From a virus, in the IMG/VR virus record IMGVR_UViG_3300028127_000003: a stretch of 64,000 nucleotides of DNA; one strand, 5' to 3'. Below the pieces are notes generated by a model. The model was not told the DNA's origin. It saw only the letters and a program-made list of their open reading frames with translations, and made no database searches. How positions within the stretch are numbered: the stretch's first letter is position 1; every line of letters starts with the position of its first letter. Positions 1 to 64,000 of this stretch are shown here, one piece after another. The translations under genes and the position numbers were made by a program.

Positions 1-213
1 TGCAACTGTTGTCGATACTCTCCAGTATGCATCCTTTGGAGTTTCTCCTTCTAGTAAATATCCCTTAGAAACAGTTTTTACATAAACTTCAGTATTAGCC
101 CATACTGGGAAGTCTACTCCTAATTTCCATCCTTCAGATTCTCCGAAGTTTCTTTCTTTTCCCTTTTCATTGTATTCGGGGTTTGGTGCGTCGTTGTAAT
201 TTCTTATCATCAT
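1..213 (-). CDS. nrdA: Ribonucleotide reductase class Ia alpha subunit, 5' part (runs off the window)
   Basis: Hand translation from ATG at 213/210: MMIRNYNDAPNPEYNEKGKERNFGESEGWKLGVDFPVWANTEVYVKTVSKGYLLEGETPKDAYWRVSTTVA. The GYLL.GETP.DAY.RV pattern is an NrdA N-terminus, and it lies directly downstream of nrdB. Confidence 0.8.
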   Translation of the reverse strand, partial: MMIRNYNDAPNPEYNEKGKERNFGESEGWKLGVDFPVWANTEVYVKTVSKGYLLEGETPKDAYWRVSTTVA

Positions 214-240
214 ATATTTTATATTAGAATTATTGATTTG

Positions 241-1248
241 TTATGAAAACAAATCGTCTTCATCCCAGTTTTCATCTTCGCCTGCTTTAGAATAATCAGT
301 AGGTCTTACTGCAAAGAAATCCGTATGTGTATGTCCACCTGTTAAGTGATAGAACCAATCTAATTCTGAAGCACTTTCTTCATTGTATTCAAAGATAGAT
401 TGATATCCTATTTCTGCTAATTTTTCATTAGCTCTTTTCTTAATAAATTCTTTAAGATCTTCTTTCTTAAGATTTTCTAAATCTCCCATTTCAAACATCT
501 TATCAATAAACTTCATTTCCATTTCAACCATTAACTTAGCTGCTTCTTCTACTTGAGATTGAACTGAATCTCTAAGATCAGTATATTCTTCGCACATGTG
601 GTTAAATAATTGACAACCCATTTTTGAATGAAGAGATTCATCCCTAACTGACCACTTCATTTGTTGTCCGATTCCCTTAAGTTTATTTCTCATTTGAAAA
701 GAATAAAGAACGGCGAATGAAGAGTATAATGCAACTCCTTCTCCAAATGCACTGAATATTGCTAAAGATCTAGCAACATCCTTCCTAGCTGTTGGATTTT
801 TCAAAAGGTCTTCATGAGTATATTCTGCTTCTGTATTCATTAAATAATCGAATCTTTCTGCTGTTGTTGGTTCATGTAAGAATGCTTCAAAATCTTCAAG
901 GCCTAATGTTTCATTTAAATAAGAGTAAGCGGTTGCATGAATAGTTTCTTGAGAACCAAACAACATTGCCATGTGTTTGATTTCCCATTTAGGAAACCAA
1001 TCAGTAACCATCCCTGTCCAATAATCTGAAACTGCACATTCAGTTTGTGCAAACCCCAAAAGAATATTTCCAACTAAATTCTTTTCAGAATCTGTAAGTG
1101 TTTCATTCCAATCCTTGACATCGCCTTGCATTGAAATTTCGGTATGTAACCAAAACGCCTGTGCTTGTTTTAACCATCCTTCAGTATAATATACTGGATA
1201 TTCAAACGGTTTGTATTCTATTCTTTCTTTAAATATTGATGGTTTCAT
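241..1248 (-). CDS. nrdB: Ribonucleotide reductase class Ia beta subunit
   Basis: Ferritin-like di-iron motifs QETIHATAYS, GEGVALYSSF and VRDESLH; N-terminal KPFEYP and FWLHTEI; C-terminal DFF..RPTDYSK. Confidence 0.95.
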   Translation of the reverse strand: MKPSIFKERIEYKPFEYPVYYTEGWLKQAQAFWLHTEISMQGDVKDWNETLTDSEKNLVGNILLGFAQTECAVSDYWTGMVTDWFPKWEIKHMAMLFGSQETIHATAYSYLNETLGLEDFEAFLHEPTTAERFDYLMNTEAEYTHEDLLKNPTARKDVARSLAIFSAFGEGVALYSSFAVLYSFQMRNKLKGIGQQMKWSVRDESLHSKMGCQLFNHMCEEYTDLRDSVQSQVEEAAKLMVEMEMKFIDKMFEMGDLENLKKEDLKEFIKKRANEKLAEIGYQSIFEYNEESASELDWFYHLTGGHTHTDFFAVRPTDYSKAGEDENWDEDDLFS

Positions 1249-1291
1249 AAATTATGTTTTCTTAAATTTTTTAACTAGTTCCTAAAGTCTA

Positions 1292-1320
1292 CAAAAGACC
1301 AACTGGTAACAGATTGGTCT
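1292..1320 (-). terminator. Hairpin (terminator-like or nrdB leader structure)
   Basis: AGACCAA-N11-TTGGTCT inverted repeat followed by TTTT on the minus strand, between the pol stop and the nrdB start. Confidence 0.45.
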
Positions 1321-1376
1321 CGTTAGTAGTCTATATATTCATGTAGAATAATGGACTGCCTCTCGAGACAAAAAGA

Positions 1377-2774
1377 TTATCTTAATCTTTTTTTAAGTCT
1401 GTCGGCTTTAGTGAAATATTCGTATGAGGTTTGTTTATAATCTTTACGCTGATCATATAAATCTCCTAGAATTTTCTTTAACATTGAAGTCTCTTGTTTA
1501 TAGACTACTCCGTTTTCACAAACGATTACTTCTTTATCCTTTCTTCGCTCAGCGACTTCATGCTTTGCTACCTTTTCAACAAAGGCGTCAGGTGAAATAT
1601 TAAATTGTCTCATTATAGAAGGATATAGTGATGCAAAGTCAAATGCACTTACACCTGCATAATATCCAGTAATGGGTTCTTTTACATAAGCACCGGCATA
1701 TTGTGCATTCTTTTCACTGTCTTCCTTCTTTTCAGATCCAATTCGTTTACCTTCTTCTGATAATTTTCGTGCAATCAGAGATTCTGTAACTGCCACTGGC
1801 GATGCTGCTTTATATAGAGGCATCTTTGTGATGTTTGCCAAGGTTAAAAGAACTTCCATCGATTTCAACTTTTGATCTATATAATAAACCAATACGGAAT
1901 CGACTACATTGTAGTAAATGTATTTTACAAAATCATCCCTATATAAATCCTGTAGAGATCCTGTAAATTTAATCTTGTTAACATTAAGAACTTGACCTGA
2001 GACATAATCAAGTGCATTAGATTCTTTTACCTTTACACTTCTATCATACTTATCATATAATTGCATGTAATCTAAGATTCCAATATGTAAGGGTCTGCTG
2101 TCATTTCTATCCAAAGATTGTGTCATAGAAACTTCAGCAATATCAATTTGTAATCTTTTACATCTGTTTACAATATATTGCCAATCATAATTAATAAAGT
2201 TCCAGCCTGTCATCATTGGAAACTTAGGTAGGAACTTCATTAAGAACGTATAGACCATGTCATATTCTGACTCGAATTTCTGATATTTGAATTCCCAATC
2301 CTGATCAAAGTCTTTGAAATACTTATTAGTATCGTCTTCAATTTTTTGGATGCTTTTAGAATCCATATCTTCCAATCCTAATACAATAGCTTTATGTTCT
2401 GGTGTAATTATGGAAAATGATAGGATTCTACTTTTAGCTTCTTCAGCTTTTGGAAAGCCATCTACGATTTCAGTTTCAATATCGACGAAGTATGTTTTAG
2501 GCATATTGTATGCAAAGATTTCTTCTTTATCCTTTGCGGGTAATGAATCTAAGAAATAAGTTAAAGAAAACTTATTATATCTTCTTGCACTTCCTAGTTT
2601 GACTGATCTGCCATCCCAGTTTTTATGATCTAGACTTCTGCCTTTATCATTATCATTACATACATACCAGTTCTGATACTGTGAAATTGGATATTGTTTA
2701 AATGCTACTTTACCTTCGGTGTCGTAGTAAGAGATGATAACATCCCTGTCTCTCTGTTCAATATCTAATATCAT
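1377..2774 (-). CDS. Family B DNA polymerase, N-terminal subunit of a split enzyme (gp43A-like: exonuclease plus motif A)
   Basis: ExoI YFVDIETE, ExoII GWNFINYDWQY, ExoIII YNVVDS, YAGAYVKEP and motif A DFASLYPSIM. It ends (TAA) just after the first fingers helix QRKDYK; motifs B and C are absent. Confidence 0.85.
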   Translation of the reverse strand: MILDIEQRDRDVIISYYDTEGKVAFKQYPISQYQNWYVCNDNDKGRSLDHKNWDGRSVKLGSARRYNKFSLTYFLDSLPAKDKEEIFAYNMPKTYFVDIETEIVDGFPKAEEAKSRILSFSIITPEHKAIVLGLEDMDSKSIQKIEDDTNKYFKDFDQDWEFKYQKFESEYDMVYTFLMKFLPKFPMMTGWNFINYDWQYIVNRCKRLQIDIAEVSMTQSLDRNDSRPLHIGILDYMQLYDKYDRSVKVKESNALDYVSGQVLNVNKIKFTGSLQDLYRDDFVKYIYYNVVDSVLVYYIDQKLKSMEVLLTLANITKMPLYKAASPVAVTESLIARKLSEEGKRIGSEKKEDSEKNAQYAGAYVKEPITGYYAGVSAFDFASLYPSIMRQFNISPDAFVEKVAKHEVAERRKDKEVIVCENGVVYKQETSMLKKILGDLYDQRKDYKQTSYEYFTKADRLKKRLR

Positions 2775-3241
2775 TAATAGTTATTTTTCTGACGGTTAAC
2801 ATTCTCTTCTGCTTTTGCGAAGTAGTAGTTGTATGCTGTTTTAGCATCTAGCCCAATTGAAGCGGCGTAATTAATAAAGAAGTGTAGAATGTCTACCCAT
2901 TCCATATACAATTCTTTTTTGTCGCCTTCGGACATGTCAGAAATTTTTAACTTATCATACTTAGTGAAGTCTTTTTTCCAGTATTTCCATACTGCATTAC
3001 CACTTCCGTCTTTAATACCGCCTAGAGCATCTGTCATTTCATGAATTTCGTCAACTACTGCATGTGTGTTACAGTGCCAGAAATCCATAATTTCTCGGAT
3101 TGTCATATTATCAAAGTTAAAACCATAAGTCTGCTCTTGCATCTTCTTTTGGTTTTCCATGATATCTGCTAAGTGTGTTGTTGATTGGTCGTAAAAATCT
3201 TTTACTTCTAGATCTTTACATTCGTTGTCAATGTTTGCCAT
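2774..3241 (-). CDS. dCTP/dUTP pyrophosphatase, T4 gp56-like (all-alpha NTP-PPase)
   Basis: DEIHEM..ALG..WKYWK..DMSE.D..E...EWVDILHFFIN..G...AY..Y..K..EN..RQ.NNY closely parallels T4 gp56 (AVWKKWK..EMS.EDQLE..FELVDIFHF..LYYLKN..N..RQDNGY). Confidence 0.85.
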   Translation of the reverse strand: MANIDNECKDLEVKDFYDQSTTHLADIMENQKKMQEQTYGFNFDNMTIREIMDFWHCNTHAVVDEIHEMTDALGGIKDGSGNAVWKYWKKDFTKYDKLKISDMSEGDKKELYMEWVDILHFFINYAASIGLDAKTAYNYYFAKAEENVNRQKNNY

Positions 3242-3270
3242 TTTTTCGCTACTTTTTAATGTTACTTATT

Positions 3271-3299
3271 ATTCTACTTAAAATAATGAATCTGTTTTT
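3271..3299 (-). promoter_or_regulatory. Putative class-2 promoter AAAAAC-N17-TAGAAT
   Basis: Same hexamer spacing as four other copies; sits upstream of gp56 and pol. Confidence 0.55.
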
Positions 3300-4501
3300 A
3301 ATTCTACTGGTTTTTCTACTGATCTTTTATTAACATTGTTAATAGCTTCAAAGAGATCATTGTTAACAACTTCTGGCGCGTTGTGTAATTTAGCTAATCT
3401 TAAAGAGTTTTTTCTAAACTCTTCTCTTCTTTCGTTATTGTTTGCTAATTCTAAAATCTGTGGAATAGAAGCTGCAATATCTTCTTTGTCTACGAAGATT
3501 GCAAAATCTTCAAGTTCTATGAAAGGAACTCCTTCTGTTCTGTGAATAACGTGAGTTCCCCAGTGTTTGTCAAATAGTGGTATAGTTCCCGCTGCAATAA
3601 CCTCACACATTGCATATTCAATCATTGAACCATAGAGTCTTTCTGGTAAGTTAAAGAATTCTGCACCGAACATTGATTTTCCAAGTTCTGCCATTCCTTC
3701 TGCTAAATTATAAGGCCCATACATATACATTCTGTCTTCGACTTGTGGATATGTAACAGGGTTTTTGATTTCATGAACTTCAAAGATATCTTCTCTTAGA
3801 GTTTTTCTATCTTCTTGTAAAAACATAGGAAGAGCTCCAATAGATCTTTCAACTCCTCTACATTCTGTTACGAAATTATTACCTTTCAATAGTTCCATAA
3901 TATCGAACATTCTAAAAGGATCTTTAAATCCAGCAAATCTTCCAAAGTATGTAGTTCTTCTTTCTTGTTCTTCAACTGGAACCACAATATTAGACCATGC
4001 ATCATAGTCATAAGGATTAAGATTCATTTCGATTAATGGAGTATCAGGTGCATGTTCTCTTAATTTATTTGCAAAATTAGATCTTGCAGAATAGTTGAAC
4101 ATAGCGTCCATTGATTTCATGATTTCCCAATACTTATAATTCTTTGCTAAGTTTGCAGTGTTATGATCTAAGCAGTTTCCTATTTTAATAGGATTTTCTA
4201 AACCATAAATACAGTGCTCAATAAAATCTTCGTTGAATTCATCTCCTACTGATTTATGCGGATACGATGTGTAATATACTACATCACTTTTTTCAAGTTC
4301 TTTAGCGATATTAGGAATATCCTTTCTTTTAAATTCAGTGCAAACAATATCTGTAGTTTTATGGCGAGGCCATTTCTTTTCTACCGCTGCATAAATCGTG
4401 GCATCATGGCCTTCTTTTATAAGCCAATTATAAAATTCGATTGTGTGTCTTGTGAGTCCACAACCTTCAACTCCTTTTGCTAATACTAATGCTATTTTCA
4501 T
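3278..4501 (-). CDS. DNA alpha-glucosyltransferase homologue (T4 Agt-like GT-B glycosyltransferase)
   Basis: N-terminus MKIALVLAKGVEGCGLTR..E...W.IKEGH mirrors T4 Agt MRICIFMARGLEGCGVTK..E...W.IKNGH. Also GR...FK..F.MF, CRGVERS, LSKSMFG-type segment and EYAMCEVIAAGTIPLF (T4: EYTHLELGACGTIPVF). Confidence 0.8.
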   Translation of the reverse strand: MKIALVLAKGVEGCGLTRHTIEFYNWLIKEGHDATIYAAVEKKWPRHKTTDIVCTEFKRKDIPNIAKELEKSDVVYYTSYPHKSVGDEFNEDFIEHCIYGLENPIKIGNCLDHNTANLAKNYKYWEIMKSMDAMFNYSARSNFANKLREHAPDTPLIEMNLNPYDYDAWSNIVVPVEEQERRTTYFGRFAGFKDPFRMFDIMELLKGNNFVTECRGVERSIGALPMFLQEDRKTLREDIFEVHEIKNPVTYPQVEDRMYMYGPYNLAEGMAELGKSMFGAEFFNLPERLYGSMIEYAMCEVIAAGTIPLFDKHWGTHVIHRTEGVPFIELEDFAIFVDKEDIAASIPQILELANNNERREEFRKNSLRLAKLHNAPEVVNNDLFEAINNVNKRSVEKPVELKTDSLF

Positions 4502-4851
4502 ATTTGTGATCCGTGTTTTATGTTAAATCCTCCATGTTTTCTGTATGATTGGTCTTCTTCTCCTATTTGTATTTCTCCTTCATATCCTTTTTCAGATGAA
4601 TCAGAATATACGTCCATTTCGGAATAGACTAAATCTCCTAATGCGTTATGTGTTTCTTCGTCATTTACCCCGATATCAGTTCCTACTAATTCGTCCATTC
4701 CTTCCAGCTCCCAATAGTTTTCTGCTAAGTATTGAACGAATTCTTCTTCGGTTGCTCCTTTATAATTAGGGAATTTTTCAGTGTCTAATGTTACGATAGG
4801 AGTTGCTTCGGCAATATATCGATACTCGGTTCTTCTTACCTGTACTTTCAT
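4498..4851 (-). CDS. Hypothetical acidic protein (117 aa)
   Basis: ORF overlaps the agt start and abuts the upstream gene; no motif recognised. Confidence 0.6.
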   Translation of the reverse strand: MKVQVRRTEYRYIAEATPIVTLDTEKFPNYKGATEEEFVQYLAENYWELEGMDELVGTDIGVNDEETHNALGDLVYSEMDVYSDSSEKGYEGEIQIGEEDQSYRKHGGFNIKHGSQI

Positions 4852-5118
4852 TTATTTTCCGTTTTCGTAATTATCTAAACCTTGAATGTATGCTACTGCA
4901 TCTAAGAGATTATCTCTTTTATGATTGTAACTTTCTCTTGAAAACTTAAGAGCAACTAATGCTTTAAACATATCAGCGCCACTTACATCATGGCCTGTCA
5001 TACCTTTAAATATTAGGGCAGCTCTGTCCATGCCTTCTGAAAAAGGACCGTAATTACGATCCGCTTCTTCACTCCTGTTGTTTACAATTTCGTTTGCTTC
5101 TTCTAAGATACTTTTCAT
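4852..5118 (-). CDS. DUF6378-like small helical phage protein (nucleotide-metabolism associated)
   Basis: ILEEANEIV..R...YG.F......A.I.......D....L..LK.SR......DNLLDAVAY pattern. Confidence 0.6.
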   Translation of the reverse strand: MKSILEEANEIVNNRSEEADRNYGPFSEGMDRAALIFKGMTGHDVSGADMFKALVALKFSRESYNHKRDNLLDAVAYIQGLDNYENGK

Positions 5119-5134
5119 AAGAATGTGTTTAATT

Positions 5135-5163
5135 ATTATACTCTATATATGCGTTTTGTTTAC
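5135..5163 (-). promoter_or_regulatory. Putative class-2 promoter GTAAAC-N17-TATAAT
   Basis: Exact 17-nt spacer; upstream of the DUF6378-hyp-agt unit. Confidence 0.6.
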
Positions 5164-5319
5164 GGCTAATTTTTCTAATTTTGATTCTACTAGAATTATT
5201 AGATCTTCAATTCCTTCGTTATACGCGAATTGTGTTTCGTGGTCCATGTTTGCATACTTAATTTCATCTGCTGCATTGGTTAGTAGATTAACCAATACCT
5301 TTACGTCTTCTTTGCTCAT
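5143..5319 (-). CDS. Small hypothetical protein (58 aa, not in the ORF track)
   Basis: Hand translation MSKEDVKVLVNLLTNAADEIKYANMDHETQFAYNEGIEDLIILVESKLEKLAVNKTHI*. It fills the gap between two genes and has an A-rich upstream sequence. Confidence 0.6.
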   Translation of the reverse strand: MSKEDVKVLVNLLTNAADEIKYANMDHETQFAYNEGIEDLIILVESKLEKLAVNKTHI

Positions 5320-5326
5320 CTTTGTT

Positions 5327-6268
5327 TTATTTTAGTAAGTTTTCTATTCCTAATTCTTCGGCGAAAGCAACTGTGATATCCTTTAGCAGCTTTACATTTT
5401 CTTCTGAGAAATCAGTGTTATCAAATTTAAATGAAATTGTTTTATCATTTGCACCTGTGCTTTCTTTTACGAATTCAAAACCTGGAACTTTAGATTTTAT
5501 ACTATCAATTATCTTTCCTGTTTCATCTATGATTCTAGTAAGTCCATGATCTTTAACTAAATATCCTGATATTTTAATTCCAAGGTCATGGTTCTTTTGA
5601 TTAATAACCCATTCTATACCCAATCTAGAACCAGTATAAGCCTTTCCAATATAAAGGTATCTACTGCGGTGTGGTAATTCTTTTCTATTTTTGAATCCCA
5701 TTTCAGATGAAGCGACTTTCATCCATTTTAAACCAAGCTCTTCAAGCGAAGCGAGTTTAACTGAAACCTTTTCCTTCTTTTCTTCTATTCCATATACATC
5801 TGCAAAATAACCTTGATCATTGAACCTTAGATGTATAGCATAAGAATCTTCCATCTTAGAAAATTCATTAAGATAGGGTGCATCGAATTCTTTAAACGCA
5901 ATTGCAAATGAATATACTTGTTCGTAATCCTGTTTAAGTCTATTGGATTTAAGATAGAACTGTTCATGGTGATCATTGTCCCATTTACCCTTTTGAGATT
6001 GACTCATCACTTCAAAATAATACATCTGTCCTTCGTCTTCAAACGTAAGATCAGCTCTTTTGGTTGCCATTCCAATTGTGATAGGTGTTTCTAATTTTCT
6101 GTCTATATCTTCAATGCTGGATAAACCACATGCTTCGATTACAGTGTTCATTTCTTCTTTGCCAAAAAAGGCTTCTACGAATTGAGTTTCTCTATTACAT
6201 TCATAGGCTGAAAATACATCTGTTAATGTGTGGTCGTTGGTTTTAATTCCTTTCGAATATCTTTTCAT
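5327..6268 (-). CDS. Putative PD-(D/E)XK-fold nuclease (NucS/DUF4268-associated-like N-terminal domain)
   Basis: KRADLTF...YYFEV..QS...DNDHHEQ resembles the RADI...IENQ...DHDHLGQ core of that group. Confidence 0.4.
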   Translation of the reverse strand: MKRYSKGIKTNDHTLTDVFSAYECNRETQFVEAFFGKEEMNTVIEACGLSSIEDIDRKLETPITIGMATKRADLTFEDEGQMYYFEVMSQSQKGKWDNDHHEQFYLKSNRLKQDYEQVYSFAIAFKEFDAPYLNEFSKMEDSYAIHLRFNDQGYFADVYGIEEKKEKVSVKLASLEELGLKWMKVASSEMGFKNRKELPHRSRYLYIGKAYTGSRLGIEWVINQKNHDLGIKISGYLVKDHGLTRIIDETGKIIDSIKSKVPGFEFVKESTGANDKTISFKFDNTDFSEENVKLLKDITVAFAEELGIENLLK

Positions 6269-6295
6269 TTATTGCTTTGTTTATTAATTACTATA

Positions 6296-6303
6296 CTAAT
6301 ATA
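6296..6303 (-). promoter_or_regulatory. Putative host-sigma-type element TATATTAG
   Basis: One mismatch to the Bacteroidota -7 element TAnnTTTG. It directly follows a terminator, and the same arrangement occurs at 19854. Confidence 0.35.
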
Positions 6304-6305
6304 AC

Positions 6306-6334
6306 AAAAAAACCCGAGATAAAAAAATCTCGGG
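6306..6334 (-). terminator. Rho-independent terminator
   Basis: Perfect 8-bp stem CCCGAGAT/ATCTCGGG, 6-nt loop, then T7 on the minus strand. Confidence 0.7.
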
Positions 6335-6363
6335 CTGCTTTTTTTCAAAAAAAGTGCAATGTT

Positions 6364-6579
6364 TTACAAATCTTCTGGAAAATACTTGTCAAGTGCTTCT
6401 AACTTATCATCAGCGTCAACTAACATTGATAAAGCTTCTTCTGCATTTTTATAGAAATCACCAGTTGAGTGATCTCCAATACCAGATCCTTTATTTCCTA
6501 AAAGATCTAAAGATAAAAGTGCTTTTGATTTTTCAGCTAAGGCACTAGCTCTTAGCATTTCGATTAATTTCTTATTCAT
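6364..6579 (-). CDS. Small conserved-type phage hypothetical protein (71 aa)
   Basis: GIGDHS..D....EE.L..L.DA.DKL..L..YF pattern recalled from marine phage small proteins; operonic with rmlB. Confidence 0.6.
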   Translation of the reverse strand: MNKKLIEMLRASALAEKSKALLSLDLLGNKGSGIGDHSTGDFYKNAEEALSMLVDADDKLEALDKYFPEDL

Positions 6580-7505
6580 AATTGAGTTTCTAGTAGTTTA
6601 AATGTTTCTTCTTTTAAAAATTCTTCAAAGGATAAAGGGATCATTTCTCCTAAAATAGCATTTACCTTTGAGCTATTAAGTGCGTATCTTCTATCATGTC
6701 CTAGACGGTCTGCTACAAATTCAAATTCAGGAGTTTTGCCCATGATGTTTCCTATCATTTCAATAACTTCTAAATTAGTGTATCTTTCCTCTGAACCAAT
6801 ATTAAATACTTCGTTAATTCGGTCTGACATCATTAAGTTATAAATAACTAAAGTGTTGTCTGTTACGTCCATCCATTCTCTAACTTGCTTTCCATCTCCA
6901 TAAACAGGAATTTTCTTTCCTTCTTTAATAGAGCGCATGATAGTTGGGATAAATTTTTCTTTATGTTGATGAGCACCATAATTGTTACATGTTCTGGTAA
7001 TAATATATGGAAGATCAAATGTTCTGTTAGCTGAAAGGACTAGCATGTCTGATGATGCTTTAGTCGCCGAATAATAAGAAGAAGCTACTAGCGGAAATTC
7101 TTCATCCGCTACTACGTCCTTACTAATGTCGTCCATGTCGCCGTAAACTTCATCTGTAGAAATATGAATAAATTTTCTAAGATTAGGGTTTTGTCTAGCA
7201 CACTCTAAAAGATTGAACGTTCCTTCAACGTTTGTTCTAACGAAAGGTCTTCCGTCTTTAATAGAATTATCTACATGACTCTCAGCTGCGAAGTGAACAA
7301 GGAAATCATATTCTCCTAGATCTTCTACTGTTACTTCGCAAATATCTTTCTGAATTAATGTTACTTTAGTTTTAATGTTATTTGGATTTGCAGCATAAGT
7401 CATTTTATCAACTACTACAATTTCTGCTGTTGGGTTTTTTCTACCAATCGTGTTTACAAATTCAGATCCTATAAATCCAAATCCACCAGTTACTATTATT
7501 CTCAT
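6576..7505 (-). CDS. rmlB: dTDP-glucose 4,6-dehydratase
   Basis: GGFGFIGS, DKMTYAA, FAAESHVDNSI, ISTDEVYG, YSATKA, TRTCNNYG and DRLGHDRRYA motifs. Confidence 0.92.
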   Translation of the reverse strand: MRIIVTGGFGFIGSEFVNTIGRKNPTAEIVVVDKMTYAANPNNIKTKVTLIQKDICEVTVEDLGEYDFLVHFAAESHVDNSIKDGRPFVRTNVEGTFNLLECARQNPNLRKFIHISTDEVYGDMDDISKDVVADEEFPLVASSYYSATKASSDMLVLSANRTFDLPYIITRTCNNYGAHQHKEKFIPTIMRSIKEGKKIPVYGDGKQVREWMDVTDNTLVIYNLMMSDRINEVFNIGSEERYTNLEVIEMIGNIMGKTPEFEFVADRLGHDRRYALNSSKVNAILGEMIPLSFEEFLKEETFKLLETQL

Positions 7506-7996
7506 TTGTTATTAATTATTTTAGCCGCTTCATCAGCTGTTAATGACTTTACGTTTTCTTCTATAATAGAAGGATTCTGTAAGATGGTTTGCTTAGTTAT
7601 TAAATCTTTAATTCTTGTCGTAGACCAATTATGTGATCTAGTTGTATAAATAACCTCAATTGGCATGTGATCTCCTGTGAATCTTTTACCAATGTAATCA
7701 TCTCCTAAAATTCTAACATCTGGTTTATAAAATTCCATTAAGTTAATAAGATCTTCTTCTGTTTGATATGTAACTACTTCGTCTACGTATTTAATAGCCA
7801 TTAAAGTTTTATATCTTTCGTATAATGGAATTACTGGCTTGTATTTAGTAAATCTAGTTTCCGAAGGATCTCTTTGCAGAAATACCATAAAGTAATCACA
7901 GTGTTCTTTTGCTGTTTCGAATGTGTAAATATATCCAGGGTGAAGAAGATCGAAGTTCCCTGCTGTAAATCCTATTTTACCTTTATTTTGATCCAT
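7502..7996 (-). CDS. Cytidylyltransferase-like (TagD/RfaE-type)
   Basis: GFTAGNFDLLHPGY (HxGH variant), ER...L.A.KYVDEV, GDDY, and R.H.WSTT.IK. Confidence 0.85.
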   Translation of the reverse strand: MDQNKGKIGFTAGNFDLLHPGYIYTFETAKEHCDYFMVFLQRDPSETRFTKYKPVIPLYERYKTLMAIKYVDEVVTYQTEEDLINLMEFYKPDVRILGDDYIGKRFTGDHMPIEVIYTTRSHNWSTTRIKDLITKQTILQNPSIIEENVKSLTADEAAKIINNK

Positions 7997-8228
7997 TTAT
8001 TTTATTTTCTTGTAACTTAATTCTGAGCCACAACTGGTGAATAATTATTTCAATAGATTTTTCATCATCTTCTTCAAGTGCAGTGATGATAGTAAAGTTA
8101 TCAACTAATTTTCTAGCTCCATCTAGATGGGAAAGACTAGAACATGAATCAATCACAGTTTCGATTTTCTCTATCGCTTGAATTGACCATGTGTTAAAGT
8201 TTTCGGGTCTGAAGATAATGTTATCCAT
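7983..8228 (-). CDS. Hypothetical protein (81 aa)
   Basis: ORF overlaps the next gene and is preceded by a promoter-like motif. Confidence 0.55.
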   Translation of the reverse strand: MDNIIFRPENFNTWSIQAIEKIETVIDSCSSLSHLDGARKLVDNFTIITALEEDDEKSIEIIIHQLWLRIKLQENKINGSK

Positions 8229-8233
8229 ATTGT

Positions 8234-8262
8234 ATTATACTTAAAAAAACTAAATTGTTTAT
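8234..8262 (-). promoter_or_regulatory. Putative class-2 promoter ATAAAC-N17-TATAAT
   Basis: Exact 17-nt spacer; upstream of the cytidylyltransferase-rmlB unit. Confidence 0.6.
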
Positions 8263-8651
8263 ATTTTATATTTAGATCTATACCACTTGATAAGAATACT
8301 TGCAGTGCTGTAGTTGGTAGCCAAGGGGATGTCATGGACATCGCAAAGTCTCATTAGCATTGATATATCTACATCATGTGGATGTTTATCTAGAGGGTCT
8401 CTCATGAATATTACGCCTGTGATTTCTCCTCTAACTACCATTGCCGCTATTTCAGCATCTCCACCTAGAGGACCACTTTGAACAGTAGAAACTCTATCAA
8501 TTCCAGCATGCTCTACCTTTTTCCCCGTAGTTCCTGTGGTAACTATGTCTACTGCATCACTGTTAAAGAAATCTAATCTCTTAGATACAAATGCTACCAT
8601 GTCTGCTTTTTTGTTATCGTGCGCAATTAATGCGAATCTCATCTTGTCCAT
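8259..8651 (-). CDS. mgsA: Methylglyoxal synthase
   Basis: ALIAHDNKK, TTGTTG, SGPLGGD, FMRDPL..HPHDVD...L.RLCDVHDIPLATN..TA: all MgsA catalytic motifs are present. Confidence 0.93.
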   Translation of the reverse strand: MDKMRFALIAHDNKKADMVAFVSKRLDFFNSDAVDIVTTGTTGKKVEHAGIDRVSTVQSGPLGGDAEIAAMVVRGEITGVIFMRDPLDKHPHDVDISMLMRLCDVHDIPLATNYSTASILIKWYRSKYKI

Positions 8652-8662
8652 ACTCTATTAAT

Positions 8663-8692
8663 AAAAAATGCTCTGTAGTTATACAGAGCATT
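8663..8692 (-). terminator. Rho-independent terminator
   Basis: 11-bp perfect stem AATGCTCTGTA/TACAGAGCATT, 4-nt loop, T-tract on the minus strand; downstream of ORF 8719-10590. Confidence 0.75.
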
Positions 8693-8706
8693 CTTAAATT
8701 GTTTAA
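8678..8706 (-). promoter_or_regulatory. Putative class-2 promoter TTAAAC-N17-TATAAC (its -10 lies in the terminator loop)
   Basis: Exact 17-nt spacer; upstream of mgsA. Confidence 0.55.
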
Positions 8707-8718
8707 ATATTTTAAAGA

Positions 8719-10590
8719 TTACCAGCTAGCAGCCCATACAAATTCAAAGTTATGTTTCTTACAAAACTTTTCAATCATATCTGAAACCTTAGCTTGAGCA
8801 GCTTCGTACTTAGCGTAATCTCTTCCATCTATAATATTATAAGCGCTTTCTCCATATTCATCAGGATGTCTTAATTCTCTTGGCTCGTCAGTCTTATAAT
8901 AAACTTTCTTTTCAGCCGTTCTAATATAAGGCATTCTTAATTCTATTCTTCTATGTGCTTTTCTTCCGCTTGCCTTTGCGATGTCATATTGCTTTTCGAT
9001 TCTTGGCTTTAATCTAGTCCATTCGGCTAATATTTTATCATTAGCTTTAAAACCTGCTAGGATAGTTTTCATGTCAAATTCTACTCCGTTTACTCTTTTG
9101 TAATCTTTGAAAACTCCAACTACATCATCCATAAATTTATCAAAGCTAGAAATAGATTGATAAGAACCATGTACAGTTCCCATACCCCAATCATCTTCTA
9201 CCTTTCCAGTTGATACTTTTTTGGTTCCATTGAATAATTTTGCAAATGAATAATTAGGTTTACGCGTTGAGTTGTTAGACTGAAACTTAAATACTTCATG
9301 TTTCCATGATTTTCCTCGAAGCTCAATGCTCAAACATAAGTTACCTCCATAATTCCATTCTGATCTATAAACTCTACATTTGAATTGAATTTTTGGAAAT
9401 TCCTTTTTTAAACGTTCAGCCATTTGTAAACCATTACCGAAGTTAGATTCTCTTTTGTATGCTTCTTTACATTCTTTAGATTTTCTAGCAATAGCTAAAA
9501 CCTTACTTATTGTATAGTATGTTTCTGAATCGAATATTTCATCATCTGTTTCTTTATCTAAAATAACATCTTCATTAATAGATTTTAAATGAGTCAGTTT
9601 AGTGGATGTTGATTCTGCAAATGCTTCAATATCCCATTGGATTCTTTGCATTGGATCATCACCTCTAAAGTTTTTCTCAACCCAATCAATAAGACCTGGT
9701 TCGAATTGGGCGTTTTGTGCCATATCATAGGCATTCTTCCAACCGTCGTTTGATGCAACGTCTTCTAACCATTGGTCATATTTCCTTTGAGTCCATCTTA
9801 CTTTCTTAACAGCTTTCTTATGAGGACCAGCTCCTAATGTTGACTTTACAGTATTATAATGGTCTGGACCAGCAAATACGCCTTCTGCCCATTCTTGATC
9901 TCTTTTATTACCGTCCCAATATTTAATTTCTTTTCTGAATCTTCTTAGTGAATAATTACCACCTTCAATTTGTTTACGCTTTGTTACTTCTCCTTGTCTG
10001 TAACCTATTTCAATCTTCTTTTCTTCGGCAGTTTTAGGATCCATTTCAAAATGTAAAGATTTTACTAAATCTGCAATACCGTCAAACTTACCTTCATTAA
10101 CCGATTCTAAAATAATAGAATTTAGCTTTACTTCTTTATTAAATCTAGCGCTGCGTACATCGTCAGTTACTTCTAACTTAACACCATACATTGCAGTTAA
10201 TTTTACCTTTACTTTTTTACCATTATGTTCTGCTTCAAATTCTTTAAATGCATTTGCCTGTCGGCCATAATCCGTAATTTCATAGTTTCCATCTTCTGTA
10301 TCAAATATAGTACCGATGCTAATTTTATTAAGAACTCTTGCACCCATCATAGATATTTTAGAAGAAGATATTGTTTTACCTTCATCAAGTGATCCGAAAG
10401 ATTCAAATGATATAATGTTTTTCATTTCGCGTTGTTTCTTTTTATTTCTCTTCTTCTTATACTCTTCTTCGGCATCTCCTTTTCCGGCTGGAATATCCCC
10501 TGATCCAACTGATGTTTCAGATGGTAAAGAGACTTCTCCCATTCCGGCCATATCGCCAAGTGATAAGTTTTCGTTTTCGTTTAATTCCAT
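8719..10590 (-). CDS. Putative head-internal modular protein (623 aa)
   Basis: CTS-like MKNIISFESFGSLDE near the N-terminus; internal ESVNE and HLKSINE linkers; no catalytic motif recognised. Confidence 0.5.
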   Translation of the reverse strand: MELNENENLSLGDMAGMGEVSLPSETSVGSGDIPAGKGDAEEEYKKKRNKKKQREMKNIISFESFGSLDEGKTISSSKISMMGARVLNKISIGTIFDTEDGNYEITDYGRQANAFKEFEAEHNGKKVKVKLTAMYGVKLEVTDDVRSARFNKEVKLNSIILESVNEGKFDGIADLVKSLHFEMDPKTAEEKKIEIGYRQGEVTKRKQIEGGNYSLRRFRKEIKYWDGNKRDQEWAEGVFAGPDHYNTVKSTLGAGPHKKAVKKVRWTQRKYDQWLEDVASNDGWKNAYDMAQNAQFEPGLIDWVEKNFRGDDPMQRIQWDIEAFAESTSTKLTHLKSINEDVILDKETDDEIFDSETYYTISKVLAIARKSKECKEAYKRESNFGNGLQMAERLKKEFPKIQFKCRVYRSEWNYGGNLCLSIELRGKSWKHEVFKFQSNNSTRKPNYSFAKLFNGTKKVSTGKVEDDWGMGTVHGSYQSISSFDKFMDDVVGVFKDYKRVNGVEFDMKTILAGFKANDKILAEWTRLKPRIEKQYDIAKASGRKAHRRIELRMPYIRTAEKKVYYKTDEPRELRHPDEYGESAYNIIDGRDYAKYEAAQAKVSDMIEKFCKKHNFEFVWAASW

Positions 10591-10593
10591 ATC

Positions 10594-10911
10594 TTAATAT
10601 TCAAATGGTGGAGTTCCATAATCATCTTGTTCGATGCCATACCATACTCCTGATACTTGTAAATACCACCATCCATATTTAGTGTCGTCTACTACTTTAA
10701 ATTTCTTAGGTAATTTAACAGATTTTTTTGGAGCTCTAGCAATATACTTTAAAACTGGAACACCATCGTCCCATGTTTTTTTAGTAGATCTTGCTTGAAC
10801 TGATTGTCCATCTGAAAACGCATCAAATGCTTTTGCATCTTCTATTTCATCTGCTAATAAATCGATAGCTGATTCATTAATGTATTGTTCAAATAATTTT
10901 ACTTTTTTCAT
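10594..10911 (-). CDS. Putative small internal (head-packaged) protein
   Basis: N-terminus MKKVKLFEQYINE resembles the T4 capsid-targeting sequence MKTYQEFIAE. Confidence 0.55.
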   Translation of the reverse strand: MKKVKLFEQYINESAIDLLADEIEDAKAFDAFSDGQSVQARSTKKTWDDGVPVLKYIARAPKKSVKLPKKFKVVDDTKYGWWYLQVSGVWYGIEQDDYGTPPFEY

Positions 10912-10912
10912 T

Positions 10913-12247
10913 TTACCAAACTATGTTTTTATTATCCCATTTAGCCATTCTTTGCTTAAGCTCTAGTGCTTTACGCTTAGCATCTCTCATATACCAAGAA
11001 CTTGATGAACCGAATTTTTCTTCTTCAGTTTTCATATTAACGTATGCTGAAACATATCCTTGATAATCTGACAATATATTTGCAATATAATTGGTTAAAT
11101 CTCTAGGTCTAATTTCTCTTCCTTTAGGGTCTTTTCCTATTGTTAATTCGTTATAGTTTCCTAATTCTTTTTTAGCTAAACCAGCCATTAAGAATTGGTG
11201 TGCATCTTCGATAATTTCTTTAACTTTCTTGTCTATTTTATCTGGGTTATCAGCTTTCTTCGCAAGAATATCGTTATACCTTGTTAAGTTATCCTCTTTG
11301 ATTTTCTTAGGGTTTGTAAGTGCAGTAGCTCCAGATTTTGCCTCTGCTCTTGCAGATGTCTTATCATCGGTAGATAAAGAAGCTCTTAATGTGTCTAAAT
11401 TAATAATGTAACATTCGTCAGACATTTCCGCAATTCTTTTAATGTTACCTAATCCCGTTCCACTATATTGGTTGTGTGATTTGTTAACACCGACAGTATC
11501 TTTAGATCCAGGGTATTTACCCATGTTCTTAAGTCTTCTTGTGTTTTTCTTACCACCTATTGTGTCGCTGTTTCTATTCCATATTGAATCGTTCTGAAAC
11601 ATTTCATTTTTTCCATTAGAAACAGCTAATAAACAATTTCCAGGAATCATTTCAACATATCTTCCGGAAGAAGGAGCATATTCATTTTCTTTTTCATTTC
11701 TAGAAATCCAAAATACAATTACGTTTCCGAATGTTTTTGCTTTCTTATAAACTTCAACTGGGTTGCTATTAGAAATTATCATATCATCGGTAACTTTATC
11801 TAGTGCTACTTTAGCAAGACCGTATATACCTTTAATTAATTCCTTACCACCTTTTTTGATGTCTATTAATCCTCTTAACTTGGAAGAAGCTAGAGCTTCA
11901 TTAAGTTCTAAAGATTCAGTTGCTCTGTATTTTGCAAATTTACCCTTTTTAATTGTTTTAACTAATTCAGCTTCGCTATCGTCCATGTGACCATATACAT
12001 CATTATGTGTTGCTGCGTTTACTATTTCACCAGCATCACCAATAAAATAAGTTCCTCCTGCATATTCGTCTCCATCCATATCTAGATCAAAACCACCGGA
12101 ATCTAATGAATTTTTAGAAATTGTGAATTCTTTTCCGTCTGCTTTTGAAAGAGCAGCTGCTAATTTTTTTGCTATTTTAGCAGTATCTTTCTGCTTCATA
12201 ACCTTTGCTTCATTGATAAAATTATCGAAGTTAGTATATAGTTTCAT
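10913..12247 (-). CDS. Putative head-internal modular protein (444 aa)
   Basis: N-terminus MKLYTNFDNFINE-A, internal ESLELNE-A linker, GATATATA upstream. Confidence 0.55.
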   Translation of the reverse strand: MKLYTNFDNFINEAKVMKQKDTAKIAKKLAAALSKADGKEFTISKNSLDSGGFDLDMDGDEYAGGTYFIGDAGEIVNAATHNDVYGHMDDSEAELVKTIKKGKFAKYRATESLELNEALASSKLRGLIDIKKGGKELIKGIYGLAKVALDKVTDDMIISNSNPVEVYKKAKTFGNVIVFWISRNEKENEYAPSSGRYVEMIPGNCLLAVSNGKNEMFQNDSIWNRNSDTIGGKKNTRRLKNMGKYPGSKDTVGVNKSHNQYSGTGLGNIKRIAEMSDECYIINLDTLRASLSTDDKTSARAEAKSGATALTNPKKIKEDNLTRYNDILAKKADNPDKIDKKVKEIIEDAHQFLMAGLAKKELGNYNELTIGKDPKGREIRPRDLTNYIANILSDYQGYVSAYVNMKTEEEKFGSSSSWYMRDAKRKALELKQRMAKWDNKNIVW

Positions 12248-12271
12248 TTTATATTGTTTTGTTTATAATAG

Positions 12272-12279
12272 TATATATC
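12272..12279 (-). promoter_or_regulatory. GATATATA late-promoter-like motif
   Basis: Exact octamer about 25 nt upstream of ATG 12247. Confidence 0.65.
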
Positions 12280-12281
12280 TT

Positions 12282-15200
12282 TTAATGTAAGGAATCATGT
12301 GCTAATTCATTAGCTAAGTCTGGATTATCATCTGTGAAATCTGATAATTCTTCGTCAGTCATTTCTTTTCCATTAGAATATTCACCATAACTAAAGAATG
12401 CATCTGTGAAATCTGGATAATCTTTCATATCAACATCTTCCATTTCTAATGAACTAATATCTACTTTCTTTCCTTTAAATTTAATATAATTAGCTTCGTT
12501 AATAAAAGATTCTAATGTTAAACTAACAACTGGTTTAATTCCAGTTAATATTCTTTTTCCAAATTTAGAAAGACCAATTCCATTTTCACTTACTGTAAAG
12601 TATTTAGAATTTCTTCTCATCCATCTTTTATTATCGATTGATTTTTCTTTTAGAATATTATTGAATTCTTCTTCTGTTAATACACCATCCGCTAATGCCT
12701 CGATCATTGCGTTTCTGACTTTAGCAGTTCTACCTGAAGTTTGTGCAGGATGATTATCGGTATATCTTCTTTTTATTTGAATTTTAGATTCTCTAAGACC
12801 CGGTTTCATTACGTTTAATTCCCACCACTGTTCTAATTGGTGATAAATATTTGCACCCATGTTTGAAATCATGAAGTCAATTACATCATCATAATTGTCT
12901 TTTTCATCTTGATAAAAACCAGGAGTATCGATATATTCTTTACCCATTATCTTTCTAACTGCTCTTTCTGGCATAGCATCGATTTCTTTTAAAAATTCTT
13001 CGAAATCTTCATCGTTTTTAAAACCCTTAGCTTCAATAACCATTGATTCCATTAGGCCAATAGCAATCTCTCCAACTTCTCTATCGCCGCCGTCAACATA
13101 TCTTTTGTTAAGTATTGCAAATTTAAAACCATCTGCTTTTATCGTATACATTGGCATCATACTATCACTATAGTCGTATTTGTATTTACCTGCTTTTAAT
13201 TCTTTACCGATTGCAAAGAAATCTTTAGCTTTACCTACTAAATCTGCAAGATTATCTAAGTGGTCACCGGCGTCGTCCTTTTCATTAACTAATGATTCAT
13301 AAACTCCTTTTTCAATGTTCTTGATTAAGAGTTTAGCACCCTTCTTGTCAAGTTCATTTTGAATAAAGTCCATCATTTCGTTGGGATCTTCAGCATCTAT
13401 ACCAAATTCAGATGCTAAGTTTTGATATGCATCAAATTCCATATTAGAAATAGTGTCTTCTAAGTCTGCATACACATCTTCATTAACTGCTGATTCTACC
13501 ATTACTAGCCCTATATCCTTATATGCTATTTCATGCTCTCCACCGTCTTGATCTAGTGCAAATACTGATTTATCATGCCACATTGCAGCATTGTCATCGT
13601 TATTAGAATCAGGATTATAAATGATATATTCTTTTCCGTTTCCGGTTTGAATCATTGCATCATCTGCATCTCCTAATTTTTTTAATAATGACTTTTTAGT
13701 ATACCTTTCTTCAACAGCTTCACCTGACGTATATTCAAAATCATTATATAGTGCCTTTAACCATTCTAAAAACTCTGGAGTTTTCTTCATTACTTTCTTA
13801 TGTCCGTATTCTTTAAAGAATTCTTTCTGAAAAGTATCAAATGATTTGTGATTACCTATCATTTGGTGAATGTCAGACATAACACCCTCACTGATAACTA
13901 ATTTTACATCTTTGTTTTTACCAGCTACTGCATCATCTAGTTCATTTGTAAGAGCTTTCTTTTTTGCTGTTAAATCTATTAGCTGCTGTCTAGTTGCTGC
14001 TTTCTCATCACTTCCATCTTCCGCAGCGATGTATATCTTTACAATATCTTTCATCTTATTAACTGTTTCTCCAAATTCCTTTGAAATCTTGTTAATAGAT
14101 CTAGCTTCTAATATATTAGATTCTTCAATGTATTCTCCTAATTCAGGATCGTCCCATCCATTAGGATCGGCTAATACTGATTGTAAATCTTCTCTTGAAC
14201 CTGTCATTTCAACTTCTGGCCAATTGCCACCAGGGCCGTTCATTGTTAAAACTTTCATTTTAACATTATATTTCTTTAAAAGCTTTTTGAGTGTTTTTGA
14301 TTTAGGATCTATTGCATCCATTACTACAGTAGCTTCATTTAAATTTTCGTCTAGCTTATCAAAGAATCCACCATGTTCACTTTGTAAATCTTCACCATAC
14401 TTGTCGTCCCATATTTTAGCTAATTCATCTTTAGTAATTTTACCTTTATATTTTCCCATGATTTCAACATAGACACTACCATATTCATATTCAAAATCTT
14501 CACCATAAGAAAAATCCCATGCCTTTTCAACATCTTTAATTGTAAGCTTTTTGGCTTCAGTAACCTTTGATTCATACCATCCGTTTTCGTAATCGTCATC
14601 ATCTTCATAATCATCATACTCAGGTTCTTGATACCATGATTGATTTGGATCAGATTCTGCTTCTTCAGTAAAGTCATGTCTTTTCCAATTAAATCTTGGA
14701 TCTTCAACTAATGCAGGGAATAATGTCTTTTTCTTTTTATCTTTGGTCTTTATTTTACCGAATGCTAAATCAATACCAAGTTGTCTTAATTCTTTAAATG
14801 AACCTTTCATTGTTTTAACATCTTCTTCAGTATATCCATTCATTGTAGCAACAAGATCATAATAATCCATTCCACCAAATTCACCATATCCTTCATAATC
14901 CTTTTCCGTCCACTTGTTACCCATATTATCATACATAAATACTGTAATCATGTTCTGTCTTTCAGAACCTATTTGTGTGTTTGTATCGGATGTAAGCCAT
15001 GAAAATTGACCTTCAACTATCATCTGTTCATGTAACAATTGAGCACCAGTCGTTACAATGTTTAAATAGCTTTCAGGAATTCCATTTACAAAGTTATGTA
15101 ATTCTGGTTCGAAATCTGGCATACCACATGCATATCTTGGATATGTTGCTCCTTCTGTATTTACAAGAATACTCATTCCATAATACTCTCCAAGCTCACC

Positions 15201-15500
15201 TGATTCAGTGTTACAATATAATACAAATACCTGTGGCACTTGAACTTTAAAGTTAGATTGTAATGGATATTCGTTATGACATCCTAATTCTTTAGTAGTG
15301 TATACGTCTAAGGAATGTAATTCTTTATCATATTTAGTTAATTCTCTATATGGAATAGAAGCTCTTTGGTTAAATAGATCTCCCCAATAAGAAGGCTTTC
15401 TCAAGGAATATTTCCCAGAAACCTTTTTGTATACTTTATATAAATCAACGTTTTCGTTCATTGAATTTACAAAGCTTTCGAATGTTTTTTTAGTGCTCAT
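12282..15500 (-). CDS. Putative head-packaged polyprotein of ~12 small domains
   Basis: MSTKKTFESFVNSMNE N-terminus. Repeated linkers EQMIVE, ESKVTE, ENLNE, ESNILE, VISE, ESAVNE, ESLVNE, ESMVIE, ESFINE. Modules include GQFSW..D...YEGYGEFGGMDYY and D.KDYPDFTDAF, which resemble stand-alone small phage proteins. Confidence 0.6.
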   Translation of the reverse strand: MSTKKTFESFVNSMNENVDLYKVYKKVSGKYSLRKPSYWGDLFNQRASIPYRELTKYDKELHSLDVYTTKELGCHNEYPLQSNFKVQVPQVFVLYCNTESGELGEYYGMSILVNTEGATYPRYACGMPDFEPELHNFVNGIPESYLNIVTTGAQLLHEQMIVEGQFSWLTSDTNTQIGSERQNMITVFMYDNMGNKWTEKDYEGYGEFGGMDYYDLVATMNGYTEEDVKTMKGSFKELRQLGIDLAFGKIKTKDKKKKTLFPALVEDPRFNWKRHDFTEEAESDPNQSWYQEPEYDDYEDDDDYENGWYESKVTEAKKLTIKDVEKAWDFSYGEDFEYEYGSVYVEIMGKYKGKITKDELAKIWDDKYGEDLQSEHGGFFDKLDENLNEATVVMDAIDPKSKTLKKLLKKYNVKMKVLTMNGPGGNWPEVEMTGSREDLQSVLADPNGWDDPELGEYIEESNILEARSINKISKEFGETVNKMKDIVKIYIAAEDGSDEKAATRQQLIDLTAKKKALTNELDDAVAGKNKDVKLVISEGVMSDIHQMIGNHKSFDTFQKEFFKEYGHKKVMKKTPEFLEWLKALYNDFEYTSGEAVEERYTKKSLLKKLGDADDAMIQTGNGKEYIIYNPDSNNDDNAAMWHDKSVFALDQDGGEHEIAYKDIGLVMVESAVNEDVYADLEDTISNMEFDAYQNLASEFGIDAEDPNEMMDFIQNELDKKGAKLLIKNIEKGVYESLVNEKDDAGDHLDNLADLVGKAKDFFAIGKELKAGKYKYDYSDSMMPMYTIKADGFKFAILNKRYVDGGDREVGEIAIGLMESMVIEAKGFKNDEDFEEFLKEIDAMPERAVRKIMGKEYIDTPGFYQDEKDNYDDVIDFMISNMGANIYHQLEQWWELNVMKPGLRESKIQIKRRYTDNHPAQTSGRTAKVRNAMIEALADGVLTEEEFNNILKEKSIDNKRWMRRNSKYFTVSENGIGLSKFGKRILTGIKPVVSLTLESFINEANYIKFKGKKVDISSLEMEDVDMKDYPDFTDAFFSYGEYSNGKEMTDEELSDFTDDNPDLANELAHDSLH

Positions 15501-15520
15501 TTTTATTTGTATTTGTTTAT

Positions 15521-16600
15521 TTAAACTCGGTTAGGCTTTATTTTATATTTAAATTTACCTTGTGTAATAGAATATATTTGTAATTCGCTAGTTTTTCCAG
15601 GTAATTTCTTGTAATAGTGAAAAGCTACTATTTCATGATCTTTAGACTCTATAAAAAGGAATGGAGTAGGTATATCTCCTACTGCTGAAATTACATCGTC
15701 TTGTATTTCAGTAAATGTTCTAACGGAAGGCTCAGTCTCTATTATACTTTTAATTTTTTCTGCAGTTTTAGAGTCACTTAGCTTTCCTAATTCTACGTCA
15801 TTAAATTTAATTACTAATGCGCCGTTATCTTTATCTCCAGGACCTATTTTAAAATCTCTTTCACTAGAAGAAAGGGCCTGAATATCTGTCTTAGTTAAAT
15901 TTTGAATATGCTTAAATCTTTTTCCACCTACAGTTCCCCATTCATTTATCCAACCTCCACCGGCAGCCATATCTTTACCATCTCCGTCCGGGTTGATTTC
16001 TTCAATATTATATTTTACTGCGTCATATAATGCCGTTAACTTCGGTACATAAGTACTATTAATTCCCTGGTGTTTTGCACCTGTTCTCCAATTTTGTAAC
16101 ATGCCCTTTGACATTTGAGCTTCTTTTAACTCACATTTACCAAGGGGTGGTTTAATTGGTGACCACCTTTCATTATATAATTCTAAGTCAGTATCGGCCG
16201 CACCTCCACCTATTTTTATATTTTCTACAATATACGCTAGCATTATTTCTCCAGCACCAATTCCATTATCGTCTCTTCCAATATTAAACAATTCGTTTGC
16301 TTCGCTTTTATTTAACATTAAATATTGAAAAACTACTCCGAATGTATCGTCATCCATTTTAGAAAGCCATAACCTGCCATCAGGTTGTTGTTTAACATCC
16401 TGTGTTGAAGTAAACTTAACACCTTGCCATGGACACTTATTCTTTTTAAATGTTCTATTAATTGAATTAAATAAATTCTGTTGGGCAGATTTACTTCCGG
16501 TCGTTGCAACTCCAATATAGGATTCTATAATTAACGCTTCATTTTCAGCGTTGGTTTTTGCAGCACTATGTAGTGCTCTTTCAAAATCGTACCTATCCAT
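15521..16600 (-). CDS. Putative PD-(D/E)XK-fold nuclease-like protein
   Basis: GIGAGEI.L....GG..DTDL....CELK gives a plausible E...D...ExK catalytic set; N-terminal ALIIE site. Confidence 0.4.
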   Translation of the reverse strand: MDRYDFERALHSAAKTNAENEALIIESYIGVATTGSKSAQQNLFNSINRTFKKNKCPWQGVKFTSTQDVKQQPDGRLWLSKMDDDTFGVVFQYLMLNKSEANELFNIGRDDNGIGAGEIMLAYIVENIKIGGGAADTDLELYNERWSPIKPPLGKCELKEAQMSKGMLQNWRTGAKHQGINSTYVPKLTALYDAVKYNIEEINPDGDGKDMAAGGGWINEWGTVGGKRFKHIQNLTKTDIQALSSSERDFKIGPGDKDNGALVIKFNDVELGKLSDSKTAEKIKSIIETEPSVRTFTEIQDDVISAVGDIPTPFLFIESKDHEIVAFHYYKKLPGKTSELQIYSITQGKFKYKIKPNRV

Positions 16601-18464
16601 TGTTTTCTAAAAATTGTTTAAATGTTAATAATGATTCAGCAACTTCATTTGATTCTGAAGTACCTACTGAATCTTCTAATTTTTTCTTAAGTTCGCCATA
16701 CATTTTATGTAATGCTTTGGGTGTTGTTGACTTAAATAATCCTTCATCTCCGTCTAGCATTGCGTTTCTAACCTGAGTCGCTGAAATATTATTGTCTGTT
16801 CTTGGAATTTCAAATAATCCAAAATCACTCCTAACTCCAAGATCTTCTCTATAAGAATCTTTATTTACTTGGAATCCGTAAGTTTTCATTCTATCGCTTC
16901 CTGTTCCCCATAATACGGGTTCATAAGTTGGTCTCATTGCATTGAACATTGTATCAATACCTCCGGTTGGAATTACAAAGATTTCTTTTAAGAATGGATA
17001 TTGTTTTTGAACCGCCTTAAACATATCTAATTGTGTCTTCTCATCATAAGGTCTTTTAAATGCATCTTCCTTTTTCTTATTCTTTGCTTTTACTAATAAA
17101 ACAACCACAGGATATCCATTTTCTTTGTGTATAGTTTCTAATACTTTAGCATGTCCAAGTGTAAATGGTTGGAATCTACCAACAAACATATTTACTAATT
17201 CTCCTCCTTGTTCAGGATGATCTACTTTAAGTGCTTCATTTAAATTAACACTTGTCTTTACTTTATTATGTAATATGAAATTATTAAAGTCGTATATGGA
17301 ATTTTCATCGGTATTCTCTACAAATACTTTCTTATCTATAGTTTCTACTATTTGATTTAAATGCTCTAACATTTCTGCATTTATGATATCGCTTTCCTTG
17401 CTTCTCTTTTTTCTAAAAGAACCTAAAGTTATTTTAAATAATTCTGCAAGTATTTCGTTTTCAACATAAGAAAGAGTGGTCTCGTTCTTAATGTATTTAG
17501 TATTTAGTTTAAAGGAATCTGAATCTGCAAAATCAGCTGATTCAAAGTTAACACCAATAAACTTAGCAGAGTGTTCTTTAACATACGTATTAAACATCAC
17601 TGACATTAATTCAATATATCTCCAGTCTGCTGTTTCTTCATTTAGTTGAATGTCTTTCATTTCAAATGTAGAAATAAATTCAATAAGACCAGCAATAGTA
17701 ATTTGATACATGTGGCTTGATCTCTTATTTTCACTAACAGTTCTTGTAAAATCTTCTAATTTAAAAGATCTAGATTTTTTCTCATCAATAAAAGAAACTA
17801 TTAATCCGTCAATTTCTACTTCAAAGTCTTCATTTAACGTAGGAGAAACTGCATTTGGATTAAATGTCTTAATCATCTTTTGAGTGAAAGGTAATCTTGC
17901 ATCTGTATTTGGATCATAATCAAATGCTTCAGAAAACTCCTTATCTGACATAGATAAAACACTTATTAATTCTTCTTTTTGCATTTGAGATAGCATACCA
18001 TCAAACACAATGCTAGGTCCTTGAACCTCTAATATCTTTGCCCATTTATTTAATATAATTGGATCGCTAATTGTTTTTCTAATCTTACCTGACTCATTCA
18101 TAGTTTGAATGTGCGTAAGTATTAAATTGTTTTTAGGTAGTTTAGTATATTTATATTCTGACACGTTTAATTCAGGTAAATATTCAAAACCAAATTTCCA
18201 ATCATGTGGCATTTGTTCCTTTATACTAGGATCTAAACTTTGGATGTGCTTGACACCTGTTTCATATAAACCTACTATTGTTCTGTCTATCATGTTCATT
18301 CTAGAATCTCCAGATTTGTAATATTCAAATTTAGTCTGGTTTCTTCTAACGTGAAATGAAGCTCCTTGTATTTTTTCAGTTACTAGAACCCTGCTATTCA
18401 ACATATCTTGAAATGCATTGATATTAGTTTCCTGAAATACTTGTCTTAGTTTTTTAAGTGCCAT
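16593..18464 (-). CDS. Fusion: ligase-superfamily nucleotidyltransferase plus class I (T/H)xGH nucleotidyltransferase (NMNAT/cytidylyltransferase-like)
   Basis: N-half: TEKIQG (motif I), FGFEY, EIDGLIV, SFKL. C-half: FVGRFQPFTLGH and NISATQVRNAM. C-terminal LTFKQFLE. Confidence 0.65.
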   Translation of the reverse strand: MALKKLRQVFQETNINAFQDMLNSRVLVTEKIQGASFHVRRNQTKFEYYKSGDSRMNMIDRTIVGLYETGVKHIQSLDPSIKEQMPHDWKFGFEYLPELNVSEYKYTKLPKNNLILTHIQTMNESGKIRKTISDPIILNKWAKILEVQGPSIVFDGMLSQMQKEELISVLSMSDKEFSEAFDYDPNTDARLPFTQKMIKTFNPNAVSPTLNEDFEVEIDGLIVSFIDEKKSRSFKLEDFTRTVSENKRSSHMYQITIAGLIEFISTFEMKDIQLNEETADWRYIELMSVMFNTYVKEHSAKFIGVNFESADFADSDSFKLNTKYIKNETTLSYVENEILAELFKITLGSFRKKRSKESDIINAEMLEHLNQIVETIDKKVFVENTDENSIYDFNNFILHNKVKTSVNLNEALKVDHPEQGGELVNMFVGRFQPFTLGHAKVLETIHKENGYPVVVLLVKAKNKKKEDAFKRPYDEKTQLDMFKAVQKQYPFLKEIFVIPTGGIDTMFNAMRPTYEPVLWGTGSDRMKTYGFQVNKDSYREDLGVRSDFGLFEIPRTDNNISATQVRNAMLDGDEGLFKSTTPKALHKMYGELKKKLEDSVGTSESNEVAESLLTFKQFLENNG

Positions 18465-18474
18465 ATTATATTAT

Positions 18475-19845
18475 TTATCTTCCGTACTTTATGATTCCCA
18501 TCAGCTGATTGATAGCAGCAAAAGTACCTGTTAGTTTCATAGTCTTTCCTTTATATACAAAAACTATTCCTTCAGTTGGTATGATAGATTCTACTCCTCC
18601 AATTCTATCTAATCTCTCTAGTTCTTTCATTACCTTTTCGATCTGAGTAACGCTTCCATCTTTTTTGATCTTTTCAGATTCTGATCTAATTTGATTATGT
18701 AGTCTTTGCATCTCTTTGTCTGGATTTGCAGCTACAAAATTAGAAGCATTCATAAGAATTATAGACCCTAGTTCTAAAAATAAATCTTCAAACGGTCTAA
18801 TGTTTTCTTTATATTTCTTTTTAACATCTTCTTTGTCAAATTTCTTAACAGAAGCAGCTTCATCTTTTCCTATCTCCTTTGCAAGTGATCTCATATTTAA
18901 AGACTTTTTATCTCCATAAGCCCATCTTAATAATAAACCTTCCTTATAGTCTTGTTGTAAATCTGGGAAATTTGCATCTATTGTTTCTCTCCACCACATT
19001 TCATGATATCTAGAAACTTCGTCACCGTCTGTTAAGTTATAACGATCTCTTAATTTTTCAATCTGCTTTATAAATTTAGCTTGATTTTTATCAAAATTAA
19101 TATCTTTACCTAGTTTTAAAATCTGAGGAGGAATTATTGTAAATGTCTTTTGAACATCGGCATCTACTTCCTTTAAAGCTTTGACTAATTCTCCTGCTAT
19201 TTTTCTAGATCCTGTAATATTACCATTCCCATCAGTTTCTTGAATATCGTGAAATTGAAGAACATCTCTTTCGTAATAGATTACATTTGGGTTTTTAGAA
19301 TAGATTAATTCTATATTTATAAAATCTTTACCGTCATTAAATATGGACTGATCTTTAATTTTTGGAAGAGCTTCATTTAGATCTTTAGCTGCAAACACGT
19401 ATGTTTCTCGCACTAAAGGTACCTCATGCTTTTCAAACATTTCTATAATACCGTCTAAATCAACGGGACTAATTAATTGACCTTTATTTCTAGAAAACAT
19501 CGTAACTCCGTTTTTTACGGTTGCTAATAGATTTTGACCGTCTGTTTTTTCAGTGGCTACCTCTTCAAAGTTTAATTCTCCTTGAAGACCGGACGTTACG
19601 ATCTTTTTAAAATCTGCGAATGTTAAATCTTTTTCATCGAAAGGATGAGACATGTGACCAGCTGCACCGCCTTCTAAGATTAATTCTTCTTTAAGTGTAT
19701 TGTATTTTTCAACGATATATTCGTCAAATGATAAAACTTTACTCTTATTTTCACTCATATAATGTGCAACATATTCCTCTCTGGTCATGCCTTGTGCATC
19801 TGCGTGATGTTGAATAAAATCTACAAAGTTGTTATTTAGTTCCAT
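18475..19845 (-). CDS. Ligase-superfamily (KxDG) nucleotidyltransferase-like protein
   Basis: ATEKTDGQNL (motif I), INIELIY, LQFHDI, TEGIVF and MKLTG (motifs IV/V); LILE-GGAAGHMSHPFD N-terminal region. Confidence 0.6.
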   Translation of the reverse strand: MELNNNFVDFIQHHADAQGMTREEYVAHYMSENKSKVLSFDEYIVEKYNTLKEELILEGGAAGHMSHPFDEKDLTFADFKKIVTSGLQGELNFEEVATEKTDGQNLLATVKNGVTMFSRNKGQLISPVDLDGIIEMFEKHEVPLVRETYVFAAKDLNEALPKIKDQSIFNDGKDFINIELIYSKNPNVIYYERDVLQFHDIQETDGNGNITGSRKIAGELVKALKEVDADVQKTFTIIPPQILKLGKDINFDKNQAKFIKQIEKLRDRYNLTDGDEVSRYHEMWWRETIDANFPDLQQDYKEGLLLRWAYGDKKSLNMRSLAKEIGKDEAASVKKFDKEDVKKKYKENIRPFEDLFLELGSIILMNASNFVAANPDKEMQRLHNQIRSESEKIKKDGSVTQIEKVMKELERLDRIGGVESIIPTEGIVFVYKGKTMKLTGTFAAINQLMGIIKYGR

Positions 19846-19853
19846 GTATATAG

Positions 19854-19861
19854 CTAATATA
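19854..19861 (-). promoter_or_regulatory. Putative host-sigma-type element TATATTAG
   Basis: Same hairpin-T6-NN-TTATATTAG arrangement as at 6296. Confidence 0.35.
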
Positions 19862-19864
19862 ATT

Positions 19865-19898
19865 AAAAAACTTGACCCGGAAAAATCCAGGTCAGTTT
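19865..19898 (-). terminator. Rho-independent terminator
   Basis: TGACCTGGA-TTTT-TCCGGGTCA stem (one G-U pair) followed by T6 on the minus strand. Confidence 0.65.
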
Positions 19899-19912
19899 AT
19901 TTTTATTTTTTA

Positions 19913-22039
19913 TTATAAATATCTATCGATAAATTCTTCTTTGCTACCAACAAATGATCTAGTCTTTGGGCCGAAAAGAACAATCTCAGCACCTTCTGAT
20001 TTAAGCCAATCTGCAACTTTTTGAGCTTTTTTCTTATCAGCTGATAACCATACTGTGTCAAATTCAGGACCATGAGACCTTTGCATTACAATACCTCCTT
20101 TTTCATTTGTAAATTTAAACTTATCTCCAAGAGCAACACTTACTTTAATATTTTTATCAAAATTCTTTTTATGATTCTTAAAAGAATATGCTAAAGCACC
20201 TGAGTAACTTTTAGTGTCAGTTGTAAATTCATCTAAAGATGTAGTAGTACCTTCATAAATATTTGATTCAAATGCTGGAACTAATCCAGTTTCTCCGTAG
20301 ATATCTGCCATCATCCATTTTTTAGAACCTTCATCCCATAAATAAACGAATTCTGCACCACCTTCGTAATTTGCATCTTTAATATATTTGTTAATATTCT
20401 TAACATTACCTTTCATCAGATTAACATCTCCGCCATAGAAATTAATTTTCTTAACGTCTTTATCTAAACCTGAATTATCTCCATTTTTAAGAACAAAATC
20501 TACATTTTTACCACTTTTAAAGGTTGATTTAATAATAGGCAACATGTTTTCAGGATATGAATCATAGTGAGTATATACTGAAGTAATATTTCCTTTCTTG
20601 TCTATTTTACCAAATTGACCTCTAGTTCCTTCATTAATTACATAATTGATTACTTCGTTAAATTTAGATTCTTTTAAAGAAATTTCTTCTTCAGTTAATT
20701 GAAACTTAACTGATTCTTCTACTGCGTTAAATCCTGCTAATAATTTTTCAGCAAGTTTAGATTCACCAATAGATTCTAAATATAGAGCAGTGCCTTCAGC
20801 AACTCCAATACCTGACCATCCGGCAGCATTTGAAATTCTAGAATAATACTCATCTAATATCTGTGATATTTTCTTTGCTCCTACTATAATAGCTTGTTTA
20901 CCAAGAGTTAAAGGATTAACAGTAACACTTCCTAATCTTCCTTTGATAATTTTTTCAGTAGCTGTTCTTTCTCTATGGAAATTAGCATCAGTTAATGCTT
21001 CAGCGTAAATATATTTAATAGCTCCTAAGTGAGAAATTTTATCAGCTGTTAAGCTTCCTAGTTCTGCAAATATTTTATTGTATTGAGTTAATACTTTCTT
21101 TGCATCTCTTTTATATTTAATATCTAAGGCCTCATTCATTAATGATTCTCCTAATCCCCAGTAATTTGCGTGATCGTATTCAACTGGGAATATACCTAAA
21201 TCACCTTCATCACCTTCTTCACTTTTAACAATTTTAGCAAGATAGTAATCTCCCTTTGCAGTATCTTCATATCCGTATGAATCTGCATCTGATCCCATTT
21301 CTTTTTTAAATTGCTTTGATATCTTTCTCCAATTATCGATAGCGATTATTTCAACTTCGCTTCCAATTGAATTTTCAGTAGTATCTCCTACTTTAAATTT
21401 AGCTTTTTCAGTAACTAAAGATTCTGAAAATTCTTCAATATGTTCCATATCGATTTCATCTTCTCCCTTTAATTCTTTTTGTACTTCTTTAGACTTTACT
21501 AATTTTGAAAGATCTTTCATAGTGATTTCTCCATCAATGAAGTCAGCTAGTATATAGTATTGATTAGAAGAATATCCTTCACTGTCTCTAAAATCACCAA
21601 TTTCTTCAATTGCTGCTTTAGTAACGGTCTTAGCTTCAGTAACTAAAGATTCGCTTAATGAATTTCTTAGACCACAGTGTACGCATTCTACCGTTCCGTC
21701 CTTGTCAATTTGCTTATATAAATGTCCTTTTTTATTAGTACACTTTGGTTCGTCTGATTCAGTAACTTCTTCTGATGCAGTAACATCTTCTACCTCTACT
21801 TCTATTTCAGCTATTTCTTCTTCTGAAACATCTCCAAATATTTTTGAGATAATTGATTCTTTCTGATCTTCTTCTAAACCTTCGAAAGAAGTTAATCCTA
21901 ATTCATCTAGAATAGCAGCTATTTTACCAACTGATTCTTGTCTTTTTAAATTGTTTTCTTCTCTAAGTTTACTAACAGATTCCTGTTTTCTAATCTCTGT
22001 AAACGATTTAAATGAAGAAATTTTATTAACTTGTGCCAT
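19913..22039 (-). CDS. Putative head-packaged modular protein (708 aa)
   Basis: ISSFKSFTE N-terminus; linkers ESLVTE (x2), ESLMNE, VINE, ESNIYE. One module has C-x5-H...CxxC; another TRGQFG..SVYTHYDSYPE resembles a common small phage protein. Confidence 0.55.
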   Translation of the reverse strand: MAQVNKISSFKSFTEIRKQESVSKLREENNLKRQESVGKIAAILDELGLTSFEGLEEDQKESIISKIFGDVSEEEIAEIEVEVEDVTASEEVTESDEPKCTNKKGHLYKQIDKDGTVECVHCGLRNSLSESLVTEAKTVTKAAIEEIGDFRDSEGYSSNQYYILADFIDGEITMKDLSKLVKSKEVQKELKGEDEIDMEHIEEFSESLVTEKAKFKVGDTTENSIGSEVEIIAIDNWRKISKQFKKEMGSDADSYGYEDTAKGDYYLAKIVKSEEGDEGDLGIFPVEYDHANYWGLGESLMNEALDIKYKRDAKKVLTQYNKIFAELGSLTADKISHLGAIKYIYAEALTDANFHRERTATEKIIKGRLGSVTVNPLTLGKQAIIVGAKKISQILDEYYSRISNAAGWSGIGVAEGTALYLESIGESKLAEKLLAGFNAVEESVKFQLTEEEISLKESKFNEVINYVINEGTRGQFGKIDKKGNITSVYTHYDSYPENMLPIIKSTFKSGKNVDFVLKNGDNSGLDKDVKKINFYGGDVNLMKGNVKNINKYIKDANYEGGAEFVYLWDEGSKKWMMADIYGETGLVPAFESNIYEGTTTSLDEFTTDTKSYSGALAYSFKNHKKNFDKNIKVSVALGDKFKFTNEKGGIVMQRSHGPEFDTVWLSADKKKAQKVADWLKSEGAEIVLFGPKTRSFVGSKEEFIDRYL
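21407..21652. repeat. 18-bp exact direct repeat TTCAGTAACTAAAGATTC (21407-21424 and 21635-21652)
   Basis: Both copies encode the ESLVTE linker and flank one 76-codon module. Confidence 0.85.
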
Positions 22040-22072
22040 TTTTTAATGTTTATTTAATTTAGTTTCGTTATT

Positions 22073-23581
22073 CTATATATCTCCGTCAAATTTGACTTTC
22101 TTAATACTATACTCAAATTTCTCTTGTTTATAAATTTTCTGCCTCGCCTTACTATGTTTATATAAATAGTTATCCCATTCGTCAGTTCTAATGTCATCCA
22201 CAAAATCGACAATTAATACAGCTTCTTTAGACTCATGCTGCCTTAGACCTCTACCAATTGACTGCCTGATGATCACCTCGGACTTAAATGACTCTGTAAA
22301 GAATATATTGTGTATTTTCTTAATGGAAATTCCAGTAGAAAATGTACCATAACTCGCTACAATAACTACTTCATCTCCTGCTTCCATTTTCTTTTTATAT
22401 TCTTCTCTAATATCTTTATCTGTTCCTCCATCTACATAAAAAACTCTTTTATCTGAGTTTTGGCGGAGCTGTTCGTATATTTTTTTACCATGTTCTATTC
22501 TATGAAACAGAACTAGAGAGTTCCTAGGGACCTTGCCAACAACATTACATATAAAATTAAGTCTACCAAAAGAATTAATAATATAATTTTGTTCCAGTTG
22601 AAAAACATCCTTCCTATCATACTTATTAAATGCTAATTCTTCAAATGCTTTTTTGGCGGAATCAGGTGCGTAATTCATTTCAATTACTTTTACTTTACAT
22701 TTAGCGATGTGACCCTGACTCTGTAAAAATGCAGCCTTAACTTCGCTAATTACAGGACCCGTTTGACTCATTAGTGTTAACTTGTCTAAAGATCCATCTT
22801 TAGGAATTGTACCCGATAAACCATATTTATATTGTGCACTTGTACATTTTTGTAATATAGTCTTAATAGAATTAGATTTCGCTTTATGAGTTTCATCTAC
22901 AATAACAGCATCGAACTGTTGAAAATATTCTTTAGGCTTTTTAACTAAGGACTGATATGTACCTATCACTACATTCCTGTCTGACTTTATTTTCTGGCCG
23001 GCATATATCTGTTGTATCTTTAGTTTTATTCTATTCTTATTATTGTATTCGTGGAAATCTTCATGGGCCTGAACAACTAGAGAAACATTAGGAACTATAA
23101 ATAATATCTTTTCGGCCTTTTCTTTTTCTAACATATACGCCACTGTTAAAAAACTAATAAGTGTTTTCCCAGCGGAAGTTGCTAATTCAGCTAAACATCT
23201 CCTAAACTTTAGGATATTAAATGCTGTTTCTATTTGATAATCCCTTGGAACAAATTTACTACCCTCAAAAAATTCTAAAGCCCATGCTTCAAATGATTCT
23301 GCACCTATGTTTCTATCAAATAGTCTTTGAATTCCATTAAGTTTAAGATCAAACTTATATTCCTTGCAAATGAGCATAACGTATCTCCAAAGACCGGCGG
23401 GAATCCACTTATCGTCTTTGATGTATGAAACATATCCGTCCCATATTCCTTTCTTGACTAAAGGATTAAATCTCCAACTATCAATTCTTTTAGTTAAAGA
23501 TATTTTAATCTGCTCTAGTTCAAGTTCCTCTGCTTCATCAATTCGTAAGAATTGATTATCATCTGTTAGAGTTAAAATCAA
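22073..23581 (-). CDS. uvsW: UvsW-like SF2 DNA helicase
   Basis: PRDYQ, ATSAGKT, VDETH, GLSGT, YGTFSTGISIK and QSIGRGLR. Confidence 0.92.
   Translation of the reverse strand: MILTLTDDNQFLRIDEAEELELEQIKISLTKRIDSWRFNPLVKKGIWDGYVSYIKDDKWIPAGLWRYVMLICKEYKFDLKLNGIQRLFDRNIGAESFEAWALEFFEGSKFVPRDYQIETAFNILKFRRCLAELATSAGKTLISFLTVAYMLEKEKAEKILFIVPNVSLVVQAHEDFHEYNNKNRIKLKIQQIYAGQKIKSDRNVVIGTYQSLVKKPKEYFQQFDAVIVDETHKAKSNSIKTILQKCTSAQYKYGLSGTIPKDGSLDKLTLMSQTGPVISEVKAAFLQSQGHIAKCKVKVIEMNYAPDSAKKAFEELAFNKYDRKDVFQLEQNYIINSFGRLNFICNVVGKVPRNSLVLFHRIEHGKKIYEQLRQNSDKRVFYVDGGTDKDIREEYKKKMEAGDEVVIVASYGTFSTGISIKKIHNIFFTESFKSEVIIRQSIGRGLRQHESKEAVLIVDFVDDIRTDEWDNYLYKHSKARQKIYKQEKFEYSIKKVKFDGDI
22074..22081 (-). promoter_or_regulatory. 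GATATATA late-promoter-like motif
   Basis: Overlaps the last uvsW codons and TAG; 35 nt upstream of ATG 22039. Confidence 0.6.
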
Positions 23582-23598
23582 TTTTCATTTAACTTTTT

Positions 23599-24036
23599 TT
23601 ACAGTCTCGAAATATCAAGGCGATTCTTTATTGCAAAGCCCATATTGTCGAGAGTTTTTACTGAGCCTTCAATAAAGGCCTTTTGGCTTTCAAGTAAATC
23701 CAAAATCTGTTTATCATCTGAAAGATCTGCGTCGATAAAACGTTCTCTTTGTTTATCCGTTATCTTATAATCAAACTTATAATATTCAATCCATTTCTGT
23801 TTATATAACTTGTCTACTGTTCCCTTCTGTGTTCTAATTTTACCAGCGATAGTTGCTAAATTTTCAACTAATATTTGCCTATAACTTAATGTATATGCAC
23901 TAACATCTTCTAGGTTAATACCTTCTTTTAAGTTTGCAGTAAGTTCTTTAATCTTTAAAGTCCATTCTGATCTTTGGTTTGCTAAATATTCGTCTAATTG
24001 TACAATCTTAGATTTGTTAGTTGATTGTTCTGTCAT
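23599..24036 (-). CDS. uvsY: UvsY-like recombination mediator
   Basis: Helical; C-terminal DAD....L......F.....KTL..MGFAIKN matches UvsY; adjacent to uvsW as in T4. Confidence 0.7.
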   Translation of the reverse strand: MTEQSTNKSKIVQLDEYLANQRSEWTLKIKELTANLKEGINLEDVSAYTLSYRQILVENLATIAGKIRTQKGTVDKLYKQKWIEYYKFDYKITDKQRERFIDADLSDDKQILDLLESQKAFIEGSVKTLDNMGFAIKNRLDISRL

Positions 24037-24046
24037 GTGGTGTTTT

Positions 24047-24259
24047 TTAGAATAATGAGTTATTATTAGTATTCTTCTTAATATAAACTTGACTCTTAAA
24101 TTTCTTTTTGTATTTAGGAGTTATTTTAATTTCTTTTTCAGCGTGTGATAAATCGGCTGCTGCAAACCCAATAATCATTTTTAGATTTTTGTGTCTTTTT
24201 CCATCTTCTTCGAATTGATCTAATTCGTCATTTACCATTTGTACGTAATCGTCTATCAT
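24047..24259 (-). CDS. Hypothetical protein (70 aa)
   Basis: ORF overlaps the primase stop. Confidence 0.5.
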   Translation of the reverse strand: MIDDYVQMVNDELDQFEEDGKRHKNLKMIIGFAAADLSHAEKEIKITPKYKKKFKSQVYIKKNTNNNSLF

Positions 24260-25338
24260 AAGTAATAAGCATCTAGTCGTGAATTACTAAAATACTTATC
24301 CATTGTGGATAAACATTTATTTTTTGTTTTCCAAGCAGCGATAACTAGATCGTTTAGATCTTTAATCTTGCTAGGATATTTATCCATCTTTGATTCAGAC
24401 ATAAATTTGTCCCATGTAAATACTTCTTTACCTCTTTTTAATTTTTGCATCATCTTTGATTTTCCTGCTTCGTCATTATCAAACATATATCGTATTGTTG
24501 GAATTTCATCTAACTCTTCGGTTGATCTGGTTACAGACGCCAATGCTATAGAGTTAGGCATAAATAAGGCATCTAAAGGTCCTTCGAATACCGTACAGGG
24601 CATTTGGAAGTTTGCAGTCATGATACCAAACAAAGTTGATAACTTCTTAGAGGATATAAGCTGTTCATCCTGGAGAGGTATTTCTTTATTCATTTCCTGA
24701 TATATCTTTTCTATATCGTATGTTAGATATCTTGTGTTTTTACTTTTCCTTAAAGATCTACTTTGAAATCCTATAACCTTACCTTCAGGTGCTAAGTTTA
24801 AAACTAAGATTCTTTTATCTCTGGGAGAATACAAGAAGTGATTAAGCTTCTTATGTAAAAACCTGTTCTTTAAATAGAAAAAAGCAGGATCTCCTGGTTC
24901 TATCTCTACTAGTTTAAAAACTTCTTTAAGTTCCTTTCTCGTAGGTGATAAATCATATAAGGTTTTAAATACACCATGTTGTAGAGTGTCTACTTCATTA
25001 ACAGATACTTTGTGTTCTTTAATGTATTCTATAATTGTAATAGAATCTTGAGTATCTTTGAATTTTAGGTGATGATCTTTTAAAAAACCATATAGATCTG
25101 AGTGTTGTCCACAATTAAAGCAGTGGAATTGTAACGTTGCCCAATATAGATTACCTCTTTTCTTATGAGTTTCACCATGCGAGTCACCACAATAAGGGCA
25201 TGCCAGGTTTAAACGACCTGGCATTTCCTTAATCATGTGTTTGTTAGGGTCAGTATGTTCTTTTACACAAACTTGTTTAACTAAACTTCTGACCTTCTGC
25301 TTTAAATCTTCTGTGATTTTTTTAGATTCCGATTTCAT
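24256..25338 (-). CDS. DNA primase (T4 gp61-like)
   Basis: Zn ribbon CPYCGDS...RG...HCFNCG; TOPRIM VFEGPLDALF and FDND..G; KDLND. Confidence 0.88.
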   Translation of the reverse strand: MKSESKKITEDLKQKVRSLVKQVCVKEHTDPNKHMIKEMPGRLNLACPYCGDSHGETHKKRGNLYWATLQFHCFNCGQHSDLYGFLKDHHLKFKDTQDSITIIEYIKEHKVSVNEVDTLQHGVFKTLYDLSPTRKELKEVFKLVEIEPGDPAFFYLKNRFLHKKLNHFLYSPRDKRILVLNLAPEGKVIGFQSRSLRKSKNTRYLTYDIEKIYQEMNKEIPLQDEQLISSKKLSTLFGIMTANFQMPCTVFEGPLDALFMPNSIALASVTRSTEELDEIPTIRYMFDNDEAGKSKMMQKLKRGKEVFTWDKFMSESKMDKYPSKIKDLNDLVIAAWKTKNKCLSTMDKYFSNSRLDAYYL

Positions 25339-26278
25339 CTAAGAAAGAATCTAGATCATCGCTATCTGCTGATGCAGTTGAAGATTTTGTTTCTGCTGCC
25401 GTTGGAGTCGCTGTCATTGTGTCAGGGAATTCAAAGTTAGCATCATTTCCTGTTACCGGAGCTGCTTCTTTTACTGCTGCTTTTTTAGCAGCTGGCTTCG
25501 GTGTAGAAATTACAGAATCCATTGAAGAACCAGGGTTAAGATATTGTCTTAAAATACCATTGACAAAGTCAAGAGTTTCAGCATCCCATTTCTTATATCC
25601 ATAAGGATCTAAAGATGGCGCTGTATCTAATTCACCTTTAATAGATGTCATAGCTTCTTGGTTTCTTTCAGCTGGTTTTCCATCAATTGCAATAGCTGAT
25701 CTAGTTGCAGAGAATTTAGACTTATCATAGTTATTATATTCACCTTGGCGAGTAATAATAAGTTCAAAGTTCTTTCCTTCGAATAAATCATAAATCTGAG
25801 TTGGTTCACCAAATGCAGGTTTAGTTTCTTCTTCGATCTTCTCTTTAATTTTGTAACCGAATTTAAATACTTTATAAGTACCTTCTAATTCAGGGTTCTG
25901 AGGATCTTTCACTACTTTGATAAGTGAGTAATACTGTTCTCTACGCTTAAGCTTGTCGCTCATCTTACGGTCTACTGCTGAATCACTCTTACGAAGTTTG
26001 AAGAATGCATCTGCAATTGGACACTTATCTCCTACCGTTGAAGGTGAATCAATAAGTCTTCCATCGCCGTTAGCGTCAGTTAGCCAGTGTACATACTTTT
26101 TAACTAATGAATTTCTTGGGTTTGTTGGGTTTGGAACAAAACGAATAAGTGCTTTGTAAGTTCCGTCTTTACCATCATCTGCGGATGGTTTGTAGATCTC
26201 ATTTGTAGAGCTTGAGCTCTTTGTTTCATGAGTTTCAACGTCTGATACGCTGAGGTTAAAAATGTCAAAATCTGCCAT
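25322..26278 (-). CDS. Single-stranded DNA-binding protein (T4 gp32-like)
   Basis: DGKDG.Y.ALIRFVP, CPI, VVKDP.NPE.EG..KVFKFG.KI, G.NF.L, NYDKSKF and an acidic tail DDLDSFLDEI. Confidence 0.9.
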   Translation of the reverse strand: MADFDIFNLSVSDVETHETKSSSSTNEIYKPSADDGKDGTYKALIRFVPNPTNPRNSLVKKYVHWLTDANGDGRLIDSPSTVGDKCPIADAFFKLRKSDSAVDRKMSDKLKRREQYYSLIKVVKDPQNPELEGTYKVFKFGYKIKEKIEEETKPAFGEPTQIYDLFEGKNFELIITRQGEYNNYDKSKFSATRSAIAIDGKPAERNQEAMTSIKGELDTAPSLDPYGYKKWDAETLDFVNGILRQYLNPGSSMDSVISTPKPAAKKAAVKEAAPVTGNDANFEFPDTMTATPTAAETKSSTASADSDDLDSFLDEIGI

Positions 26279-26377
26279 GTCTTTAATTGCTTTAATTTAC
26301 GTTAATGTCTTTAATCTTTAAAAAACTTTCAATAGTTATACATGCAATTCCTAAAAGGTTTCACAATAATAACTATT
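26277..26377 (-). promoter_or_regulatory. gp32 mRNA leader: hairpin plus ATTAAAG repeats (putative autogenous translational operator)
   Basis: 9-bp inverted repeat at 26331-26339/26369-26377; CTTTAAT at 26281, 26290 and 26309; 11-bp direct repeat at 26277-26287 and 26305-26315. Confidence 0.5.
26335..26363 (-). promoter_or_regulatory. Putative class-2 promoter TGAAAC-N17-TATAAC
   Basis: Exact 17-nt spacer upstream of gp32. Confidence 0.55.
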
Positions 26378-26378
26378 C

Positions 26379-26386
26379 TATATATC
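26379..26386 (-). promoter_or_regulatory. GATATATA motif upstream of gp32
   Basis: Exact octamer in the intergenic gap. Confidence 0.55.
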
Positions 26387-26412
26387 CGTATTGCAGGGGG
26401 CAGGGGGAAGAA

Positions 26413-26604
26413 TTATAACTCTGAATAGGTTGATCCAGATTCGTCAATCCACTTTGAAGAAGAGTTTGGAAGACGAGCTAAACCAGCCTTTCTTAACATA
26501 TCTATCATTTCATTTTCTGTTATTCTATGTTGAGTTACCATATCACTTAAAATCTCTTTAAGCTTTAATAGGTGTGCCGGTATTATTTCTCTATCTGTTT
26601 GCAT
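26413..26604 (-). CDS. Hypothetical protein (63 aa)
   Basis: ORF with GATATATA at 26609-26616 just upstream. Confidence 0.5.
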   Translation of the reverse strand: MQTDREIIPAHLLKLKEILSDMVTQHRITENEMIDMLRKAGLARLPNSSSKWIDESGSTYSEL

Positions 26605-26684
26605 ATTTTATATATCTTTTTATTTTATGAAACTTTATGGGGAAAAGACAGTATAACTTAAGACTTTAAGCCTCAGTGGTAAAT

Positions 26685-27380
26685 CTATTCCTCAGTGGCC
26701 GACATCTTTGCTCTAACGAAGTGAGTTAAAAAGTAAGCGTCAACTAAATCGTCAAAGGGTTTTGGTATTTTTTTAGAAGGTCCAATTTCTTTCACACAAA
26801 AATCTAAAAGAGGATGTTCTGCTAAAATTTGATCTCCTAATACATTACTTAAAAAGGCATCCCATAATTGAGACTTATTCATGTTTCCTTTTCCAGCGTG
26901 TTTCTTAATTGTAGTGGGAGCAATGGTTTGAATATCTAAGATTTCAAGTTGACTTAGCATTCTTTCTTTAAGTATCGCAGCTCCTGCAGCCATATCTATA
27001 ATATTATTAGTTCCCATTTTAGAACCGAAAGAAGTTCCTTCAAAAGAAATAATATATTGCTTCTTTGTTTTTGTAATATCCGTTATTAAATTAATAATGT
27101 CATCTGCGGTTTTAGCGTATCTCTTTATCTTTGCTAATTCAACGCTTGAATAATCTTCACCATGTTTTCCCCAGTCAGGTTGATTAATAAGAGTAACTCC
27201 CTTTAAATGAGATATGTCTTCTTGCCAAGCTCTTTCTTTCTTGGTTCCTTGACCTTCTTTAATATAAGATATGAAATGATATTCGTTAGTTTCTTCTTGG
27301 TATATAAAAATACCTGGAGAATTTAATGAAAAGTCTACTGATACGTAATTCAAATTAGAATGATTTTCCGATAGCCGCAC
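26685..27380 (-). CDS. RuvC-like Holliday junction resolvase
   Basis: SVDFSLNSPG, FEG.SFGS, IAPTTIKKHAGKGN.NK and DDLVDAY (RNase H-fold acidic tetrad). Confidence 0.8.
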   Translation of the reverse strand: MRLSENHSNLNYVSVDFSLNSPGIFIYQEETNEYHFISYIKEGQGTKKERAWQEDISHLKGVTLINQPDWGKHGEDYSSVELAKIKRYAKTADDIINLITDITKTKKQYIISFEGTSFGSKMGTNNIIDMAAGAAILKERMLSQLEILDIQTIAPTTIKKHAGKGNMNKSQLWDAFLSNVLGDQILAEHPLLDFCVKEIGPSKKIPKPFDDLVDAYFLTHFVRAKMSATEE

Positions 27381-27723
27381 CTAATCCAGCGCCAACTAAT
27401 CTTGAGGTTAATAAATCGTAAAAAATACCTTTCTGAATTCCTAGAACTTTAGCAACTGTTTTACCAATTGTTTTACCTAGAGCAAATCCTGTAAGGCCAC
27501 CAAATATAGAACCTAAGAAACCTTCATTTGTTAATTCCTCATTAAATCTTTCAAAATCAAACGTTCCATCTTCATTTGCATACTGTCTAGTAAATTCTTC
27601 TAAAGCAGCATCTACTTTTTGCTCTAATTCATCAGTCCATTCTGACTGCAGAGATTCTTCTAAAAGGGTAATTTCCTCTTTAGTTATATTCTCTTCGCTT
27701 AAGTATTCAAAAAATGTTTTCAT
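27355..27723 (-). CDS. Putative head-packaged protein with a C-terminal glycine-zipper hydrophobic segment
   Basis: MKTFFEYLSEE N-terminus; acidic pro-region; LTNE-GFLGSIFGGLTGFALG...GAGLGAAIG. Confidence 0.55.
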   Translation of the reverse strand: MKTFFEYLSEENITKEEITLLEESLQSEWTDELEQKVDAALEEFTRQYANEDGTFDFERFNEELTNEGFLGSIFGGLTGFALGKTIGKTVAKVLGIQKGIFYDLLTSRLVGAGLGAAIGKSF

Positions 27724-27748
27724 TATATTGGTCTATATTGTTATGGAT

Positions 27749-27756
27749 TATATATC
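27749..27756 (-). promoter_or_regulatory. GATATATA motif
   Basis: 26 nt upstream of ATG 27723. Confidence 0.65.
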
Positions 27757-27760
27757 TCGT

Positions 27761-28318
27761 TTATTTACCGTCTATCTCTGAGATAATATTAAACTTATTA
27801 TAATAGAAGTTAAGTGTAAATGTAGAAAAATCAGCAACATTACTTGACATGTTTAACTCTAATTCAGAAATAGAATTAAGAATAGGCTTTTCAAAAACTG
27901 CACTCATTAAATGTATACCTTCTGCATCCATTATTTGAAGTTTTAGATCGTTAATAAAAGGGTCTCTAACTTGTTTTGAATAATAATATAATAAAGTATC
28001 TTGCATTATCCAATAATTAATATACCCGTCTAATAGCTGTAACTCTATAGAGAATTGTCTTTCAACTGTATTTTGAATAGGAATAGACCCTCTATGGTAT
28101 GTGATAGTTCCGTCGTTAGGCGATTGCTGTATTGGATCAAAATTAATTCCAGGTAAACTTAAACCCTGTATTGAATAATTGACAAAATCAATAGGTTCTT
28201 CTATTATGTTGCCTGGCATTTTACCCAAATAAGATCTATATTTGTCAGCTACTTCCTTCGGAATAAATGTCCTAGGAAATTTAAAGTTAAATAAGTTATT
28301 TCTACTATTTAATATCAT
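27761..28318 (-). CDS. Tail-tube-fold protein (gp3/gp19-like terminator or tube paralogue)
   Basis: NF.F...; IQGLSLPGI.F; F.I..QL.DG..NYW.M; F...F.Y pattern of tube-fold proteins. Confidence 0.5.
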   Translation of the reverse strand: MILNSRNNLFNFKFPRTFIPKEVADKYRSYLGKMPGNIIEEPIDFVNYSIQGLSLPGINFDPIQQSPNDGTITYHRGSIPIQNTVERQFSIELQLLDGYINYWIMQDTLLYYYSKQVRDPFINDLKLQIMDAEGIHLMSAVFEKPILNSISELELNMSSNVADFSTFTLNFYYNKFNIISEIDGK

Positions 28319-30375
28319 TATACTATTTCTACTTTTCCATGATACAATAAGGACTCTGTTTCTCCATTCTTTATATTAATATAGAATTTGTCTTCGAACT
28401 TATTTGCATCTGTTTTATCAAATCTTACAGCTGTGCCTTTAGGTATTTTAAAGAATACTTCTCCTAATCCTAAATCTATATTAGGAAATGAAGGATCATG
28501 TACTATTCTCTGTTCTATAGATCCGCTTTTAATAATTAAAATTATATTTTCAGCGCTTACTAATGAAACCGCTTTTTTATCGTCACCATCGGGCTGAGCA
28601 ATATTAAATTTCACGAAGTTATCAGATACTTTAGATAATTTAATGCTAGCTTTACCTTCTTCAAAAAACTTAATGTTATCTAATTCTTCAGATTCTGTTA
28701 AATCTGTTGTAACGTTTGTAGCAGATGCTAATATACCATAAGTATCTAACGCAACTGGAACATATTTAGTTTCTCCAACGCTCGGTCTAATTGAATTAAC
28801 AAATTGATTTAATTCTCTATTTACTGTAGTGTTAGGTAGTTTATTATAGATAATAGTAGGATCTACGTTTCTTAGATTAATCTTTTCCATACGAGTACCG
28901 TATTTCTTAGGATTATATGATGTCATAGTAGCAACCTTAATAATCTGTGTATTATCGGTTTCATTATACATTCTCATAGTATGTCTAATATAAAATGAAC
29001 TTGCAATATCAGAATTAAATATGATAGGTCTAAATGGTATCGGAGCTTCATAATTTGCGGTTTGAGTAAATGTCATAGAAGATGTGTCTAAGAAATCTAA
29101 ACCTATTTGTTCACTAACTTCTATGTCATGGAATATTATGATATCATCACTTGATGTTTGTATTCTTCCATTTATATAGTTTTCAAAACCTTGCCTAGAT
29201 CCGTCCTTGGTCCCATATATTTGAAAATAATCCATATCTTCTACTTCCTCGACGTTTGCTGCAATATCTACATATTCGTCTTCCATTGCGACTGTAACAT
29301 CAATAGTGTCTTCTACATTGATGTATTCTACATCTCCTTCTTCAGTTAAAGTGTTTATTAATTTTAAACTTATTTCATAGTTAGTAGAATCTAATATTGC
29401 ATCTTCGTTTTCTCCAAAGAATGCATCGTGAAAATCTTTATTCTTAGTTGAAACATCAAAATAAATTAAAGAAGGTACTTTAATTTGTATGTATTTAGAA
29501 TATGAAGTATCTCCTAATACAAATGAATTAGGATTACTAATTTCAAAATTAGAATGATTTAAATACACAATAGATGTGAAATAATTATAGACTCCTGATT
29601 CTCTTTTTGCTTTTACCTGAAACATAAAACCTTCTTTACCTCTAGCTGCAAATGAAAATCCTGTCTTTAAGTGTAATCTTATAGTGTCATACCATACATC
29701 ACTTACTATACTATCATCTACGTTTGCAAGAGAAGAGTCTGTTCCATTCCATGATGAACTATCTAAATATGCTAAATCATTTTTTAGTAAAGCCCATTTG
29801 CCATCATATTCTGAAGGAACTCCATAATATCTTCCAACTTCACCTGTTGCAGTTTTAATACTATTTCCAGTTTCTTGTTCTGGTTCTGCAAATAAAGGAT
29901 TAGCTCTATTTCCTACGTTTATTTCTCCACCTCTAGCACTATCTCCAGCCATATTTTCATATGAATATTCAAATCTTCCATTAGTTCCTGGAGTATATAT
30001 GTATGTGTTACCAATTAATTGGGTAGTTGAACCATCTATTGTGAATCCAGCTATATTGTCTATCGTAGAATCAGATAGGTTAAATTTATAAGTTTTGCCG
30101 TTTTTAAGAACTAATTGCCTAGACGCAAAATCATTAATAAAAACATAACCATCTTGTATCTTTACACTGAAGTTAACAACATCTGCTCCTAATTCATGAA
30201 TTAAGAATCTAGAGGCTGAATCGTTAGATGCCTCTGTGTTTAAAAATTTAAATTGACTTCCGTTGTCGTCGTTTTCTATCTTAGCATCATCTACATAATC
30301 AACATTTTGATCATGATACATGAACTCCATTAGAATGTCGTCATCTAGTCTTAAGAATTTGGATGATTGTGCCAT
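28318..30375 (-). CDS. Virion structural protein, unknown function (685 aa)
   Basis: Beta-rich sequence in the structural gene block. Confidence 0.5.
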   Translation of the reverse strand: MAQSSKFLRLDDDILMEFMYHDQNVDYVDDAKIENDDNGSQFKFLNTEASNDSASRFLIHELGADVVNFSVKIQDGYVFINDFASRQLVLKNGKTYKFNLSDSTIDNIAGFTIDGSTTQLIGNTYIYTPGTNGRFEYSYENMAGDSARGGEINVGNRANPLFAEPEQETGNSIKTATGEVGRYYGVPSEYDGKWALLKNDLAYLDSSSWNGTDSSLANVDDSIVSDVWYDTIRLHLKTGFSFAARGKEGFMFQVKAKRESGVYNYFTSIVYLNHSNFEISNPNSFVLGDTSYSKYIQIKVPSLIYFDVSTKNKDFHDAFFGENEDAILDSTNYEISLKLINTLTEEGDVEYINVEDTIDVTVAMEDEYVDIAANVEEVEDMDYFQIYGTKDGSRQGFENYINGRIQTSSDDIIIFHDIEVSEQIGLDFLDTSSMTFTQTANYEAPIPFRPIIFNSDIASSFYIRHTMRMYNETDNTQIIKVATMTSYNPKKYGTRMEKINLRNVDPTIIYNKLPNTTVNRELNQFVNSIRPSVGETKYVPVALDTYGILASATNVTTDLTESEELDNIKFFEEGKASIKLSKVSDNFVKFNIAQPDGDDKKAVSLVSAENIILIIKSGSIEQRIVHDPSFPNIDLGLGEVFFKIPKGTAVRFDKTDANKFEDKFYINIKNGETESLLYHGKVEIV

Positions 30376-30390
30376 TGTTTATTTATTATT

Positions 30391-31212
30391 TTAAAATCTA
30401 AGAAATTTAGGGGACCAGTATACTCCTATACCAATTGATGGACCAGTACTTATAACTTGATTGTTATTCAAGTTAAGTCCATATTGAAATCCAACACCAA
30501 TAGACCACCCTGCTTTTTTCTCATATTTATTATTTAATCTATCGTTAACTAAGTTTATATTTTCTATATTAGTGAACGTTACTCCTTTATATGGAGTTGT
30601 AATTTTAAGTCTGTCAAATCCTTCTTCATTAATGATGGCAGCACTTAAACCTATTCCCTGTATAATATCAAATCTAGAAGAGAATAAATTATAATTAGTG
30701 CTATCCTTTAAAAGAGATATACTTCCTTGAAATCTTCTCCAGTTATATTTATCAAACTCCCACTTATCGTTTACGTCAACTGTTATCGTATCTATATTAT
30801 TTATAGAATCCGTATCAACGGTTACAACTCCATTTGCGTTTATTATAGAATCTTTTACGTTTAAAGTTGTTGAAAGTAAACTATTAACATTCTCTAATTC
30901 GTTATTAATATTTAATTGATTAGCATATTTAGAAACTAGTTTCTTATTACTTTCAGTTAGGGTGTTTACATCATACTCAAAGGATCTTATACTAGAAACT
31001 AATTCTTTATTTTTATTCTTTTCAATTATAATAGTATCTTGCGTGGCTTTATAGTTATTAAGGTTTCTATCAGATACCTTCTGAACTTGTATAATTTCTC
31101 TTTTTAAGTTTTGGTTAGAGTTACATTGTTGTAAAAGACAAAACAACAAAATCGCAAGTCCTCCGAAAAGAATTACGTTTTTGTAAAGTTTATATGTGTT
31201 TATTATATTCAT
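30391..31212 (-). CDS. Membrane-anchored coiled-coil protein, possibly spanin-like
   Basis: N-terminal TM segment ending LLQQC, coiled-coil, and C-terminal amphipathic beta pair WSIGVGFQYG..GPSIGIGVYW. Confidence 0.35.
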   Translation of the reverse strand: MNIINTYKLYKNVILFGGLAILLFCLLQQCNSNQNLKREIIQVQKVSDRNLNNYKATQDTIIIEKNKNKELVSSIRSFEYDVNTLTESNKKLVSKYANQLNINNELENVNSLLSTTLNVKDSIINANGVVTVDTDSINNIDTITVDVNDKWEFDKYNWRRFQGSISLLKDSTNYNLFSSRFDIIQGIGLSAAIINEEGFDRLKITTPYKGVTFTNIENINLVNDRLNNKYEKKAGWSIGVGFQYGLNLNNNQVISTGPSIGIGVYWSPKFLRF

Positions 31213-31221
31213 ATCTTTATT

Positions 31222-34200
31222 TTAATCACATCTCAGCATTCCTCCTAGGGAAACCGATGCACCGGAACTTGGAGTTGTTATTATTACACTACCGATCGCT
31301 GCACAGAATGTTTGTGAAGGTCCATTTACCAGGATCGTATCAAACTGTATAACACCGTTACAATCTTCATAAGAGTAAAGTGATGAGGAATTAGTCCCGG
31401 CTGTCACCACATGTGACTCACATAGACTAGGGCATGTAGCTGTTGTTAAAGAACCAGTATACGTAATTTGCGTAGAATTACCCGCTGAATGCTGTATTAC
31501 AAGATCGTTAGTGGTATATCCCATGCCTAATTGCGAACATGCTGTCACTGATTGGATATCAATTGTTCCTATTCCAGTATTAATGTTAGGTGGATTTACG
31601 GTTGCAGTATACCTAGTTCCATTTCCAGTGTTTTGGGAAGTACCTGAAATTACAATAGGAGTTTGAGTAGCATCGTTTGTTATATACTGTACCTGGTCGC
31701 TACCGTTTCCCGCTCCAAAGGAATAATCATCCAAATTAAAGGTAGACCCTCCTTGTATTTGAAGTGCTGAAGTAGGTGGATTATAGTTCTGTACGCACAC
31801 TGATGGATCGTATCCCATTCCAGCCGGCTGTCTATTCCATGCTGAAGAACTGTAATCCGGACTTCCACCGCCATTATATATACCGTTGTCAGTGTCAGGA
31901 TCTAAATAATCTTCGGTTCCATCTTGTATCTTATCACTCCACCATGCAGTTCTAAATTTAATAGTAGAACCAGGATTATTATCTAAATAAGAATATATGT
32001 CGTTTGAAACTGAAGGTGATACTAGGATTTTAAATTCAACCCTCTGATATCTTCTAAATTCAGTATCATTCTGTCCAGTATACCAATAATCCCAATCTTC
32101 TCCAGATAATACACCTGTCCCTGGGTTTTCCCATCCTCCGCTATACATCTTTTCTATGGTACCACCGGGACCGCTTATTGTCGGACCAACTTGTGTACCT
32201 ATTGTTGCAGCCGTATTCCAGTGATTAGTACCCTCTGTATAGTTATATGGCATTGAATATTGTGGAAAGTCAGTTGTCGGGTCTATTGTTAAACTATCAT
32301 AGAGGTCTTCTATTATACCTTTGTTCCATCTTGTAATTATAGGAACTTGAACCATCGCAACAGTTTGACCTATATCATTATAAATGTCTAAAAAGACCTC
32401 TGCTGGCCATGTCCATCTTCCCTGTTGATCATATAATTCTCCGCTTGTTAATGCGTTTGCTGTGGTAGAATTAGCCTGCTCATAAAGTGAAGGCCATACG
32501 GGCTCAAATTGACCAGGGCTTCCCGATATTGGACGTACTATTGCGCCGTCTGATGTATTAGTAGCCCAATCGCCATATCCTCCTCTACCTCCTGTTAGTG
32601 TTAAACTAAATCTGTTGTTCGGCGGAGGAGCAGAATTAGAAGGACTGTTTGATTGATTCATAGGACTATAGTGCCAACTCTCTTCTTCAGGATCTTCTAC
32701 TTTAGGCAATCTATAAAAATAACGAGGAGTACCATACCAGCTATTTCCTCCTTTTTCCCATGAGCTTCCAGTTGCAACTATATGTGCAGATGGATCTGTT
32801 ATATTTAAAGCCACCGGATCTATTCCCATACTGGACTGTCCGGGAGAAACTGTATAAAAGTTGTTTTGATAACTAAAAATCTGACCTTCGTAATATGAAC
32901 TAGTTGAACTTGGATTAAATTCTCCTACGTAATTCCATGCAGATGTAGTAGATGTATTTCCATTCCATCTTTCTGACCAGTCAGTAAACCATGAATAAGA
33001 TTCTGCTTCTCTTTCAGTATTGCAATTAGGTGGTGATTCTGGAGAAGGATTTGATGACCATGAGGTATCTTTACCTCTAGCTGTTAATCTTAAGTCAAAT
33101 ATATTAACTTGGCCGTATTCGAGTTGAACATCTGACGTACTTCCTGCTGACCATGTTCCTGTTGTAGTATTTTTAATTTCTCTACCTGCTGATTGAAGTG
33201 GCTGTCCAACGATAATCGAATTACCTTGATATCCATTAGCATCTACTAAATTTATTTCTCTCCATCTATCTGCTCCTGCTTCATCTGGTGAATTAGGAAA
33301 TACTGCATCGTTATATGTTGTGCTATTGTTATCTAATAATTTAGAATACATGGCAGGGAATGTAAGAGGAGCAGGGCCTGTAACATTATAATATAAATCA
33401 GATGCTCCTAAATATATTAATTGAGGAGTTTTAACAACCGCATACTCAGTTGTTGCATAATTAGAATTAGTTGAAGTCTCACTTACCCATGCCTCTGTAG
33501 AATCAACAGTTATATCATATTCAATTGAATTCGCGTCTTGAGAGAAAGTAAATAGACCTCCTCCTATAAAATTAGGTCTTGATGCACCACTTAGTGATGT
33601 TATTTGGCCTACGTTTGTTGTAAAATTAAATGAAAAGGAATTTAAATTAGGAACAGTGTAGTTTATATTACTATTTTTCCAAGTTTGACCATTACATAAA
33701 TACCATCCCTCATATTGCGTACCTGCAACTCCTCTTCCAACTACAATATCTATCGTACTTGGATCACTATTTAAATTTATTGTTTGATTCTGTGTAAAGT
33801 TACTAACATCAATATATGTGTCATAATGAAAAGATATTATTGTTCCTATGGGAACACTTGCACCTATTTCAGATGCTTCCTTAAAACCTATCGTTCCAGT
33901 ATTGTCTAATGCCACCGCAATCTTATCTACATCTGGGTTAGTGTTAGTTGTTCCACCTACGTAAGAGTTATTAATTTTAAAAATACTACCTGTAAATATT
34001 GCATCGTTAGTAGAAAGAAATGATCCTGTAAATTTTACACCGTTAATAGCGTCCATTGACATCATCTCATTATCATTGACATCGTTGATTATGTACGTAT
34101 CTGCATTCCATCTATATTCTCCTGCCGCTACACTAGATGCAAATTTAAATTCTAGAACAGACTGTTCGCCAATTGAACTTAAAGCAGGATAATTAGTCAA

Positions 34201-34704
34201 TGCTATGTCTAAATACTTATCTGTTCCTTTTTCAGATATTAATCTAATGTTAGAATCATGATAATTTGAATTCTTATTAATTAATAAAACGCTATTTAGA
34301 TACCCCGATATTAAATTTAAATCATTATACTCATCATCATTACTTGCATAACCTAATAATACGTTAGTTGGAGGGAAATTCACCTGTGTTGCTGGACCTG
34401 CCAGCTCATGTTCAGGTACTATAGTTTTAATATTAAGAGCTCCATTGTACCATATTGCTCCGTCTTTCCATTTTGAATTATTAGAAGCGTCAGCAGGTCC
34501 TTGAAAACCCTGAGGACCGTCAATACCCTGAGGACCATCGTCACCAGTTGCACCCTGAAATCCCGTTTCACCAATAGAACCAGTGGCTCCCATTGGTCCA
34601 CCGCCATTAGCAACTAACTGATCAAAGTTATAATTAACTTTATCCAGTTTTTCCTGTTGTGTATCAGATTGTAGAATCTGCTTTAAATTAATAGGTATTG
34701 GCAT
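31222..34704 (-). CDS. Tail fibre with collagen-like segment and tail-collar domain
   Basis: KVNYNFDQL anchor, Gly-X-Y run GPMGATGSIGETGFQGATGDDGPQGIDGPQGFQGPA, PIGTII and GWYLCNGQ..VPNL collar motif. Confidence 0.75.
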   Translation of the reverse strand: MPIPINLKQILQSDTQQEKLDKVNYNFDQLVANGGGPMGATGSIGETGFQGATGDDGPQGIDGPQGFQGPADASNNSKWKDGAIWYNGALNIKTIVPEHELAGPATQVNFPPTNVLLGYASNDDEYNDLNLISGYLNSVLLINKNSNYHDSNIRLISEKGTDKYLDIALTNYPALSSIGEQSVLEFKFASSVAAGEYRWNADTYIINDVNDNEMMSMDAINGVKFTGSFLSTNDAIFTGSIFKINNSYVGGTTNTNPDVDKIAVALDNTGTIGFKEASEIGASVPIGTIISFHYDTYIDVSNFTQNQTINLNSDPSTIDIVVGRGVAGTQYEGWYLCNGQTWKNSNINYTVPNLNSFSFNFTTNVGQITSLSGASRPNFIGGGLFTFSQDANSIEYDITVDSTEAWVSETSTNSNYATTEYAVVKTPQLIYLGASDLYYNVTGPAPLTFPAMYSKLLDNNSTTYNDAVFPNSPDEAGADRWREINLVDANGYQGNSIIVGQPLQSAGREIKNTTTGTWSAGSTSDVQLEYGQVNIFDLRLTARGKDTSWSSNPSPESPPNCNTEREAESYSWFTDWSERWNGNTSTTSAWNYVGEFNPSSTSSYYEGQIFSYQNNFYTVSPGQSSMGIDPVALNITDPSAHIVATGSSWEKGGNSWYGTPRYFYRLPKVEDPEEESWHYSPMNQSNSPSNSAPPPNNRFSLTLTGGRGGYGDWATNTSDGAIVRPISGSPGQFEPVWPSLYEQANSTTANALTSGELYDQQGRWTWPAEVFLDIYNDIGQTVAMVQVPIITRWNKGIIEDLYDSLTIDPTTDFPQYSMPYNYTEGTNHWNTAATIGTQVGPTISGPGGTIEKMYSGGWENPGTGVLSGEDWDYWYTGQNDTEFRRYQRVEFKILVSPSVSNDIYSYLDNNPGSTIKFRTAWWSDKIQDGTEDYLDPDTDNGIYNGGGSPDYSSSAWNRQPAGMGYDPSVCVQNYNPPTSALQIQGGSTFNLDDYSFGAGNGSDQVQYITNDATQTPIVISGTSQNTGNGTRYTATVNPPNINTGIGTIDIQSVTACSQLGMGYTTNDLVIQHSAGNSTQITYTGSLTTATCPSLCESHVVTAGTNSSSLYSYEDCNGVIQFDTILVNGPSQTFCAAIGSVIITTPSSGASVSLGGMLRCD
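34492..34605 (-). repeat. Collagen-like Gly-X-Y repeat (fibre 1), approximate limits
   Basis: About 12 consecutive GXY triplets. Confidence 0.8.
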
Positions 34705-34727
34705 TACTTAAATCTTTATTTATTTAG

Positions 34728-34735
34728 TATATATC
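34728..34735 (-). promoter_or_regulatory. GATATATA motif
   Basis: 24 nt upstream of ATG 34704. Confidence 0.65.
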
Positions 34736-34756
34736 TTTAATTTCTAGAACTAATTA

Positions 34757-37700
34757 TTACTGGACCTTTTCCTCTAGCTCTTCAACATTATGGCATAAAA
34801 TACCGTCTGCAATATAAACATCTTCATTTTCAACATCAATAGAATATGTGTTAACCGTTTTGTGAATAGTTTCATTAGAGTTAACTCTTGTCCATTTTTC
34901 ATTAACATATATCATGTCGGTCGTATCAATATAAAGAGCCTGTTTAAAGAATATTTCTCCATCTGGTCTTTTTATTAATATAGGGTGTTCGTTTGTTATT
35001 TTAGTTAATCCGTTATTAATATCTTGATAGTTCTTATAAGTTCCTTTTATTATTCTGACTATTTTAGCAGATGACTTAGGAGCCCTGAATTCCATCGCAT
35101 TAGTTTTAAAATTTCTCCATTCACCACTATCGCTTAATCCTTTTATATCAAACGAATCTAATACATCTCCTACTTTTAAGTTTTCAACTAATTTAGTAGT
35201 TCCATTTGCCATACTAATTACAGTACCTTCAACGTGACATGGATCAATGGAAATTCCTATAGTAGTATCGCTAGCGAGTTCATTCAATGTACCACTATAA
35301 TCAAAATCTAAGTCCAATATTTCACTAGGCTCTTCTATTGGCGTCATGATACTTAGTGATACATAATTGTCACCTGGGTTGAAACTTACACTAGCCCAAT
35401 TCATGCTGTTGCTAGGATCCTCTATAGTAAAATTAGAAGAACTAAGCTGGGATGGAGATATGCCACTAAGCGTAAAATAAACATTTCCATTACCTCCTCC
35501 ACCGAAATAATTAAGTGTATTATTGGTATTTCCGTCATCCCAGTCAAATATAACACCGGATGGACTTCCTCCCGAGCATTCTGTCGGATTAGTGGCAGTT
35601 GCTTGACTATTTGAATCAATAGCTTTATAATGTTCACCTGTATATCCTGATGTACCAGAGTCTCCAGTCCAGTCGGCTATTTTTATCGAGATGTTTGTTC
35701 CTGGAATAAAGGTATCTGATTTTAATAATGTAAGTGGATATTTTCCAAGATTAGCGATTGAACTATAAAGAACTGTGTTAGAACTCTGGTCTTGTCTTAC
35801 GTATATTTGGTTTGACAACCATGACGAAACTCTACCTTCATTCTCGGCATTTGAATTAGATGCACCTAAATTCGTTACGCGCCATGATCCAGGGTTTTCT
35901 CCTAATTCAAACATATCAGAAGAATAAAATATATCATTACCTGAAGTTGCATCACATGCCGTAGTAGCACCTATTCCAAGAGAAAGGTCTCCACTCGACC
36001 ATTGTACAAATCTAGATTTTATAACATCTCCTTTAAATTCATTATCATTTGCTGACCAATATTTTCTCCATGCCATATATAATCCAGAATCTATTGTTAA
36101 CATACCACCGAAGCCAAAATTAACCAGATACGTATCCGTATTTGGTACACTCCTATACCAACCATCAGTTAATTGATCTATGGTATTATTTCCATCATTA
36201 CGTTTCCATATATGTGAAGTATTTTCATAATCTTTAAAATCACTAGAAGATCCCACGACATCTGGATGATTGTCTATTTTATTAGAAATAAATACTTTTT
36301 CCAAAGAAGTGCCGGCTGGCCATCCAGTAAACCCGGTTACATCTGCCTCTGTCATTGTTACAGGAGGGAGCAGTCCGTTATTAGAAATACCAATGCTAGA
36401 ATACGTACCGTCAACTCCATTTACACTTTCAGAATACATCATCCAGCATTCTTTAGGCTCTGTTTCTAAAGCGTCATCTGAAGATATCCCAACACCATTA
36501 ATATATTTTCTTGCATAGCCCCATCCATTCTGTCCACCAGATTCTCTAGCTAACCATCCGTCTGCTAATTCCTGTCCGTTTGAATAGCATCTTACATTAC
36601 CATTTGCAAAATTATTATCGTTATTCCAATAAGCATCTAATTGAGCTCCATCACTTGGAGCACCGTCTGCCGTCCATTGTATTGTTTCTGGGTTTAATGT
36701 AGTTGCATATTGCATTGCAATATCTATGTTAGTGCTGTACGTGCCTGGTGCGATAGTATTTGAATCCATAGATCCTGTCATCGCGTGATATTGTAATTGT
36801 ATATTAGAAGAGCTGGTAGAGGCGGCGGCCGTACTCCACTTATAATCATATTCTTTCAAATAAATTATACTAATTTGTTCTCCCATTATGATATGCTCAG
36901 AAGGCGCAAACTGTATATTTTCATTGTCATATATTCTTACATCTTCTGTACTATTATCAAAAGAATGTGATATGACATTAGGGTTTAATCCAGAACCATC
37001 GAGACCCAATGCACTAACTCCTCCTGAAAAAAGTATATTACCATTATATGTGGCTAAGCTACCTCCACTTGTACTGCCTGATAAATCTCCCGTTAAACCT
37101 GCTATATTAGTAATAGCCCAGTCAAACCCGTTTAAGTTAGGTGTATCGTATGCTACGATTCCTCCATCACCCCATGTTTCTCCATTACATAAGTACCATC
37201 CTGCATAAAGCCCGGTTGGTTTACCTGATCCGAAGTTTGTTTTAATTACTTCATCTCCGTCTACAATTAACATAGGCCCTGTCTCGGCATCCGATAGATT
37301 AAAGTTCTCTTCACCAAAGAAGGTATCACTGGGTATTCTTATTATAGATCCCACGGGGAATACTTGAAACATGTTAAAAACATCTTCCCATTCAACTCTT
37401 CCCTGTGTGTCGTGTGATTTTAGTAATTTATTTAAACTTGGAGAGTGATTAGAATACTTTATCTCCCCTACTTTAAATTCTATTACACTACCCGGCGAGG
37501 TTGCATCTACATTAAGTTCATACGGAATTACGGATTCGGCACCTAATACGTTTTGAATGGTTCCATTAAAATAAAACCTATTGTCTCTATCAAATTTTAT
37601 AGCAAATTTATTATTTACGTGATCAGCATTGATATCCGGAGTAAATGTTAAAACAGGAAATTCAATATTATTACTATCTTCTTCTATTTTTAATCCAATA

Positions 37701-38251
37701 TTATATGACTTATCGAGATGTTTATCTTCTGCAAATATGATAGAATTCTGAGGAGATGGAGTGGGGTTATTGGGGCTTGAACCGGTTGAAGCTTCTGTTA
37801 TAATATTTAATGTTCCGCTCTTCGAAGCACTGACAGGCTCTGTTGATAATTCACCATAATAAGGACTTATTAATTCCCCATTGCTATCTAAATGAGCCGA
37901 TGCACCAATTGCTAATGTAACCGTTCCACTCTGATTAACAGCAACGGAAGGATATATTACCCTTTGTGTTGGATTATTATCATCTGTTATCTCTTGTGAT
38001 TTCCAAGTTCCACTTGACTCTGGTCCTATCATACCCTGTGTTCCACGTGGTCCCTCAGTTCCTTGTAGACCGTCTTCACCCTTATCACCATCTTCACCAT
38101 TTGGTCCTTCAATTCCTACAGGGCCACTTGGCCCTCCGTTTTTCATTAGTCTAAAATTAAAATTAATTTTATCAATTTTATCCTTTGACCACCATTCACT
38201 ACTGTTAGGATCTAGATCACTCTTAAAAAGTTCTTTGATTCTTATGTTCAT
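34757..38251 (-). CDS. Tail fibre paralogue with collagen segment, collar domain and C-terminal Hint domain
   Basis: KINFNFRLM, GXY run, PVGSII and GWYLCNG..TPNL; C-terminal CHVEGT...TNEHPI...TYSIDVEN..VYIADGILCHN. Confidence 0.78.
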   Translation of the reverse strand: MNIRIKELFKSDLDPNSSEWWSKDKIDKINFNFRLMKNGGPSGPVGIEGPNGEDGDKGEDGLQGTEGPRGTQGMIGPESSGTWKSQEITDDNNPTQRVIYPSVAVNQSGTVTLAIGASAHLDSNGELISPYYGELSTEPVSASKSGTLNIITEASTGSSPNNPTPSPQNSIIFAEDKHLDKSYNIGLKIEEDSNNIEFPVLTFTPDINADHVNNKFAIKFDRDNRFYFNGTIQNVLGAESVIPYELNVDATSPGSVIEFKVGEIKYSNHSPSLNKLLKSHDTQGRVEWEDVFNMFQVFPVGSIIRIPSDTFFGEENFNLSDAETGPMLIVDGDEVIKTNFGSGKPTGLYAGWYLCNGETWGDGGIVAYDTPNLNGFDWAITNIAGLTGDLSGSTSGGSLATYNGNILFSGGVSALGLDGSGLNPNVISHSFDNSTEDVRIYDNENIQFAPSEHIIMGEQISIIYLKEYDYKWSTAAASTSSSNIQLQYHAMTGSMDSNTIAPGTYSTNIDIAMQYATTLNPETIQWTADGAPSDGAQLDAYWNNDNNFANGNVRCYSNGQELADGWLARESGGQNGWGYARKYINGVGISSDDALETEPKECWMMYSESVNGVDGTYSSIGISNNGLLPPVTMTEADVTGFTGWPAGTSLEKVFISNKIDNHPDVVGSSSDFKDYENTSHIWKRNDGNNTIDQLTDGWYRSVPNTDTYLVNFGFGGMLTIDSGLYMAWRKYWSANDNEFKGDVIKSRFVQWSSGDLSLGIGATTACDATSGNDIFYSSDMFELGENPGSWRVTNLGASNSNAENEGRVSSWLSNQIYVRQDQSSNTVLYSSIANLGKYPLTLLKSDTFIPGTNISIKIADWTGDSGTSGYTGEHYKAIDSNSQATATNPTECSGGSPSGVIFDWDDGNTNNTLNYFGGGGNGNVYFTLSGISPSQLSSSNFTIEDPSNSMNWASVSFNPGDNYVSLSIMTPIEEPSEILDLDFDYSGTLNELASDTTIGISIDPCHVEGTVISMANGTTKLVENLKVGDVLDSFDIKGLSDSGEWRNFKTNAMEFRAPKSSAKIVRIIKGTYKNYQDINNGLTKITNEHPILIKRPDGEIFFKQALYIDTTDMIYVNEKWTRVNSNETIHKTVNTYSIDVENEDVYIADGILCHNVEELEEKVQ
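34787..35239 (-). other. Hint (intein-like) autoprocessing domain, ~151 aa
   Basis: Cys1 in C-H-V-E-G-T, KLVENLKVGD, block B T-N-E-H-P, terminal H-N followed by Val. Confidence 0.8.
38018..38137 (-). repeat. Collagen-like Gly-X-Y repeat (fibre 2), approximate limits
   Basis: GPSGPVGIEGPNGEDGDKGEDGLQGTEGPRGTQGMIGPE. Confidence 0.8.
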
Positions 38252-38253
38252 TT

Positions 38254-41200
38254 TTATGCAATTATTTTAGAATGGACCCTCAAATTATATCGATACCCTG
38301 GTTTTTTATTATATATTAATCTGAAATTTAAAGGCTTTTCAGCGAAACTTCTGATTTCAAAATTAGTAAGTTCAAAAAACCCATCAGATGTAATATCTTC
38401 TATATTAGTTACGCTTTCCAATTCACTATATTTAGATTGATTTATATCATCACTTGGAAGATACCCTGCTATTTCAGTTCCATATACCTTTATTTGATCT
38501 ATTATAAATCTAGGTATAATGTTTTCTTCAATGTATATTGTTGAATCATCTTCCAATGTTGTTTTATCTCCATACGAATATTCAGAAGTAGCGTACCTTG
38601 AATAATACGCAGTTATATTTTCTTCTTTTAATTTTCTTACAATAGAATTAGCGATGTAGAAGTCAATGTGAATTTTTTGAGAATCTTCAAAAATATAAGC
38701 ACCATCATCTTCTCTTTCATCATATCTAATTACATCTAACGCTTGAAGAGATCTTACTCTTTTTAAATTGTATGAAGTTATATCATATTCATTTTTAACT
38801 TTCATTATTGTAGATGCAAAGAAAGATCTTTCTTCTATAGGGCTTAATGTTCCATGGACTTCCTTTGATCTATTTGTTCCACCAAAGGACCTTGTATAAT
38901 AGTCTTTAGCATATTTACTCTTAAATAGGTTTAAATCTTTTTTATCTATTGCTATTTCTCCAATTAATGGATATAGGGGTAGTTTATCTGATTCTTGACT
39001 TAGTTTAATAACCTTCGGCTGTAATTCATTTACTTTATGAAAGAAAAAGTTATTGATAATTCCGTAATTTTCATCAACTCCTAAATTAGAATTAAACATA
39101 CAATTTACTCCTATCAGTCTGTTGTATTTTTTCAACCTGTTCTCTTGCTCTTCATTAAAAGAATCTAAGGTATTTCTAAATTTATAATTGCCATAGGGAG
39201 ATGAAAAAGTTACAACATCTTTAAATAAAGGATCATAGCTACCGTTCATTCTTTTAAGAGTAGTGTAATATCCACCATCTTCTCTTGCAACCAGATTATA
39301 ACCTATATTATCATTATTTAATTTAAATGCCTTAGGTTTATCATCATCTATTTCTATGTCTAAAATTGAGGTTTTTACAAACTCAACACCGCTTTGTATT
39401 TCTAAACAAAACTGACCTGACTCTATATCTCCATTCTCTAGAATAGTAGTATACGTTATATCTCTATGTGTATTAATTCTATCTGCAAATCCAAATGAAG
39501 AAACGTCTTGTAATGCATTATCCCATGCCTTTTTACCACCGTTATAATATTTAAGAGGTATAATGTTAGGAATCGTAGTTGGATCGTCATAGGGTACATC
39601 TAAATCCTGATAATATTCTCCAGTCTGCTGATTTAATACCCATAGGTAAGGAAGACCTTTAACTATTATTTGTGAATCGTCTATCACCGAAACAACCTGT
39701 AAAGAATAAGTTTCATTTCCACTTTCAAATAATATATATGAATATTGCTCATCTATTTTAAAAATGTCTTGTGTAAATTTAGGTGTATTTTCGCCAACTG
39801 ATTGCACCGAAGCTTCCACTATCGTTGTAATTTCAGGATCTTCAGTATTCCATACTGTTACTGAGCTACCTCCAAACTCTAAGAAACCTCTAATATTACT
39901 ATCAAGTATTTCTCCTTCATTTAAAAGGTCATTTAAATTATATAACAAATATCTGTCTAATTGTGATATATCATTTGTAGGAACTTGTAAATTTATAAGA
40001 ATGCTAATAGTTTTAAATTTATTATTTCTTACAACCTCTATATCTACTCCCGTGTTGTTTATTTCGTCGTTAGAAGTATAGTTAAGTATTGTTGCAACTT
40101 TAAAATCATTTACATCAGACGAAGATTTAAAAGATATCGGGCTAGTCGATAAAAATTCAGTTCTATCTTTATAAATATATCTTAATCCTTTAAAAACTGT
40201 AGATGAAAAATTAACAGAATCTCCACCTTGCATTTTAGTGTACATTTTAAGTGGGGTTGAATTAACCCATTCACCGGGTTCAATTGTCGCTAGACCTGAG
40301 CTATCATTTTGATGAGCACCTGTATAGTTTAATATAGTTGAAAAATAATCAAAGTCAGTGCTTTTTAAATTTGCGACTAATTCTGAATAAGGCTTTTCGT
40401 ACCCTTCATAGACATAATCCATAAGTAATGGAATACTGCTAGGTTCTAATAAATATGTAGGAATATTATGTATATAGAAGTGTTCCATATTTAGTTTTTC
40501 AGCTGATCTTTCTGAAAGTTTAGTAATATCAGCTGATAAATTATTTACACCGAATGCTTCATTGGTGTTTAGGATGTATGATAAATTTCTAGAGTTAGTA
40601 GAATCTTTTAAATTAAATTTACATATAGTAGGTACGACTCTTGAATTAACACTCGTCTCCTTTAATGAGTTCTCCTTTAACCTATCATATTCATTAATGA
40701 TTTCTGTATCTATAAAATCACTTTCAACTATATCATCTCTAATAATACTAGATAAAGATTTAAACTTAAATAATTGACTATTACCAGGACCCGGTTTAAA
40801 TATAAAATCTTCATAGATATCAGCAACGTTAGACTGGTTGAAAAAATAATTAGCAGATGCTAAATCCTTCGTGATTATTTTAGTAAAGAACATCGTACCC
40901 ATTGATGTATAGATTACATCTTTTACCTCTGTCCATTCCTGTTCACCAGGATTACCTACCGTATCGACCTTTACAAAGTCTCCTTTTTTAATAAATTCAC
41001 TAACGTCTATATCATGTATTAATATATAAGGATCTGCTCCAGGAAAAGGTTGGTCATTGGCTTCGAGGACGTAAATGGAAGAAACATTTGCTACTCCAAA
41101 CGAAGCTTCATCATTCTTATATTGCATGCTCTCTAAAACTAAAAAGTCTATTTTAGAATTTGAAGTATCGTAGAAATCAAAATTAAAATCCTTGAAATCA

Positions 41201-43083
41201 TACGCTGAAAACTTTCCAAAGGGAGTATCATAGGTTTCATAACTTGTAATCACATTGTCCATTGAAAAAACCACCGGTTTTTGAAAAATAACTCTAAAGT
41301 TTTCTGAATAAGGATCTTTTATTATTTCTATAATCCTAACATAGTTATCCTTATTAAGTTCTTTAATAAAATACCCTACCTGTAGGTTTCCTATTTCGTT
41401 AGGGGATATTAATACACCCTGATTAACAGAACATCCACCAATCATAGTGTAAATTTCATAGTCTCCTAATTGCAATCCACCCGTAACAGTTCCACCTTCA
41501 CTTATAAAGTCGTTATACTTATTTGAAAATGCAAGATTTGCGTCGGTTGAACTTTGCATATCGATAAAGGGGTTCGGATTAGATGAACTAATACCAAATA
41601 CAGTTGTATTCTTATTCCTTCCCTGTGAGTAGTCATCTATGATCACCCTGTTCTTTATAGAGCTAGCATTATACGGTATAACTTCTGCATTTCTAATCGC
41701 CGCTGCAAGTGCTGCTGCTATTTGAGAAGTATTACCTATTGCAGAATATCTATTTTCTTGAAATGTTCCAATTGGAAGAGAAGTGTCTGCGATTAAAACA
41801 AAATCACCCAAATTAAAGTTTTCAATACTTATCTCGAGCAAGTCTCCTAAAAATACTTTATCATTATCAGAAGGCTGGTCTATTATATTTAATTCTATAA
41901 AACCATTAAATGGTGTTTTGTTTATTACGGGGGTGTTAAACTCTGTTTGTTTTTTATTTACAAAAATAGAAGAGTCTCCATTATATGATGTTAGTATTTG
42001 GTTTTTTTCTATTCTAGTCTTTCTAAATCTATTTAAAACGTTATGATATTTATTATTAATATCTTTTACCCATCCAAGAATCGGCTGGGTGTAATCCTTT
42101 ATAGATGGTAATTTATCTAATTCGTCAGACGATGAATTGCTTATATCTAAATTTAAGTGTCCTATTGAATTTACAGAATTGACAACTACAGTTCCTTCTT
42201 GATGTTCATCTACGAAAATTCCAAAATATCTATAAACATTATAGTCGTCGGCTTCATTATCGTCAAATAAAAATTCTAAATTAATTATATTGTGAGAAAC
42301 AATTCCGTTTCTTTCAAAGCTAGTTGTTAATGTATTATTAGCTAAAATTTCGGGAAGGTCTTCTTTAACGTAATCATCATCTATATAATCTGACTTTTCA
42401 ACAAAGCCACCTAACATTACGTCTATTCCGTTAAAGGAAGTAGGATCATCCAGTTCAAAATTAAAATCAATATGCGACTTAGGAATTAAGGGATTAGATA
42501 CGTGACTATTTAGATATCTCCCTAGCTTAGAGTTATTAGTCATATCATACGATTTTATTAAAGTCGCATTAGATAACATTTCTTGAATTCTAGAATTTTG
42601 ACTAGGATCATCTTCTAAAGATTTTTCTTTAAAATCTACATCTTTAATTCTATAAATTATAAATTTTTCAGGAACACTTTCTTCTAACCATATTGGAGCA
42701 AATATTCTATATTGCTCGTCATAGGCCTTTGTATAATTGAATGAAGCTCCGTAATTATATAGGTTTTCATATTGTGTAGAATAGTCTTTAGAAACACTTA
42801 GATCTGTAAATTCCCTACCGACCTGATATCTTTCATCTTTACTTAATCTTCCGTAAAACTGAGCAACGTCCCTACAATATTCACCTGAACTAGAAATAGG
42901 ATATTTCTGATATTCATACTGCGATAGAGTTCTATTTGCCTTGATTGAGCTTAAATAGATATCTCCCTCTTCGTCAGTAATTAATTTGACATTAGAAGTT
43001 AACTTGGGGTTAGTTCTTAATAGGGCAAAGGACTTATCCTTATACGAAATACCTTCTGCTTGTGTGTTAATCGTTATCGCCAT
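38254..43083 (-). CDS. Large virion structural protein (1609 aa), function unknown
   Basis: Long uninterrupted ORF in the tail block with GATATATA upstream. Confidence 0.55.
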   Translation of the reverse strand: MAITINTQAEGISYKDKSFALLRTNPKLTSNVKLITDEEGDIYLSSIKANRTLSQYEYQKYPISSSGEYCRDVAQFYGRLSKDERYQVGREFTDLSVSKDYSTQYENLYNYGASFNYTKAYDEQYRIFAPIWLEESVPEKFIIYRIKDVDFKEKSLEDDPSQNSRIQEMLSNATLIKSYDMTNNSKLGRYLNSHVSNPLIPKSHIDFNFELDDPTSFNGIDVMLGGFVEKSDYIDDDYVKEDLPEILANNTLTTSFERNGIVSHNIINLEFLFDDNEADDYNVYRYFGIFVDEHQEGTVVVNSVNSIGHLNLDISNSSSDELDKLPSIKDYTQPILGWVKDINNKYHNVLNRFRKTRIEKNQILTSYNGDSSIFVNKKQTEFNTPVINKTPFNGFIELNIIDQPSDNDKVFLGDLLEISIENFNLGDFVLIADTSLPIGTFQENRYSAIGNTSQIAAALAAAIRNAEVIPYNASSIKNRVIIDDYSQGRNKNTTVFGISSSNPNPFIDMQSSTDANLAFSNKYNDFISEGGTVTGGLQLGDYEIYTMIGGCSVNQGVLISPNEIGNLQVGYFIKELNKDNYVRIIEIIKDPYSENFRVIFQKPVVFSMDNVITSYETYDTPFGKFSAYDFKDFNFDFYDTSNSKIDFLVLESMQYKNDEASFGVANVSSIYVLEANDQPFPGADPYILIHDIDVSEFIKKGDFVKVDTVGNPGEQEWTEVKDVIYTSMGTMFFTKIITKDLASANYFFNQSNVADIYEDFIFKPGPGNSQLFKFKSLSSIIRDDIVESDFIDTEIINEYDRLKENSLKETSVNSRVVPTICKFNLKDSTNSRNLSYILNTNEAFGVNNLSADITKLSERSAEKLNMEHFYIHNIPTYLLEPSSIPLLMDYVYEGYEKPYSELVANLKSTDFDYFSTILNYTGAHQNDSSGLATIEPGEWVNSTPLKMYTKMQGGDSVNFSSTVFKGLRYIYKDRTEFLSTSPISFKSSSDVNDFKVATILNYTSNDEINNTGVDIEVVRNNKFKTISILINLQVPTNDISQLDRYLLYNLNDLLNEGEILDSNIRGFLEFGGSSVTVWNTEDPEITTIVEASVQSVGENTPKFTQDIFKIDEQYSYILFESGNETYSLQVVSVIDDSQIIVKGLPYLWVLNQQTGEYYQDLDVPYDDPTTIPNIIPLKYYNGGKKAWDNALQDVSSFGFADRINTHRDITYTTILENGDIESGQFCLEIQSGVEFVKTSILDIEIDDDKPKAFKLNNDNIGYNLVAREDGGYYTTLKRMNGSYDPLFKDVVTFSSPYGNYKFRNTLDSFNEEQENRLKKYNRLIGVNCMFNSNLGVDENYGIINNFFFHKVNELQPKVIKLSQESDKLPLYPLIGEIAIDKKDLNLFKSKYAKDYYTRSFGGTNRSKEVHGTLSPIEERSFFASTIMKVKNEYDITSYNLKRVRSLQALDVIRYDEREDDGAYIFEDSQKIHIDFYIANSIVRKLKEENITAYYSRYATSEYSYGDKTTLEDDSTIYIEENIIPRFIIDQIKVYGTEIAGYLPSDDINQSKYSELESVTNIEDITSDGFFELTNFEIRSFAEKPLNFRLIYNKKPGYRYNLRVHSKIIA

Positions 43084-43111
43084 TTATAAATAGACTCTAT
43101 TTTTGTTAGAG

Positions 43112-43119
43112 TATATATC
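43112..43119 (-). promoter_or_regulatory. GATATATA motif
   Basis: 29 nt upstream of ATG 43083. Confidence 0.65.
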
Positions 43120-43140
43120 TTGCTTAGTTACAGCGAGATA

Positions 43141-46100
43141 TTACCTATATGGACGAGCATCGAAATCGTATAATCTAGATGAACTAAAATCATTATATCC
43201 ACTGAAGAATCTTCTTCTATTCCACCACCAGTTTCCGGAACCAAGGGAGTTTCTATAATTACTCAGCATCACTTTGTTGATACTATTTTTATTTGTTCCA
43301 ACTGCTCTATATTTAGCGTAAACTTCTACATCGAAGCTAAATTCAGTTTTATAAGAATCTATGATGTCTAGCCCTATTTTCTTTGAATATGTTAAATTGG
43401 TAAATGCATTTCCATATATTCCAGCAACTCTACCTTTACCGGTTTCACTCTCTCCAAAATAATCTGTCATTCTATATTGGAATACCATATCAACTGACAC
43501 TGCATTTTGACTTCCACCTTCAATTAATTTTTTACCATACTTGTTAGGTCCATCTACCGATAGACTAGTTTGGTTTATAGGTGAAAGGTATAAGAAAGAA
43601 CCACATGAAAGACCACCTAATAAAAATTGATCATCTTCCGTAAATGAGTTTTTTAAAGACTTTTTACCAATTACATTACCTTGTTCATCTATTGGTCCAG
43701 ATTCACCGTCACTTCTAAATGTAATTGTCAGCGGTTGATATGCTGTTTGAATTTTTCCATTCTTATCGTTAGATCTTTTAATAGCATATTTCGGCATCGA
43801 TACAATTCCCGTTGAAACTATATCCTTTGTATTTAAACCTATGTCAGACTGAAGTAGCGGGTGTGATTTATGAAGAAAAAGACCTGAATCATACTTAGCA
43901 GCCGTTATTTGAGAAACAGAAACTGTATCAGCTGAGTTCGGAAGAATAGCTTCAGGAACGTTCGGATCAGATTGGAATCCGTTTTCATCTTCATTCTGCA
44001 CACCCTGTCCATTATTATTCCATGTTCCATTCCATATAAAATCACCAGCTCCGTTTAAATTACTAGGTAAATCTTGATGTGGTTGTATTTTAAAGTCTGT
44101 AAAATCTCTTAAATGAGTTCTATCAGAAATTGATCCAATTCCAGAATTCGTGACTGTTGCAAATGTTAATCCATATTCTGCGCTACTTACTCCTGTTAAG
44201 TTTGAATCCCTAGACAAGTCAGTATCAGGATCTATAATCGAATAAAGATCAGCGTTATTAGCTATATTTCTAAATCTAGAATAAATAAACTGTCCATTTA
44301 ATTGAGATGATTGGTCTGGCGCAACAGAAAAATGATTGTATGAATTTCCATCACCTGTAAGATTTTGATAAACAACAGGGACTAAATCATACTGAGCCTC
44401 TGTCATATAATATGTATCATTTGCTATTTTAACATCAGGTGTTGTAGTTCCAGTTGGTTGTTTATTACCAGTTTCTAAATTAATAATACCTAGGCCATAT
44501 TCTTGTTGTGATGAAGAAACATAAGCAGGTTGTTTAAGATTTCCATTAATTCTTGCACATAATTCTAGATCAGATGCCTTAGTATTATGAAGTTCTACTC
44601 TATAATTTTTAGTAACAATATATCCTTTAGTTTCATCATCTGGTTTTTCATCTACATAATATCCTGCGAATATTTTAGCAGTTGAATTATTTTTAACTAG
44701 CGTTACTTCACCTTCTTCGTCAATAATTTTAATTTGTAATTCTCCAACGGCACCTTCAACCTTAGCTTGTAGTCTTTCTAATTGATTCTGTAATTCCAAT
44801 AATTTATCATATACGCTAATAGGATTCTGTTCTCCTGTTAAAAAACCAGATGCTAGTGATTCTGCGGCATGGGCATAATAAGTATCTCCTGCCGTAAATC
44901 CACTATCAAGGTGTGTAAATAATCCTTGTGATTCTAAATCATCATTTATTTCAACCTTAACATTATCTAAATCATTTTGGTTTACTAGGCTATTTGCTCC
45001 GTCTGTAGATATTTCTCCTTCAGGAAAAGGAATAGTAATAATATCTGACCATTCTGACTCTACTGGGGTTTGTGGGAAACCTGCTTCAGAAACAGATTTA
45101 ATCATCATTTCTATTTTTTCACCAGGCTGAATAGATAAATCTATTGAGTTAAAATTAATAGCCTGTGAATCTTCTTCAGATTCTAGAATCCATCTATATC
45201 CACCATCTGCTTGCTTTTCTCTTTTTCTAATAGGACCTTTAACTTCGACCCAGTTTGAAAATGCAGCAGTTTTTTTATTAAATTTGATTTGCTCTATTAC
45301 AGATGTTTTACCCGTTGAGGAAACGTATCTATATCTAGCAATAAACTGAACTACTTCTTGTGAAATTTCATCACCAACTTTCTTTGGCTCCGGAATAGAC
45401 CAAAAGCCTCTTACCCTATATTTAGGATTAACTTTAGGTAATTCATTTGATTCAGCAATCGCTTTAATCTGTCCAACGCTTGAAGAGAATACTTTAGTTT
45501 CAGCAGCCTTTTCTCTAATGATAGAAGCTAATTCATTTTTCTCTCTATTTCTTTCTATTTTAGATGAGAACTTTTTAGTAGCAATTAATTTTCTTTTCTT
45601 TCTAATTGTAGTGTCAAGCTTTTTAATAACTTCTTTAGCTTTAACTTTATCAGATTTGATCTTTTTTACTTGTTCAACGCTAGCGTTTTGAGTAAGGTGT
45701 TTATTAATTTGTGTTACTTTAAAGTTATCTACTTCTACGATTGGTGCATCTGGGATAAGACCTTCTGATGCAGGTGGAATGTAATCAACCTTAAGTGCTT
45801 TAATAAATTGACCAAAATCAGCAACTTCTTCTTTATAGTATTTAGCAAGTGTAGTAACTATACCATCTTCATTTTGAATAGTAAGTTCATTCGAAAAGAA
45901 TGCAACACCTGGTGAGAAATCAGTAGCTGGTAGTTTAGAGATAGGATCTATTGGTTTAACAAAAACTACTTGTCTTTCATTAAATCCAACTTTAACTTCT
46001 ATAGAAACAGAAGCATCAATATCTTTATAAATAGCGAGAGCATTCGCTCCTATTTTAATCGGTGAATAACCTTCTAAAAGTGACAATTCAACTTGTGTTG

Positions 46101-46956
46101 TTGAAGAATCAATAGAGGTTACTCTATATCTTGTGTTATATTCAGACGTGTTTACTACCAATGAATCTCCAATTTTTAGAGTTTCAGTATCTTTCATGTC
46201 TTTATTAGAGTCCGAATATGTTAATTTATTTAGAGTATATACTTTTACGGTTTTAGTTTGACTAGTCCCGTCTATTAGAGATGTTTTCTGAACATTTTCT
46301 ACTTTTAATACGTCTAACTGGCCATTATACTGAATAGATCTTACTGGCATATCTACCGTCTCTGCATCTATTCTATATTTTAAACCATCTTCTTTTATTT
46401 TAGAAATAAATTTAGAATAATTGACATCATTCTGACCTTTAAAAATTTCATCAAAGGATTCAGTGGAAGACAAGTCTTCATGATCAAATATAACTCTTTC
46501 AGTATAAACTCTTTCAGTATCTACTGGAATTTGTCCTTTAACATCTAAACTAATAGTTAATAAAGGATTTAAGAAATCTTCAAAGAAATCGTTTAGTTGT
46601 GTATTAAATTCTTTTGGAGTTGCTAACGACTTTATAGGTAAAGAAGGACCTTTTAATTTAGAAGTATGTATTCTTCTATAAGAACCATCTTTAAGTTTTA
46701 CATTTGCACTGGAAGTATCTAAACCACTAATCGCAGTTATGTTCTTATCAATTCTTTCAATTTCTCTTTTCAAAAATCCAAATGCTGGAATTTGAATTGC
46801 AGTCATTTCTCCTGTGCGATTATCGAATAAATCTATTGTAACCGTTTCTTTATCGGTTGAAATAGCCTCATTGATACGTTCGAAAGTTTCTAGTGAATTA
46901 GTGTTTAATTCTAGAAACTGTTCGAGTAAATGTGATATAGAATTGCTAGCGCTCAT
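43141..46956 (-). CDS. Large virion structural protein (1271 aa) with coiled-coil and Ig/FN3-like segments
   Basis: Structural block; heptad-rich stretches and beta-sandwich-like segments (FSNW, ESEWSD). Confidence 0.5.
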   Translation of the reverse strand: MSASNSISHLLEQFLELNTNSLETFERINEAISTDKETVTIDLFDNRTGEMTAIQIPAFGFLKREIERIDKNITAISGLDTSSANVKLKDGSYRRIHTSKLKGPSLPIKSLATPKEFNTQLNDFFEDFLNPLLTISLDVKGQIPVDTERVYTERVIFDHEDLSSTESFDEIFKGQNDVNYSKFISKIKEDGLKYRIDAETVDMPVRSIQYNGQLDVLKVENVQKTSLIDGTSQTKTVKVYTLNKLTYSDSNKDMKDTETLKIGDSLVVNTSEYNTRYRVTSIDSSTTQVELSLLEGYSPIKIGANALAIYKDIDASVSIEVKVGFNERQVVFVKPIDPISKLPATDFSPGVAFFSNELTIQNEDGIVTTLAKYYKEEVADFGQFIKALKVDYIPPASEGLIPDAPIVEVDNFKVTQINKHLTQNASVEQVKKIKSDKVKAKEVIKKLDTTIRKKRKLIATKKFSSKIERNREKNELASIIREKAAETKVFSSSVGQIKAIAESNELPKVNPKYRVRGFWSIPEPKKVGDEISQEVVQFIARYRYVSSTGKTSVIEQIKFNKKTAAFSNWVEVKGPIRKREKQADGGYRWILESEEDSQAINFNSIDLSIQPGEKIEMMIKSVSEAGFPQTPVESEWSDIITIPFPEGEISTDGANSLVNQNDLDNVKVEINDDLESQGLFTHLDSGFTAGDTYYAHAAESLASGFLTGEQNPISVYDKLLELQNQLERLQAKVEGAVGELQIKIIDEEGEVTLVKNNSTAKIFAGYYVDEKPDDETKGYIVTKNYRVELHNTKASDLELCARINGNLKQPAYVSSSQQEYGLGIINLETGNKQPTGTTTPDVKIANDTYYMTEAQYDLVPVVYQNLTGDGNSYNHFSVAPDQSSQLNGQFIYSRFRNIANNADLYSIIDPDTDLSRDSNLTGVSSAEYGLTFATVTNSGIGSISDRTHLRDFTDFKIQPHQDLPSNLNGAGDFIWNGTWNNNGQGVQNEDENGFQSDPNVPEAILPNSADTVSVSQITAAKYDSGLFLHKSHPLLQSDIGLNTKDIVSTGIVSMPKYAIKRSNDKNGKIQTAYQPLTITFRSDGESGPIDEQGNVIGKKSLKNSFTEDDQFLLGGLSCGSFLYLSPINQTSLSVDGPNKYGKKLIEGGSQNAVSVDMVFQYRMTDYFGESETGKGRVAGIYGNAFTNLTYSKKIGLDIIDSYKTEFSFDVEVYAKYRAVGTNKNSINKVMLSNYRNSLGSGNWWWNRRRFFSGYNDFSSSRLYDFDARPYR

Positions 46957-46957
46957 A

Positions 46958-48943
46958 TTATCTTAAGATATCGTATTCAAACGTTTTATTTACTGGATCT
47001 ACACATACTATTTCGATATATGGTTTATTAGATAATAAGTCCGATAAAGAAATAGAAAGTTTTTGCGACCATCCATTACTCTTATCAGTCCACAGTGTTA
47101 TGTAATGTGTTGATAAGTTTTTTATTTTATTTTTAAAAGTTACTCTAACTACTTGGCCTTTTTTCCAACTTGTTATTGTATCATCTAAGTATATATTTAG
47201 ATTAGAATCAAAGTCCTGTGCCTGATCTGTATAGACCATAACTAAGTTGTCAAATTCTTTAAGTCTTTGCCATACCGCCTTTGTTCCAGCTTCATCTGGT
47301 AAAAACATAGAATCAGCAGATAATTCTCTTTCATTAGTAGAAGTTACAGTATCATATACATAAGCTTGTCCTAAAGAATAGCCATAATTAACACAACTGA
47401 TTTTAACTTTACCATTGTTTGATTTATCAATAGACACTCCTGGGTTACCTGACTCTAAAACATCTGTATTATATTGTATCTCTGTTGGAATTACACCAGA
47501 AATAACCTGATTTAATCTAGAGTTGGTATTTGTTATTAGATCTAAAAGACTTCTTTCATCTTGAAAATTAATAGTAGCATTTTCAACATCCTGTTCTATA
47601 TGGTCTAGTCTCTTAGATATTCCTTGTAAGTTTTCAGAACTTAAAAAGAAACTTTCTAACATTTCAACTTTCTTAGAAATATCATTGTATCTAGTATTAG
47701 CATCTCTTAATAATTGAACCGCGTTTTCTAAGGCACTTGTTGTGTCTAAGAAAATGTCCATTGAGAAAGTAGAATAATCATTAACATTCTTTTCTATCCC
47801 AACATTATCTAGCGCTGAATTAAATTTAAGATTTAATTTAAGTGCAAATGCATTACCATTAAGACCGGTAACTTCATTCGGCTTATACTTAGTTAATTCT
47901 GGAATATACCATCCATCATTTGAAGTATCTTCTTTCCAGTTATCTAATAATATTATACCGTATAGGTTTGTTGCTTTATTTCCAATGTTAGACTTTGAAT
48001 ATATGTCATAATACACTAGGATAGCATTGAATCTAAAATCTCCACCTCTTTTAGAATAATCTAATATTGAATCTAATTTAGGATCATTTATTATTTTAGA
48101 GTAGGCGCTTGAATTAAAATCAATTCCAAATGTTGGAACTTCATTTTCGTCAGTATTATAAGTTCCGTCAGCTTGATCAGCATAAGATTCTACATTTAAA
48201 AAAGGATCTGGGTGAGTATCATCATTTGTTCTTCCTTCAATTTCAGCACCAGGTACAAACTTAATATTATTAGTATTAAACTTAGATGTTTCTAATAAAA
48301 CTTCAGGAGTATATCCTACAGAAGAAGGAACGTTAACAAATATTTCGTTGTACTGTTGCCCTTTATAATTTTTATCGTTAGTTACATCAATATTTCCAAT
48401 GTATTTTATAACTTGACTATATTCAGAACCGGCTTGAGTAGAATCATCTAGCTCTATCATTCTAGAATATCCTGTTGAAACTTCTTGTGAAGTTGCAGTT
48501 CTTACTCTTATCGCATTGATGTGATATAAGTATTTAAAGAATATTTTTTCAGCATCACTTTGAAATAAAACATCATCAAAATCATCATTAACCTCTGGGT
48601 TAAGAAGCATGTTCTCTAAATTAAGAGCATAACTTTGAAAAGTTTGTGCAAAATGTACGTTACCATTACCATCATGTAACGAATCATTATAAGAACTAGC
48701 ATTAGAACCGCCACCTCCTTCAAATAGTCTATCATACTTGATATAATTAGGACCCTCTGATAGATCAGTCGGATCACTTTGAATAAAATCAGCATATACT
48801 GGCAAGTCTAGTAATGCAAATTTAGAAAATTCAAAGTTAATATCCGGATTATAATAAGCGCGTGTCAAATCCCTTGCTGCATTAGCAAATGCATACATCG
48901 TACCTCCTTGTTCTTGTGGAATCCTTATTAATGGTGTAGCCAT
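46958..48943 (-). CDS. Virion structural protein (661 aa)
   Basis: Structural block; central coiled-coil; abuts its neighbours. Confidence 0.5.
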   Translation of the reverse strand: MATPLIRIPQEQGGTMYAFANAARDLTRAYYNPDINFEFSKFALLDLPVYADFIQSDPTDLSEGPNYIKYDRLFEGGGGSNASSYNDSLHDGNGNVHFAQTFQSYALNLENMLLNPEVNDDFDDVLFQSDAEKIFFKYLYHINAIRVRTATSQEVSTGYSRMIELDDSTQAGSEYSQVIKYIGNIDVTNDKNYKGQQYNEIFVNVPSSVGYTPEVLLETSKFNTNNIKFVPGAEIEGRTNDDTHPDPFLNVESYADQADGTYNTDENEVPTFGIDFNSSAYSKIINDPKLDSILDYSKRGGDFRFNAILVYYDIYSKSNIGNKATNLYGIILLDNWKEDTSNDGWYIPELTKYKPNEVTGLNGNAFALKLNLKFNSALDNVGIEKNVNDYSTFSMDIFLDTTSALENAVQLLRDANTRYNDISKKVEMLESFFLSSENLQGISKRLDHIEQDVENATINFQDERSLLDLITNTNSRLNQVISGVIPTEIQYNTDVLESGNPGVSIDKSNNGKVKISCVNYGYSLGQAYVYDTVTSTNERELSADSMFLPDEAGTKAVWQRLKEFDNLVMVYTDQAQDFDSNLNIYLDDTITSWKKGQVVRVTFKNKIKNLSTHYITLWTDKSNGWSQKLSISLSDLLSNKPYIEIVCVDPVNKTFEYDILR

Positions 48944-48967
48944 CTAATTAACTGTTTTATTTTTATA

Positions 48968-49528
48968 TTATGAAATTGTGGCTTTATGTGAACCTGTAAT
49001 CCACCAAGTGCCGTCCGTACTTCCTATAAAACTGATACTACCGTTCTGTAAAACATCTATTGAGGTATCAGCGCCATTTATATTGTCTAAACCTGTACCT
49101 TGCATTTGAAATGCAGTCGATGCAATAATAGTTAAAATTTGTCCATCTGCTGAAGGTCCTAATTCTACATCAGCTGAACCAGTGTAAATATAAGCTCCTA
49201 GTGTAGGAGTAACTGTTCCTGCTGGAAAAGTAGCAGTAGGAGCCACTGTAAACTGGAGTGCTTTTTCTAAAATTACATTTTCTTTAAACGTAGCTTCAAC
49301 GCCTGCCTCTAATGAAGATGCAGTTACGTTAAAAGTATTTAAAGTACCTGTGTTTAAGGACAGTGTGCCTGCCGTAATAGCTCCAGTTAAAGATAACGTA
49401 GAACTTGTCGTGTCTAGAACATTTGCGATTAATCCTAATTCTTCATTTACGTTATCAAAATTATTATTGATAGTAAGTCTCGAAGAAGAAAGAGAATGCG
49501 TTCCTAAAATTGTTGTAATACTTGCCAT
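48968..49528 (-). CDS. Short fibre-like/virion protein (186 aa)
   Basis: N-terminal SRLTINNNFDNV resembles the N.NF anchor of the two long fibres; Thr/Ala/Gly-rich. Confidence 0.45.
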   Translation of the reverse strand: MASITTILGTHSLSSSRLTINNNFDNVNEELGLIANVLDTTSSTLSLTGAITAGTLSLNTGTLNTFNVTASSLEAGVEATFKENVILEKALQFTVAPTATFPAGTVTPTLGAYIYTGSADVELGPSADGQILTIIASTAFQMQGTGLDNINGADTSIDVLQNGSISFIGSTDGTWWITGSHKATIS

Positions 49529-49529
49529 T

Positions 49530-52319
49530 TTATTTAATTGTTAAGATGTTTTTTCTTGTTATGTTTTTATTTCCGTTCAAATCAGTTAATTCAAGCTCAA
49601 TACTGTACTCTCCCTTAGTGTCAAATAAGTATGTCAGCCACTGATTATCATAATATATATCTTCTTTTTTTACACTATTATTTATCAATCTCCATTTCTG
49701 TTTTATTATGCCCGGCATTTTAGTCAGGTCATATGAAAATGTCATGTGATTTAATAGATTAATAGTACCGTGATCGTCTATTATATAAGAATCATTGAAG
49801 CTAGGATTGTATGCTTGGTATTTAACAAAACTATCTGGATCTATGATTCCAGTGCTAGTCGTAGCATTGTAAAAATCATATACTTGATTGGGTTGTTTAG
49901 AAACTACGAGCATATAATTACATACATCTGCTCCATCAAAATTATTTACTATATTTCCATCAGTATCTTTATATATCGGATTCCAATTGAATTTAGTAAA
50001 AATAGGCCATTGGTTAGGATTCAAATTATTCAATTCATCCTTTAAGCTTTCCCAAGCCGCAAAATCAGTATTAGACGTAGGATATGTTGCAACAGGTGTA
50101 TATTCTTCTATTATTTCTAAATCTGTAAAAGGATCTAATTGTGAAACAGAAATAGTTCCATTATTAGCGCCGTTTAATTCTAATTTAAAAGAAGAATTTA
50201 AATCTGGTCCAACCCTAGTTTGATCCCAGCATATTTCGGGACCATCATTCCATACATGTTTTCTTAATGATTTCCATTGATAAGGCCCTGTCGTTTCATT
50301 AAATCCAGTTGGAGTTGTAGAATCTGCAAATCTTCTTACCATTGAGAATTCTTTACCATCTTCATCTTCGTGTAAATAATTAGCTCTATCGAGAGTTAGA
50401 TAATATGTAGCAATACTTTCTTCAACAGTGTTTAGGTTTTCTCTACCCCATTCCCATGAAGAACCTGCTTCATCCCATTGATATTTATAATTAGCCCAAT
50501 CTAATTCAGGCGTGAGTTTCTGATACATTCCATATACTTCAACATTCTTAGATTTAACTGTTATCTTTTCATTGTGACTAATACTTCTTATGTTATATAA
50601 ATCCCAAAAAGCAACATCAATAGTGTACTCACCGATGTATGGAAGTATTATTGGTAGTGTATACCAATTGTCAATAGATCCTCTGATAGTTTTAAAGTAG
50701 CCTCTAGGACCTTTAATTATCCATTCAATTTCATATACACTTCTTTTCCACCAATCATCCCATGTTAAATAAGGATCTTGTAAAGTGGTATATGGAGGTT
50801 GTCCGGGTGGAGAATGTAAAATATTAGCATCATCGTCAGTATCGTTTGCATCTATGAAAGTAAAGTCTGCATCATCCCATGTATCTTTAAGTGAAGTTCC
50901 AGTTAAAATAATAGGAGCTCCTATTGGAATTCCTGCAATGGTATTATGTGAAGACATATCTTCATCGTGCCAATCTGTATAGAAAGATCTAATAGAATCT
51001 TCTAATTCATTTCTTTCTGTTTTATTAAAAACTTCTATCTTTTGATTACGACCTTCTAGTCTATAATCTACTTTCCTAAGATCTTCTATATAAATTGATT
51101 TAGCATCTGGAAATATATCATAATGTACGTCTTGTCCAGCATACTGTGCGTGTATTTGGTGTTGATTATTCCAAACTCTCTGATTTACTCCGTCAAAGTA
51201 ATCACCCTCTGCTGTGATATCTACGATCTTTGCGTTAAGCGGTAAATATTCTTTCTGTAGTTTACGCTTTAAAGCATATAATTTTATTAAGATTTCATCC
51301 GGCGAAAAATCTGTAATTTCCTCTACTTCTGGTAAATCAAATTCATTTAATTTTCCAGTAGGAACGTTTAATCGGTATGCTAATGAAAATCTAGAAGTTT
51401 TCTTTTGATTAGAATTAGGAAGGTTCTTATTTCTACTCTTTTTTGCTAAGAAACCTACTTCAGTTTGATTAGCAACAGGAACCACCATCATTTTTCCAAA
51501 TCCTTCAGATTGTTCGTTTATGTTTAACCAATACTCTCTAAGACTTACATTACTATATCCAAAGAAATCAATAACACCTAATAGGGCTTTATATGTTCCT
51601 ATAAAGGGTTTAATAGTAGAAGCCTGTAATAAAAGTTCTTTTCTTTTTCTATTTAATAGTTTATAATCTACACCAAGGTCTTTAATATCAGAATCTCTAA
51701 ATATCAAATAATCCATTTCGTCTAGATTTAATGCCATGTTAGTTAAAAGACTTTTTAGTCTTTCATCTTCAGCAACTACTTCACCATAAACTTTAATTTC
51801 TGCAACCTTTACTTCATTACCATCTTCGGTCGCATATACATTTAATGTTCTAATATGAAAACCTTCTTTATCTGAACTTAATGCTATATTGGCGATGCAT
51901 GCTTGTACATTCAATGCCGCTGCGTTTAAAGGAACTATTTTAAAACCATCAGAGTCAATTGAAGTGTAGTGACTGTTGTCTCTCATTTTAGAAACCTGAG
52001 AAGAATCTACAACTACTTCGTAGTCTCCGTTCTTCATTGTTCCACTATAAAGAAAAATATCATTACTATCTCCATAGCCTGAAACAAATTCAAATCTTAA
52101 AGTATTAGTATTAGCATCGACTGATATAGGATGTACAAATCTTTGATTATCTAATTCATCCCTTACTTCTTCTAGAACATATAAATTTATCGTTTCATAT
52201 AGGCCTGTCGATATTTCAGGTAGAAATATAGTACCCGTAGAATATTCTAAAGTAGAATCATACGTTAAATTTAATTCGTTAGAACTATTATCAAAGAATC
52301 TAAGATTTTGATATGGCAT
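49530..52319 (-). CDS. Baseplate wedge protein (gp7/gpI-like) with C-terminal PKD-like domain
   Basis: KPFIGTYKALLGVIDFFGY wedge motif; C-terminal F...GEYSIELELTDLNGN; next to gp6 and gp25. Confidence 0.55.
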   Translation of the reverse strand: MPYQNLRFFDNSSNELNLTYDSTLEYSTGTIFLPEISTGLYETINLYVLEEVRDELDNQRFVHPISVDANTNTLRFEFVSGYGDSNDIFLYSGTMKNGDYEVVVDSSQVSKMRDNSHYTSIDSDGFKIVPLNAAALNVQACIANIALSSDKEGFHIRTLNVYATEDGNEVKVAEIKVYGEVVAEDERLKSLLTNMALNLDEMDYLIFRDSDIKDLGVDYKLLNRKRKELLLQASTIKPFIGTYKALLGVIDFFGYSNVSLREYWLNINEQSEGFGKMMVVPVANQTEVGFLAKKSRNKNLPNSNQKKTSRFSLAYRLNVPTGKLNEFDLPEVEEITDFSPDEILIKLYALKRKLQKEYLPLNAKIVDITAEGDYFDGVNQRVWNNQHQIHAQYAGQDVHYDIFPDAKSIYIEDLRKVDYRLEGRNQKIEVFNKTERNELEDSIRSFYTDWHDEDMSSHNTIAGIPIGAPIILTGTSLKDTWDDADFTFIDANDTDDDANILHSPPGQPPYTTLQDPYLTWDDWWKRSVYEIEWIIKGPRGYFKTIRGSIDNWYTLPIILPYIGEYTIDVAFWDLYNIRSISHNEKITVKSKNVEVYGMYQKLTPELDWANYKYQWDEAGSSWEWGRENLNTVEESIATYYLTLDRANYLHEDEDGKEFSMVRRFADSTTPTGFNETTGPYQWKSLRKHVWNDGPEICWDQTRVGPDLNSSFKLELNGANNGTISVSQLDPFTDLEIIEEYTPVATYPTSNTDFAAWESLKDELNNLNPNQWPIFTKFNWNPIYKDTDGNIVNNFDGADVCNYMLVVSKQPNQVYDFYNATTSTGIIDPDSFVKYQAYNPSFNDSYIIDDHGTINLLNHMTFSYDLTKMPGIIKQKWRLINNSVKKEDIYYDNQWLTYLFDTKGEYSIELELTDLNGNKNITRKNILTIK

Positions 52320-52321
52320 TA

Positions 52322-52591
52322 TTATCTAATTTTTTTATCATCTTTTTTCATGGTGTAAGATTTGTAAATTTTTAAATAGTTTACAGAATCTACCCAATCG
52401 GCGATTGTATCTTGAATAAGATTAACAAAGTCGTTCATTTGATTATTTCTCCAAATATGAGAAGAAATTGAGTTTTTCAAAATATTACTTCTATAATCAT
52501 TACCTAAATTTTTTCTATCGTCAAATGCATTTTCCCTGATAGAATATAATCTCTTTTTTCTACTTTTAAAAAGGTTACTAAAAATACTCAT
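52322..52591 (-). CDS. Small baseplate-associated hypothetical protein
   Basis: Translationally coupled between gp6 and the gp7-like gene. Confidence 0.5.
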   Translation of the reverse strand: MSIFSNLFKSRKKRLYSIRENAFDDRKNLGNDYRSNILKNSISSHIWRNNQMNDFVNLIQDTIADWVDSVNYLKIYKSYTMKKDDKKIR

Positions 52592-54411
52592 TATATAGCT
52601 TTTCTATTTTTAGCCTGAACTTTAGCGAATATGCTATTTTTCACAGCTGGTTCATCAAAGTAAATTGAAAGAGCTGCTTTTTCTCCAGTCTTTACTGAAT
52701 CATCCACCATGTTTCCATTTTGATCTAACCAGCCACCTCTAAATAATGCAACTTCTTCTTTTTCTAAAATTATATCTCCAAATGAATCTAAATTAATTAC
52801 ATTCTCTGGAAGAGGTGCATTGGGTTCAAAATTAATTTGCCTTTCAGTTACTGTTCTTTTAAAGAAAACCATTTTTTGTTTTCCATTACCTATATCTTCT
52901 AAGATTGGGGTAGAAGGAGTTACCGTTACTGTTTTAGAAGTATAATATCCTAATCTTCTAGCCGTTTCTTCTTTTTCAGAAGTGAATTTAACGTTAACGG
53001 AATCAATACCTTCAATTGATTCAACAATAGCGACAATATCAGATTTTGGTAATCTATCTCTTCTTGTAATGTTAATTAGGTATTCTGCTATTTTAGATCT
53101 AATTTCAGTAGCAAGATTAGCCTTTGTATATCCTTCAAAGTATCTTACTTTAATATCCATTCTAAAATATTGTGGGGAAGGATCTACTATTTTAATTTCA
53201 GTTGTTACCATCTGTCTTCCTGATTTTTCTAATAATCCCATAATTCCTTCTTTTTCTATTTCAGTAAAAAAGAATTCAGAATTATCTAAGCTAAAATAAT
53301 CTTTATTGTTTTGTAATTTTTTAAGAGTATTAGGCAACATGAACAGATAGATAACATTATCATCGTCTAAATATCCATCATCTGTAGTGTTATATGCATC
53401 TAAATAAGAAAACATACCATATCTTGAAAGAAAGTGCTCATAGTTATCAGGAGTTGCTAATACAAATGAATGTGACTGTAATGGGGCAATTAACTTTGTT
53501 AATTCAATATCTTCTGGATTTGCTCCCATTTTAGGTGCAACTGTAAATTCAGATTCTAATAATTCATTTAGATCATGCGTATTTCCTAATGAATCTGTTC
53601 CTTCAGTTTTGAATTCAAACGATAAATCAGCTCTACCGTTTAAATTACCCATAGCACCTCCTATTTTTAAATATTCGATTTCAATCGATGCACCTGTTGG
53701 AGGAATGTCACCAAATGAACCATTACCGAAATAAAGATCTAATCCACCTGTAATTCCTGTTTTTACTAAATAACCTTCAGTTCCCTTTTTCATATCATAT
53801 AAAGAATCATATTTAGTCCATAAATTAGAATTAACCTTTACTCTAATCTGTCCATGGTCTATCATGCTTTTAGTTATTACATTAAAGGATTGAAAAGATT
53901 CTCCAGTTGAGGTTAATGTTTGAGATTCATATTCTCCCTGAATTACAGGAATATAAATATAATTTGCGTTTGATTTTTCTAATCTAAATTGATCATTACT
54001 TGTTCTCAGGGTGTATTTAAGACCGTTGTCTTTGCATTCTATAATAGCATTGGATGGAATGTTTAAAGCATCACCAGCAATATCATCTAAACCCTGCACT
54101 CCTAATCTAAGCTTTAATTCACCTGAAGCGGCAGCTCCTCTAAATGAATCATGTCCTGCTAATCTTGAGAGTCCATATATTGATTCTGGGTTTTGAGCTG
54201 TAAGAATATTTTGCTCTACTGTAGAATCTTCAATGTAGAAGAATATTAATCTTCCTATTTCTGAAATAACGTCTAGGATTTGTGAAAACGGAGAGGCTGT
54301 TGTAAATGCACCTTCTACCTCGCCATATATCCTAGTAATATAGGATCTAATGTCGTCAATCATTTCTCCAGCTTTTATTCTGGAAGTTGATAAAAATTTA
54401 TTATCTGCCAT
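52591..54411 (-). CDS. Baseplate wedge subunit (T4 gp6-like)
   Basis: TAQNPESIYGLSRLAG, IQGEY, LYFGNGSFG.IP, GG..GN, GA.PE, T..DYE-like region. Confidence 0.8.
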   Translation of the reverse strand: MADNKFLSTSRIKAGEMIDDIRSYITRIYGEVEGAFTTASPFSQILDVISEIGRLIFFYIEDSTVEQNILTAQNPESIYGLSRLAGHDSFRGAAASGELKLRLGVQGLDDIAGDALNIPSNAIIECKDNGLKYTLRTSNDQFRLEKSNANYIYIPVIQGEYESQTLTSTGESFQSFNVITKSMIDHGQIRVKVNSNLWTKYDSLYDMKKGTEGYLVKTGITGGLDLYFGNGSFGDIPPTGASIEIEYLKIGGAMGNLNGRADLSFEFKTEGTDSLGNTHDLNELLESEFTVAPKMGANPEDIELTKLIAPLQSHSFVLATPDNYEHFLSRYGMFSYLDAYNTTDDGYLDDDNVIYLFMLPNTLKKLQNNKDYFSLDNSEFFFTEIEKEGIMGLLEKSGRQMVTTEIKIVDPSPQYFRMDIKVRYFEGYTKANLATEIRSKIAEYLINITRRDRLPKSDIVAIVESIEGIDSVNVKFTSEKEETARRLGYYTSKTVTVTPSTPILEDIGNGKQKMVFFKRTVTERQINFEPNAPLPENVINLDSFGDIILEKEEVALFRGGWLDQNGNMVDDSVKTGEKAALSIYFDEPAVKNSIFAKVQAKNRKAI

Positions 54412-54428
54412 TTTTATTTTTAGTTTTA

Positions 54429-54782
54429 TTATACGTAAACTCCAAGTTGATATCTATTATCAATTCTTATATCTACAAACACTGCATGTCTGTCAACTTC
54501 TTTTGTGAAATCAACATCAACAGTTACGTTAAATTTTCTAGCTAAAGGAACATATTTATAAATCTGTTCTGCAACTACTTTTTTTAATAAATAGTCATTA
54601 TAACTTAATGAATATACATAGTCTTCTAAATTAGCTCCGAATTCAGGATCACCTAAAACATCTCCTCTTCTCGTAAAAAGAACAGTTTCTATCTGCGTCA
54701 TCAACCTAGCTAATTCAGAACTAATTTCTAATTTGCTTGGATCGAATCCAGGATCTCCTTTTGCTTTTATATAAAACTCCAT
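54429..54782 (-). CDS. Baseplate wedge subunit (gp25-like)
   Basis: LFTRRGDVLGDPEFGANL..Y.F motif. Confidence 0.8.
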   Translation of the reverse strand: MEFYIKAKGDPGFDPSKLEISSELARLMTQIETVLFTRRGDVLGDPEFGANLEDYVYSLSYNDYLLKKVVAEQIYKYVPLARKFNVTVDVDFTKEVDRHAVFVDIRIDNRYQLGVYV

Positions 54783-54798
54783 TTAACTATATATTCTA

Positions 54799-55632
54799 TT
54801 AAGAATGCATCATCCAATCGGTGCCTTCATCTGTTTTTATTTCTTCAATCACTGCTTCCAGTTCTCCTTCACCTAAACCCTGAATTGCGTCTGCATTGAC
54901 TTCAATATTTCCAGGTAAAGCAAAACCAAATATACTTAACTTTTGTCCTAATGAAATTTTAATCTTTGCAGCACAATATCTAAAGAATGCTTCATCTTCA
55001 AATAATGCACACTCTGGAATTGTTTCATATACTTCTAATATAATATCTCTGTTAGGGGTTTCTCCAGTAAATTTAATCTCATGTGTTAGTTGGTTATAGT
55101 GATAGCCAATGGGGTTTTCTAGAATTTGTCTAGCCATATCAAAGAAACTTTCATTAACCACATAATATTGAAGGTTCTCTGCGGCATCTACTACACCATC
55201 TCCACTGAACATTCCAGTATACATCATTCTTTCGATAGCAAAATCACCTTGTGAAAATCTAATATCTGTTCCACCTGCATACTTTGATCCAGTTTCAAAA
55301 CATCCATATACTGAATAAACTTCTCCACCACCTGTAACTGGATCCATCTTTGGAAGAGTAAAGCATCTTCTAGATTTAAAAAGATTAGACTTAAAAAGTT
55401 CTTTAGGTAAAACCATAAAGTTTTCTTTCATCGAATACTCGTAATTTTTATAGAACCATTTCTTTGCTCTCTTGACAATATTCTCTACTTCTGATTTTGG
55501 AAGATTCATAGGAATCATACAAGACCCTGTTACTTCCGATGCCAACTCATTTACAAAGTCGTTAAAGCATTTATTATCATCCCATGTAGGTTTATCTAAG
55601 TGGCTATTATTACCTATTATATTATCACTCAT
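54799..55632 (-). CDS. Neck/head-completion protein (T4 gp13-like)
   Basis: Y..A..K..LG..L..F...LPG...VNAD.I...GE.EL...IEEIK pattern at the C-terminus. Confidence 0.7.
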   Translation of the reverse strand: MSDNIIGNNSHLDKPTWDDNKCFNDFVNELASEVTGSCMIPMNLPKSEVENIVKRAKKWFYKNYEYSMKENFMVLPKELFKSNLFKSRRCFTLPKMDPVTGGGEVYSVYGCFETGSKYAGGTDIRFSQGDFAIERMMYTGMFSGDGVVDAAENLQYYVVNESFFDMARQILENPIGYHYNQLTHEIKFTGETPNRDIILEVYETIPECALFEDEAFFRYCAAKIKISLGQKLSIFGFALPGNIEVNADAIQGLGEGELEAVIEEIKTDEGTDWMMHS

Positions 55633-55648
55633 TTTGTTTTAGTTATTT

Positions 55649-56944
55649 TTAAACTTCCGTATAAAGTATTTTTTCAGTGTTGTCAAACTTTGCAGTTCTT
55701 TTATCGTATTTACCGTCTCTAAATATACCTCCTTGCATCGTCCCTTTCATTATTCCATTTCCGTATATGTAACAGTCTTTTAATACACAAGACTGGTGAA
55801 CGTATGAACTTTCTAATTTAGATGAATTAACCTGTGTAGATTGATAGAAATTACACGTATGTATGTCAGATCCATTTATGTCACATCCGAAGAAATCACA
55901 ATTTGTGAATTCTCCTCTCAAAGAACATCTTACAAATTCATATCCTTCTAATTCTACACAATATGATAAGTTACCATGATCAACTTGAATTACACCATTG
56001 TCGGCATCATAGTTAATATGCCCTTTTGTTAATTCACCATGTGTAAATAATCTAAGAACTCTTTCTCTAATATTAGGCCAGTGTAAATCTATTATCTTTT
56101 CATTGTCATTTAAATCAACCGTTAATTTAACATCTTGATTCCAACCTGTATTAATGGTTTTCCAATCTTTTCTAGCCTTTATAACTCTTTCATTCTTAGC
56201 AAGAATTTTTCTAAGCTCTATTGAATTAAGATTGTTAAATTGAACATTACCCGTGCTATTCCATAGTTGAGTTATAAAAAGATCTAGCATTTGTAGAATC
56301 TTAGAAGTTTTCTTTTCCCAATCTTTTCCACCGAGATATCTAAATTCTAAATAATTCTTATGTCTTTTTTCAAAGTTAATTCCGTAATATTTAGAATCAG
56401 GATATATGAAATTACTAGGAGTAATATTTAATCCATCATAGAAATAAGTATCTGACTTAGGTAAAACGAATTTAATTGATTTTGCGTATGCAGAATCTTT
56501 TCTTTCAGGAAAAAACTTAAAGACTTGACTTTCTTTAAAATCTAAAATAAATTTAAGAACATTCATCTTAGATATTCTATGTTTATTTTCTATTTTATCT
56601 GTATCGAAAGAAAGGTTTAAGTGAATAGAACTTCTATCATTCGTATATCCATTTTCTTCTATCCATTTACATACTTTAATAATCATCATCCTTGCAGCAT
56701 AATACGGCTGTGCGCCTGTTACGAGTTCCATTAGTTTTTCACCACCTGACATATCAGGTTCAATTTTAAACTCATCTCTTGTAACTTCAAAATCACTATG
56801 CGCCTTTGCTTCTACTCTAATCTTTTTACCTAAAAGACCCGCTAACTCTTTAGCAGTCGTATCGATATCCTTGTTAGAATAAAATTCAAATTCAACACCT
56901 ACCAGTGCATTCTTTAATATGTCTGAATTATTAATATTATTCAT
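55649..56944 (-). CDS. Putative amidoligase (COOH-NH2 ligase) with C-terminal beta-helix
   Basis: VGVEFEF, KIEPD.S....ELVT, N.RSSIHLNLS, KY..IN, LEFR motifs; pentapeptide-like C-terminus. Confidence 0.7.
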   Translation of the reverse strand: MNNINNSDILKNALVGVEFEFYSNKDIDTTAKELAGLLGKKIRVEAKAHSDFEVTRDEFKIEPDMSGGEKLMELVTGAQPYYAARMMIIKVCKWIEENGYTNDRSSIHLNLSFDTDKIENKHRISKMNVLKFILDFKESQVFKFFPERKDSAYAKSIKFVLPKSDTYFYDGLNITPSNFIYPDSKYYGINFEKRHKNYLEFRYLGGKDWEKKTSKILQMLDLFITQLWNSTGNVQFNNLNSIELRKILAKNERVIKARKDWKTINTGWNQDVKLTVDLNDNEKIIDLHWPNIRERVLRLFTHGELTKGHINYDADNGVIQVDHGNLSYCVELEGYEFVRCSLRGEFTNCDFFGCDINGSDIHTCNFYQSTQVNSSKLESSYVHQSCVLKDCYIYGNGIMKGTMQGGIFRDGKYDKRTAKFDNTEKILYTEV

Positions 56945-56972
56945 TTACGTAATTATATAACTTAAGTTGGTT

Positions 56973-56980
56973 TATATATC
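56973..56980 (-). promoter_or_regulatory. GATATATA motif
   Basis: 29 nt upstream of ATG 56944. Confidence 0.65.
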
Positions 56981-57002
56981 TCTGTTAGATACACTATAAC
57001 GT

Positions 57003-57030
57003 GAAAAAGCCCGAGTGATCGGGCTCTTTC
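57003..57030 (-). terminator. Rho-independent terminator
   Basis: AGCCCGA-tcac-TCGGGCT stem followed by T-tract on the minus strand; downstream of the S1 gene. Confidence 0.7.
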
Positions 57031-57049
57031 AACTAAATTATAGATTTGA

Positions 57050-58378
57050 TTATAGTTTAAGGAATACTTTTCTAGTGTCTTCTTCAACTCTGATCACTTG
57101 AACAGTAATATCTGCACCTTTTGATATGTCTTTAATATCTATGTTTTCAGGGAATTCAGATACATGTAAGAGTCCTACTACACCTTCTTCTATTTCTACA
57201 AATAAACCATAGTCTTTAGTAGATTTTACCTTTCCTACCACTTCAGTTTTCTTAGTATATCTTGAAGAAATACCTTCCCATGGATCTACTTTCTTTTCAG
57301 CAGGAGAACCTTGAACAAGTGTAATTTTTCTTTCATTAATAACTTCTTTAACATAGAATTTAATCTCTGTTCCTGGCTCTAAAGATCTATCTCTATGTGC
57401 CTTTGAAGTTTCAGTATCTAAGTCGTTAACGTGAATCATACCAGTTAAACATCCTTCAAACTCAACGAATACGCCGTATTTTGCAGAACCAGTAACGTGA
57501 CCTGTTCTTTCAACTGTAATATCTTCTTGTATTGTTTTGAGTGTATTAGGAATAAGAGCTCTTAAATATGCTCTATGTGAAACTACCACAGTTCCTTTTT
57601 CTTCCGAATAACTTACAGGTACTACATACATTTCCGTGTCGATGATTGATTCAAAGTCATGCAATTTATTTACACCAGCTAAAGAACCTGGCATAAAGCA
57701 ATCAATTCCTTGAACTTGAACAATATATCCTCCACCTGGAATCATTTTAGAAACAATACCACTATATGCTGTATTTCCATCGTCAATAGATGCTACGATT
57801 TCTTTAATAACTTTAGTCTTAAGACCTTCAGTCACAGAACCTATCATATATTTCTTGACATTCATTGAAGTATCGGCGATCAATTGAACATCGACTTCAA
57901 CTCCTTGTTTTAGAAGTTCTCTTACTTCTGTAGTTTCTCTTGATAAATCTACATAGATTAATTCTCTATATCCTACATCAATTGATGCCCATTCGGAATC
58001 AACTGCATACACCTTTCCAGTATAGCTAGCTCCTAATTGTAAAGAATATAAAGTATTTGAAGTTAGTGAATGACCTTCCATTAGGTCAAATAGTTCTTGG
58101 GCGTATGATTCTCTGCTATATACCTTTACACCTTTAGGTGTTTTAATATGTGGATTGGGTTTCCTAAGCTTAGTTACACATGTTGCCTCATATTGGTCCC
58201 ACATGAATTCTCCGTTTTCATCCATATAATTTGTATCTGGACCGGGAGTTGGTTTTTCCGGGGTTGCGGCGTTTAATGAAGTTTCTACTTTAACTTCTGT
58301 TTCTTGGTTAGCTTCTGTAAGCTGTGTAGTTGTCGAGAGTCTTGGTCTCTTTTGTTTTTGAGTTGTCTTTGTTGACAT
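57050..58378 (-). CDS. rpsA: Ribosomal protein bS1 homologue (four S1 domains)
   Basis: D1 GKV..V..EWASIDVG; D2 GGGY.V...GIDCFMPGS; D3 G.V.G..KYGVFVEF..LTGMIHV.DL; D4 GKV....DYGLFVEI.EGV.GLLHVSE. Confidence 0.8.
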   Translation of the reverse strand: MSTKTTQKQKRPRLSTTTQLTEANQETEVKVETSLNAATPEKPTPGPDTNYMDENGEFMWDQYEATCVTKLRKPNPHIKTPKGVKVYSRESYAQELFDLMEGHSLTSNTLYSLQLGASYTGKVYAVDSEWASIDVGYRELIYVDLSRETTEVRELLKQGVEVDVQLIADTSMNVKKYMIGSVTEGLKTKVIKEIVASIDDGNTAYSGIVSKMIPGGGYIVQVQGIDCFMPGSLAGVNKLHDFESIIDTEMYVVPVSYSEEKGTVVVSHRAYLRALIPNTLKTIQEDITVERTGHVTGSAKYGVFVEFEGCLTGMIHVNDLDTETSKAHRDRSLEPGTEIKFYVKEVINERKITLVQGSPAEKKVDPWEGISSRYTKKTEVVGKVKSTKDYGLFVEIEEGVVGLLHVSEFPENIDIKDISKGADITVQVIRVEEDTRKVFLKL

Positions 58379-58419
58379 TTACTTTGTTTTTTAAAAGGGT
58401 TAATGTATGTTTTACTAGT

Positions 58420-58427
58420 TATATATC
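58420..58427 (-). promoter_or_regulatory. GATATATA motif
   Basis: Overlaps the upstream TGA stop; 42 nt upstream of the S1 ATG. Confidence 0.6.
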
Positions 58428-60144
58428 AAATTACGGTGGCGTCAAATCCTATCATTGGAACGTAAGGAACAGTAGGAACTGGTATACCACCCATATAAAT
58501 AAATTTCATTTCACTAAGATGCGTAAAATAAGAATATGCAAGTGCTTTAGCCACTGCATTGGCTGCACCTTCCCTATCTAATCCATAATCTTTACCTGAA
58601 TTAAGAGCTCTTCTTAAATTATCTGCTAATTTCCTTTGATTTCCGTAACTAACTCCTATGTATTTTCCGCCTAAAGGAGGAACAGATAAACATGGTGGTG
58701 TCGGGGGATCAGTTGCAAATGGCTGTATTGTTGCATCTTTCCAATATTTAAGAGTTGCCTTTGCAAGTTCTTTATATGGATCATCTTTACTTCCACCTTC
58801 TGCTAACATTGCAGCTTCAATTCCCATTTCTACTATTAAAGTATTTCTAATTTGCTTAGCTAAAGTTCCCGTTTTAGACATATCTATATTCACAATAGAA
58901 TCCTGTGTTTCGTCGTTTTCAGTAAGAGGACATCCTTGCCATTTTTTTCTTAATTCATCTTCTAGAAAAACGGGTTTAACTTTATTTTTTTTAAAACCAT
59001 AGTCTTGTTTACCGTTCCATGTAAATTCTGTAATAACATACTGAGTTAATGCAGGTGGCATTTTATTATTTTCATCAAAAGGCTCCTGTATTTTTAAATT
59101 AGTTAATTTAAATGGATATCTTACTTTTAATTTTTCGGCAGGTTCCATTTCTTCATATCCTACGGGTAATGTAGTATCAAAGGGCCATGGATATTTAATA
59201 GCTTGTATAGAATCTTTCTTTAATGCGGTTTCCTCACTGTATAAAAACTTTCCATCGCTATCTACAGTTGGATGGCACTTCTTTATTTCATCAATTACAT
59301 ATTTAGAAACTAGTAGATGAAATTCACCATCATAATTTCTATTATTATTATTTATTGAAACACCCGAGGAAGATTTAAATGATTGCCAACCCCAGTCTAA
59401 TCCCTTTAGTGTAGATATGGCTGCCTTCCTGTTATTGTTCATCTGCTGAATGTCTTGATTACTAAATCCTGAACCGCCAACCCCAGCTGTGGAATTGCTT
59501 CTAATTTCATTAGTTCCCATCCAAGTCGCCCAGTGCCAAAAATCCCATCTTTTATCTCCGTCAGAAATATCCTCAAATTGCATTAATAATCTTGTTGCAA
59601 ATATTCTAGCTAATTCATCGCCGGTTTCTTTACCATCTAAGCGATGAAACTCGAAGAATTTAAATCTATATAGGTTTTCTGCTTCGTCATCCTTAAACTC
59701 TTCCAGATACTTGTCAAGCTCTTCAGTTGGCTCGTATTGTATACCTCCTGAAATTTCACCTTCTAGTTTATTATATTCAGGATCATTGTCTTTTCCTGCA
59801 ATACTTAACCTGGAAGCTGCGCCAGCTGCACTCGCCAACCATGTTGCAATTCCTATTTTCTTTTCTTCGGTGTCTGGTGTTTCCATGACAGGTTCTCCTT
59901 TTTCAAAAAGGTCAGTGAACCAATGTTCATAGCTTGCTATGAATGCACTCTCCCCGGGTGATGATTCATGAGGTGCCATTCCTGGAATACACGTTGCATT
60001 AGGACCAGAACCTTTTTTAACATCAATCGTATATTGTGTGGCTAATAATTTACCGAATTCTGCGGCACTAGTCGGTGGGGCAGTAGGTGCGCTTAAAAGA
60101 AATCCTTCTACTTCACTAATAAAATTAGTCCAATCTGCAGCCAT
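58426..60144 (-). CDS. gp5-adjacent baseplate/spike-associated protein (572 aa)
   Basis: Immediately downstream of gp5; Pro/Gly-rich termini with a longer central region. Confidence 0.4.
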   Translation of the reverse strand: MAADWTNFISEVEGFLLSAPTAPPTSAAEFGKLLATQYTIDVKKGSGPNATCIPGMAPHESSPGESAFIASYEHWFTDLFEKGEPVMETPDTEEKKIGIATWLASAAGAASRLSIAGKDNDPEYNKLEGEISGGIQYEPTEELDKYLEEFKDDEAENLYRFKFFEFHRLDGKETGDELARIFATRLLMQFEDISDGDKRWDFWHWATWMGTNEIRSNSTAGVGGSGFSNQDIQQMNNNRKAAISTLKGLDWGWQSFKSSSGVSINNNNRNYDGEFHLLVSKYVIDEIKKCHPTVDSDGKFLYSEETALKKDSIQAIKYPWPFDTTLPVGYEEMEPAEKLKVRYPFKLTNLKIQEPFDENNKMPPALTQYVITEFTWNGKQDYGFKKNKVKPVFLEDELRKKWQGCPLTENDETQDSIVNIDMSKTGTLAKQIRNTLIVEMGIEAAMLAEGGSKDDPYKELAKATLKYWKDATIQPFATDPPTPPCLSVPPLGGKYIGVSYGNQRKLADNLRRALNSGKDYGLDREGAANAVAKALAYSYFTHLSEMKFIYMGGIPVPTVPYVPMIGFDATVI

Positions 60145-60146
60145 TC

Positions 60147-60872
60147 TTATTTATTTTCTTGTTGATAATCAGGGTGTTTACTTTTCAAAGATGCAACACC
60201 CGATGGGGTAGGAGGTAATGAAACCGCAGTTCCTGATGGACCAACTCCGGTTGGATGTATATGGTTTTCAAAAAGAGTTAAATACTCGTCTAACCATGCT
60301 TCTAGTGATTTACCCCTTACAGCGGGTTCTGAAGTATCTTCTCCACTTTCACCTGTATTACTTAAATATACGTCTCCTGAATCTATGAATATTCTATCGT
60401 CCGTAGAAATTTTAATATCACCTACTTCGTCGATTTGAATTATAGGTCTTTCTTTTGCGCCAAATCCTCTGGTAATTACAAGACCATCTTCTTCTGAGTG
60501 ATAAATTCTTACGTTTCTTTCAGCATCATACACTAAACTGATTACATTTTCAGCATTGCCTGCACCATCTAAAATATCTTCTTTAAGAAAAAGATTCTGC
60601 TCTATTTGAAACCAATATTCAGGATGATATAAATTTCCATTATCAAATCTAGCTGAAACTATATCCCCTATTCTTGGAACATGATGTGAACCTACTGCAT
60701 TTCTATTCATAGGAGTTGCCCATGGAATAGCATCATCCGGTAAATTATCATATTTACCCAGGACCTTAACCTTACATCTACCTAGTTTAAGAGGATCGAC
60801 ATTATCGATAACTTCTCCTAACCAATGAGTGTCTCTAAGATTATCAGTATTTAATTCTTTTTCTGTTGACAT
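60147..60872 (-). CDS. Baseplate central spike, gp5/Vgr OB-fold (no lysozyme domain)
   Basis: WLGEV.DN.DPLKLGRCKVKV.G......PWATP, VPRIGD.V, and C-terminal HIHPTG metal-binding tip motif. Confidence 0.85.
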   Translation of the reverse strand: MSTEKELNTDNLRDTHWLGEVIDNVDPLKLGRCKVKVLGKYDNLPDDAIPWATPMNRNAVGSHHVPRIGDIVSARFDNGNLYHPEYWFQIEQNLFLKEDILDGAGNAENVISLVYDAERNVRIYHSEEDGLVITRGFGAKERPIIQIDEVGDIKISTDDRIFIDSGDVYLSNTGESGEDTSEPAVRGKSLEAWLDEYLTLFENHIHPTGVGPSGTAVSLPPTPSGVASLKSKHPDYQQENK

Positions 60873-60875
60873 ATA

Positions 60876-62132
60876 TTAATCGTTTATATTACCAAGGGAT
60901 TGGGCTGCTGCATCGTTTAGTGCAGCTCCTACTGTCGCACTAGTATCTACATTAAATACATTCTCTGCGATGTTAGAACCAATATTATCTACTCCATCAG
61001 AAACACCTCGTAAGGCGTCTTGATATATGTTTTCAAAATTAGGAACTCTACCTCTAATACCGTCCCTTGCACCTTGAACTAATTCATCTTTCTTTTCTCT
61101 TGCTAATCTGTTCAGGTCGTTTAAACCTCTTTCTCCTATTTCTTTAAGTTTAGCTAGCGCCTTATCTTTTAAAAGACCTAATATCCCATCAGCTTCATAA
61201 TTTTCAGAATCATGTGCTGGGGATAATGCGTTAGGTATAGTATCAGAAACAATTCCATTTAATACTCTTGCATCCATACTATCTACAACTTCATATTGCA
61301 TTTCAATAGTTTGTCTAGCCTGTTCGCCTGGATTTTTAGTAAGATCTCCAAATATTTCAGAACCTGTGTTTAAGGCAAATTCACATTCACCGAATCTAAA
61401 CATAAAGAAGGGTCTATTGTCAGATCCTGATATACCTTTGTTTGAATTATCAACTCCTAGGCTTGGTTTCATATTTCCAGGAAAACCCTTAATAGCAGCC
61501 AAGTCTATCTTTTTAGGAACCCCTGATAATGTAATTTTAGACATGTTTTGGATCTTTCTAACCTCAGTAACATATACTATCATTGAAAACTTTCTTAAAT
61601 TTTCAGGTAAAATCCAATTCCATTTAACTTCGTCAAACACTGCTTTTCTATAAAGGTGCATAAGACCAGAAACTCTAAGGTTAATAGATTCTAAACAGCT
61701 TAGTGTTAACTTAGCATCATCGCCTCCGTAATATGGAGTAGTAGGATTAAAATTTGTAATTGCTCTATCAACACCCTGTAATCCTTGGAAAAACCACGGT
61801 GTATTTCTATTTATGTCTAGTAATGCCTTTTTAAATTTAACTAGAGCATCTAATCTTTCTTCATAGAATTTAGTTGATCCCGCAGAAGCACTTGAACTAA
61901 GTGCAGATAATCTATTAGTGTCTTTGCTACTTTTTTTAGCTGACTCCGGCGGCTTTTTTGTAGCTCCTAATTGATTAACGTAGAATTCTTCGGCCGCTCC
62001 AGATAATAGAGGCGAATTAGTATGATCGCTTACGTTAAATAATATAACAAACGATAAAAAAGTCGGATCCTGATATGGCGACTGTGCTAATTTACCTTTT
62101 TGAAAATCTAATTTACTTTTAAAATCTGACAT
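60876..62132 (-). CDS. Baseplate/tail-tube-initiator-like protein
   Basis: Between hub and gp5; tube-fold-like segment (F.M..YV.E.R..., MFRFGECEF). Confidence 0.4.
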   Translation of the reverse strand: MSDFKSKLDFQKGKLAQSPYQDPTFLSFVILFNVSDHTNSPLLSGAAEEFYVNQLGATKKPPESAKKSSKDTNRLSALSSSASAGSTKFYEERLDALVKFKKALLDINRNTPWFFQGLQGVDRAITNFNPTTPYYGGDDAKLTLSCLESINLRVSGLMHLYRKAVFDEVKWNWILPENLRKFSMIVYVTEVRKIQNMSKITLSGVPKKIDLAAIKGFPGNMKPSLGVDNSNKGISGSDNRPFFMFRFGECEFALNTGSEIFGDLTKNPGEQARQTIEMQYEVVDSMDARVLNGIVSDTIPNALSPAHDSENYEADGILGLLKDKALAKLKEIGERGLNDLNRLAREKKDELVQGARDGIRGRVPNFENIYQDALRGVSDGVDNIGSNIAENVFNVDTSATVGAALNDAAAQSLGNIND

Positions 62133-62163
62133 ATAGTATATATTATTATTTGATAGGGTTTAA

Positions 62164-63642
62164 TTATCCTTTAACGTTATTTAATCTACTCGGCCATTCT
62201 CTTCTTAATAGAGTAAGTTTTTGAATAATTCCAGTAGACTCCTTATATATGTATTTAATTCCACCTATTACATAATAACCTGTTAAAAATTCATCTTTAA
62301 CCTGATCTGCGTTTAAATCATTTACGCTTTCAACTTCTTCTTCATTTTCTGTTTCAAATCCCTTTTCATCTTTATCGCCACCTATACCCTGCTGTGCAGT
62401 CATTTGTGTAAACCCACTTTTTAATATTTGAATAGGTATTTTTTGCCACAAATGAATTCCAGGATTAAATGTCTTTAAGGTTATTTCTAACTGCATTTTA
62501 TTCATTTCATCTAAATTCTGTTGATTGCTTAATGCGGCAAATGAATAGTTAAGATGTACATTTGGCATATCATCTGATTGAATAGGGAGCCTTCCCATGT
62601 ATTTTGATTTTACCTCTTTAGTATATCTGTCTTCATCTCTTCTTCCCTTTAGCGGCTCCTCAATGTCCTTCATACTATCACTAGCGAGTGGTTCTATTTC
62701 ATGAGCAACAACACCAACAGAGTCGTTCTCAAAATATATCATTTTTCTTTTATAGCCGTTCTTTTTAGAAAGTCCGCCTGAATTGTTAACTAAGTTATAG
62801 CTTTGTATGAATGAATTAGTAGAATTCATAGACGAAGCGTTAGTTAGCATGTTAGGTATTCCTATTGCGTTTGAAGTCTGTTCTTCTCCATCTTCATCGA
62901 AATCTATTTCAAAGTTAATAAGTGTTTCATCCATTCCATCTTCTGAATTTAAAAGAGCATTAATATCTACGAAACATATATTATAATAAGGATCGATACA
63001 ATATGTCTGAAAACTATCTTCACCGACATATGAATGTTCCACTAAATTATTTAAAAATTCTATATTAGGTTGACATGCATTAAGTGCTTTCATTGCGTCA
63101 TCCGATGAATCAATGTTAGTTGCTAATCCTAGTTTTAAATTATTAGCAAATTCTTCTATCTGTTCTCTAGATGTTCCTTCATACGAAGCACATCCTTCTG
63201 AATATAATGTAGGTACTTTCATCGTACCCTGTATAGAAAATTTAGTGCCACTAGTGGCTTTTTTCAAATCGCCAGTAGCAGGGCCTCCTATTTCATCTAT
63301 ATCAAAATCTATTCTAATATCTTTAAAAGTGTCTTGTTGTCTTGCTGCAATTCTAACTGAAACGACATCACCATCTCTTGGAATTTGATCCGCATCAAAG
63401 GTTCCTCTAGTGTCTATTATAGTTAGGGCTAATTTAGGAATTTTAGTACTACAATCAATTTCAAATCTCTTAACATCTTGTCCCGTAAATGAAGCTCCAT
63501 TAATAACTACCATTGGAATAGGACCTCCTATTTCATGGCTCATTTTCTGTCCACCCTCATCTTCACCATGTGCATCAAACTTTATTGTGTCTAATTCCAA
63601 TGAGTGTTCTATTACATTTAGAATGTGATTATCTATCGGCAT
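62164..63642 (-). CDS. Baseplate hub protein (gp27-like)
   Basis: Position next to gp5; C-terminal GYYVIGGIKY...Q.LTLLRRE typical of hub proteins. Confidence 0.6.
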   Translation of the reverse strand: MPIDNHILNVIEHSLELDTIKFDAHGEDEGGQKMSHEIGGPIPMVVINGASFTGQDVKRFEIDCSTKIPKLALTIIDTRGTFDADQIPRDGDVVSVRIAARQQDTFKDIRIDFDIDEIGGPATGDLKKATSGTKFSIQGTMKVPTLYSEGCASYEGTSREQIEEFANNLKLGLATNIDSSDDAMKALNACQPNIEFLNNLVEHSYVGEDSFQTYCIDPYYNICFVDINALLNSEDGMDETLINFEIDFDEDGEEQTSNAIGIPNMLTNASSMNSTNSFIQSYNLVNNSGGLSKKNGYKRKMIYFENDSVGVVAHEIEPLASDSMKDIEEPLKGRRDEDRYTKEVKSKYMGRLPIQSDDMPNVHLNYSFAALSNQQNLDEMNKMQLEITLKTFNPGIHLWQKIPIQILKSGFTQMTAQQGIGGDKDEKGFETENEEEVESVNDLNADQVKDEFLTGYYVIGGIKYIYKESTGIIQKLTLLRREWPSRLNNVKG

Positions 63643-63653
63643 TTATTTTAGTT

Positions 63654-64000
63654 TTAATATGTGGGTTTGTTAATGATCTTCTTTTTAACGAGGATATCTA
63701 CAAAATCTCTAAAGTCCATTCCTACCTTAGCTCCTTTAACGTCTTTATCACCTTCAACGAATACGCCACCATCAAAATAGTAACTCTTTCCATTATCGGC
63801 TGCTACTTTAATTAAAGTACCTAACATAACCTTTCCAGGAACTCTTACCTTAGAACCATGTAAAGCTTTTACGGAATCTTTGTTCCATTTGCTTAAATAC
63901 ATTTCTTCTCCAGTTGTACTTCCACCAGCTACCATTCCACCGGCTGCCGTTAATGCTTCACCTTCGGGTGTGTCTCTTTCAGCATAAAGAACTGCGATGA
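63654..64000 (-). CDS. 3' part of a structural-block gene (frame open to the window edge)
   Basis: The frame of track ORF 63654-63935 has no stop up to 64000 (..IAVLYAERDTPEGEALTAAGGMVAGG..), so the true start is outside the window. Confidence 0.6.
   Translation of the reverse strand, partial: IAVLYAERDTPEGEALTAAGGMVAGGSTTGEEMYLSKWNKDSVKALHGSKVRVPGKVMLGTLIKVAADNGKSYYFDGGVFVEGDKDVKGAKVGMDFRDFVDILVKKKIINKPTY

Follow-up and report, generated by a model that had tools for sequence, protein, structure and literature searches.

The 1072-aa open reading frame (ORF) at positions 12282-15500 of the window, that is, of the whole 64,000-nt stretch of viral DNA analysed, is likely to encode a capsid-targeted cargo polyprotein that is processed by the prohead protease. 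The protein consists of an N-terminal leader and 11 modules of 66-152 aa each. The evidence comprises a recurring linker motif, module borders that fall at this motif, shuffling of modules among relatives, equivalence of leader and linker, a protease gene in the same genome and a beads-on-a-string structural model. A sequence-only reading of this DNA had arrived at a polyprotein as well, and every computational test capable of refuting it favored it, whereas its idea of a single loading signal turned out to be too simple.

Results

The ORF reported by the sequence-only reading is genuine and lies on the minus strand. It is unchanged on three further IMG/VR contigs, and because the frame has no internal stop under the standard code and does not differ between several contigs, a sequencing error or a gene-call fusion was rejected as its origin. 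The source is an uncultured marine giant phage, far from the T-even phages in host and in phage lineage; the phage was placed by its capsid protein only, the nearest being that of LR756500 (uncultured phage, 462 kb), followed by those of the Lak phages. No relative of the ORF was found among 50,697 deposited phage genomes searched by tblastn and megablast. Leader and modules are arranged as follows, with a slash marking the predicted cut after Glu.

15453..15500, minus strand: N-terminal leader MSTKKTFESFVNSMNE/N, residues 1-16, similar to the T4 capsid targeting sequence
15012..15452, minus strand: M1, residues 17-163, end EQMIVE/G
14556..15011, minus strand: M2, residues 164-315 (GQFSW...), acidic, end ESKVTE/A
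14334..14555, minus strand: M3, residues 316-389, end ENLNE/A
14106..14333, minus strand: M4, residues 390-465 (ATVVMDAIDPKSK...), small beta-alpha-beta-beta-alpha domain, end ESNILE/A
13887..14105, minus strand: M5, residues 466-538 (ARSINKISKEF...), helical hairpin, end KLVISE/G
13479..13886, minus strand: M6, residues 539-674 (GVMSDIHQ...), end ESAVNE/D
13281..13478, minus strand: M7, residues 675-740, acidic, helical, end ESLVNE/K
13032..13280, minus strand: M8, residues 741-823 (KDDAGDHLDNL...), two helices and a small beta barrel, end ESMVIE/A
12789..13031, minus strand: M9, residues 824-904 (AKGFKN...), helical, end PGLRE/S
12495..12788, minus strand: M10, residues 905-1002 (SKIQIKRRYTDNHPA...), basic (pI 10), predicted winged helix-turn-helix, end ESFINE/A
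12285..12494, minus strand: M11, residues 1003-1072, acidic, C-terminal

This arrangement agrees with the initial description of about 12 mutually unrelated blocks of roughly 60-150 aa. BLAST detected no significant relationship among the modules (best E 0.003), and internal repeats were rejected on the same grounds. Most modules are acidic (pI 4.1-5.4). Searches of Pfam and PHROGs with the ORF gave sub-threshold or unnamed matches only (DUF6329, 19.6 bits against a cut-off of 26.8), and Pfam results for the relatives (58 + 10) were almost empty, with CTP_transf_like and DUF5824 appearing once each. By Pfam, neither the hallmark domains of polyvalent proteins (MuF, MPTase/zincin-like, ART, PBECR, InPase etc.) nor an embedded processing peptidase was found in the ORF or in 67 relatives. 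The ESM Atlas, queried with M2, returned no usable match.

The repeated linker E-S-x-[VIL]-x-E, as first described, occurs six times in the ORF (residues 310, 460, 669, 735, 818 and 997) against an expectation of 0.1, and none of 5000 shuffles attained six sites. Five weaker [VIL]-x-E sites are module borders too, and the ORF has eleven predicted cut sites, not one. The linkers listed in the sequence-only reading were borne out, including the weak ones EQMIVE/G, ENLNE/A and LVISE/G, where homologues of the next modules begin exactly; its list omits PGLRE/S (904) and the leader end FVNSMNE/N (16). Across 151 family members the pattern ES.[VILM].E was observed 276 times with 10.8 expected, and the linker consensus is [LVIY]-x-E-S-V-V-[TN]-E/[AG]-K. 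Outside close relatives, 216/260 module starts (83%) follow directly after [VILMFYC]-x-E and 244/260 (94%) lie no more than two residues from it, compared with a background of 3.8%. Module starts have L/V/I at P3 (L, V or I in 218/260), Glu at P1 and G/A/K/S at P1'; an aliphatic P3 and a Glu at P1 are the sole positions constant across all contexts, leaders and weak linkers included. The published cleavage rule for gp21 is L/I-X-E, and E-S at P6-P5 falls outside it (PMC9026906). The linkers match the T4 gp21 rule, as had been claimed, and they stand at module borders in hundreds of unrelated contexts. Bare [VIL]-x-E is short and occurs 25 times in the ORF versus 19 expected; specificity thus has to come from the longer ES-x-V-x-E context and from where the borders lie. 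In a small and phylogenetically related sample, the linker codons were more uniform than the amino-acid constraint needs (Val-Val as GTA-GTT in 13/13 and 18/19, Ala as GCT in 18/21, no AGY Ser, against a genome-wide GTT:GTA usage of ∼45:44), so that conservation of the motif owes something to common descent or recombination as well.

Modules recur, reshuffled, in at least 1944 metagenome protein clusters (50% identity). The proposed resemblance to free-standing small proteins holds insofar as stand-alone and shuffled homologues are plentiful, and stand-alone modules begin with the residue that follows the Glu (P0081). A comparison of module order across relatives revealed shuffling, with close relatives gaining, losing or swapping entire modules precisely at linkers, and module content turns over even between near-identical phages. 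M7 has a different 108-aa insert in its place in the close relative L005 and is missing from L008, L010 and L016, and L008, L016 and L017 have an extra 76-aa module between M10 and M11. The most widespread module, M2, is present in 94 of the best 150 relatives and in 953 shorter proteins, Tara Oceans proteins among them, and its starts outside close relatives all lie behind [VILMFYC]-x-E (89/89). M4 is found in 39 copies among relatives, up to five of them in tandem within one protein (P0083); it opens P0081 at residue 2 and weakly matches phrog_5922, a family of ∼85-aa proteins. M5 (45 copies) varies in position and sometimes sits immediately behind a leader, and M10 (49 copies) is frequently the first module behind one. 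For M8 (19 copies) 14/14 starts outside close relatives are behind [VIL]-x-E, and in P0026 the module directly follows a 7-residue leader; M9 (12 copies) has 10/11 starts behind [VIL]-x-E, and the 12-20 homologous starts of M6 are mostly behind [VIL]-x-E/G. M1 has 7 homologues, each directly behind a leader, M3 has 9 in varying positions and M11 has 7. Enzyme modules (NMNAT-like) occur in related polyproteins, and a NUDIX protein and a kinase with leaders in another phage are counted to the same system.

Leader and linker are interchangeable before modules, which are also found directly behind N-terminal leaders such as MKxxKxFESF[VIL]NE. These leaders, like that of the 1072-aa protein, match the pattern of the T4 capsid targeting sequence MKTYQEFIAE, with aromatic residues at P7 and P4, an aliphatic P3 and Glu at P1; in T4 the targeting residues are positions 4 and 7, i.e. 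P7 and P4, and a leader of this kind, about 10-20 residues long, ends in L/I-x-E (PMC9026906). The pattern [FYW]..[FYW][VILM].E is found in the first 20-26 residues of 45/151 family members, always beginning before residue 20. The internal linkers are copies of the six residues that end the leader (E-S-x-[VIL]-x-E), and some relatives contain complete internal leaders, Met-Lys included; the string therefore looks like a fusion of leader-bearing genes. For the same reasons, the earlier idea of a single targeting signal that loads the entire string is an oversimplification.

A compact fold across the linkers was looked for and not found, in keeping with what had been anticipated. AlphaFold, run on an alignment of a colinear subset of relatives, predicted the 1072-aa protein as separate domains, like beads on a string (pTM 0.34; domains with pLDDT 80-97). 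Ten of the 11 cut sites fall in segments of pLDDT <50, which are accordingly taken as flexible, the border at 389 being the exception; in a second model the confidence dips at residues 81-87, corresponding to the 904 border between M9 and M10. By module, pLDDT was ∼90-96 for M2, 60-76 for M3, 81-91 for M4, 93-97 for M5, 80-96 for M6, 87-89 for M8 and 83-94 for M10, and confidence for M1 was low because its alignment is shallow. Foldseek searches of the PDB with the whole model and the C-terminal model gave nothing at E ≤0.001. M10 (net charge +7) is modeled as a basic winged-helix fold with a middling structural match: VIA-align paired it with the MarR-type 7el2_A at Z 8.5 (rmsd 2.2 Å over 63 residues), where Z ∼8 is usual for common arrangements, and the list consisted mostly of winged-helix DNA binders of the MarR and PadR types, with Foldseek E ≥0.1. 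Weak Foldseek likenesses of small domains to KH, ACT and Sm folds were uninterpretable.

The gp21-like cutting enzyme that the sequence-only reading called for is encoded in the genome. This gp21-family (Peptidase_S77) protease, from a 686-aa gene (PF03420, 41.6 bits, cut-off 27; phrog_207, E 2e-41) has its gene between those for the portal and the major capsid protein, and is fused to a scaffold-like coiled-coil tail dense in [VIL]-x-E, part of which matches a stretch of polyprotein P0079 at 70% identity. The N-terminus of the capsid protein has IIE/S and INE/A sites, and the same type of leader is found on a small protein encoded between portal and protease. Of 15 strict motifs in the genome, 10 are in two ORFs of the island described below and four of the remaining five are in ORFs of g119952-g151022, the stretch with portal, protease and capsid protein; none is in an ORF annotated as a replication or nucleotide-metabolism enzyme.

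The ORF is part of an island ∼20 kb from the head genes, amid replication and DNA-modification genes. Its other features are the following.

22074..22081, minus strand: promoter-like GATATATA, 42 nt upstream of the 708-aa gene
19913..22039, minus strand: second polyprotein, 708 aa, with five strong linkers
15521..19845, minus strand: the three genes that separate the polyproteins, in one operon with them (456 aa, 623 aa, 359 aa)
12272..12279, minus strand: second GATATATA, immediately beyond the stop codon of the 1072-aa ORF; the 444-aa gene begins 32 nt downstream
8719..12247, minus strand: three downstream genes from the same module pool (444 aa, 105 aa, 623 aa)

The linkers of the 708-aa polyprotein are ESLVTE/A, ESLVTE/K, ESLMNE/A, ESKLAE/K and ESNIYE/G; two of them form an exact 18-bp repeat bracketing a module, and the protein has modules in common with 16 pool members. 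Between the polyproteins, the 456-aa protein is ligase-like, and the 623-aa protein is ligase-like with an NMNAT-like cytidylyltransferase-fold domain (matches to PF01467 and phrog_3041). This transferase domain stands behind NLNE/ALKV, and the same domain is a module of P0038 behind LVNE/ALKV. Downstream, the 444-aa protein begins with the leader MKLYTNFDNFINE/A and its large domain is the C-terminal module of many other polyproteins, while the 105-aa protein has the leader MKKVKLFEQYINE/S and shares 80% identity with the module at the C-terminus of polyprotein P0053. The motif GATATATA is present 31 times on the coding strand versus twice on the opposite one, within 120 nt upstream of an ORF in 28/31 cases, and also precedes protease, tail and baseplate genes. 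The copy at 22074..22081 probably drives the operon containing the 1072-aa ORF. The T4 late promoter TATAAATA differs from GATATATA and is not the motif used here.

Discussion

We propose that the 1072-aa protein is made late, alongside virion proteins, and that its leader, and probably also the linkers derived from such a targeting sequence, would bind the prohead scaffolding core. The activated gp21-family protease would then cut after the Glu of each [VIL]-x-E linker, removing the 16-residue leader and freeing eleven folded proteins of 7.5-18 kDa. Being too large to exit the shell, these would remain with the DNA as T4 internal proteins do, and would most likely accompany it into the host. 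The linker would double as the joint used for the gain, loss and exchange of modules between phages, the string itself having presumably arisen via fusion of adjacent leader-bearing genes.

The closest parallel is with T4, whose capsid targeting sequence and gp21 processing are reportedly the subject of work by Mullaney and Black from 1996. Mature T4 internal proteins have masses of roughly 8.5-21 kDa, close to the 7.5-18 kDa of the products predicted here. As in T4, a short leader has aromatic residues at P7 and P4, an aliphatic one at P3 and Glu at P1, the genome encodes a gp21-family protease and highly variable cargo stands behind a conserved address. T4 IPI, IPII, IPIII and Alt all combine the targeting sequence with gp21 processing (PMC9026906, PMC3012670, PMC8442874). 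However, the T4 proteins come from separate genes and are cut once each, whereas up to 11 cargo units share one ORF here, set apart by internally repeated predicted cut sites; the modules do not resemble the T4 proteins in sequence, and T4 internal proteins are basic while most modules are acidic.

Polyvalent proteins, described by Iyer, Burroughs, Anand, de Souza and Aravind in 2017, join 2-15 unrelated domains in phages and conjugative elements, and for them too capsid packaging, delivery with the DNA and processing have been proposed (PMC5512222). They share with the 1072-aa protein, with its eleven, the many unrelated domains per polypeptide and the strong mosaicism. In contrast, they are known by hallmark domains, which Pfam did not find here, and their processing is thought to be by an embedded peptidase, whereas here the prohead protease would act in trans on a regular linker. 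Multiple cleavage after Glu is itself known from T4 gp22, gp67 and gp68 and from head proteins of phiKZ, 201phi2-1 and SPN3US (PMC9026906, PMC5694885, PMC10052503). These resemble the present case in having several Glu cuts (here predicted) per polypeptide and a gp21-family protease, and some of their fragments stay in the head. Cuts in the T4 core and phiKZ group mostly destroy scaffold or long propeptides and leave one mature fragment, whereas each interval here is a folded, shuffled module; nor is the phiKZ/SPN3US motif S/A/G-x-E matched, P3 being L/V/I. Polyproteins of eukaryotic RNA viruses and retroviruses encode replication and structural machinery in fixed order. One ORF, a viral protease and regular (here predicted) cut sites are common to both, but the present units are accessory, interchangeable and variable in number, and belong to a tailed dsDNA phage.

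Other explanations have to be weighed against the cargo reading. The pieces cut out by the protease could be prohead-core or filler proteins, comparable to T4 gp22, gp67 and gp68 or to a phiKZ-type inner body, that shape or fill the capsid and are not effectors. The acidity of most modules fits this, as do the 70-80% identity of M2 across very many phages, which suggests a housekeeping role, the segment that the scaffold-like protease tail has in common with the module pool, and the huge phages (LR756500 and Lak) that are nearest by capsid protein. We nevertheless find it unlikely, since the modules are modeled with confidence as folded domains (7.5-18 kDa) and not as coiled-coil scaffold, since their turnover between near-identical phages would be unusual for assembly parts, and since the system also includes enzymes: NMNAT-like modules and, in another phage, a NUDIX protein and a kinase that have leaders.

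It is quite improbable that the protein stays uncleaved, with the repeated peptide acting as a structural connector or as a motif to which the scaffold or some other partner docks. Packaging without processing is indeed known for N4 vRNAP and some polyvalent proteins (PMC5512222), and the E-S at P6-P5 is not in the published gp21 rule, but the aliphatic P3 and the Glu at P1, constant everywhere, are exactly the protease rule; modules moreover occur alone, beginning right behind the Glu position (P0081), and the linkers lie in low-confidence, presumably flexible segments. The linker could also be conserved mainly as DNA, as the joint where cassettes recombine, and resemble a protease site by coincidence; the module swaps at linkers, the exact 18-bp repeat around a module of the 708-aa ORF and the biased linker codons (GTA-GTT, GCT, no AGY Ser) all point that way. 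Even so, very different weak linkers and leaders still retain P3 and P1, the codon sample is small and phylogenetically related, and recombination and cleavage are compatible roles, which makes this explanation very improbable.

No published description of a system like the proposed cargo polyprotein was found in the literature, and to our knowledge the capsid cargo described so far consists of single genes (T4 internal proteins, P1 Dar, N4 vRNAP) or of polyvalent proteins with their own peptidase. Capsid-borne proteins are active ahead of any phage gene expression, at the point where restriction and other defences settle the outcome of an infection. It is possible, if somewhat short of likely, that marine giant phages of the T4-core type have a cargo-cassette system in which a six-residue capsid-address peptide is both cut site and recombination joint. 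Small proteins and enzymes (winged-helix DNA binders, NMNAT-like transferases, NUDIX proteins, kinases) would be spliced in, packed in fixed proportion, freed in the capsid and delivered ready-made to the next host, where they would function ahead of phage gene expression, in part against its defences. If true, this would account for the loading of dozens of small proteins under a single address by giant phages, and for their rapid exchange. The simple sequence rule defines a very large set of candidate injected proteins, at least 1944 clusters at 50% identity, and such a polyprotein offers a natural model for packing several cargoes into engineered phage capsids.

Results

A single ORF of 1072 codons lies where the sequence-only reading had placed a polyprotein, on the minus strand and not on the plus strand, and the repeated linkers noticed in it are borne out by counts. 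The motif E-S-x-[VIL]-x-E occurs six times (residues 310, 460, 669, 735, 818 and 997) against 0.1 expected, and six copies were reached in none of 5000 shuffles of the ORF. The whole record holds 15 copies in ~56,000 residues. Ten of these are divided between the 1072-aa ORF and an ORF of 708 aa that lies three genes upstream, four of the remaining five fall in ORFs of the stretch g119952-g151022 (record coordinates) that carries the head genes (portal, protease and capsid protein), and none in an ORF annotated as a replication or nucleotide-metabolism enzyme. Across the ORF and its 150 best relatives we counted 276 motif sites, with 10.8 expected; the linker consensus is [LVIY]-x-E-S-V-V-[TN]-E, then A or G, then K.

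Features of the window around the ORF
12282-15500, minus strand: the 1072-aa ORF, fifth gene of a tight operon (708, 456, 623, 359 and 1072 aa)
8719-22039: the island, comprising this operon and three further genes (444, 105 and 623 aa) after the ORF from the same module pool
21407-21652: one 76-codon module of the 708-aa ORF (residues 130-211), flanked by an exact 18-bp repeat, GAATCTTTAGTTACTGAA (ESLVTE)
16593-19845, minus strand: two adjacent ligase-like nucleotidyltransferase genes of the island, one with a C-terminal NMNAT-like domain (GRFQPFTLGH)
8259-8651, minus strand: a 130-aa ORF beginning MDKMRFALIAHDNKK, which we take to resemble methylglyoxal synthase

The IMG/VR record, of which the window is a part, comprises 178,737 bp (33% G+C, an estimated ~59% complete) with nearly all genes on one strand. 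Replication and DNA-modification genes in the window include a split DNA polymerase, RNR, a helicase, a primase, an alpha-glucosyltransferase-like gene and sugar-nucleotide enzymes, and baseplate and fibre genes are found there too. The capsid protein shares 52% identity with its counterpart in LR756500.1, an uncultured 462-kb phage, and 38% with those of Lak phages of Prevotella.

No relative of the ORF was found among the 50,697 deposited phage genomes searched. A search of 1.84 billion representative proteins returned 1944 matches at E ≤0.001 (803 at ≤1e-10), 170 to 1271 residues long, each covering one or a few query blocks in varying positions. Eleven cuts, each placed behind the Glu of a site, six strict and five weaker (FVNSMNE 16, EQMIVE 163, ENLNE 389, LVISE 538 and PGLRE 904, the last absent from the earlier list), divided the ORF into a 16-residue leader and eleven modules, M1-M11, of 66-152 residues. 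Mutual comparison of the eleven revealed no likeness. M10 is the sole strongly basic module (pI 10), M5 is near-neutral (8.2) and the other nine are acidic.

In module-wise BLAST the modules recurred among relatives (M2 94, M10 49, M5 45, M4 39 and M8 19 times) in varying orders, such as M10-M2, M9-M2, M8-M2, M10-M4-M8, M1-M10 and five tandem copies of M4, interspersed with many blocks that the ORF does not have. When seven close relatives were excluded, so that shared flanks were not counted, [VILMFYC]-x-E directly preceded 216 of 260 module starts (83%) and stood within two residues of 244 (94%), against a background of 3.8% per position. The site has L, V or I at P3, mostly N or T at P2, E at P1 and G, A, K or S at P1'. 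Since the sequence farther upstream varies from case to case, the constraint is on the site itself. In the modules that they have in common, orthologues from other viral contigs show 85-100% identity; their differences concern whole modules, always at linkers. On contig L005, M7 is exchanged for a 108-aa insert and M8 for a 57%-identical version; on L010, 270 new residues replace M3-M4 and M6 is joined directly to M10; on L016, M2-M3 and M7-M9 are replaced; and a 76-aa module is added between M10 and M11 on L008, L016 and L017.

AlphaFold2, run on the ORF with a colinear 58-sequence alignment, gave a whole-chain pTM of 0.34, and thus predicts no single compact fold across the linkers; M2, M4, M5, M6 and M8 were modelled as confident separate domains (pLDDT 80-97). 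Segments with pLDDT <50 include 13-21, 114-162, 294-319, 454-465, 528-539, 669-681, 730-741, 820-826, 893-925 and 996-1046. They contain ten of the eleven cut sites, counting the 163 site, which directly adjoins 114-162; the 389 site alone lies in a moderately confident stretch. In a second model (residues 824-1072, M10-centred alignment) confidence falls once more at borders 904 and 1002, and M10 is predicted as a winged helix-turn-helix. It aligns with a MarR-type regulator at VIA-align Z 8.5 (63 residues, rmsd 2.2 A), and proteins of this kind dominate its match list; Foldseek E values are at least 0.1.

A leader of the type MK-x-x-K-x-F-E-S-F-[VIL]-N-E starts many family members and at least 8-10 other genes of the record. 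In T4 the capsid targeting sequence reads MKTYQEFIAE (PMC8442874); its residues 4 and 7 are needed for targeting and 8 and 10 for processing, and the T4 prohead protease gp21 cleaves after L/I-X-E (PMC9026906). Counted from the cut, the pattern in T4 and in the leaders here is identical: aromatic P7 and P4, aliphatic P3 and Glu P1. The leader consensus F-E-S-F-V-N-E ends in six residues that the internal linker E-S-x-V-x-E repeats, and modules that follow internal linkers in the ORF directly follow N-terminal leaders in other proteins: M10 after MKSFEDFLSE/G, M5 after MNKYNHSTINE/A, M8 after MENLLNE/K (slash, predicted cut) and M9 after a 16-residue leader. In one protein M4 begins at residue 2.

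A T4-type head module lies outside the window, with a gp2-like end protector, portal, 122-aa gene, 686-aa head maturation protease and major capsid protein.

L002:16109-18169 (record g132108-134168): prohead protease fused to a long scaffold-like tail

The product of the 686-aa gene scores above the Pfam cut-off for Peptidase_S77 and, at residues 5-403, matches a PHROG of head maturation proteases. Its tail is acidic, with heptad-like repeats and an acidic TEEEETEAVEE repeat, and is crowded with [VIL]-x-E, as is T4 gp22; segment 419-479 (~60 residues) is 70% identical to part of a cargo polyprotein, P0079. The capsid protein N-terminus reads PIIE/SATGINE/AEK, and PIIE/G is found in the capsid protein of LR756500.1. 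The leader also stands on the small gene lying between portal and protease, at the place that gp67 and gp68 take in T4. A 445-aa head-module gene likewise has a leader, with an ESMLLE/R site at residue 137, and the one conserved family in it, phrog_1250, begins at residue 130.

Genome-wide, the coding strand carries 31 copies of a promoter-like 8-mer, GATATATA, and the opposite strand two; the T4 late TATAAATA is a different motif. Of the coding-strand copies, 28 lie ≤120 nt upstream of an ORF, most at 31-42 nt.

Window, plus strand, promoter-like motif TATATATC: 12272, 22074, 26379, 26609, 27749, 34728, 43112, 49654, 49970, 56973, 58420

Because GATATATA precedes protease, tail, fibre and baseplate genes and the 708-aa and 444-aa island genes alike, the island would be expressed late, together with the virion genes. 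A second conserved upstream element of ~40 nt, TTATCTCAGA-N3-TTTTGCTTATATTAGTATAGTAAT, is present in ten copies, mostly before small ORFs without matches, and is probably an early promoter class.

Record, all outside the window, second upstream element: g34962, g40836, g138800, g156648, g157938, g163952, g165057, g167800, g174043, among others

Discussion

All indirect tests run favor the polyprotein with prohead-protease linkers that had been proposed from the sequence, and we consider it likely that the ORF product is processed at its linkers; cleavage, packaging and injection are predictions, and any anti-defence role is putative. Polyvalent proteins (Iyer et al., PMC5512222) are likewise many-domain, mosaic and probably packaged; their hallmark domains were not found here. 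Multiple cuts per chain are known in T4 core proteins and in phiKZ and SPN3US head proteins. None of these systems has a prohead protease acting in trans together with a regular, portable linker that separates independently shuffled cargo modules, and no account of polyproteins of this kind came up in full-text searches.

How the strings arose may be read from relatives in which whole leaders, Met-Lys included, stand inside the chain (P0052 at 370, P0087 at 657 and 1094, P0015 at 485). Metagenomic gene calls that ran through recoded stops could also explain them; we regard them as probable relics of gene fusion. Conversely, some genes that stand alone in this record serve as modules in other proteins: the product of the 105-aa gene, the second one downstream of the ORF, has 80% identity to the final module of polyprotein P0053, and the large domain of the 444-aa gene directly downstream is the C-terminal module of many M10-starting polyproteins. 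Given both the internal leaders and these separate genes, the strings look as if neighbouring genes, each with a leader, had been fused. The linker DNA, GAA TCW GTA GTT ACT GAA GCT, is more uniform than the peptide requires, in a small sample of related sequences, so that a role as recombination joint is only suggested.

Enzymes, as their sequences are read here, take part in the leader/linker system. In the ligase-like 623-aa gene, NLNE/ALKV precedes the NMNAT-like domain, and where this domain recurs as a module of polyprotein P0038 it is preceded by LVNE/ALKV. On a 247-kb ENA contig of a more distant phage (L019), stand-alone genes for a NUDIX protein and an AAA_33/zeta-toxin-like kinase (5679-6155 and 19615-20346) carry a leader like the capsid targeting sequence, and the address is thus used beyond polyproteins. 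If the capsid did contain a ready-made enzyme of NAD salvage or RNA repair, this would be unusual.

What the first reader, a model, noticed from the sequence alone, without database searches (positions are those of the whole stretch)
16593..19845. Tandem ligase-fold nucleotidyltransferases, one fused to an NMNAT-like domain, inside the packaged-protein island
Seen: two adjacent ORFs each carry ligase motifs I and III-V (TEKTDG...TEGIVF..MKL; TEKIQG...EIDGLIV..FKL). The second adds GRFQPFTLGH/SATQVR, a class I nucleotidyltransferase closest in wording to NadM/NMNAT GRFQPFHxGH. Both have CTS or cleavage-like segments, and neither shows an obvious OB or DNA-binding domain of a DNA ligase. Inference: an injected two-component system for RNA repair, NAD+ rebuilding against NAD-depleting defences, or protein/RNA nucleotidylation. 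The KIQG copy may be a non-catalytic partner.
Basis: partly seen in the sequence, partly recalled or inferred. Interest (0 to 1): 0.7.

Follow-up and report, generated by a model that had tools for sequence, protein, structure and literature searches.

The report
Phage RNA-ligase pair with NMNAT-like enzyme
Two neighbouring genes of an uncultured marine T4-like phage encode a new type of RNA-ligase-fold enzyme and a degenerate second ligase fold fused to an NAD-synthase-like enzyme, most likely an RNA-mending kit that may travel inside the phage head, though no activity or packaging has been measured.

Summary
ORF2 (18475-19845, minus strand, 456 aa) folds as a covalent nucleotidyltransferase. 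Its nine best solved matches are all RNA ligases (Z 7.0-9.2). K100, D102, G103, E425, G426 and K437 are invariant in relatives, and a ~165-residue helical insert splits the fold. ORF1 (16593-18464, 623 aa) is a T4 Rnl2-like fold (Foldseek E 1.5e-7, Z 10.1) with a degenerate motif I, joined by a disordered linker to an NMNAT-like HIGH-type transferase (Z 13.8).

The ORF2 family is very large (1776 clusters at 50% identity), has no Pfam model and is almost absent from cultured phages. Its domain nearly always ends longer proteins. Their N-terminal parts are usually the same HIGH-type domain, and sometimes a CCA-adding enzyme, P-loop kinase, HD or 2H domain, which points to RNA-end repair.

NAD+ salvage is poorly supported: complete related genomes lack NadV. 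T4-like head-targeting leaders and LxE cut sites flank the modules, and a homologous transferase was found in cyanophage virions, so packaging is plausible but unproven.

This scan reached the same reading earlier on other genomes.

Verdict: a new variant of a known kind, of moderate to high interest.

The parts
18475..19845 (-). ORF2, 456 aa: RNA-ligase-fold covalent nucleotidyltransferase of an unnamed family
   Evidence: ORF. No Pfam or PHROG match. Model pLDDT 88.9. Best solved matches are all RNA ligases.
19672..19845 (-). ORF2 leader, residues 1-58, ending LILE before G59. It contains SFDEYIVE, which resembles the T4 capsid-targeting sequence.
   Evidence: pLDDT is low in blocks 31-60 (56, 55, 47), with residues 35-38 and 49-56 under 50. 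In 122 family representatives, P4 is L/I in 109, P3 is L/I in 119 and P1 is E in 95. Close relatives carry a 25-27-residue leader of the form MKIFTNFNEFITE..ESLILE.
19537..19554 (-). ORF2 motif I, TEKTDG (residues 98-103), with K100 as the predicted AMP-accepting lysine
   Evidence: E99, K100, D102 and G103 are invariant in 51 sequences at 33-90% identity and in 44 long relatives.
18601..19095 (-). ORF2 helical insert, residues 251-415, between the motif III/IIIa strands and motif IV
   Evidence: Secondary structure of the model. Ligase alignments span residues 60-450 but cover only about 190 of them.
18532..18573 (-). ORF2 motifs IV and V, EGIVFVYKGKTMKL (residues 425-438)
   Evidence: E425, G426 and K437 are invariant. 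They lie on two adjacent strands, 426-431 and 434-438. The motif assignment is an inference.
16593..18464 (-). ORF1, 623 aa: Rnl2-like fold, helical region, linker and HIGH-type nucleotidyltransferase
17736..18464 (-). ORF1 residues 1-243: T4 Rnl2-like nucleotidyltransferase fold
   Evidence: Foldseek 2hvr E 1.5e-7. VIA 2hvq Z 10.1 with 189 residues aligned, and 1s68 Z 10.0.
18363..18380 (-). ORF1 degenerate motif I, TEKIQG (residues 29-34)
   Evidence: K31 is kept in the marine clade, but the DG is lost: EK[IV][SA]AP in 105 of 120 (110 counting close variants). K is replaced by D in 119 of 120 standalone huge-phage homologues and by N in LR756500.
17226..17318 (-). ORF1 inter-domain linker, residues 383-413, with a leader-like DFNNFI (392-397) and LNE|A (408-411)
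   Evidence: pLDDT below 50 over residues 383-410. N409 is nearly invariant and E410, A411 and L412 are invariant. [LIVM]xE[AS] is present in 115 of 120 relatives (LNEA in 74), and D[FY]xN[FY][MI] in 112 of 120.
16665..17204 (-). ORF1 residues 421-600: NMNAT-like HIGH-type (TxGH) nucleotidyltransferase with ISATQVR
   Evidence: Pfam PF01467 E 8.8e-9. 2qjo NadM E 0.002 by sequence. VIA 1f9a Z 13.8, 2qjt Z 13.3, PPAT 4nah Z 12.6.
16596..16637 (-). ORF1 C-terminal tag ESLLTFKQFLENNG (residues 610-623), like a linker plus the start of a leader
   Evidence: T[FY][EK]Q[FY][ILM] is present in 111 of 120 relatives. In two relatives a further module follows it (P0144 and P0220).
19873..19894 (-). Terminator-like hairpin between the upstream 708-aa gene and ORF2
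   Evidence: 9-pair stem followed by a T run.

Best explanation
The two genes form one small operon that encodes an RNA end-joining kit.

Shown by prediction and conservation:
- ORF2 is a ligase-fold enzyme with the full set of covalent-nucleotidyltransferase residues.
- ORF1 carries a second, Rnl2-like fold whose motif I is degenerate, followed by an NMNAT-like HIGH-type adenylyltransferase.

Inferred mechanism:
- ORF2 takes AMP from ATP onto K100, passes it to a 5'-phosphate RNA end, and seals that end to a 3'-OH. It thereby repairs tRNA or other RNA cut by host nucleases.
- The Rnl2-like module of ORF1 acts mainly as an RNA-binding or sealing partner rather than as a self-adenylating ligase.
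- The HIGH-type module makes an adenylylated product. NAD+ from NMN is the nearest precedent, but the acceptor is unknown.

Inferred delivery: the proteins carry T4-type head-targeting leaders and LxE sites. The phage's gp21-type protease would therefore trim ORF2 at LILE|G59 and split ORF1 at LNE|A411 inside the prohead, and the pieces would enter the cell with the DNA.
For: Folds:
- ORF2's best solved matches are NgrRnl Z 9.2, TbREL1 8.4, Trl1 8.1, T4 Rnl2 7.7 and Rnl1 7.7. The Foldseek list is dominated by RNA ligases.
- ORF1's N-terminal part matches T4 Rnl2 and its C-terminal part matches NMNAT.

Catalytic residues: those of ORF2 are invariant across relatives down to 33% identity.

Family size: 1776 clusters at 50% identity.

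Functional theme in 44 long relatives:
- CTP_transf_like in 26.
- CCA-adding/poly(A) polymerase head domain in 3.
- Zeta/AAA_33 kinase in 2.
- HD in 1 and 2H phosphoesterase in 1.
- A DEDD exonuclease-like part occurs in L087.
- A second HIGH-type subgroup (GGFKPLTGAH) is recognised by hhalign at probability 93%, E 3e-7, and by the protein atlas.

Synteny:
- An ORF1-like gene directly follows ORF2 in all 36 of 38 marine loci where downstream DNA is held; it is complete in 34.
- The same pair occurs in the 462-kb phage LR756500 at about 33% identity.

Delivery:
- Conserved [LI][LI]xE before GGAAGHM.
- Leaders like MKIFTNFNEFITE, compared with the T4 leader MKTYQEFIAE (from my own knowledge).
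- A gp21-type protease gene in the genome.
- The gene lies 1-6 genes upstream of the large terminase in Mel-JY01, L086 and L087.
- Cyanophage S-SZBM1 gene 140, a homologue of the ORF1 transferase (HMM E 4e-6) with leader MRFRQFIIE, was found in purified virions (PMC9146016). A protein annotated cytidylyltransferase in S-CREM2 was also found in virions (PMC10665884); I did not test its homology to ORF1.
Against: - No activity, cleavage or packaging has been measured for any member.
- Sequence profiles do not reach any solved ligase.
- Pfam RNA_ligase matches only 2 of 51 relatives, weakly.
- Z scores of 7-10 are in the range the tool warns can reflect a common arrangement only.
- The held genome (59% complete) has no recognisable end-healing kinase, 2H, HD-Pnk or KptA and the window has no tRNA genes. 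A complete repair pathway is therefore not visible here.
- Healing domains are fused in only a minority of relatives.
- The role of a HIGH-type transferase in RNA repair has no precedent.
- In this phage and in LR756500 the pair sits between UvsW and the DNA polymerase, not among head genes.
- P1 before GGAAGHM is C, M or A in 27 of 122 representatives.
Confidence: 0.5

Rival explanations
1. NAD+ supply. The HIGH-type module is a true NMN adenylyltransferase that restores NAD+ during infection, for example against NAD-depleting defences. The ligase folds are unrelated passengers in the same cargo set.
For: The best structural matches are NMNATs (1f9a Z 13.8, NadM 13.3). The GRFQPF..GH and ISAT..R wording is closest to archaeal and NadM enzymes. 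PHROG 3462 (NMNAT) matches at E 2e-4.
Against: Scores are far below every NMNAT equivalog cut-off (29 bits against 181; 27 against 397). PPAT scores within about 1 Z (12.6). Published surveys find NadV in every NadM-carrying phage (PMC9503650). NadV is absent here and in the complete or near-complete carriers G004, G016 and Mel-JY01. NMNAT alone cannot rebuild NAD+ from the products of NADases. The near-obligate link to the ligase domain would remain unexplained (26 of 44 long relatives; at least 20 of 42 distant loci).
Confidence: 0.15
2. Chemical coupling of the two enzyme types. In one version, the ORF2-type ligase uses NAD+ as AMP donor and the HIGH-type module re-makes NAD+ from the released NMN. 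In the other, the HIGH-type module itself adenylylates 5'-phosphate RNA ends, so that the lysine-poor Rnl2-like module only has to seal.
For: The minimal two-domain transferase-ligase proteins of about 600-640 aa (Mel-JY01, L086, P0257, P0261) and the frequency of the fusion suggest more than shared delivery. Motif I of the ORF1 fold is dispensable across its family. A family-specific conserved segment, GGAAGHMxHPFD, lies upstream of motif I, where NAD-dependent ligases carry their NMN-binding element (the comparison is from my own knowledge).
Against: There is no direct evidence. ORF2 keeps every residue needed for ordinary ATP-dependent ligation. If the LNE|A linker is cut, the ORF1 modules separate. 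E. coli NMNATs tested on RNA showed no capping activity (PMC8131947).
Confidence: 0.12
3. DNA-directed role. The pair seals nicks in phage DNA or RNA-DNA hybrids during replication or repair of the modified genome.
For: It lies between the UvsW helicase and the primase, gp32 and DNA polymerase genes, both here and in LR756500. DNA ligases also appear among the fold matches (ASFV ligase Z 6.8, T4 DNA ligase Z 6.0).
Against: The phage and two relatives already encode a canonical ATP-dependent DNA ligase elsewhere (PF01068, E 7e-21). RNA ligases outrank DNA ligases in every search. There is no OB or other DNA-clamping domain. The partner domains in relatives act on RNA ends.
Confidence: 0.08
4. 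Neither fold ligates nucleic acid. The proteins nucleotidylate a protein or a small molecule, or serve as structural head cargo.
For: The family is known only from sequence. The large helical insert and the N-terminal GGAAGHMxHP motif have no counterpart in characterised ligases.
Against: Invariance of the ligase catalytic set in ORF2 over 1776 clusters argues for retained ligase-type chemistry.
Confidence: 0.05

Closest known systems
ATP-dependent RNA ligases of the covalent nucleotidyltransferase superfamily (Naegleria NgrRnl/Rnl5, T. brucei REL1, fungal Trl1 ligase domain, T4 Rnl1 and Rnl2)
   Same: ORF2 shares the nucleotidyltransferase fold (Z 7.7-9.2, about 190 residues aligned), a KxDG motif I, an EG motif IV and a motif V lysine in the usual order, and the lack of an OB domain.
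   Different: It matches no sequence profile: Pfam RNA_ligase and RNA_lig_T4_1 give nothing at E up to 1, and PDB profiles give nothing. A helical insert of about 165 residues lies inside the fold, before motif IV, rather than as a C-terminal appendage. It has a family-specific GGAAGHMxHPFD segment. It occurs as the C-terminal module of long multi-module proteins.
T4 RNA ligase 2 (gp24.1)
   Same: ORF1 residues 1-243 superpose on Rnl2 (Foldseek E 1.5e-7, Z 10.1). A helical region follows, as in Rnl2. Lysine 31 to motif IV E217 and motif V K235 resembles the Rnl2 spacing (K35, E204, K225/K227 in Rnl2, from my own knowledge).
   Different: Motif I is KIQG here, EKISAP in most relatives, and lacks the lysine altogether in the wider family. 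Motif V has one lysine. The fold is fused to a HIGH-type transferase.
NMN adenylyltransferases of the archaeal/NadM type, including phage NadM
   Same: The fold (Z 13.3-13.8), the GRFQPF..GH and IS.T..R signatures, and the size of about 180 residues.
   Different: HxGH is TLGH. The GSxQ/N segment after strand 2 is replaced by a lysine-rich loop (alignment). Scores are far below the family cut-offs. There is no Nudix partner domain and no NadV in the genome or in complete relatives.
T4 internal proteins and Alt: capsid-targeting sequence plus gp21 cleavage at L/I-x-E
   Same: Leaders such as MKIFTNFNEFITE and MRFRQFIIE, LxE sites at module borders, and a gp21-type protease gene in the genome. 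A homologous transferase was detected in cyanophage virions (PMC9146016).
   Different: Here the cargo would be large enzymes and multi-module proteins of up to about 1900 aa. Cleavage and packaging of these proteins have not been observed.
Pfam DUF6267 plus cytidylyltransferase gene pair of T4-like cyanophages
   Same: An unnamed KxDG protein (S-SZBM1 gene 141, PF19782 E 4e-130) lies directly upstream of a HIGH-type transferase that is homologous to the ORF1 domain. The protein atlas places ORF2 near clusters that partly carry DUF6267.
   Different: The profile comparison of the ORF2 family with DUF6267 is not significant (E 0.22). PF19782 does not match ORF2 or its relatives.

Membership tests
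Covalent nucleotidyltransferase superfamily (ligases and capping enzymes): ORF2 | Nucleotidyltransferase fold | tested here: met
   The nine best of 48,161 solved chains are RNA ligases, Z 9.2-7.0, rmsd 3.7-4.8 over 160-194 residues. Foldseek's top rows are RNA ligases at E of about 5e-3.
Covalent nucleotidyltransferase superfamily (ligases and capping enzymes): ORF2 | Motif I KxDG with the nucleophilic lysine | tested here: met
   K100, D102 and G103 are invariant in 51 and in 44 relatives.
Covalent nucleotidyltransferase superfamily (ligases and capping enzymes): ORF2 | Motifs III, IIIa, IV and V at structurally equivalent positions | tested here: inconclusive
   E179, F198/H199, E425-G426 and K437 are invariant or nearly so, and lie on strands in the right order.
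Covalent nucleotidyltransferase superfamily (ligases and capping enzymes): ORF2 | Formation of a covalent enzyme-AMP adduct | not testable with these tools
   Needs a biochemical assay.
Pfam RNA_ligase (PF09414; Rnl2/Rnl5 type) and RNA_lig_T4_1 (Rnl1 type) | Score above the family's gathering threshold | tested here: not met
   No match for ORF1 or ORF2 at E up to 1. None in the genome. Only 2 of 51 ORF2 relatives reach E 0.001 for PF09414.
T4 Rnl2 family: ORF1 N-terminal part | Rnl2-like fold | tested here: met
   Foldseek 2hvr E 1.5e-7. VIA Z 10.1 over 189 residues.
T4 Rnl2 family: ORF1 N-terminal part | Conserved motif I (EKxHGxN) with the essential lysine | tested here: not met
   The window has EKIQGAS and most relatives EKISAPS. 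The lysine is D in 119 of 120 standalone homologues and N in LR756500.
NMN adenylyltransferase (archaeal/NadM equivalogs) | HIGH-type Rossmann fold with (H/T)xGH and ISxTxxR | tested here: met
   Pfam PF01467 E 8.8e-9. Z 13.8 to 1f9a. Motifs at residues 429-438 and 560-566.
NMN adenylyltransferase (archaeal/NadM equivalogs) | Score above the NCBIfam equivalog cut-off | tested here: not met
   TIGR01527 29.2 bits against 181.2; NF003786 26.9 against 397.
NMN adenylyltransferase (archaeal/NadM equivalogs) | Co-occurrence with NadV, as reported for all NadM-carrying phages (PMC9503650) | tested here: not met
   No PF04095 in the held genome. It is found in only 1 of 20 carrier records and in none of the complete ones.
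NMN adenylyltransferase (archaeal/NadM equivalogs) | NMN plus ATP to NAD+ activity | not testable with these tools
   Needs an enzyme assay.
T4-type capsid-targeted, gp21-processed head proteins | Leader resembling the capsid-targeting sequence, and an L/I-x-E site | tested here: met
   ORF2 has SFDEYIVE...LILE|GG. ORF1 has DFNNFI...LNE|A. Both are conserved in relatives.
T4-type capsid-targeted, gp21-processed head proteins | gp21-type prohead protease in the same genome | tested here: met
   PF03420 E 8.4e-12 at G000:C1:132180-132521.
T4-type capsid-targeted, gp21-processed head proteins | Presence and cleavage in virions | not testable with these tools
   There is only indirect support: the S-SZBM1 transferase, which is homologous to the ORF1 domain, and a protein annotated cytidylyltransferase in S-CREM2 (homology not tested) were found in virions (PMC9146016, PMC10665884).
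Heal-and-seal RNA repair systems (T4 Pnkp-Rnl1, Trl1) | End-healing kinase and phosphoesterase encoded alongside the ligase | tested here: inconclusive
   None is recognisable in the held 59% of the genome. Such domains are fused to the ligase domain in a minority of relatives: kinase in 2, HD in 1 and 2H in 1 of 44.

The most novel reading that the evidence does not exclude
The HIGH-type transferase is chemically coupled to ligation rather than to NAD salvage. In one version, the ORF2-type enzyme is an NAD+-using RNA ligase whose released NMN is re-adenylylated on the spot. In the other, the transferase adenylylates 5'-phosphate RNA ends directly, so that a ligase fold without its lysine can seal them. 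The second version would be a lysine-independent route to RNA ligation.
Probability: 0.12. Interest if true: 0.85.

Novelty: new variant of a known kind. Interest (0 to 1): 0.62.

Why it matters
RNA ligases are the core of phage counter-measures against host nucleases that cut tRNA. They are also workhorse reagents in the laboratory.

This family is very large: 1776 clusters at 50% identity, in marine and freshwater phages from 37 kb to more than 600 kb. It has no Pfam model and is almost absent from cultured phages (3 of 50,697 records). It also has an unusual build: a split fold, a new N-terminal motif, and a near-constant partnership with an NMNAT-like enzyme.

If the leaders and cut sites work as in T4, these would be repair enzymes delivered ready-made with the DNA. 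That would extend the known range of injected phage proteins. The unexplained transferase-ligase partnership is directly testable with simple assays.

Tried and rejected
- Pairwise BLASTP of ORF1 against ORF2 and the profile comparison of their families gave no significant similarity between the ligase-like parts. The only hit was the HIGH motif in the N-terminal extensions of ORF2 relatives. I therefore do not call them paralogues.
- Sequence and profile searches against solved structures found no ligase. The eS6 ribosomal-protein hits for the ORF2 profile (E 7e-4) fall in a basic helical stretch, and I regard them as spurious.
- DUF6267 as the family of ORF2: suggested by the protein atlas, but PF19782 does not match ORF2 or its relatives and the profile comparison is not significant. 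I keep it only as a lead.
- ORF2 as the phage's replicative DNA ligase: rejected, because a canonical ligase is present.
- A weak PF01653 hit in the Mel-JY01 fusion (E 0.004) covers only the general motif I region and says nothing about NAD use.
- T4 late-promoter TATAAATA counts are at chance level, so they give no timing information.
- The nucleotide search of phage records found nothing.
- Searches of the literature library found no paper on DUF6267, on Mel-JY01, or on a transferase-RNA ligase fusion.
Gene neighbourhoods were taken from IMG/VR loci instead.

Full report
**What is there.**
The window is part of a 178.7-kb IMG/VR record of an uncultured phage. It has about 32% G+C and is estimated 59% complete. 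It is a T4-like myovirus: the window carries an RNR subunit, a split DNA polymerase, an alpha-glucosyltransferase-like gene, primase, gp32, a UvsW helicase, baseplate and fibre genes.

- ORF2 (18475-19845, 456 aa) and ORF1 (16593-18464, 623 aa) lie on the minus strand, 10 nt apart.
- A terminator-like hairpin precedes ORF2 (19873-19894).
- A 359-aa ORF overlaps the end of ORF1 by 8 nt.
- The pair sits downstream of UvsW and a 708-aa modular gene.

**ORF2.**
No Pfam, PHROG or NCBIfam family matches it.

- A search of 1.84 billion representatives found 1776 clusters (458 at E up to 1e-30). In nearly all of the best 150, the homologous 400 residues are the C-terminal end of proteins of 400 to 1900 aa.
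- An alignment of 51 members at 33-90% identity has these invariant residues: G89, E99, K100, D102, G103, R119, F169, G172, E179, Y191, R307, P423, E425, G426, K437, T439, G440 and G450.
- The AlphaFold2 model is confident (pLDDT 88.9, pTM 0.81).
- Foldseek against the PDB gives only weak E-values (about 5e-3), but RNA ligases dominate the list.
- The exhaustive aligner puts nine RNA ligases in the first nine places: NgrRnl Z 9.2, REL1 8.4, Trl1 8.1 and 8.0, T4 Rnl2 7.7, T4 Rnl1 7.7, and others. About 190 aligned residues span model residues 60-450.
- The secondary structure shows why the span is so long. The strands with motif I (98-118), E179 (175-181) and F198/H199 (195-204) are separated from the strands with EGIVF (426-431) and K437 (434-438) by an all-helical insert, residues 251-415.
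- Against predicted viral structures, the best matches are 'cytidyltransferase-like domain-containing' proteins of uncultured phages (E down to 5e-37). Annotated viral RNA ligases follow.

I read ORF2 as a catalytically intact ligase-type enzyme of a new family. The fold and the conservation are shown. The motif III to V assignments and the substrate are inferred.

**ORF1.**
Residues 426-567 match Pfam CTP_transf_like (E 8.8e-9). The best PDB sequence match is NadM (2qjo, E 0.002).

The model (pLDDT 76.9) has two folded parts.
- Residues 1-243 match T4 Rnl2 (Foldseek E 1.5e-7; Z 10.1 with 189 residues aligned). Helices follow up to about residue 380.
- Residues 421-600 match NMN adenylyltransferases best (1f9a Z 13.8, NadM 13.3). 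PPAT is close behind (12.6).
- The linker, residues 383-410, is disordered.

Motif I of the Rnl2-like part is not conserved as such.
- Of 120 marine relatives, 105 read EK[IV][SA]AP (110 counting close variants) and 8 read EKIQG.
- The LR756500 homologue reads ENLDG.
- 119 of 120 standalone 445-aa homologues from huge freshwater phages read ED[IV]QG.
- E217 and K235 are also not conserved outside the marine clade.

This fold has therefore lost the usual constraint on self-adenylylation.

The two ligase folds show no significant sequence or profile similarity to each other.

**The partnership.**
The link between the ORF2-type domain and a HIGH-type transferase is the strongest comparative signal.

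- Among 44 long ORF2 relatives, Pfam finds CTP_transf_like in 26, always near the N-terminus. An HMM of the ORF1 transferase finds it in 39 of 150 representatives.
- In 42 distant IMG/VR loci, 9 carry GRFQPMGxHH...SGTxxR.
- Another 11 carry a GGFKPLTGAH...ISATxVR module that Pfam misses. Profile comparison assigns it to the same kind of domain (probability 93%, E 3e-7), and so does the protein atlas.
- Minimal proteins of about 600-640 aa consist of just the transferase plus the ligase domain. Examples are Microcystis phage Mel-JY01 (annotated only as 'cytidylyltransferase like protein') and L086 in a complete 157-kb genome.
- In the marine clade the two are split as in this window. In the 38 loci at 57% identity or more, an ORF1-like gene follows directly in all 36 where downstream DNA is held, and it is complete in 34.
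- The same pair, in the same order and next to UvsW, is in the 462-kb phage LR756500 at about 33% identity.

**What it probably does.**
Other domains fused upstream of the ligase domain in relatives are a CCA-adding/poly(A) polymerase head with its RNA-binding part (3 of 44), a Zeta/AAA_33 P-loop kinase (2), HD (1), a 2H phosphoesterase (1), and a DEDD exonuclease-like part.

These are the enzyme types that heal and rebuild broken RNA ends in known repair systems (background: PMC9503650, PMC7824862). Together with the RNA-ligase fold matches, this makes RNA end joining the best-supported function.

It is not proven, and this genome fragment shows no healing enzyme, KptA or tRNA genes.

A replicative DNA-ligase role is unlikely, because a canonical ATP-dependent DNA ligase is encoded elsewhere.

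NAD+ salvage is weakly supported.
- The domain is NMNAT-like in fold and wording, but far below the equivalog cut-offs.
- NadV, which accompanies NadM in all phages surveyed (PMC9503650), is missing here and in the complete or near-complete carriers.
- What the transferase adenylylates remains open.
- That it works on the ligase's cofactor or on RNA ends is an attractive possibility, but it is untested.

**Delivery.**
The ligase domain is preceded by a conserved [LI][LI]xE directly before GGAAGHM. In 122 representatives, P4 is L/I in 109, P3 is L/I in 119 and P1 is E in 95. In the model, the residues just before this point (49-56) have pLDDT under 50.

- Close relatives have 25-27-residue leaders such as MKIFTNFNEFITE...ESLILE. 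These resemble the T4 capsid-targeting sequence MKTYQEFIAE and its gp21 cut rule L/I-x-E (established knowledge, from my own memory).
- The window's ORF2 has a longer, 58-residue leader ending SFDEYIVEK...LILE.
- ORF1 has no N-terminal leader. Its disordered linker carries DFNNFI and an almost invariant LNE|A (115 of 120 relatives have [LIVM]xE[AS]). Its C-terminus ends in TFKQFL, which in two relatives is followed by a further module.
- The genome encodes a gp21-type protease.
- The flanking 708-aa and 1072-aa genes are mosaics whose modules reappear shuffled in relatives, while ORF2 and ORF1 stay fixed.
- In three other lineages the transferase-ligase gene lies 1-6 genes upstream of the large terminase.
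- In T4-like cyanophages a KxDG protein of Pfam DUF6267 is directly followed by a HIGH-type transferase. That transferase is homologous to the ORF1 domain and starts M[RK]FxEFIxE.
- The S-SZBM1 transferase was detected by mass spectrometry in purified virions (PMC9146016). A protein annotated cytidylyltransferase was detected in S-CREM2 virions (PMC10665884); its homology to ORF1 was not tested here.

Head packaging and protease processing are therefore plausible. They are still inferred for the proteins of this window. The relation of DUF6267 to ORF2 is not supported by profile comparison.

**Standing.**
I found no description of this ligase family or of the transferase-ligase pairing in the held literature.

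Earlier notes of this scan on other genomes describe the same pair and reach the same reading. I reached mine before reading them, and I tested the main claims here.

I class it as a new variant of a known kind: a new RNA-ligase-fold family with a new architecture and a new partner.

Noticed in passing
window 19873-19894 (-): Terminator-like hairpin (9-pair stem plus T run) between the 708-aa modular gene and ORF2. ORF2, ORF1 and the 359-aa ORF therefore probably form their own transcription unit.
   Followed up: partly
window 15521-16600 (-): A 359-aa ORF overlaps the end of ORF1 by 8 nt. It has no family match and occurs only in the four closest relatives plus one locus at 32% identity, so it is not a core part of the pair.
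   Followed up: partly
window 12282-15500 and 19913-22039 (-): The flanking large genes are mosaics. Single modules (for example residues 902-988 of the 1072-aa protein and 426-596 of the 708-aa protein) recur in differently sized ORFs of 30 or more related loci, while ORF2 and ORF1 stay constant.
   Followed up: partly
own genome G000:C1:174838-175407 and 177099-177479 (outside the window): A canonical ATP-dependent DNA ligase (PF01068) lies about 1.7 kb from a third, small (158-aa) CTP_transf_like ORF. This is another ligase-transferase neighbourhood in the same phage.
   Followed up: no
L097 (Synechococcus phage S-SZBM1, OL473597) 2989-8008: A block of four genes in the replication region: 142 and 139 (both unknown), 141 (DUF6267, with a KWDG motif) and 140 (cytidylyltransferase with leader MRFRQFIIE). 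Genes 139 and 140 were both reported in the virion proteome.
   Followed up: partly
L087 3937-7251 (IMG/VR record of 37 kb, 97% complete): A small phage spends 3.3 kb on one 1104-aa protein that joins a DEDD exonuclease-like part, a HIGH-type transferase and the ligase domain. The gene lies 2 kb upstream of the large terminase.
   Followed up: partly
L040 7377-11616: A variant of the pair: the Rnl2-like fold sits in a 1036-aa protein, and the HIGH-type transferase is a separate 375-aa gene.
   Followed up: no
L003 3926-5266 (LR756502) and proteins P0391-P0510: A large family (1839 hits) of standalone 445-aa homologues of the ORF1 Rnl2-like fold in huge freshwater phages. They read ED[IV]QG in place of the motif I lysine and have a lysine- and glycine-rich tail. 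No recognisable neighbours were found.
   Followed up: partly
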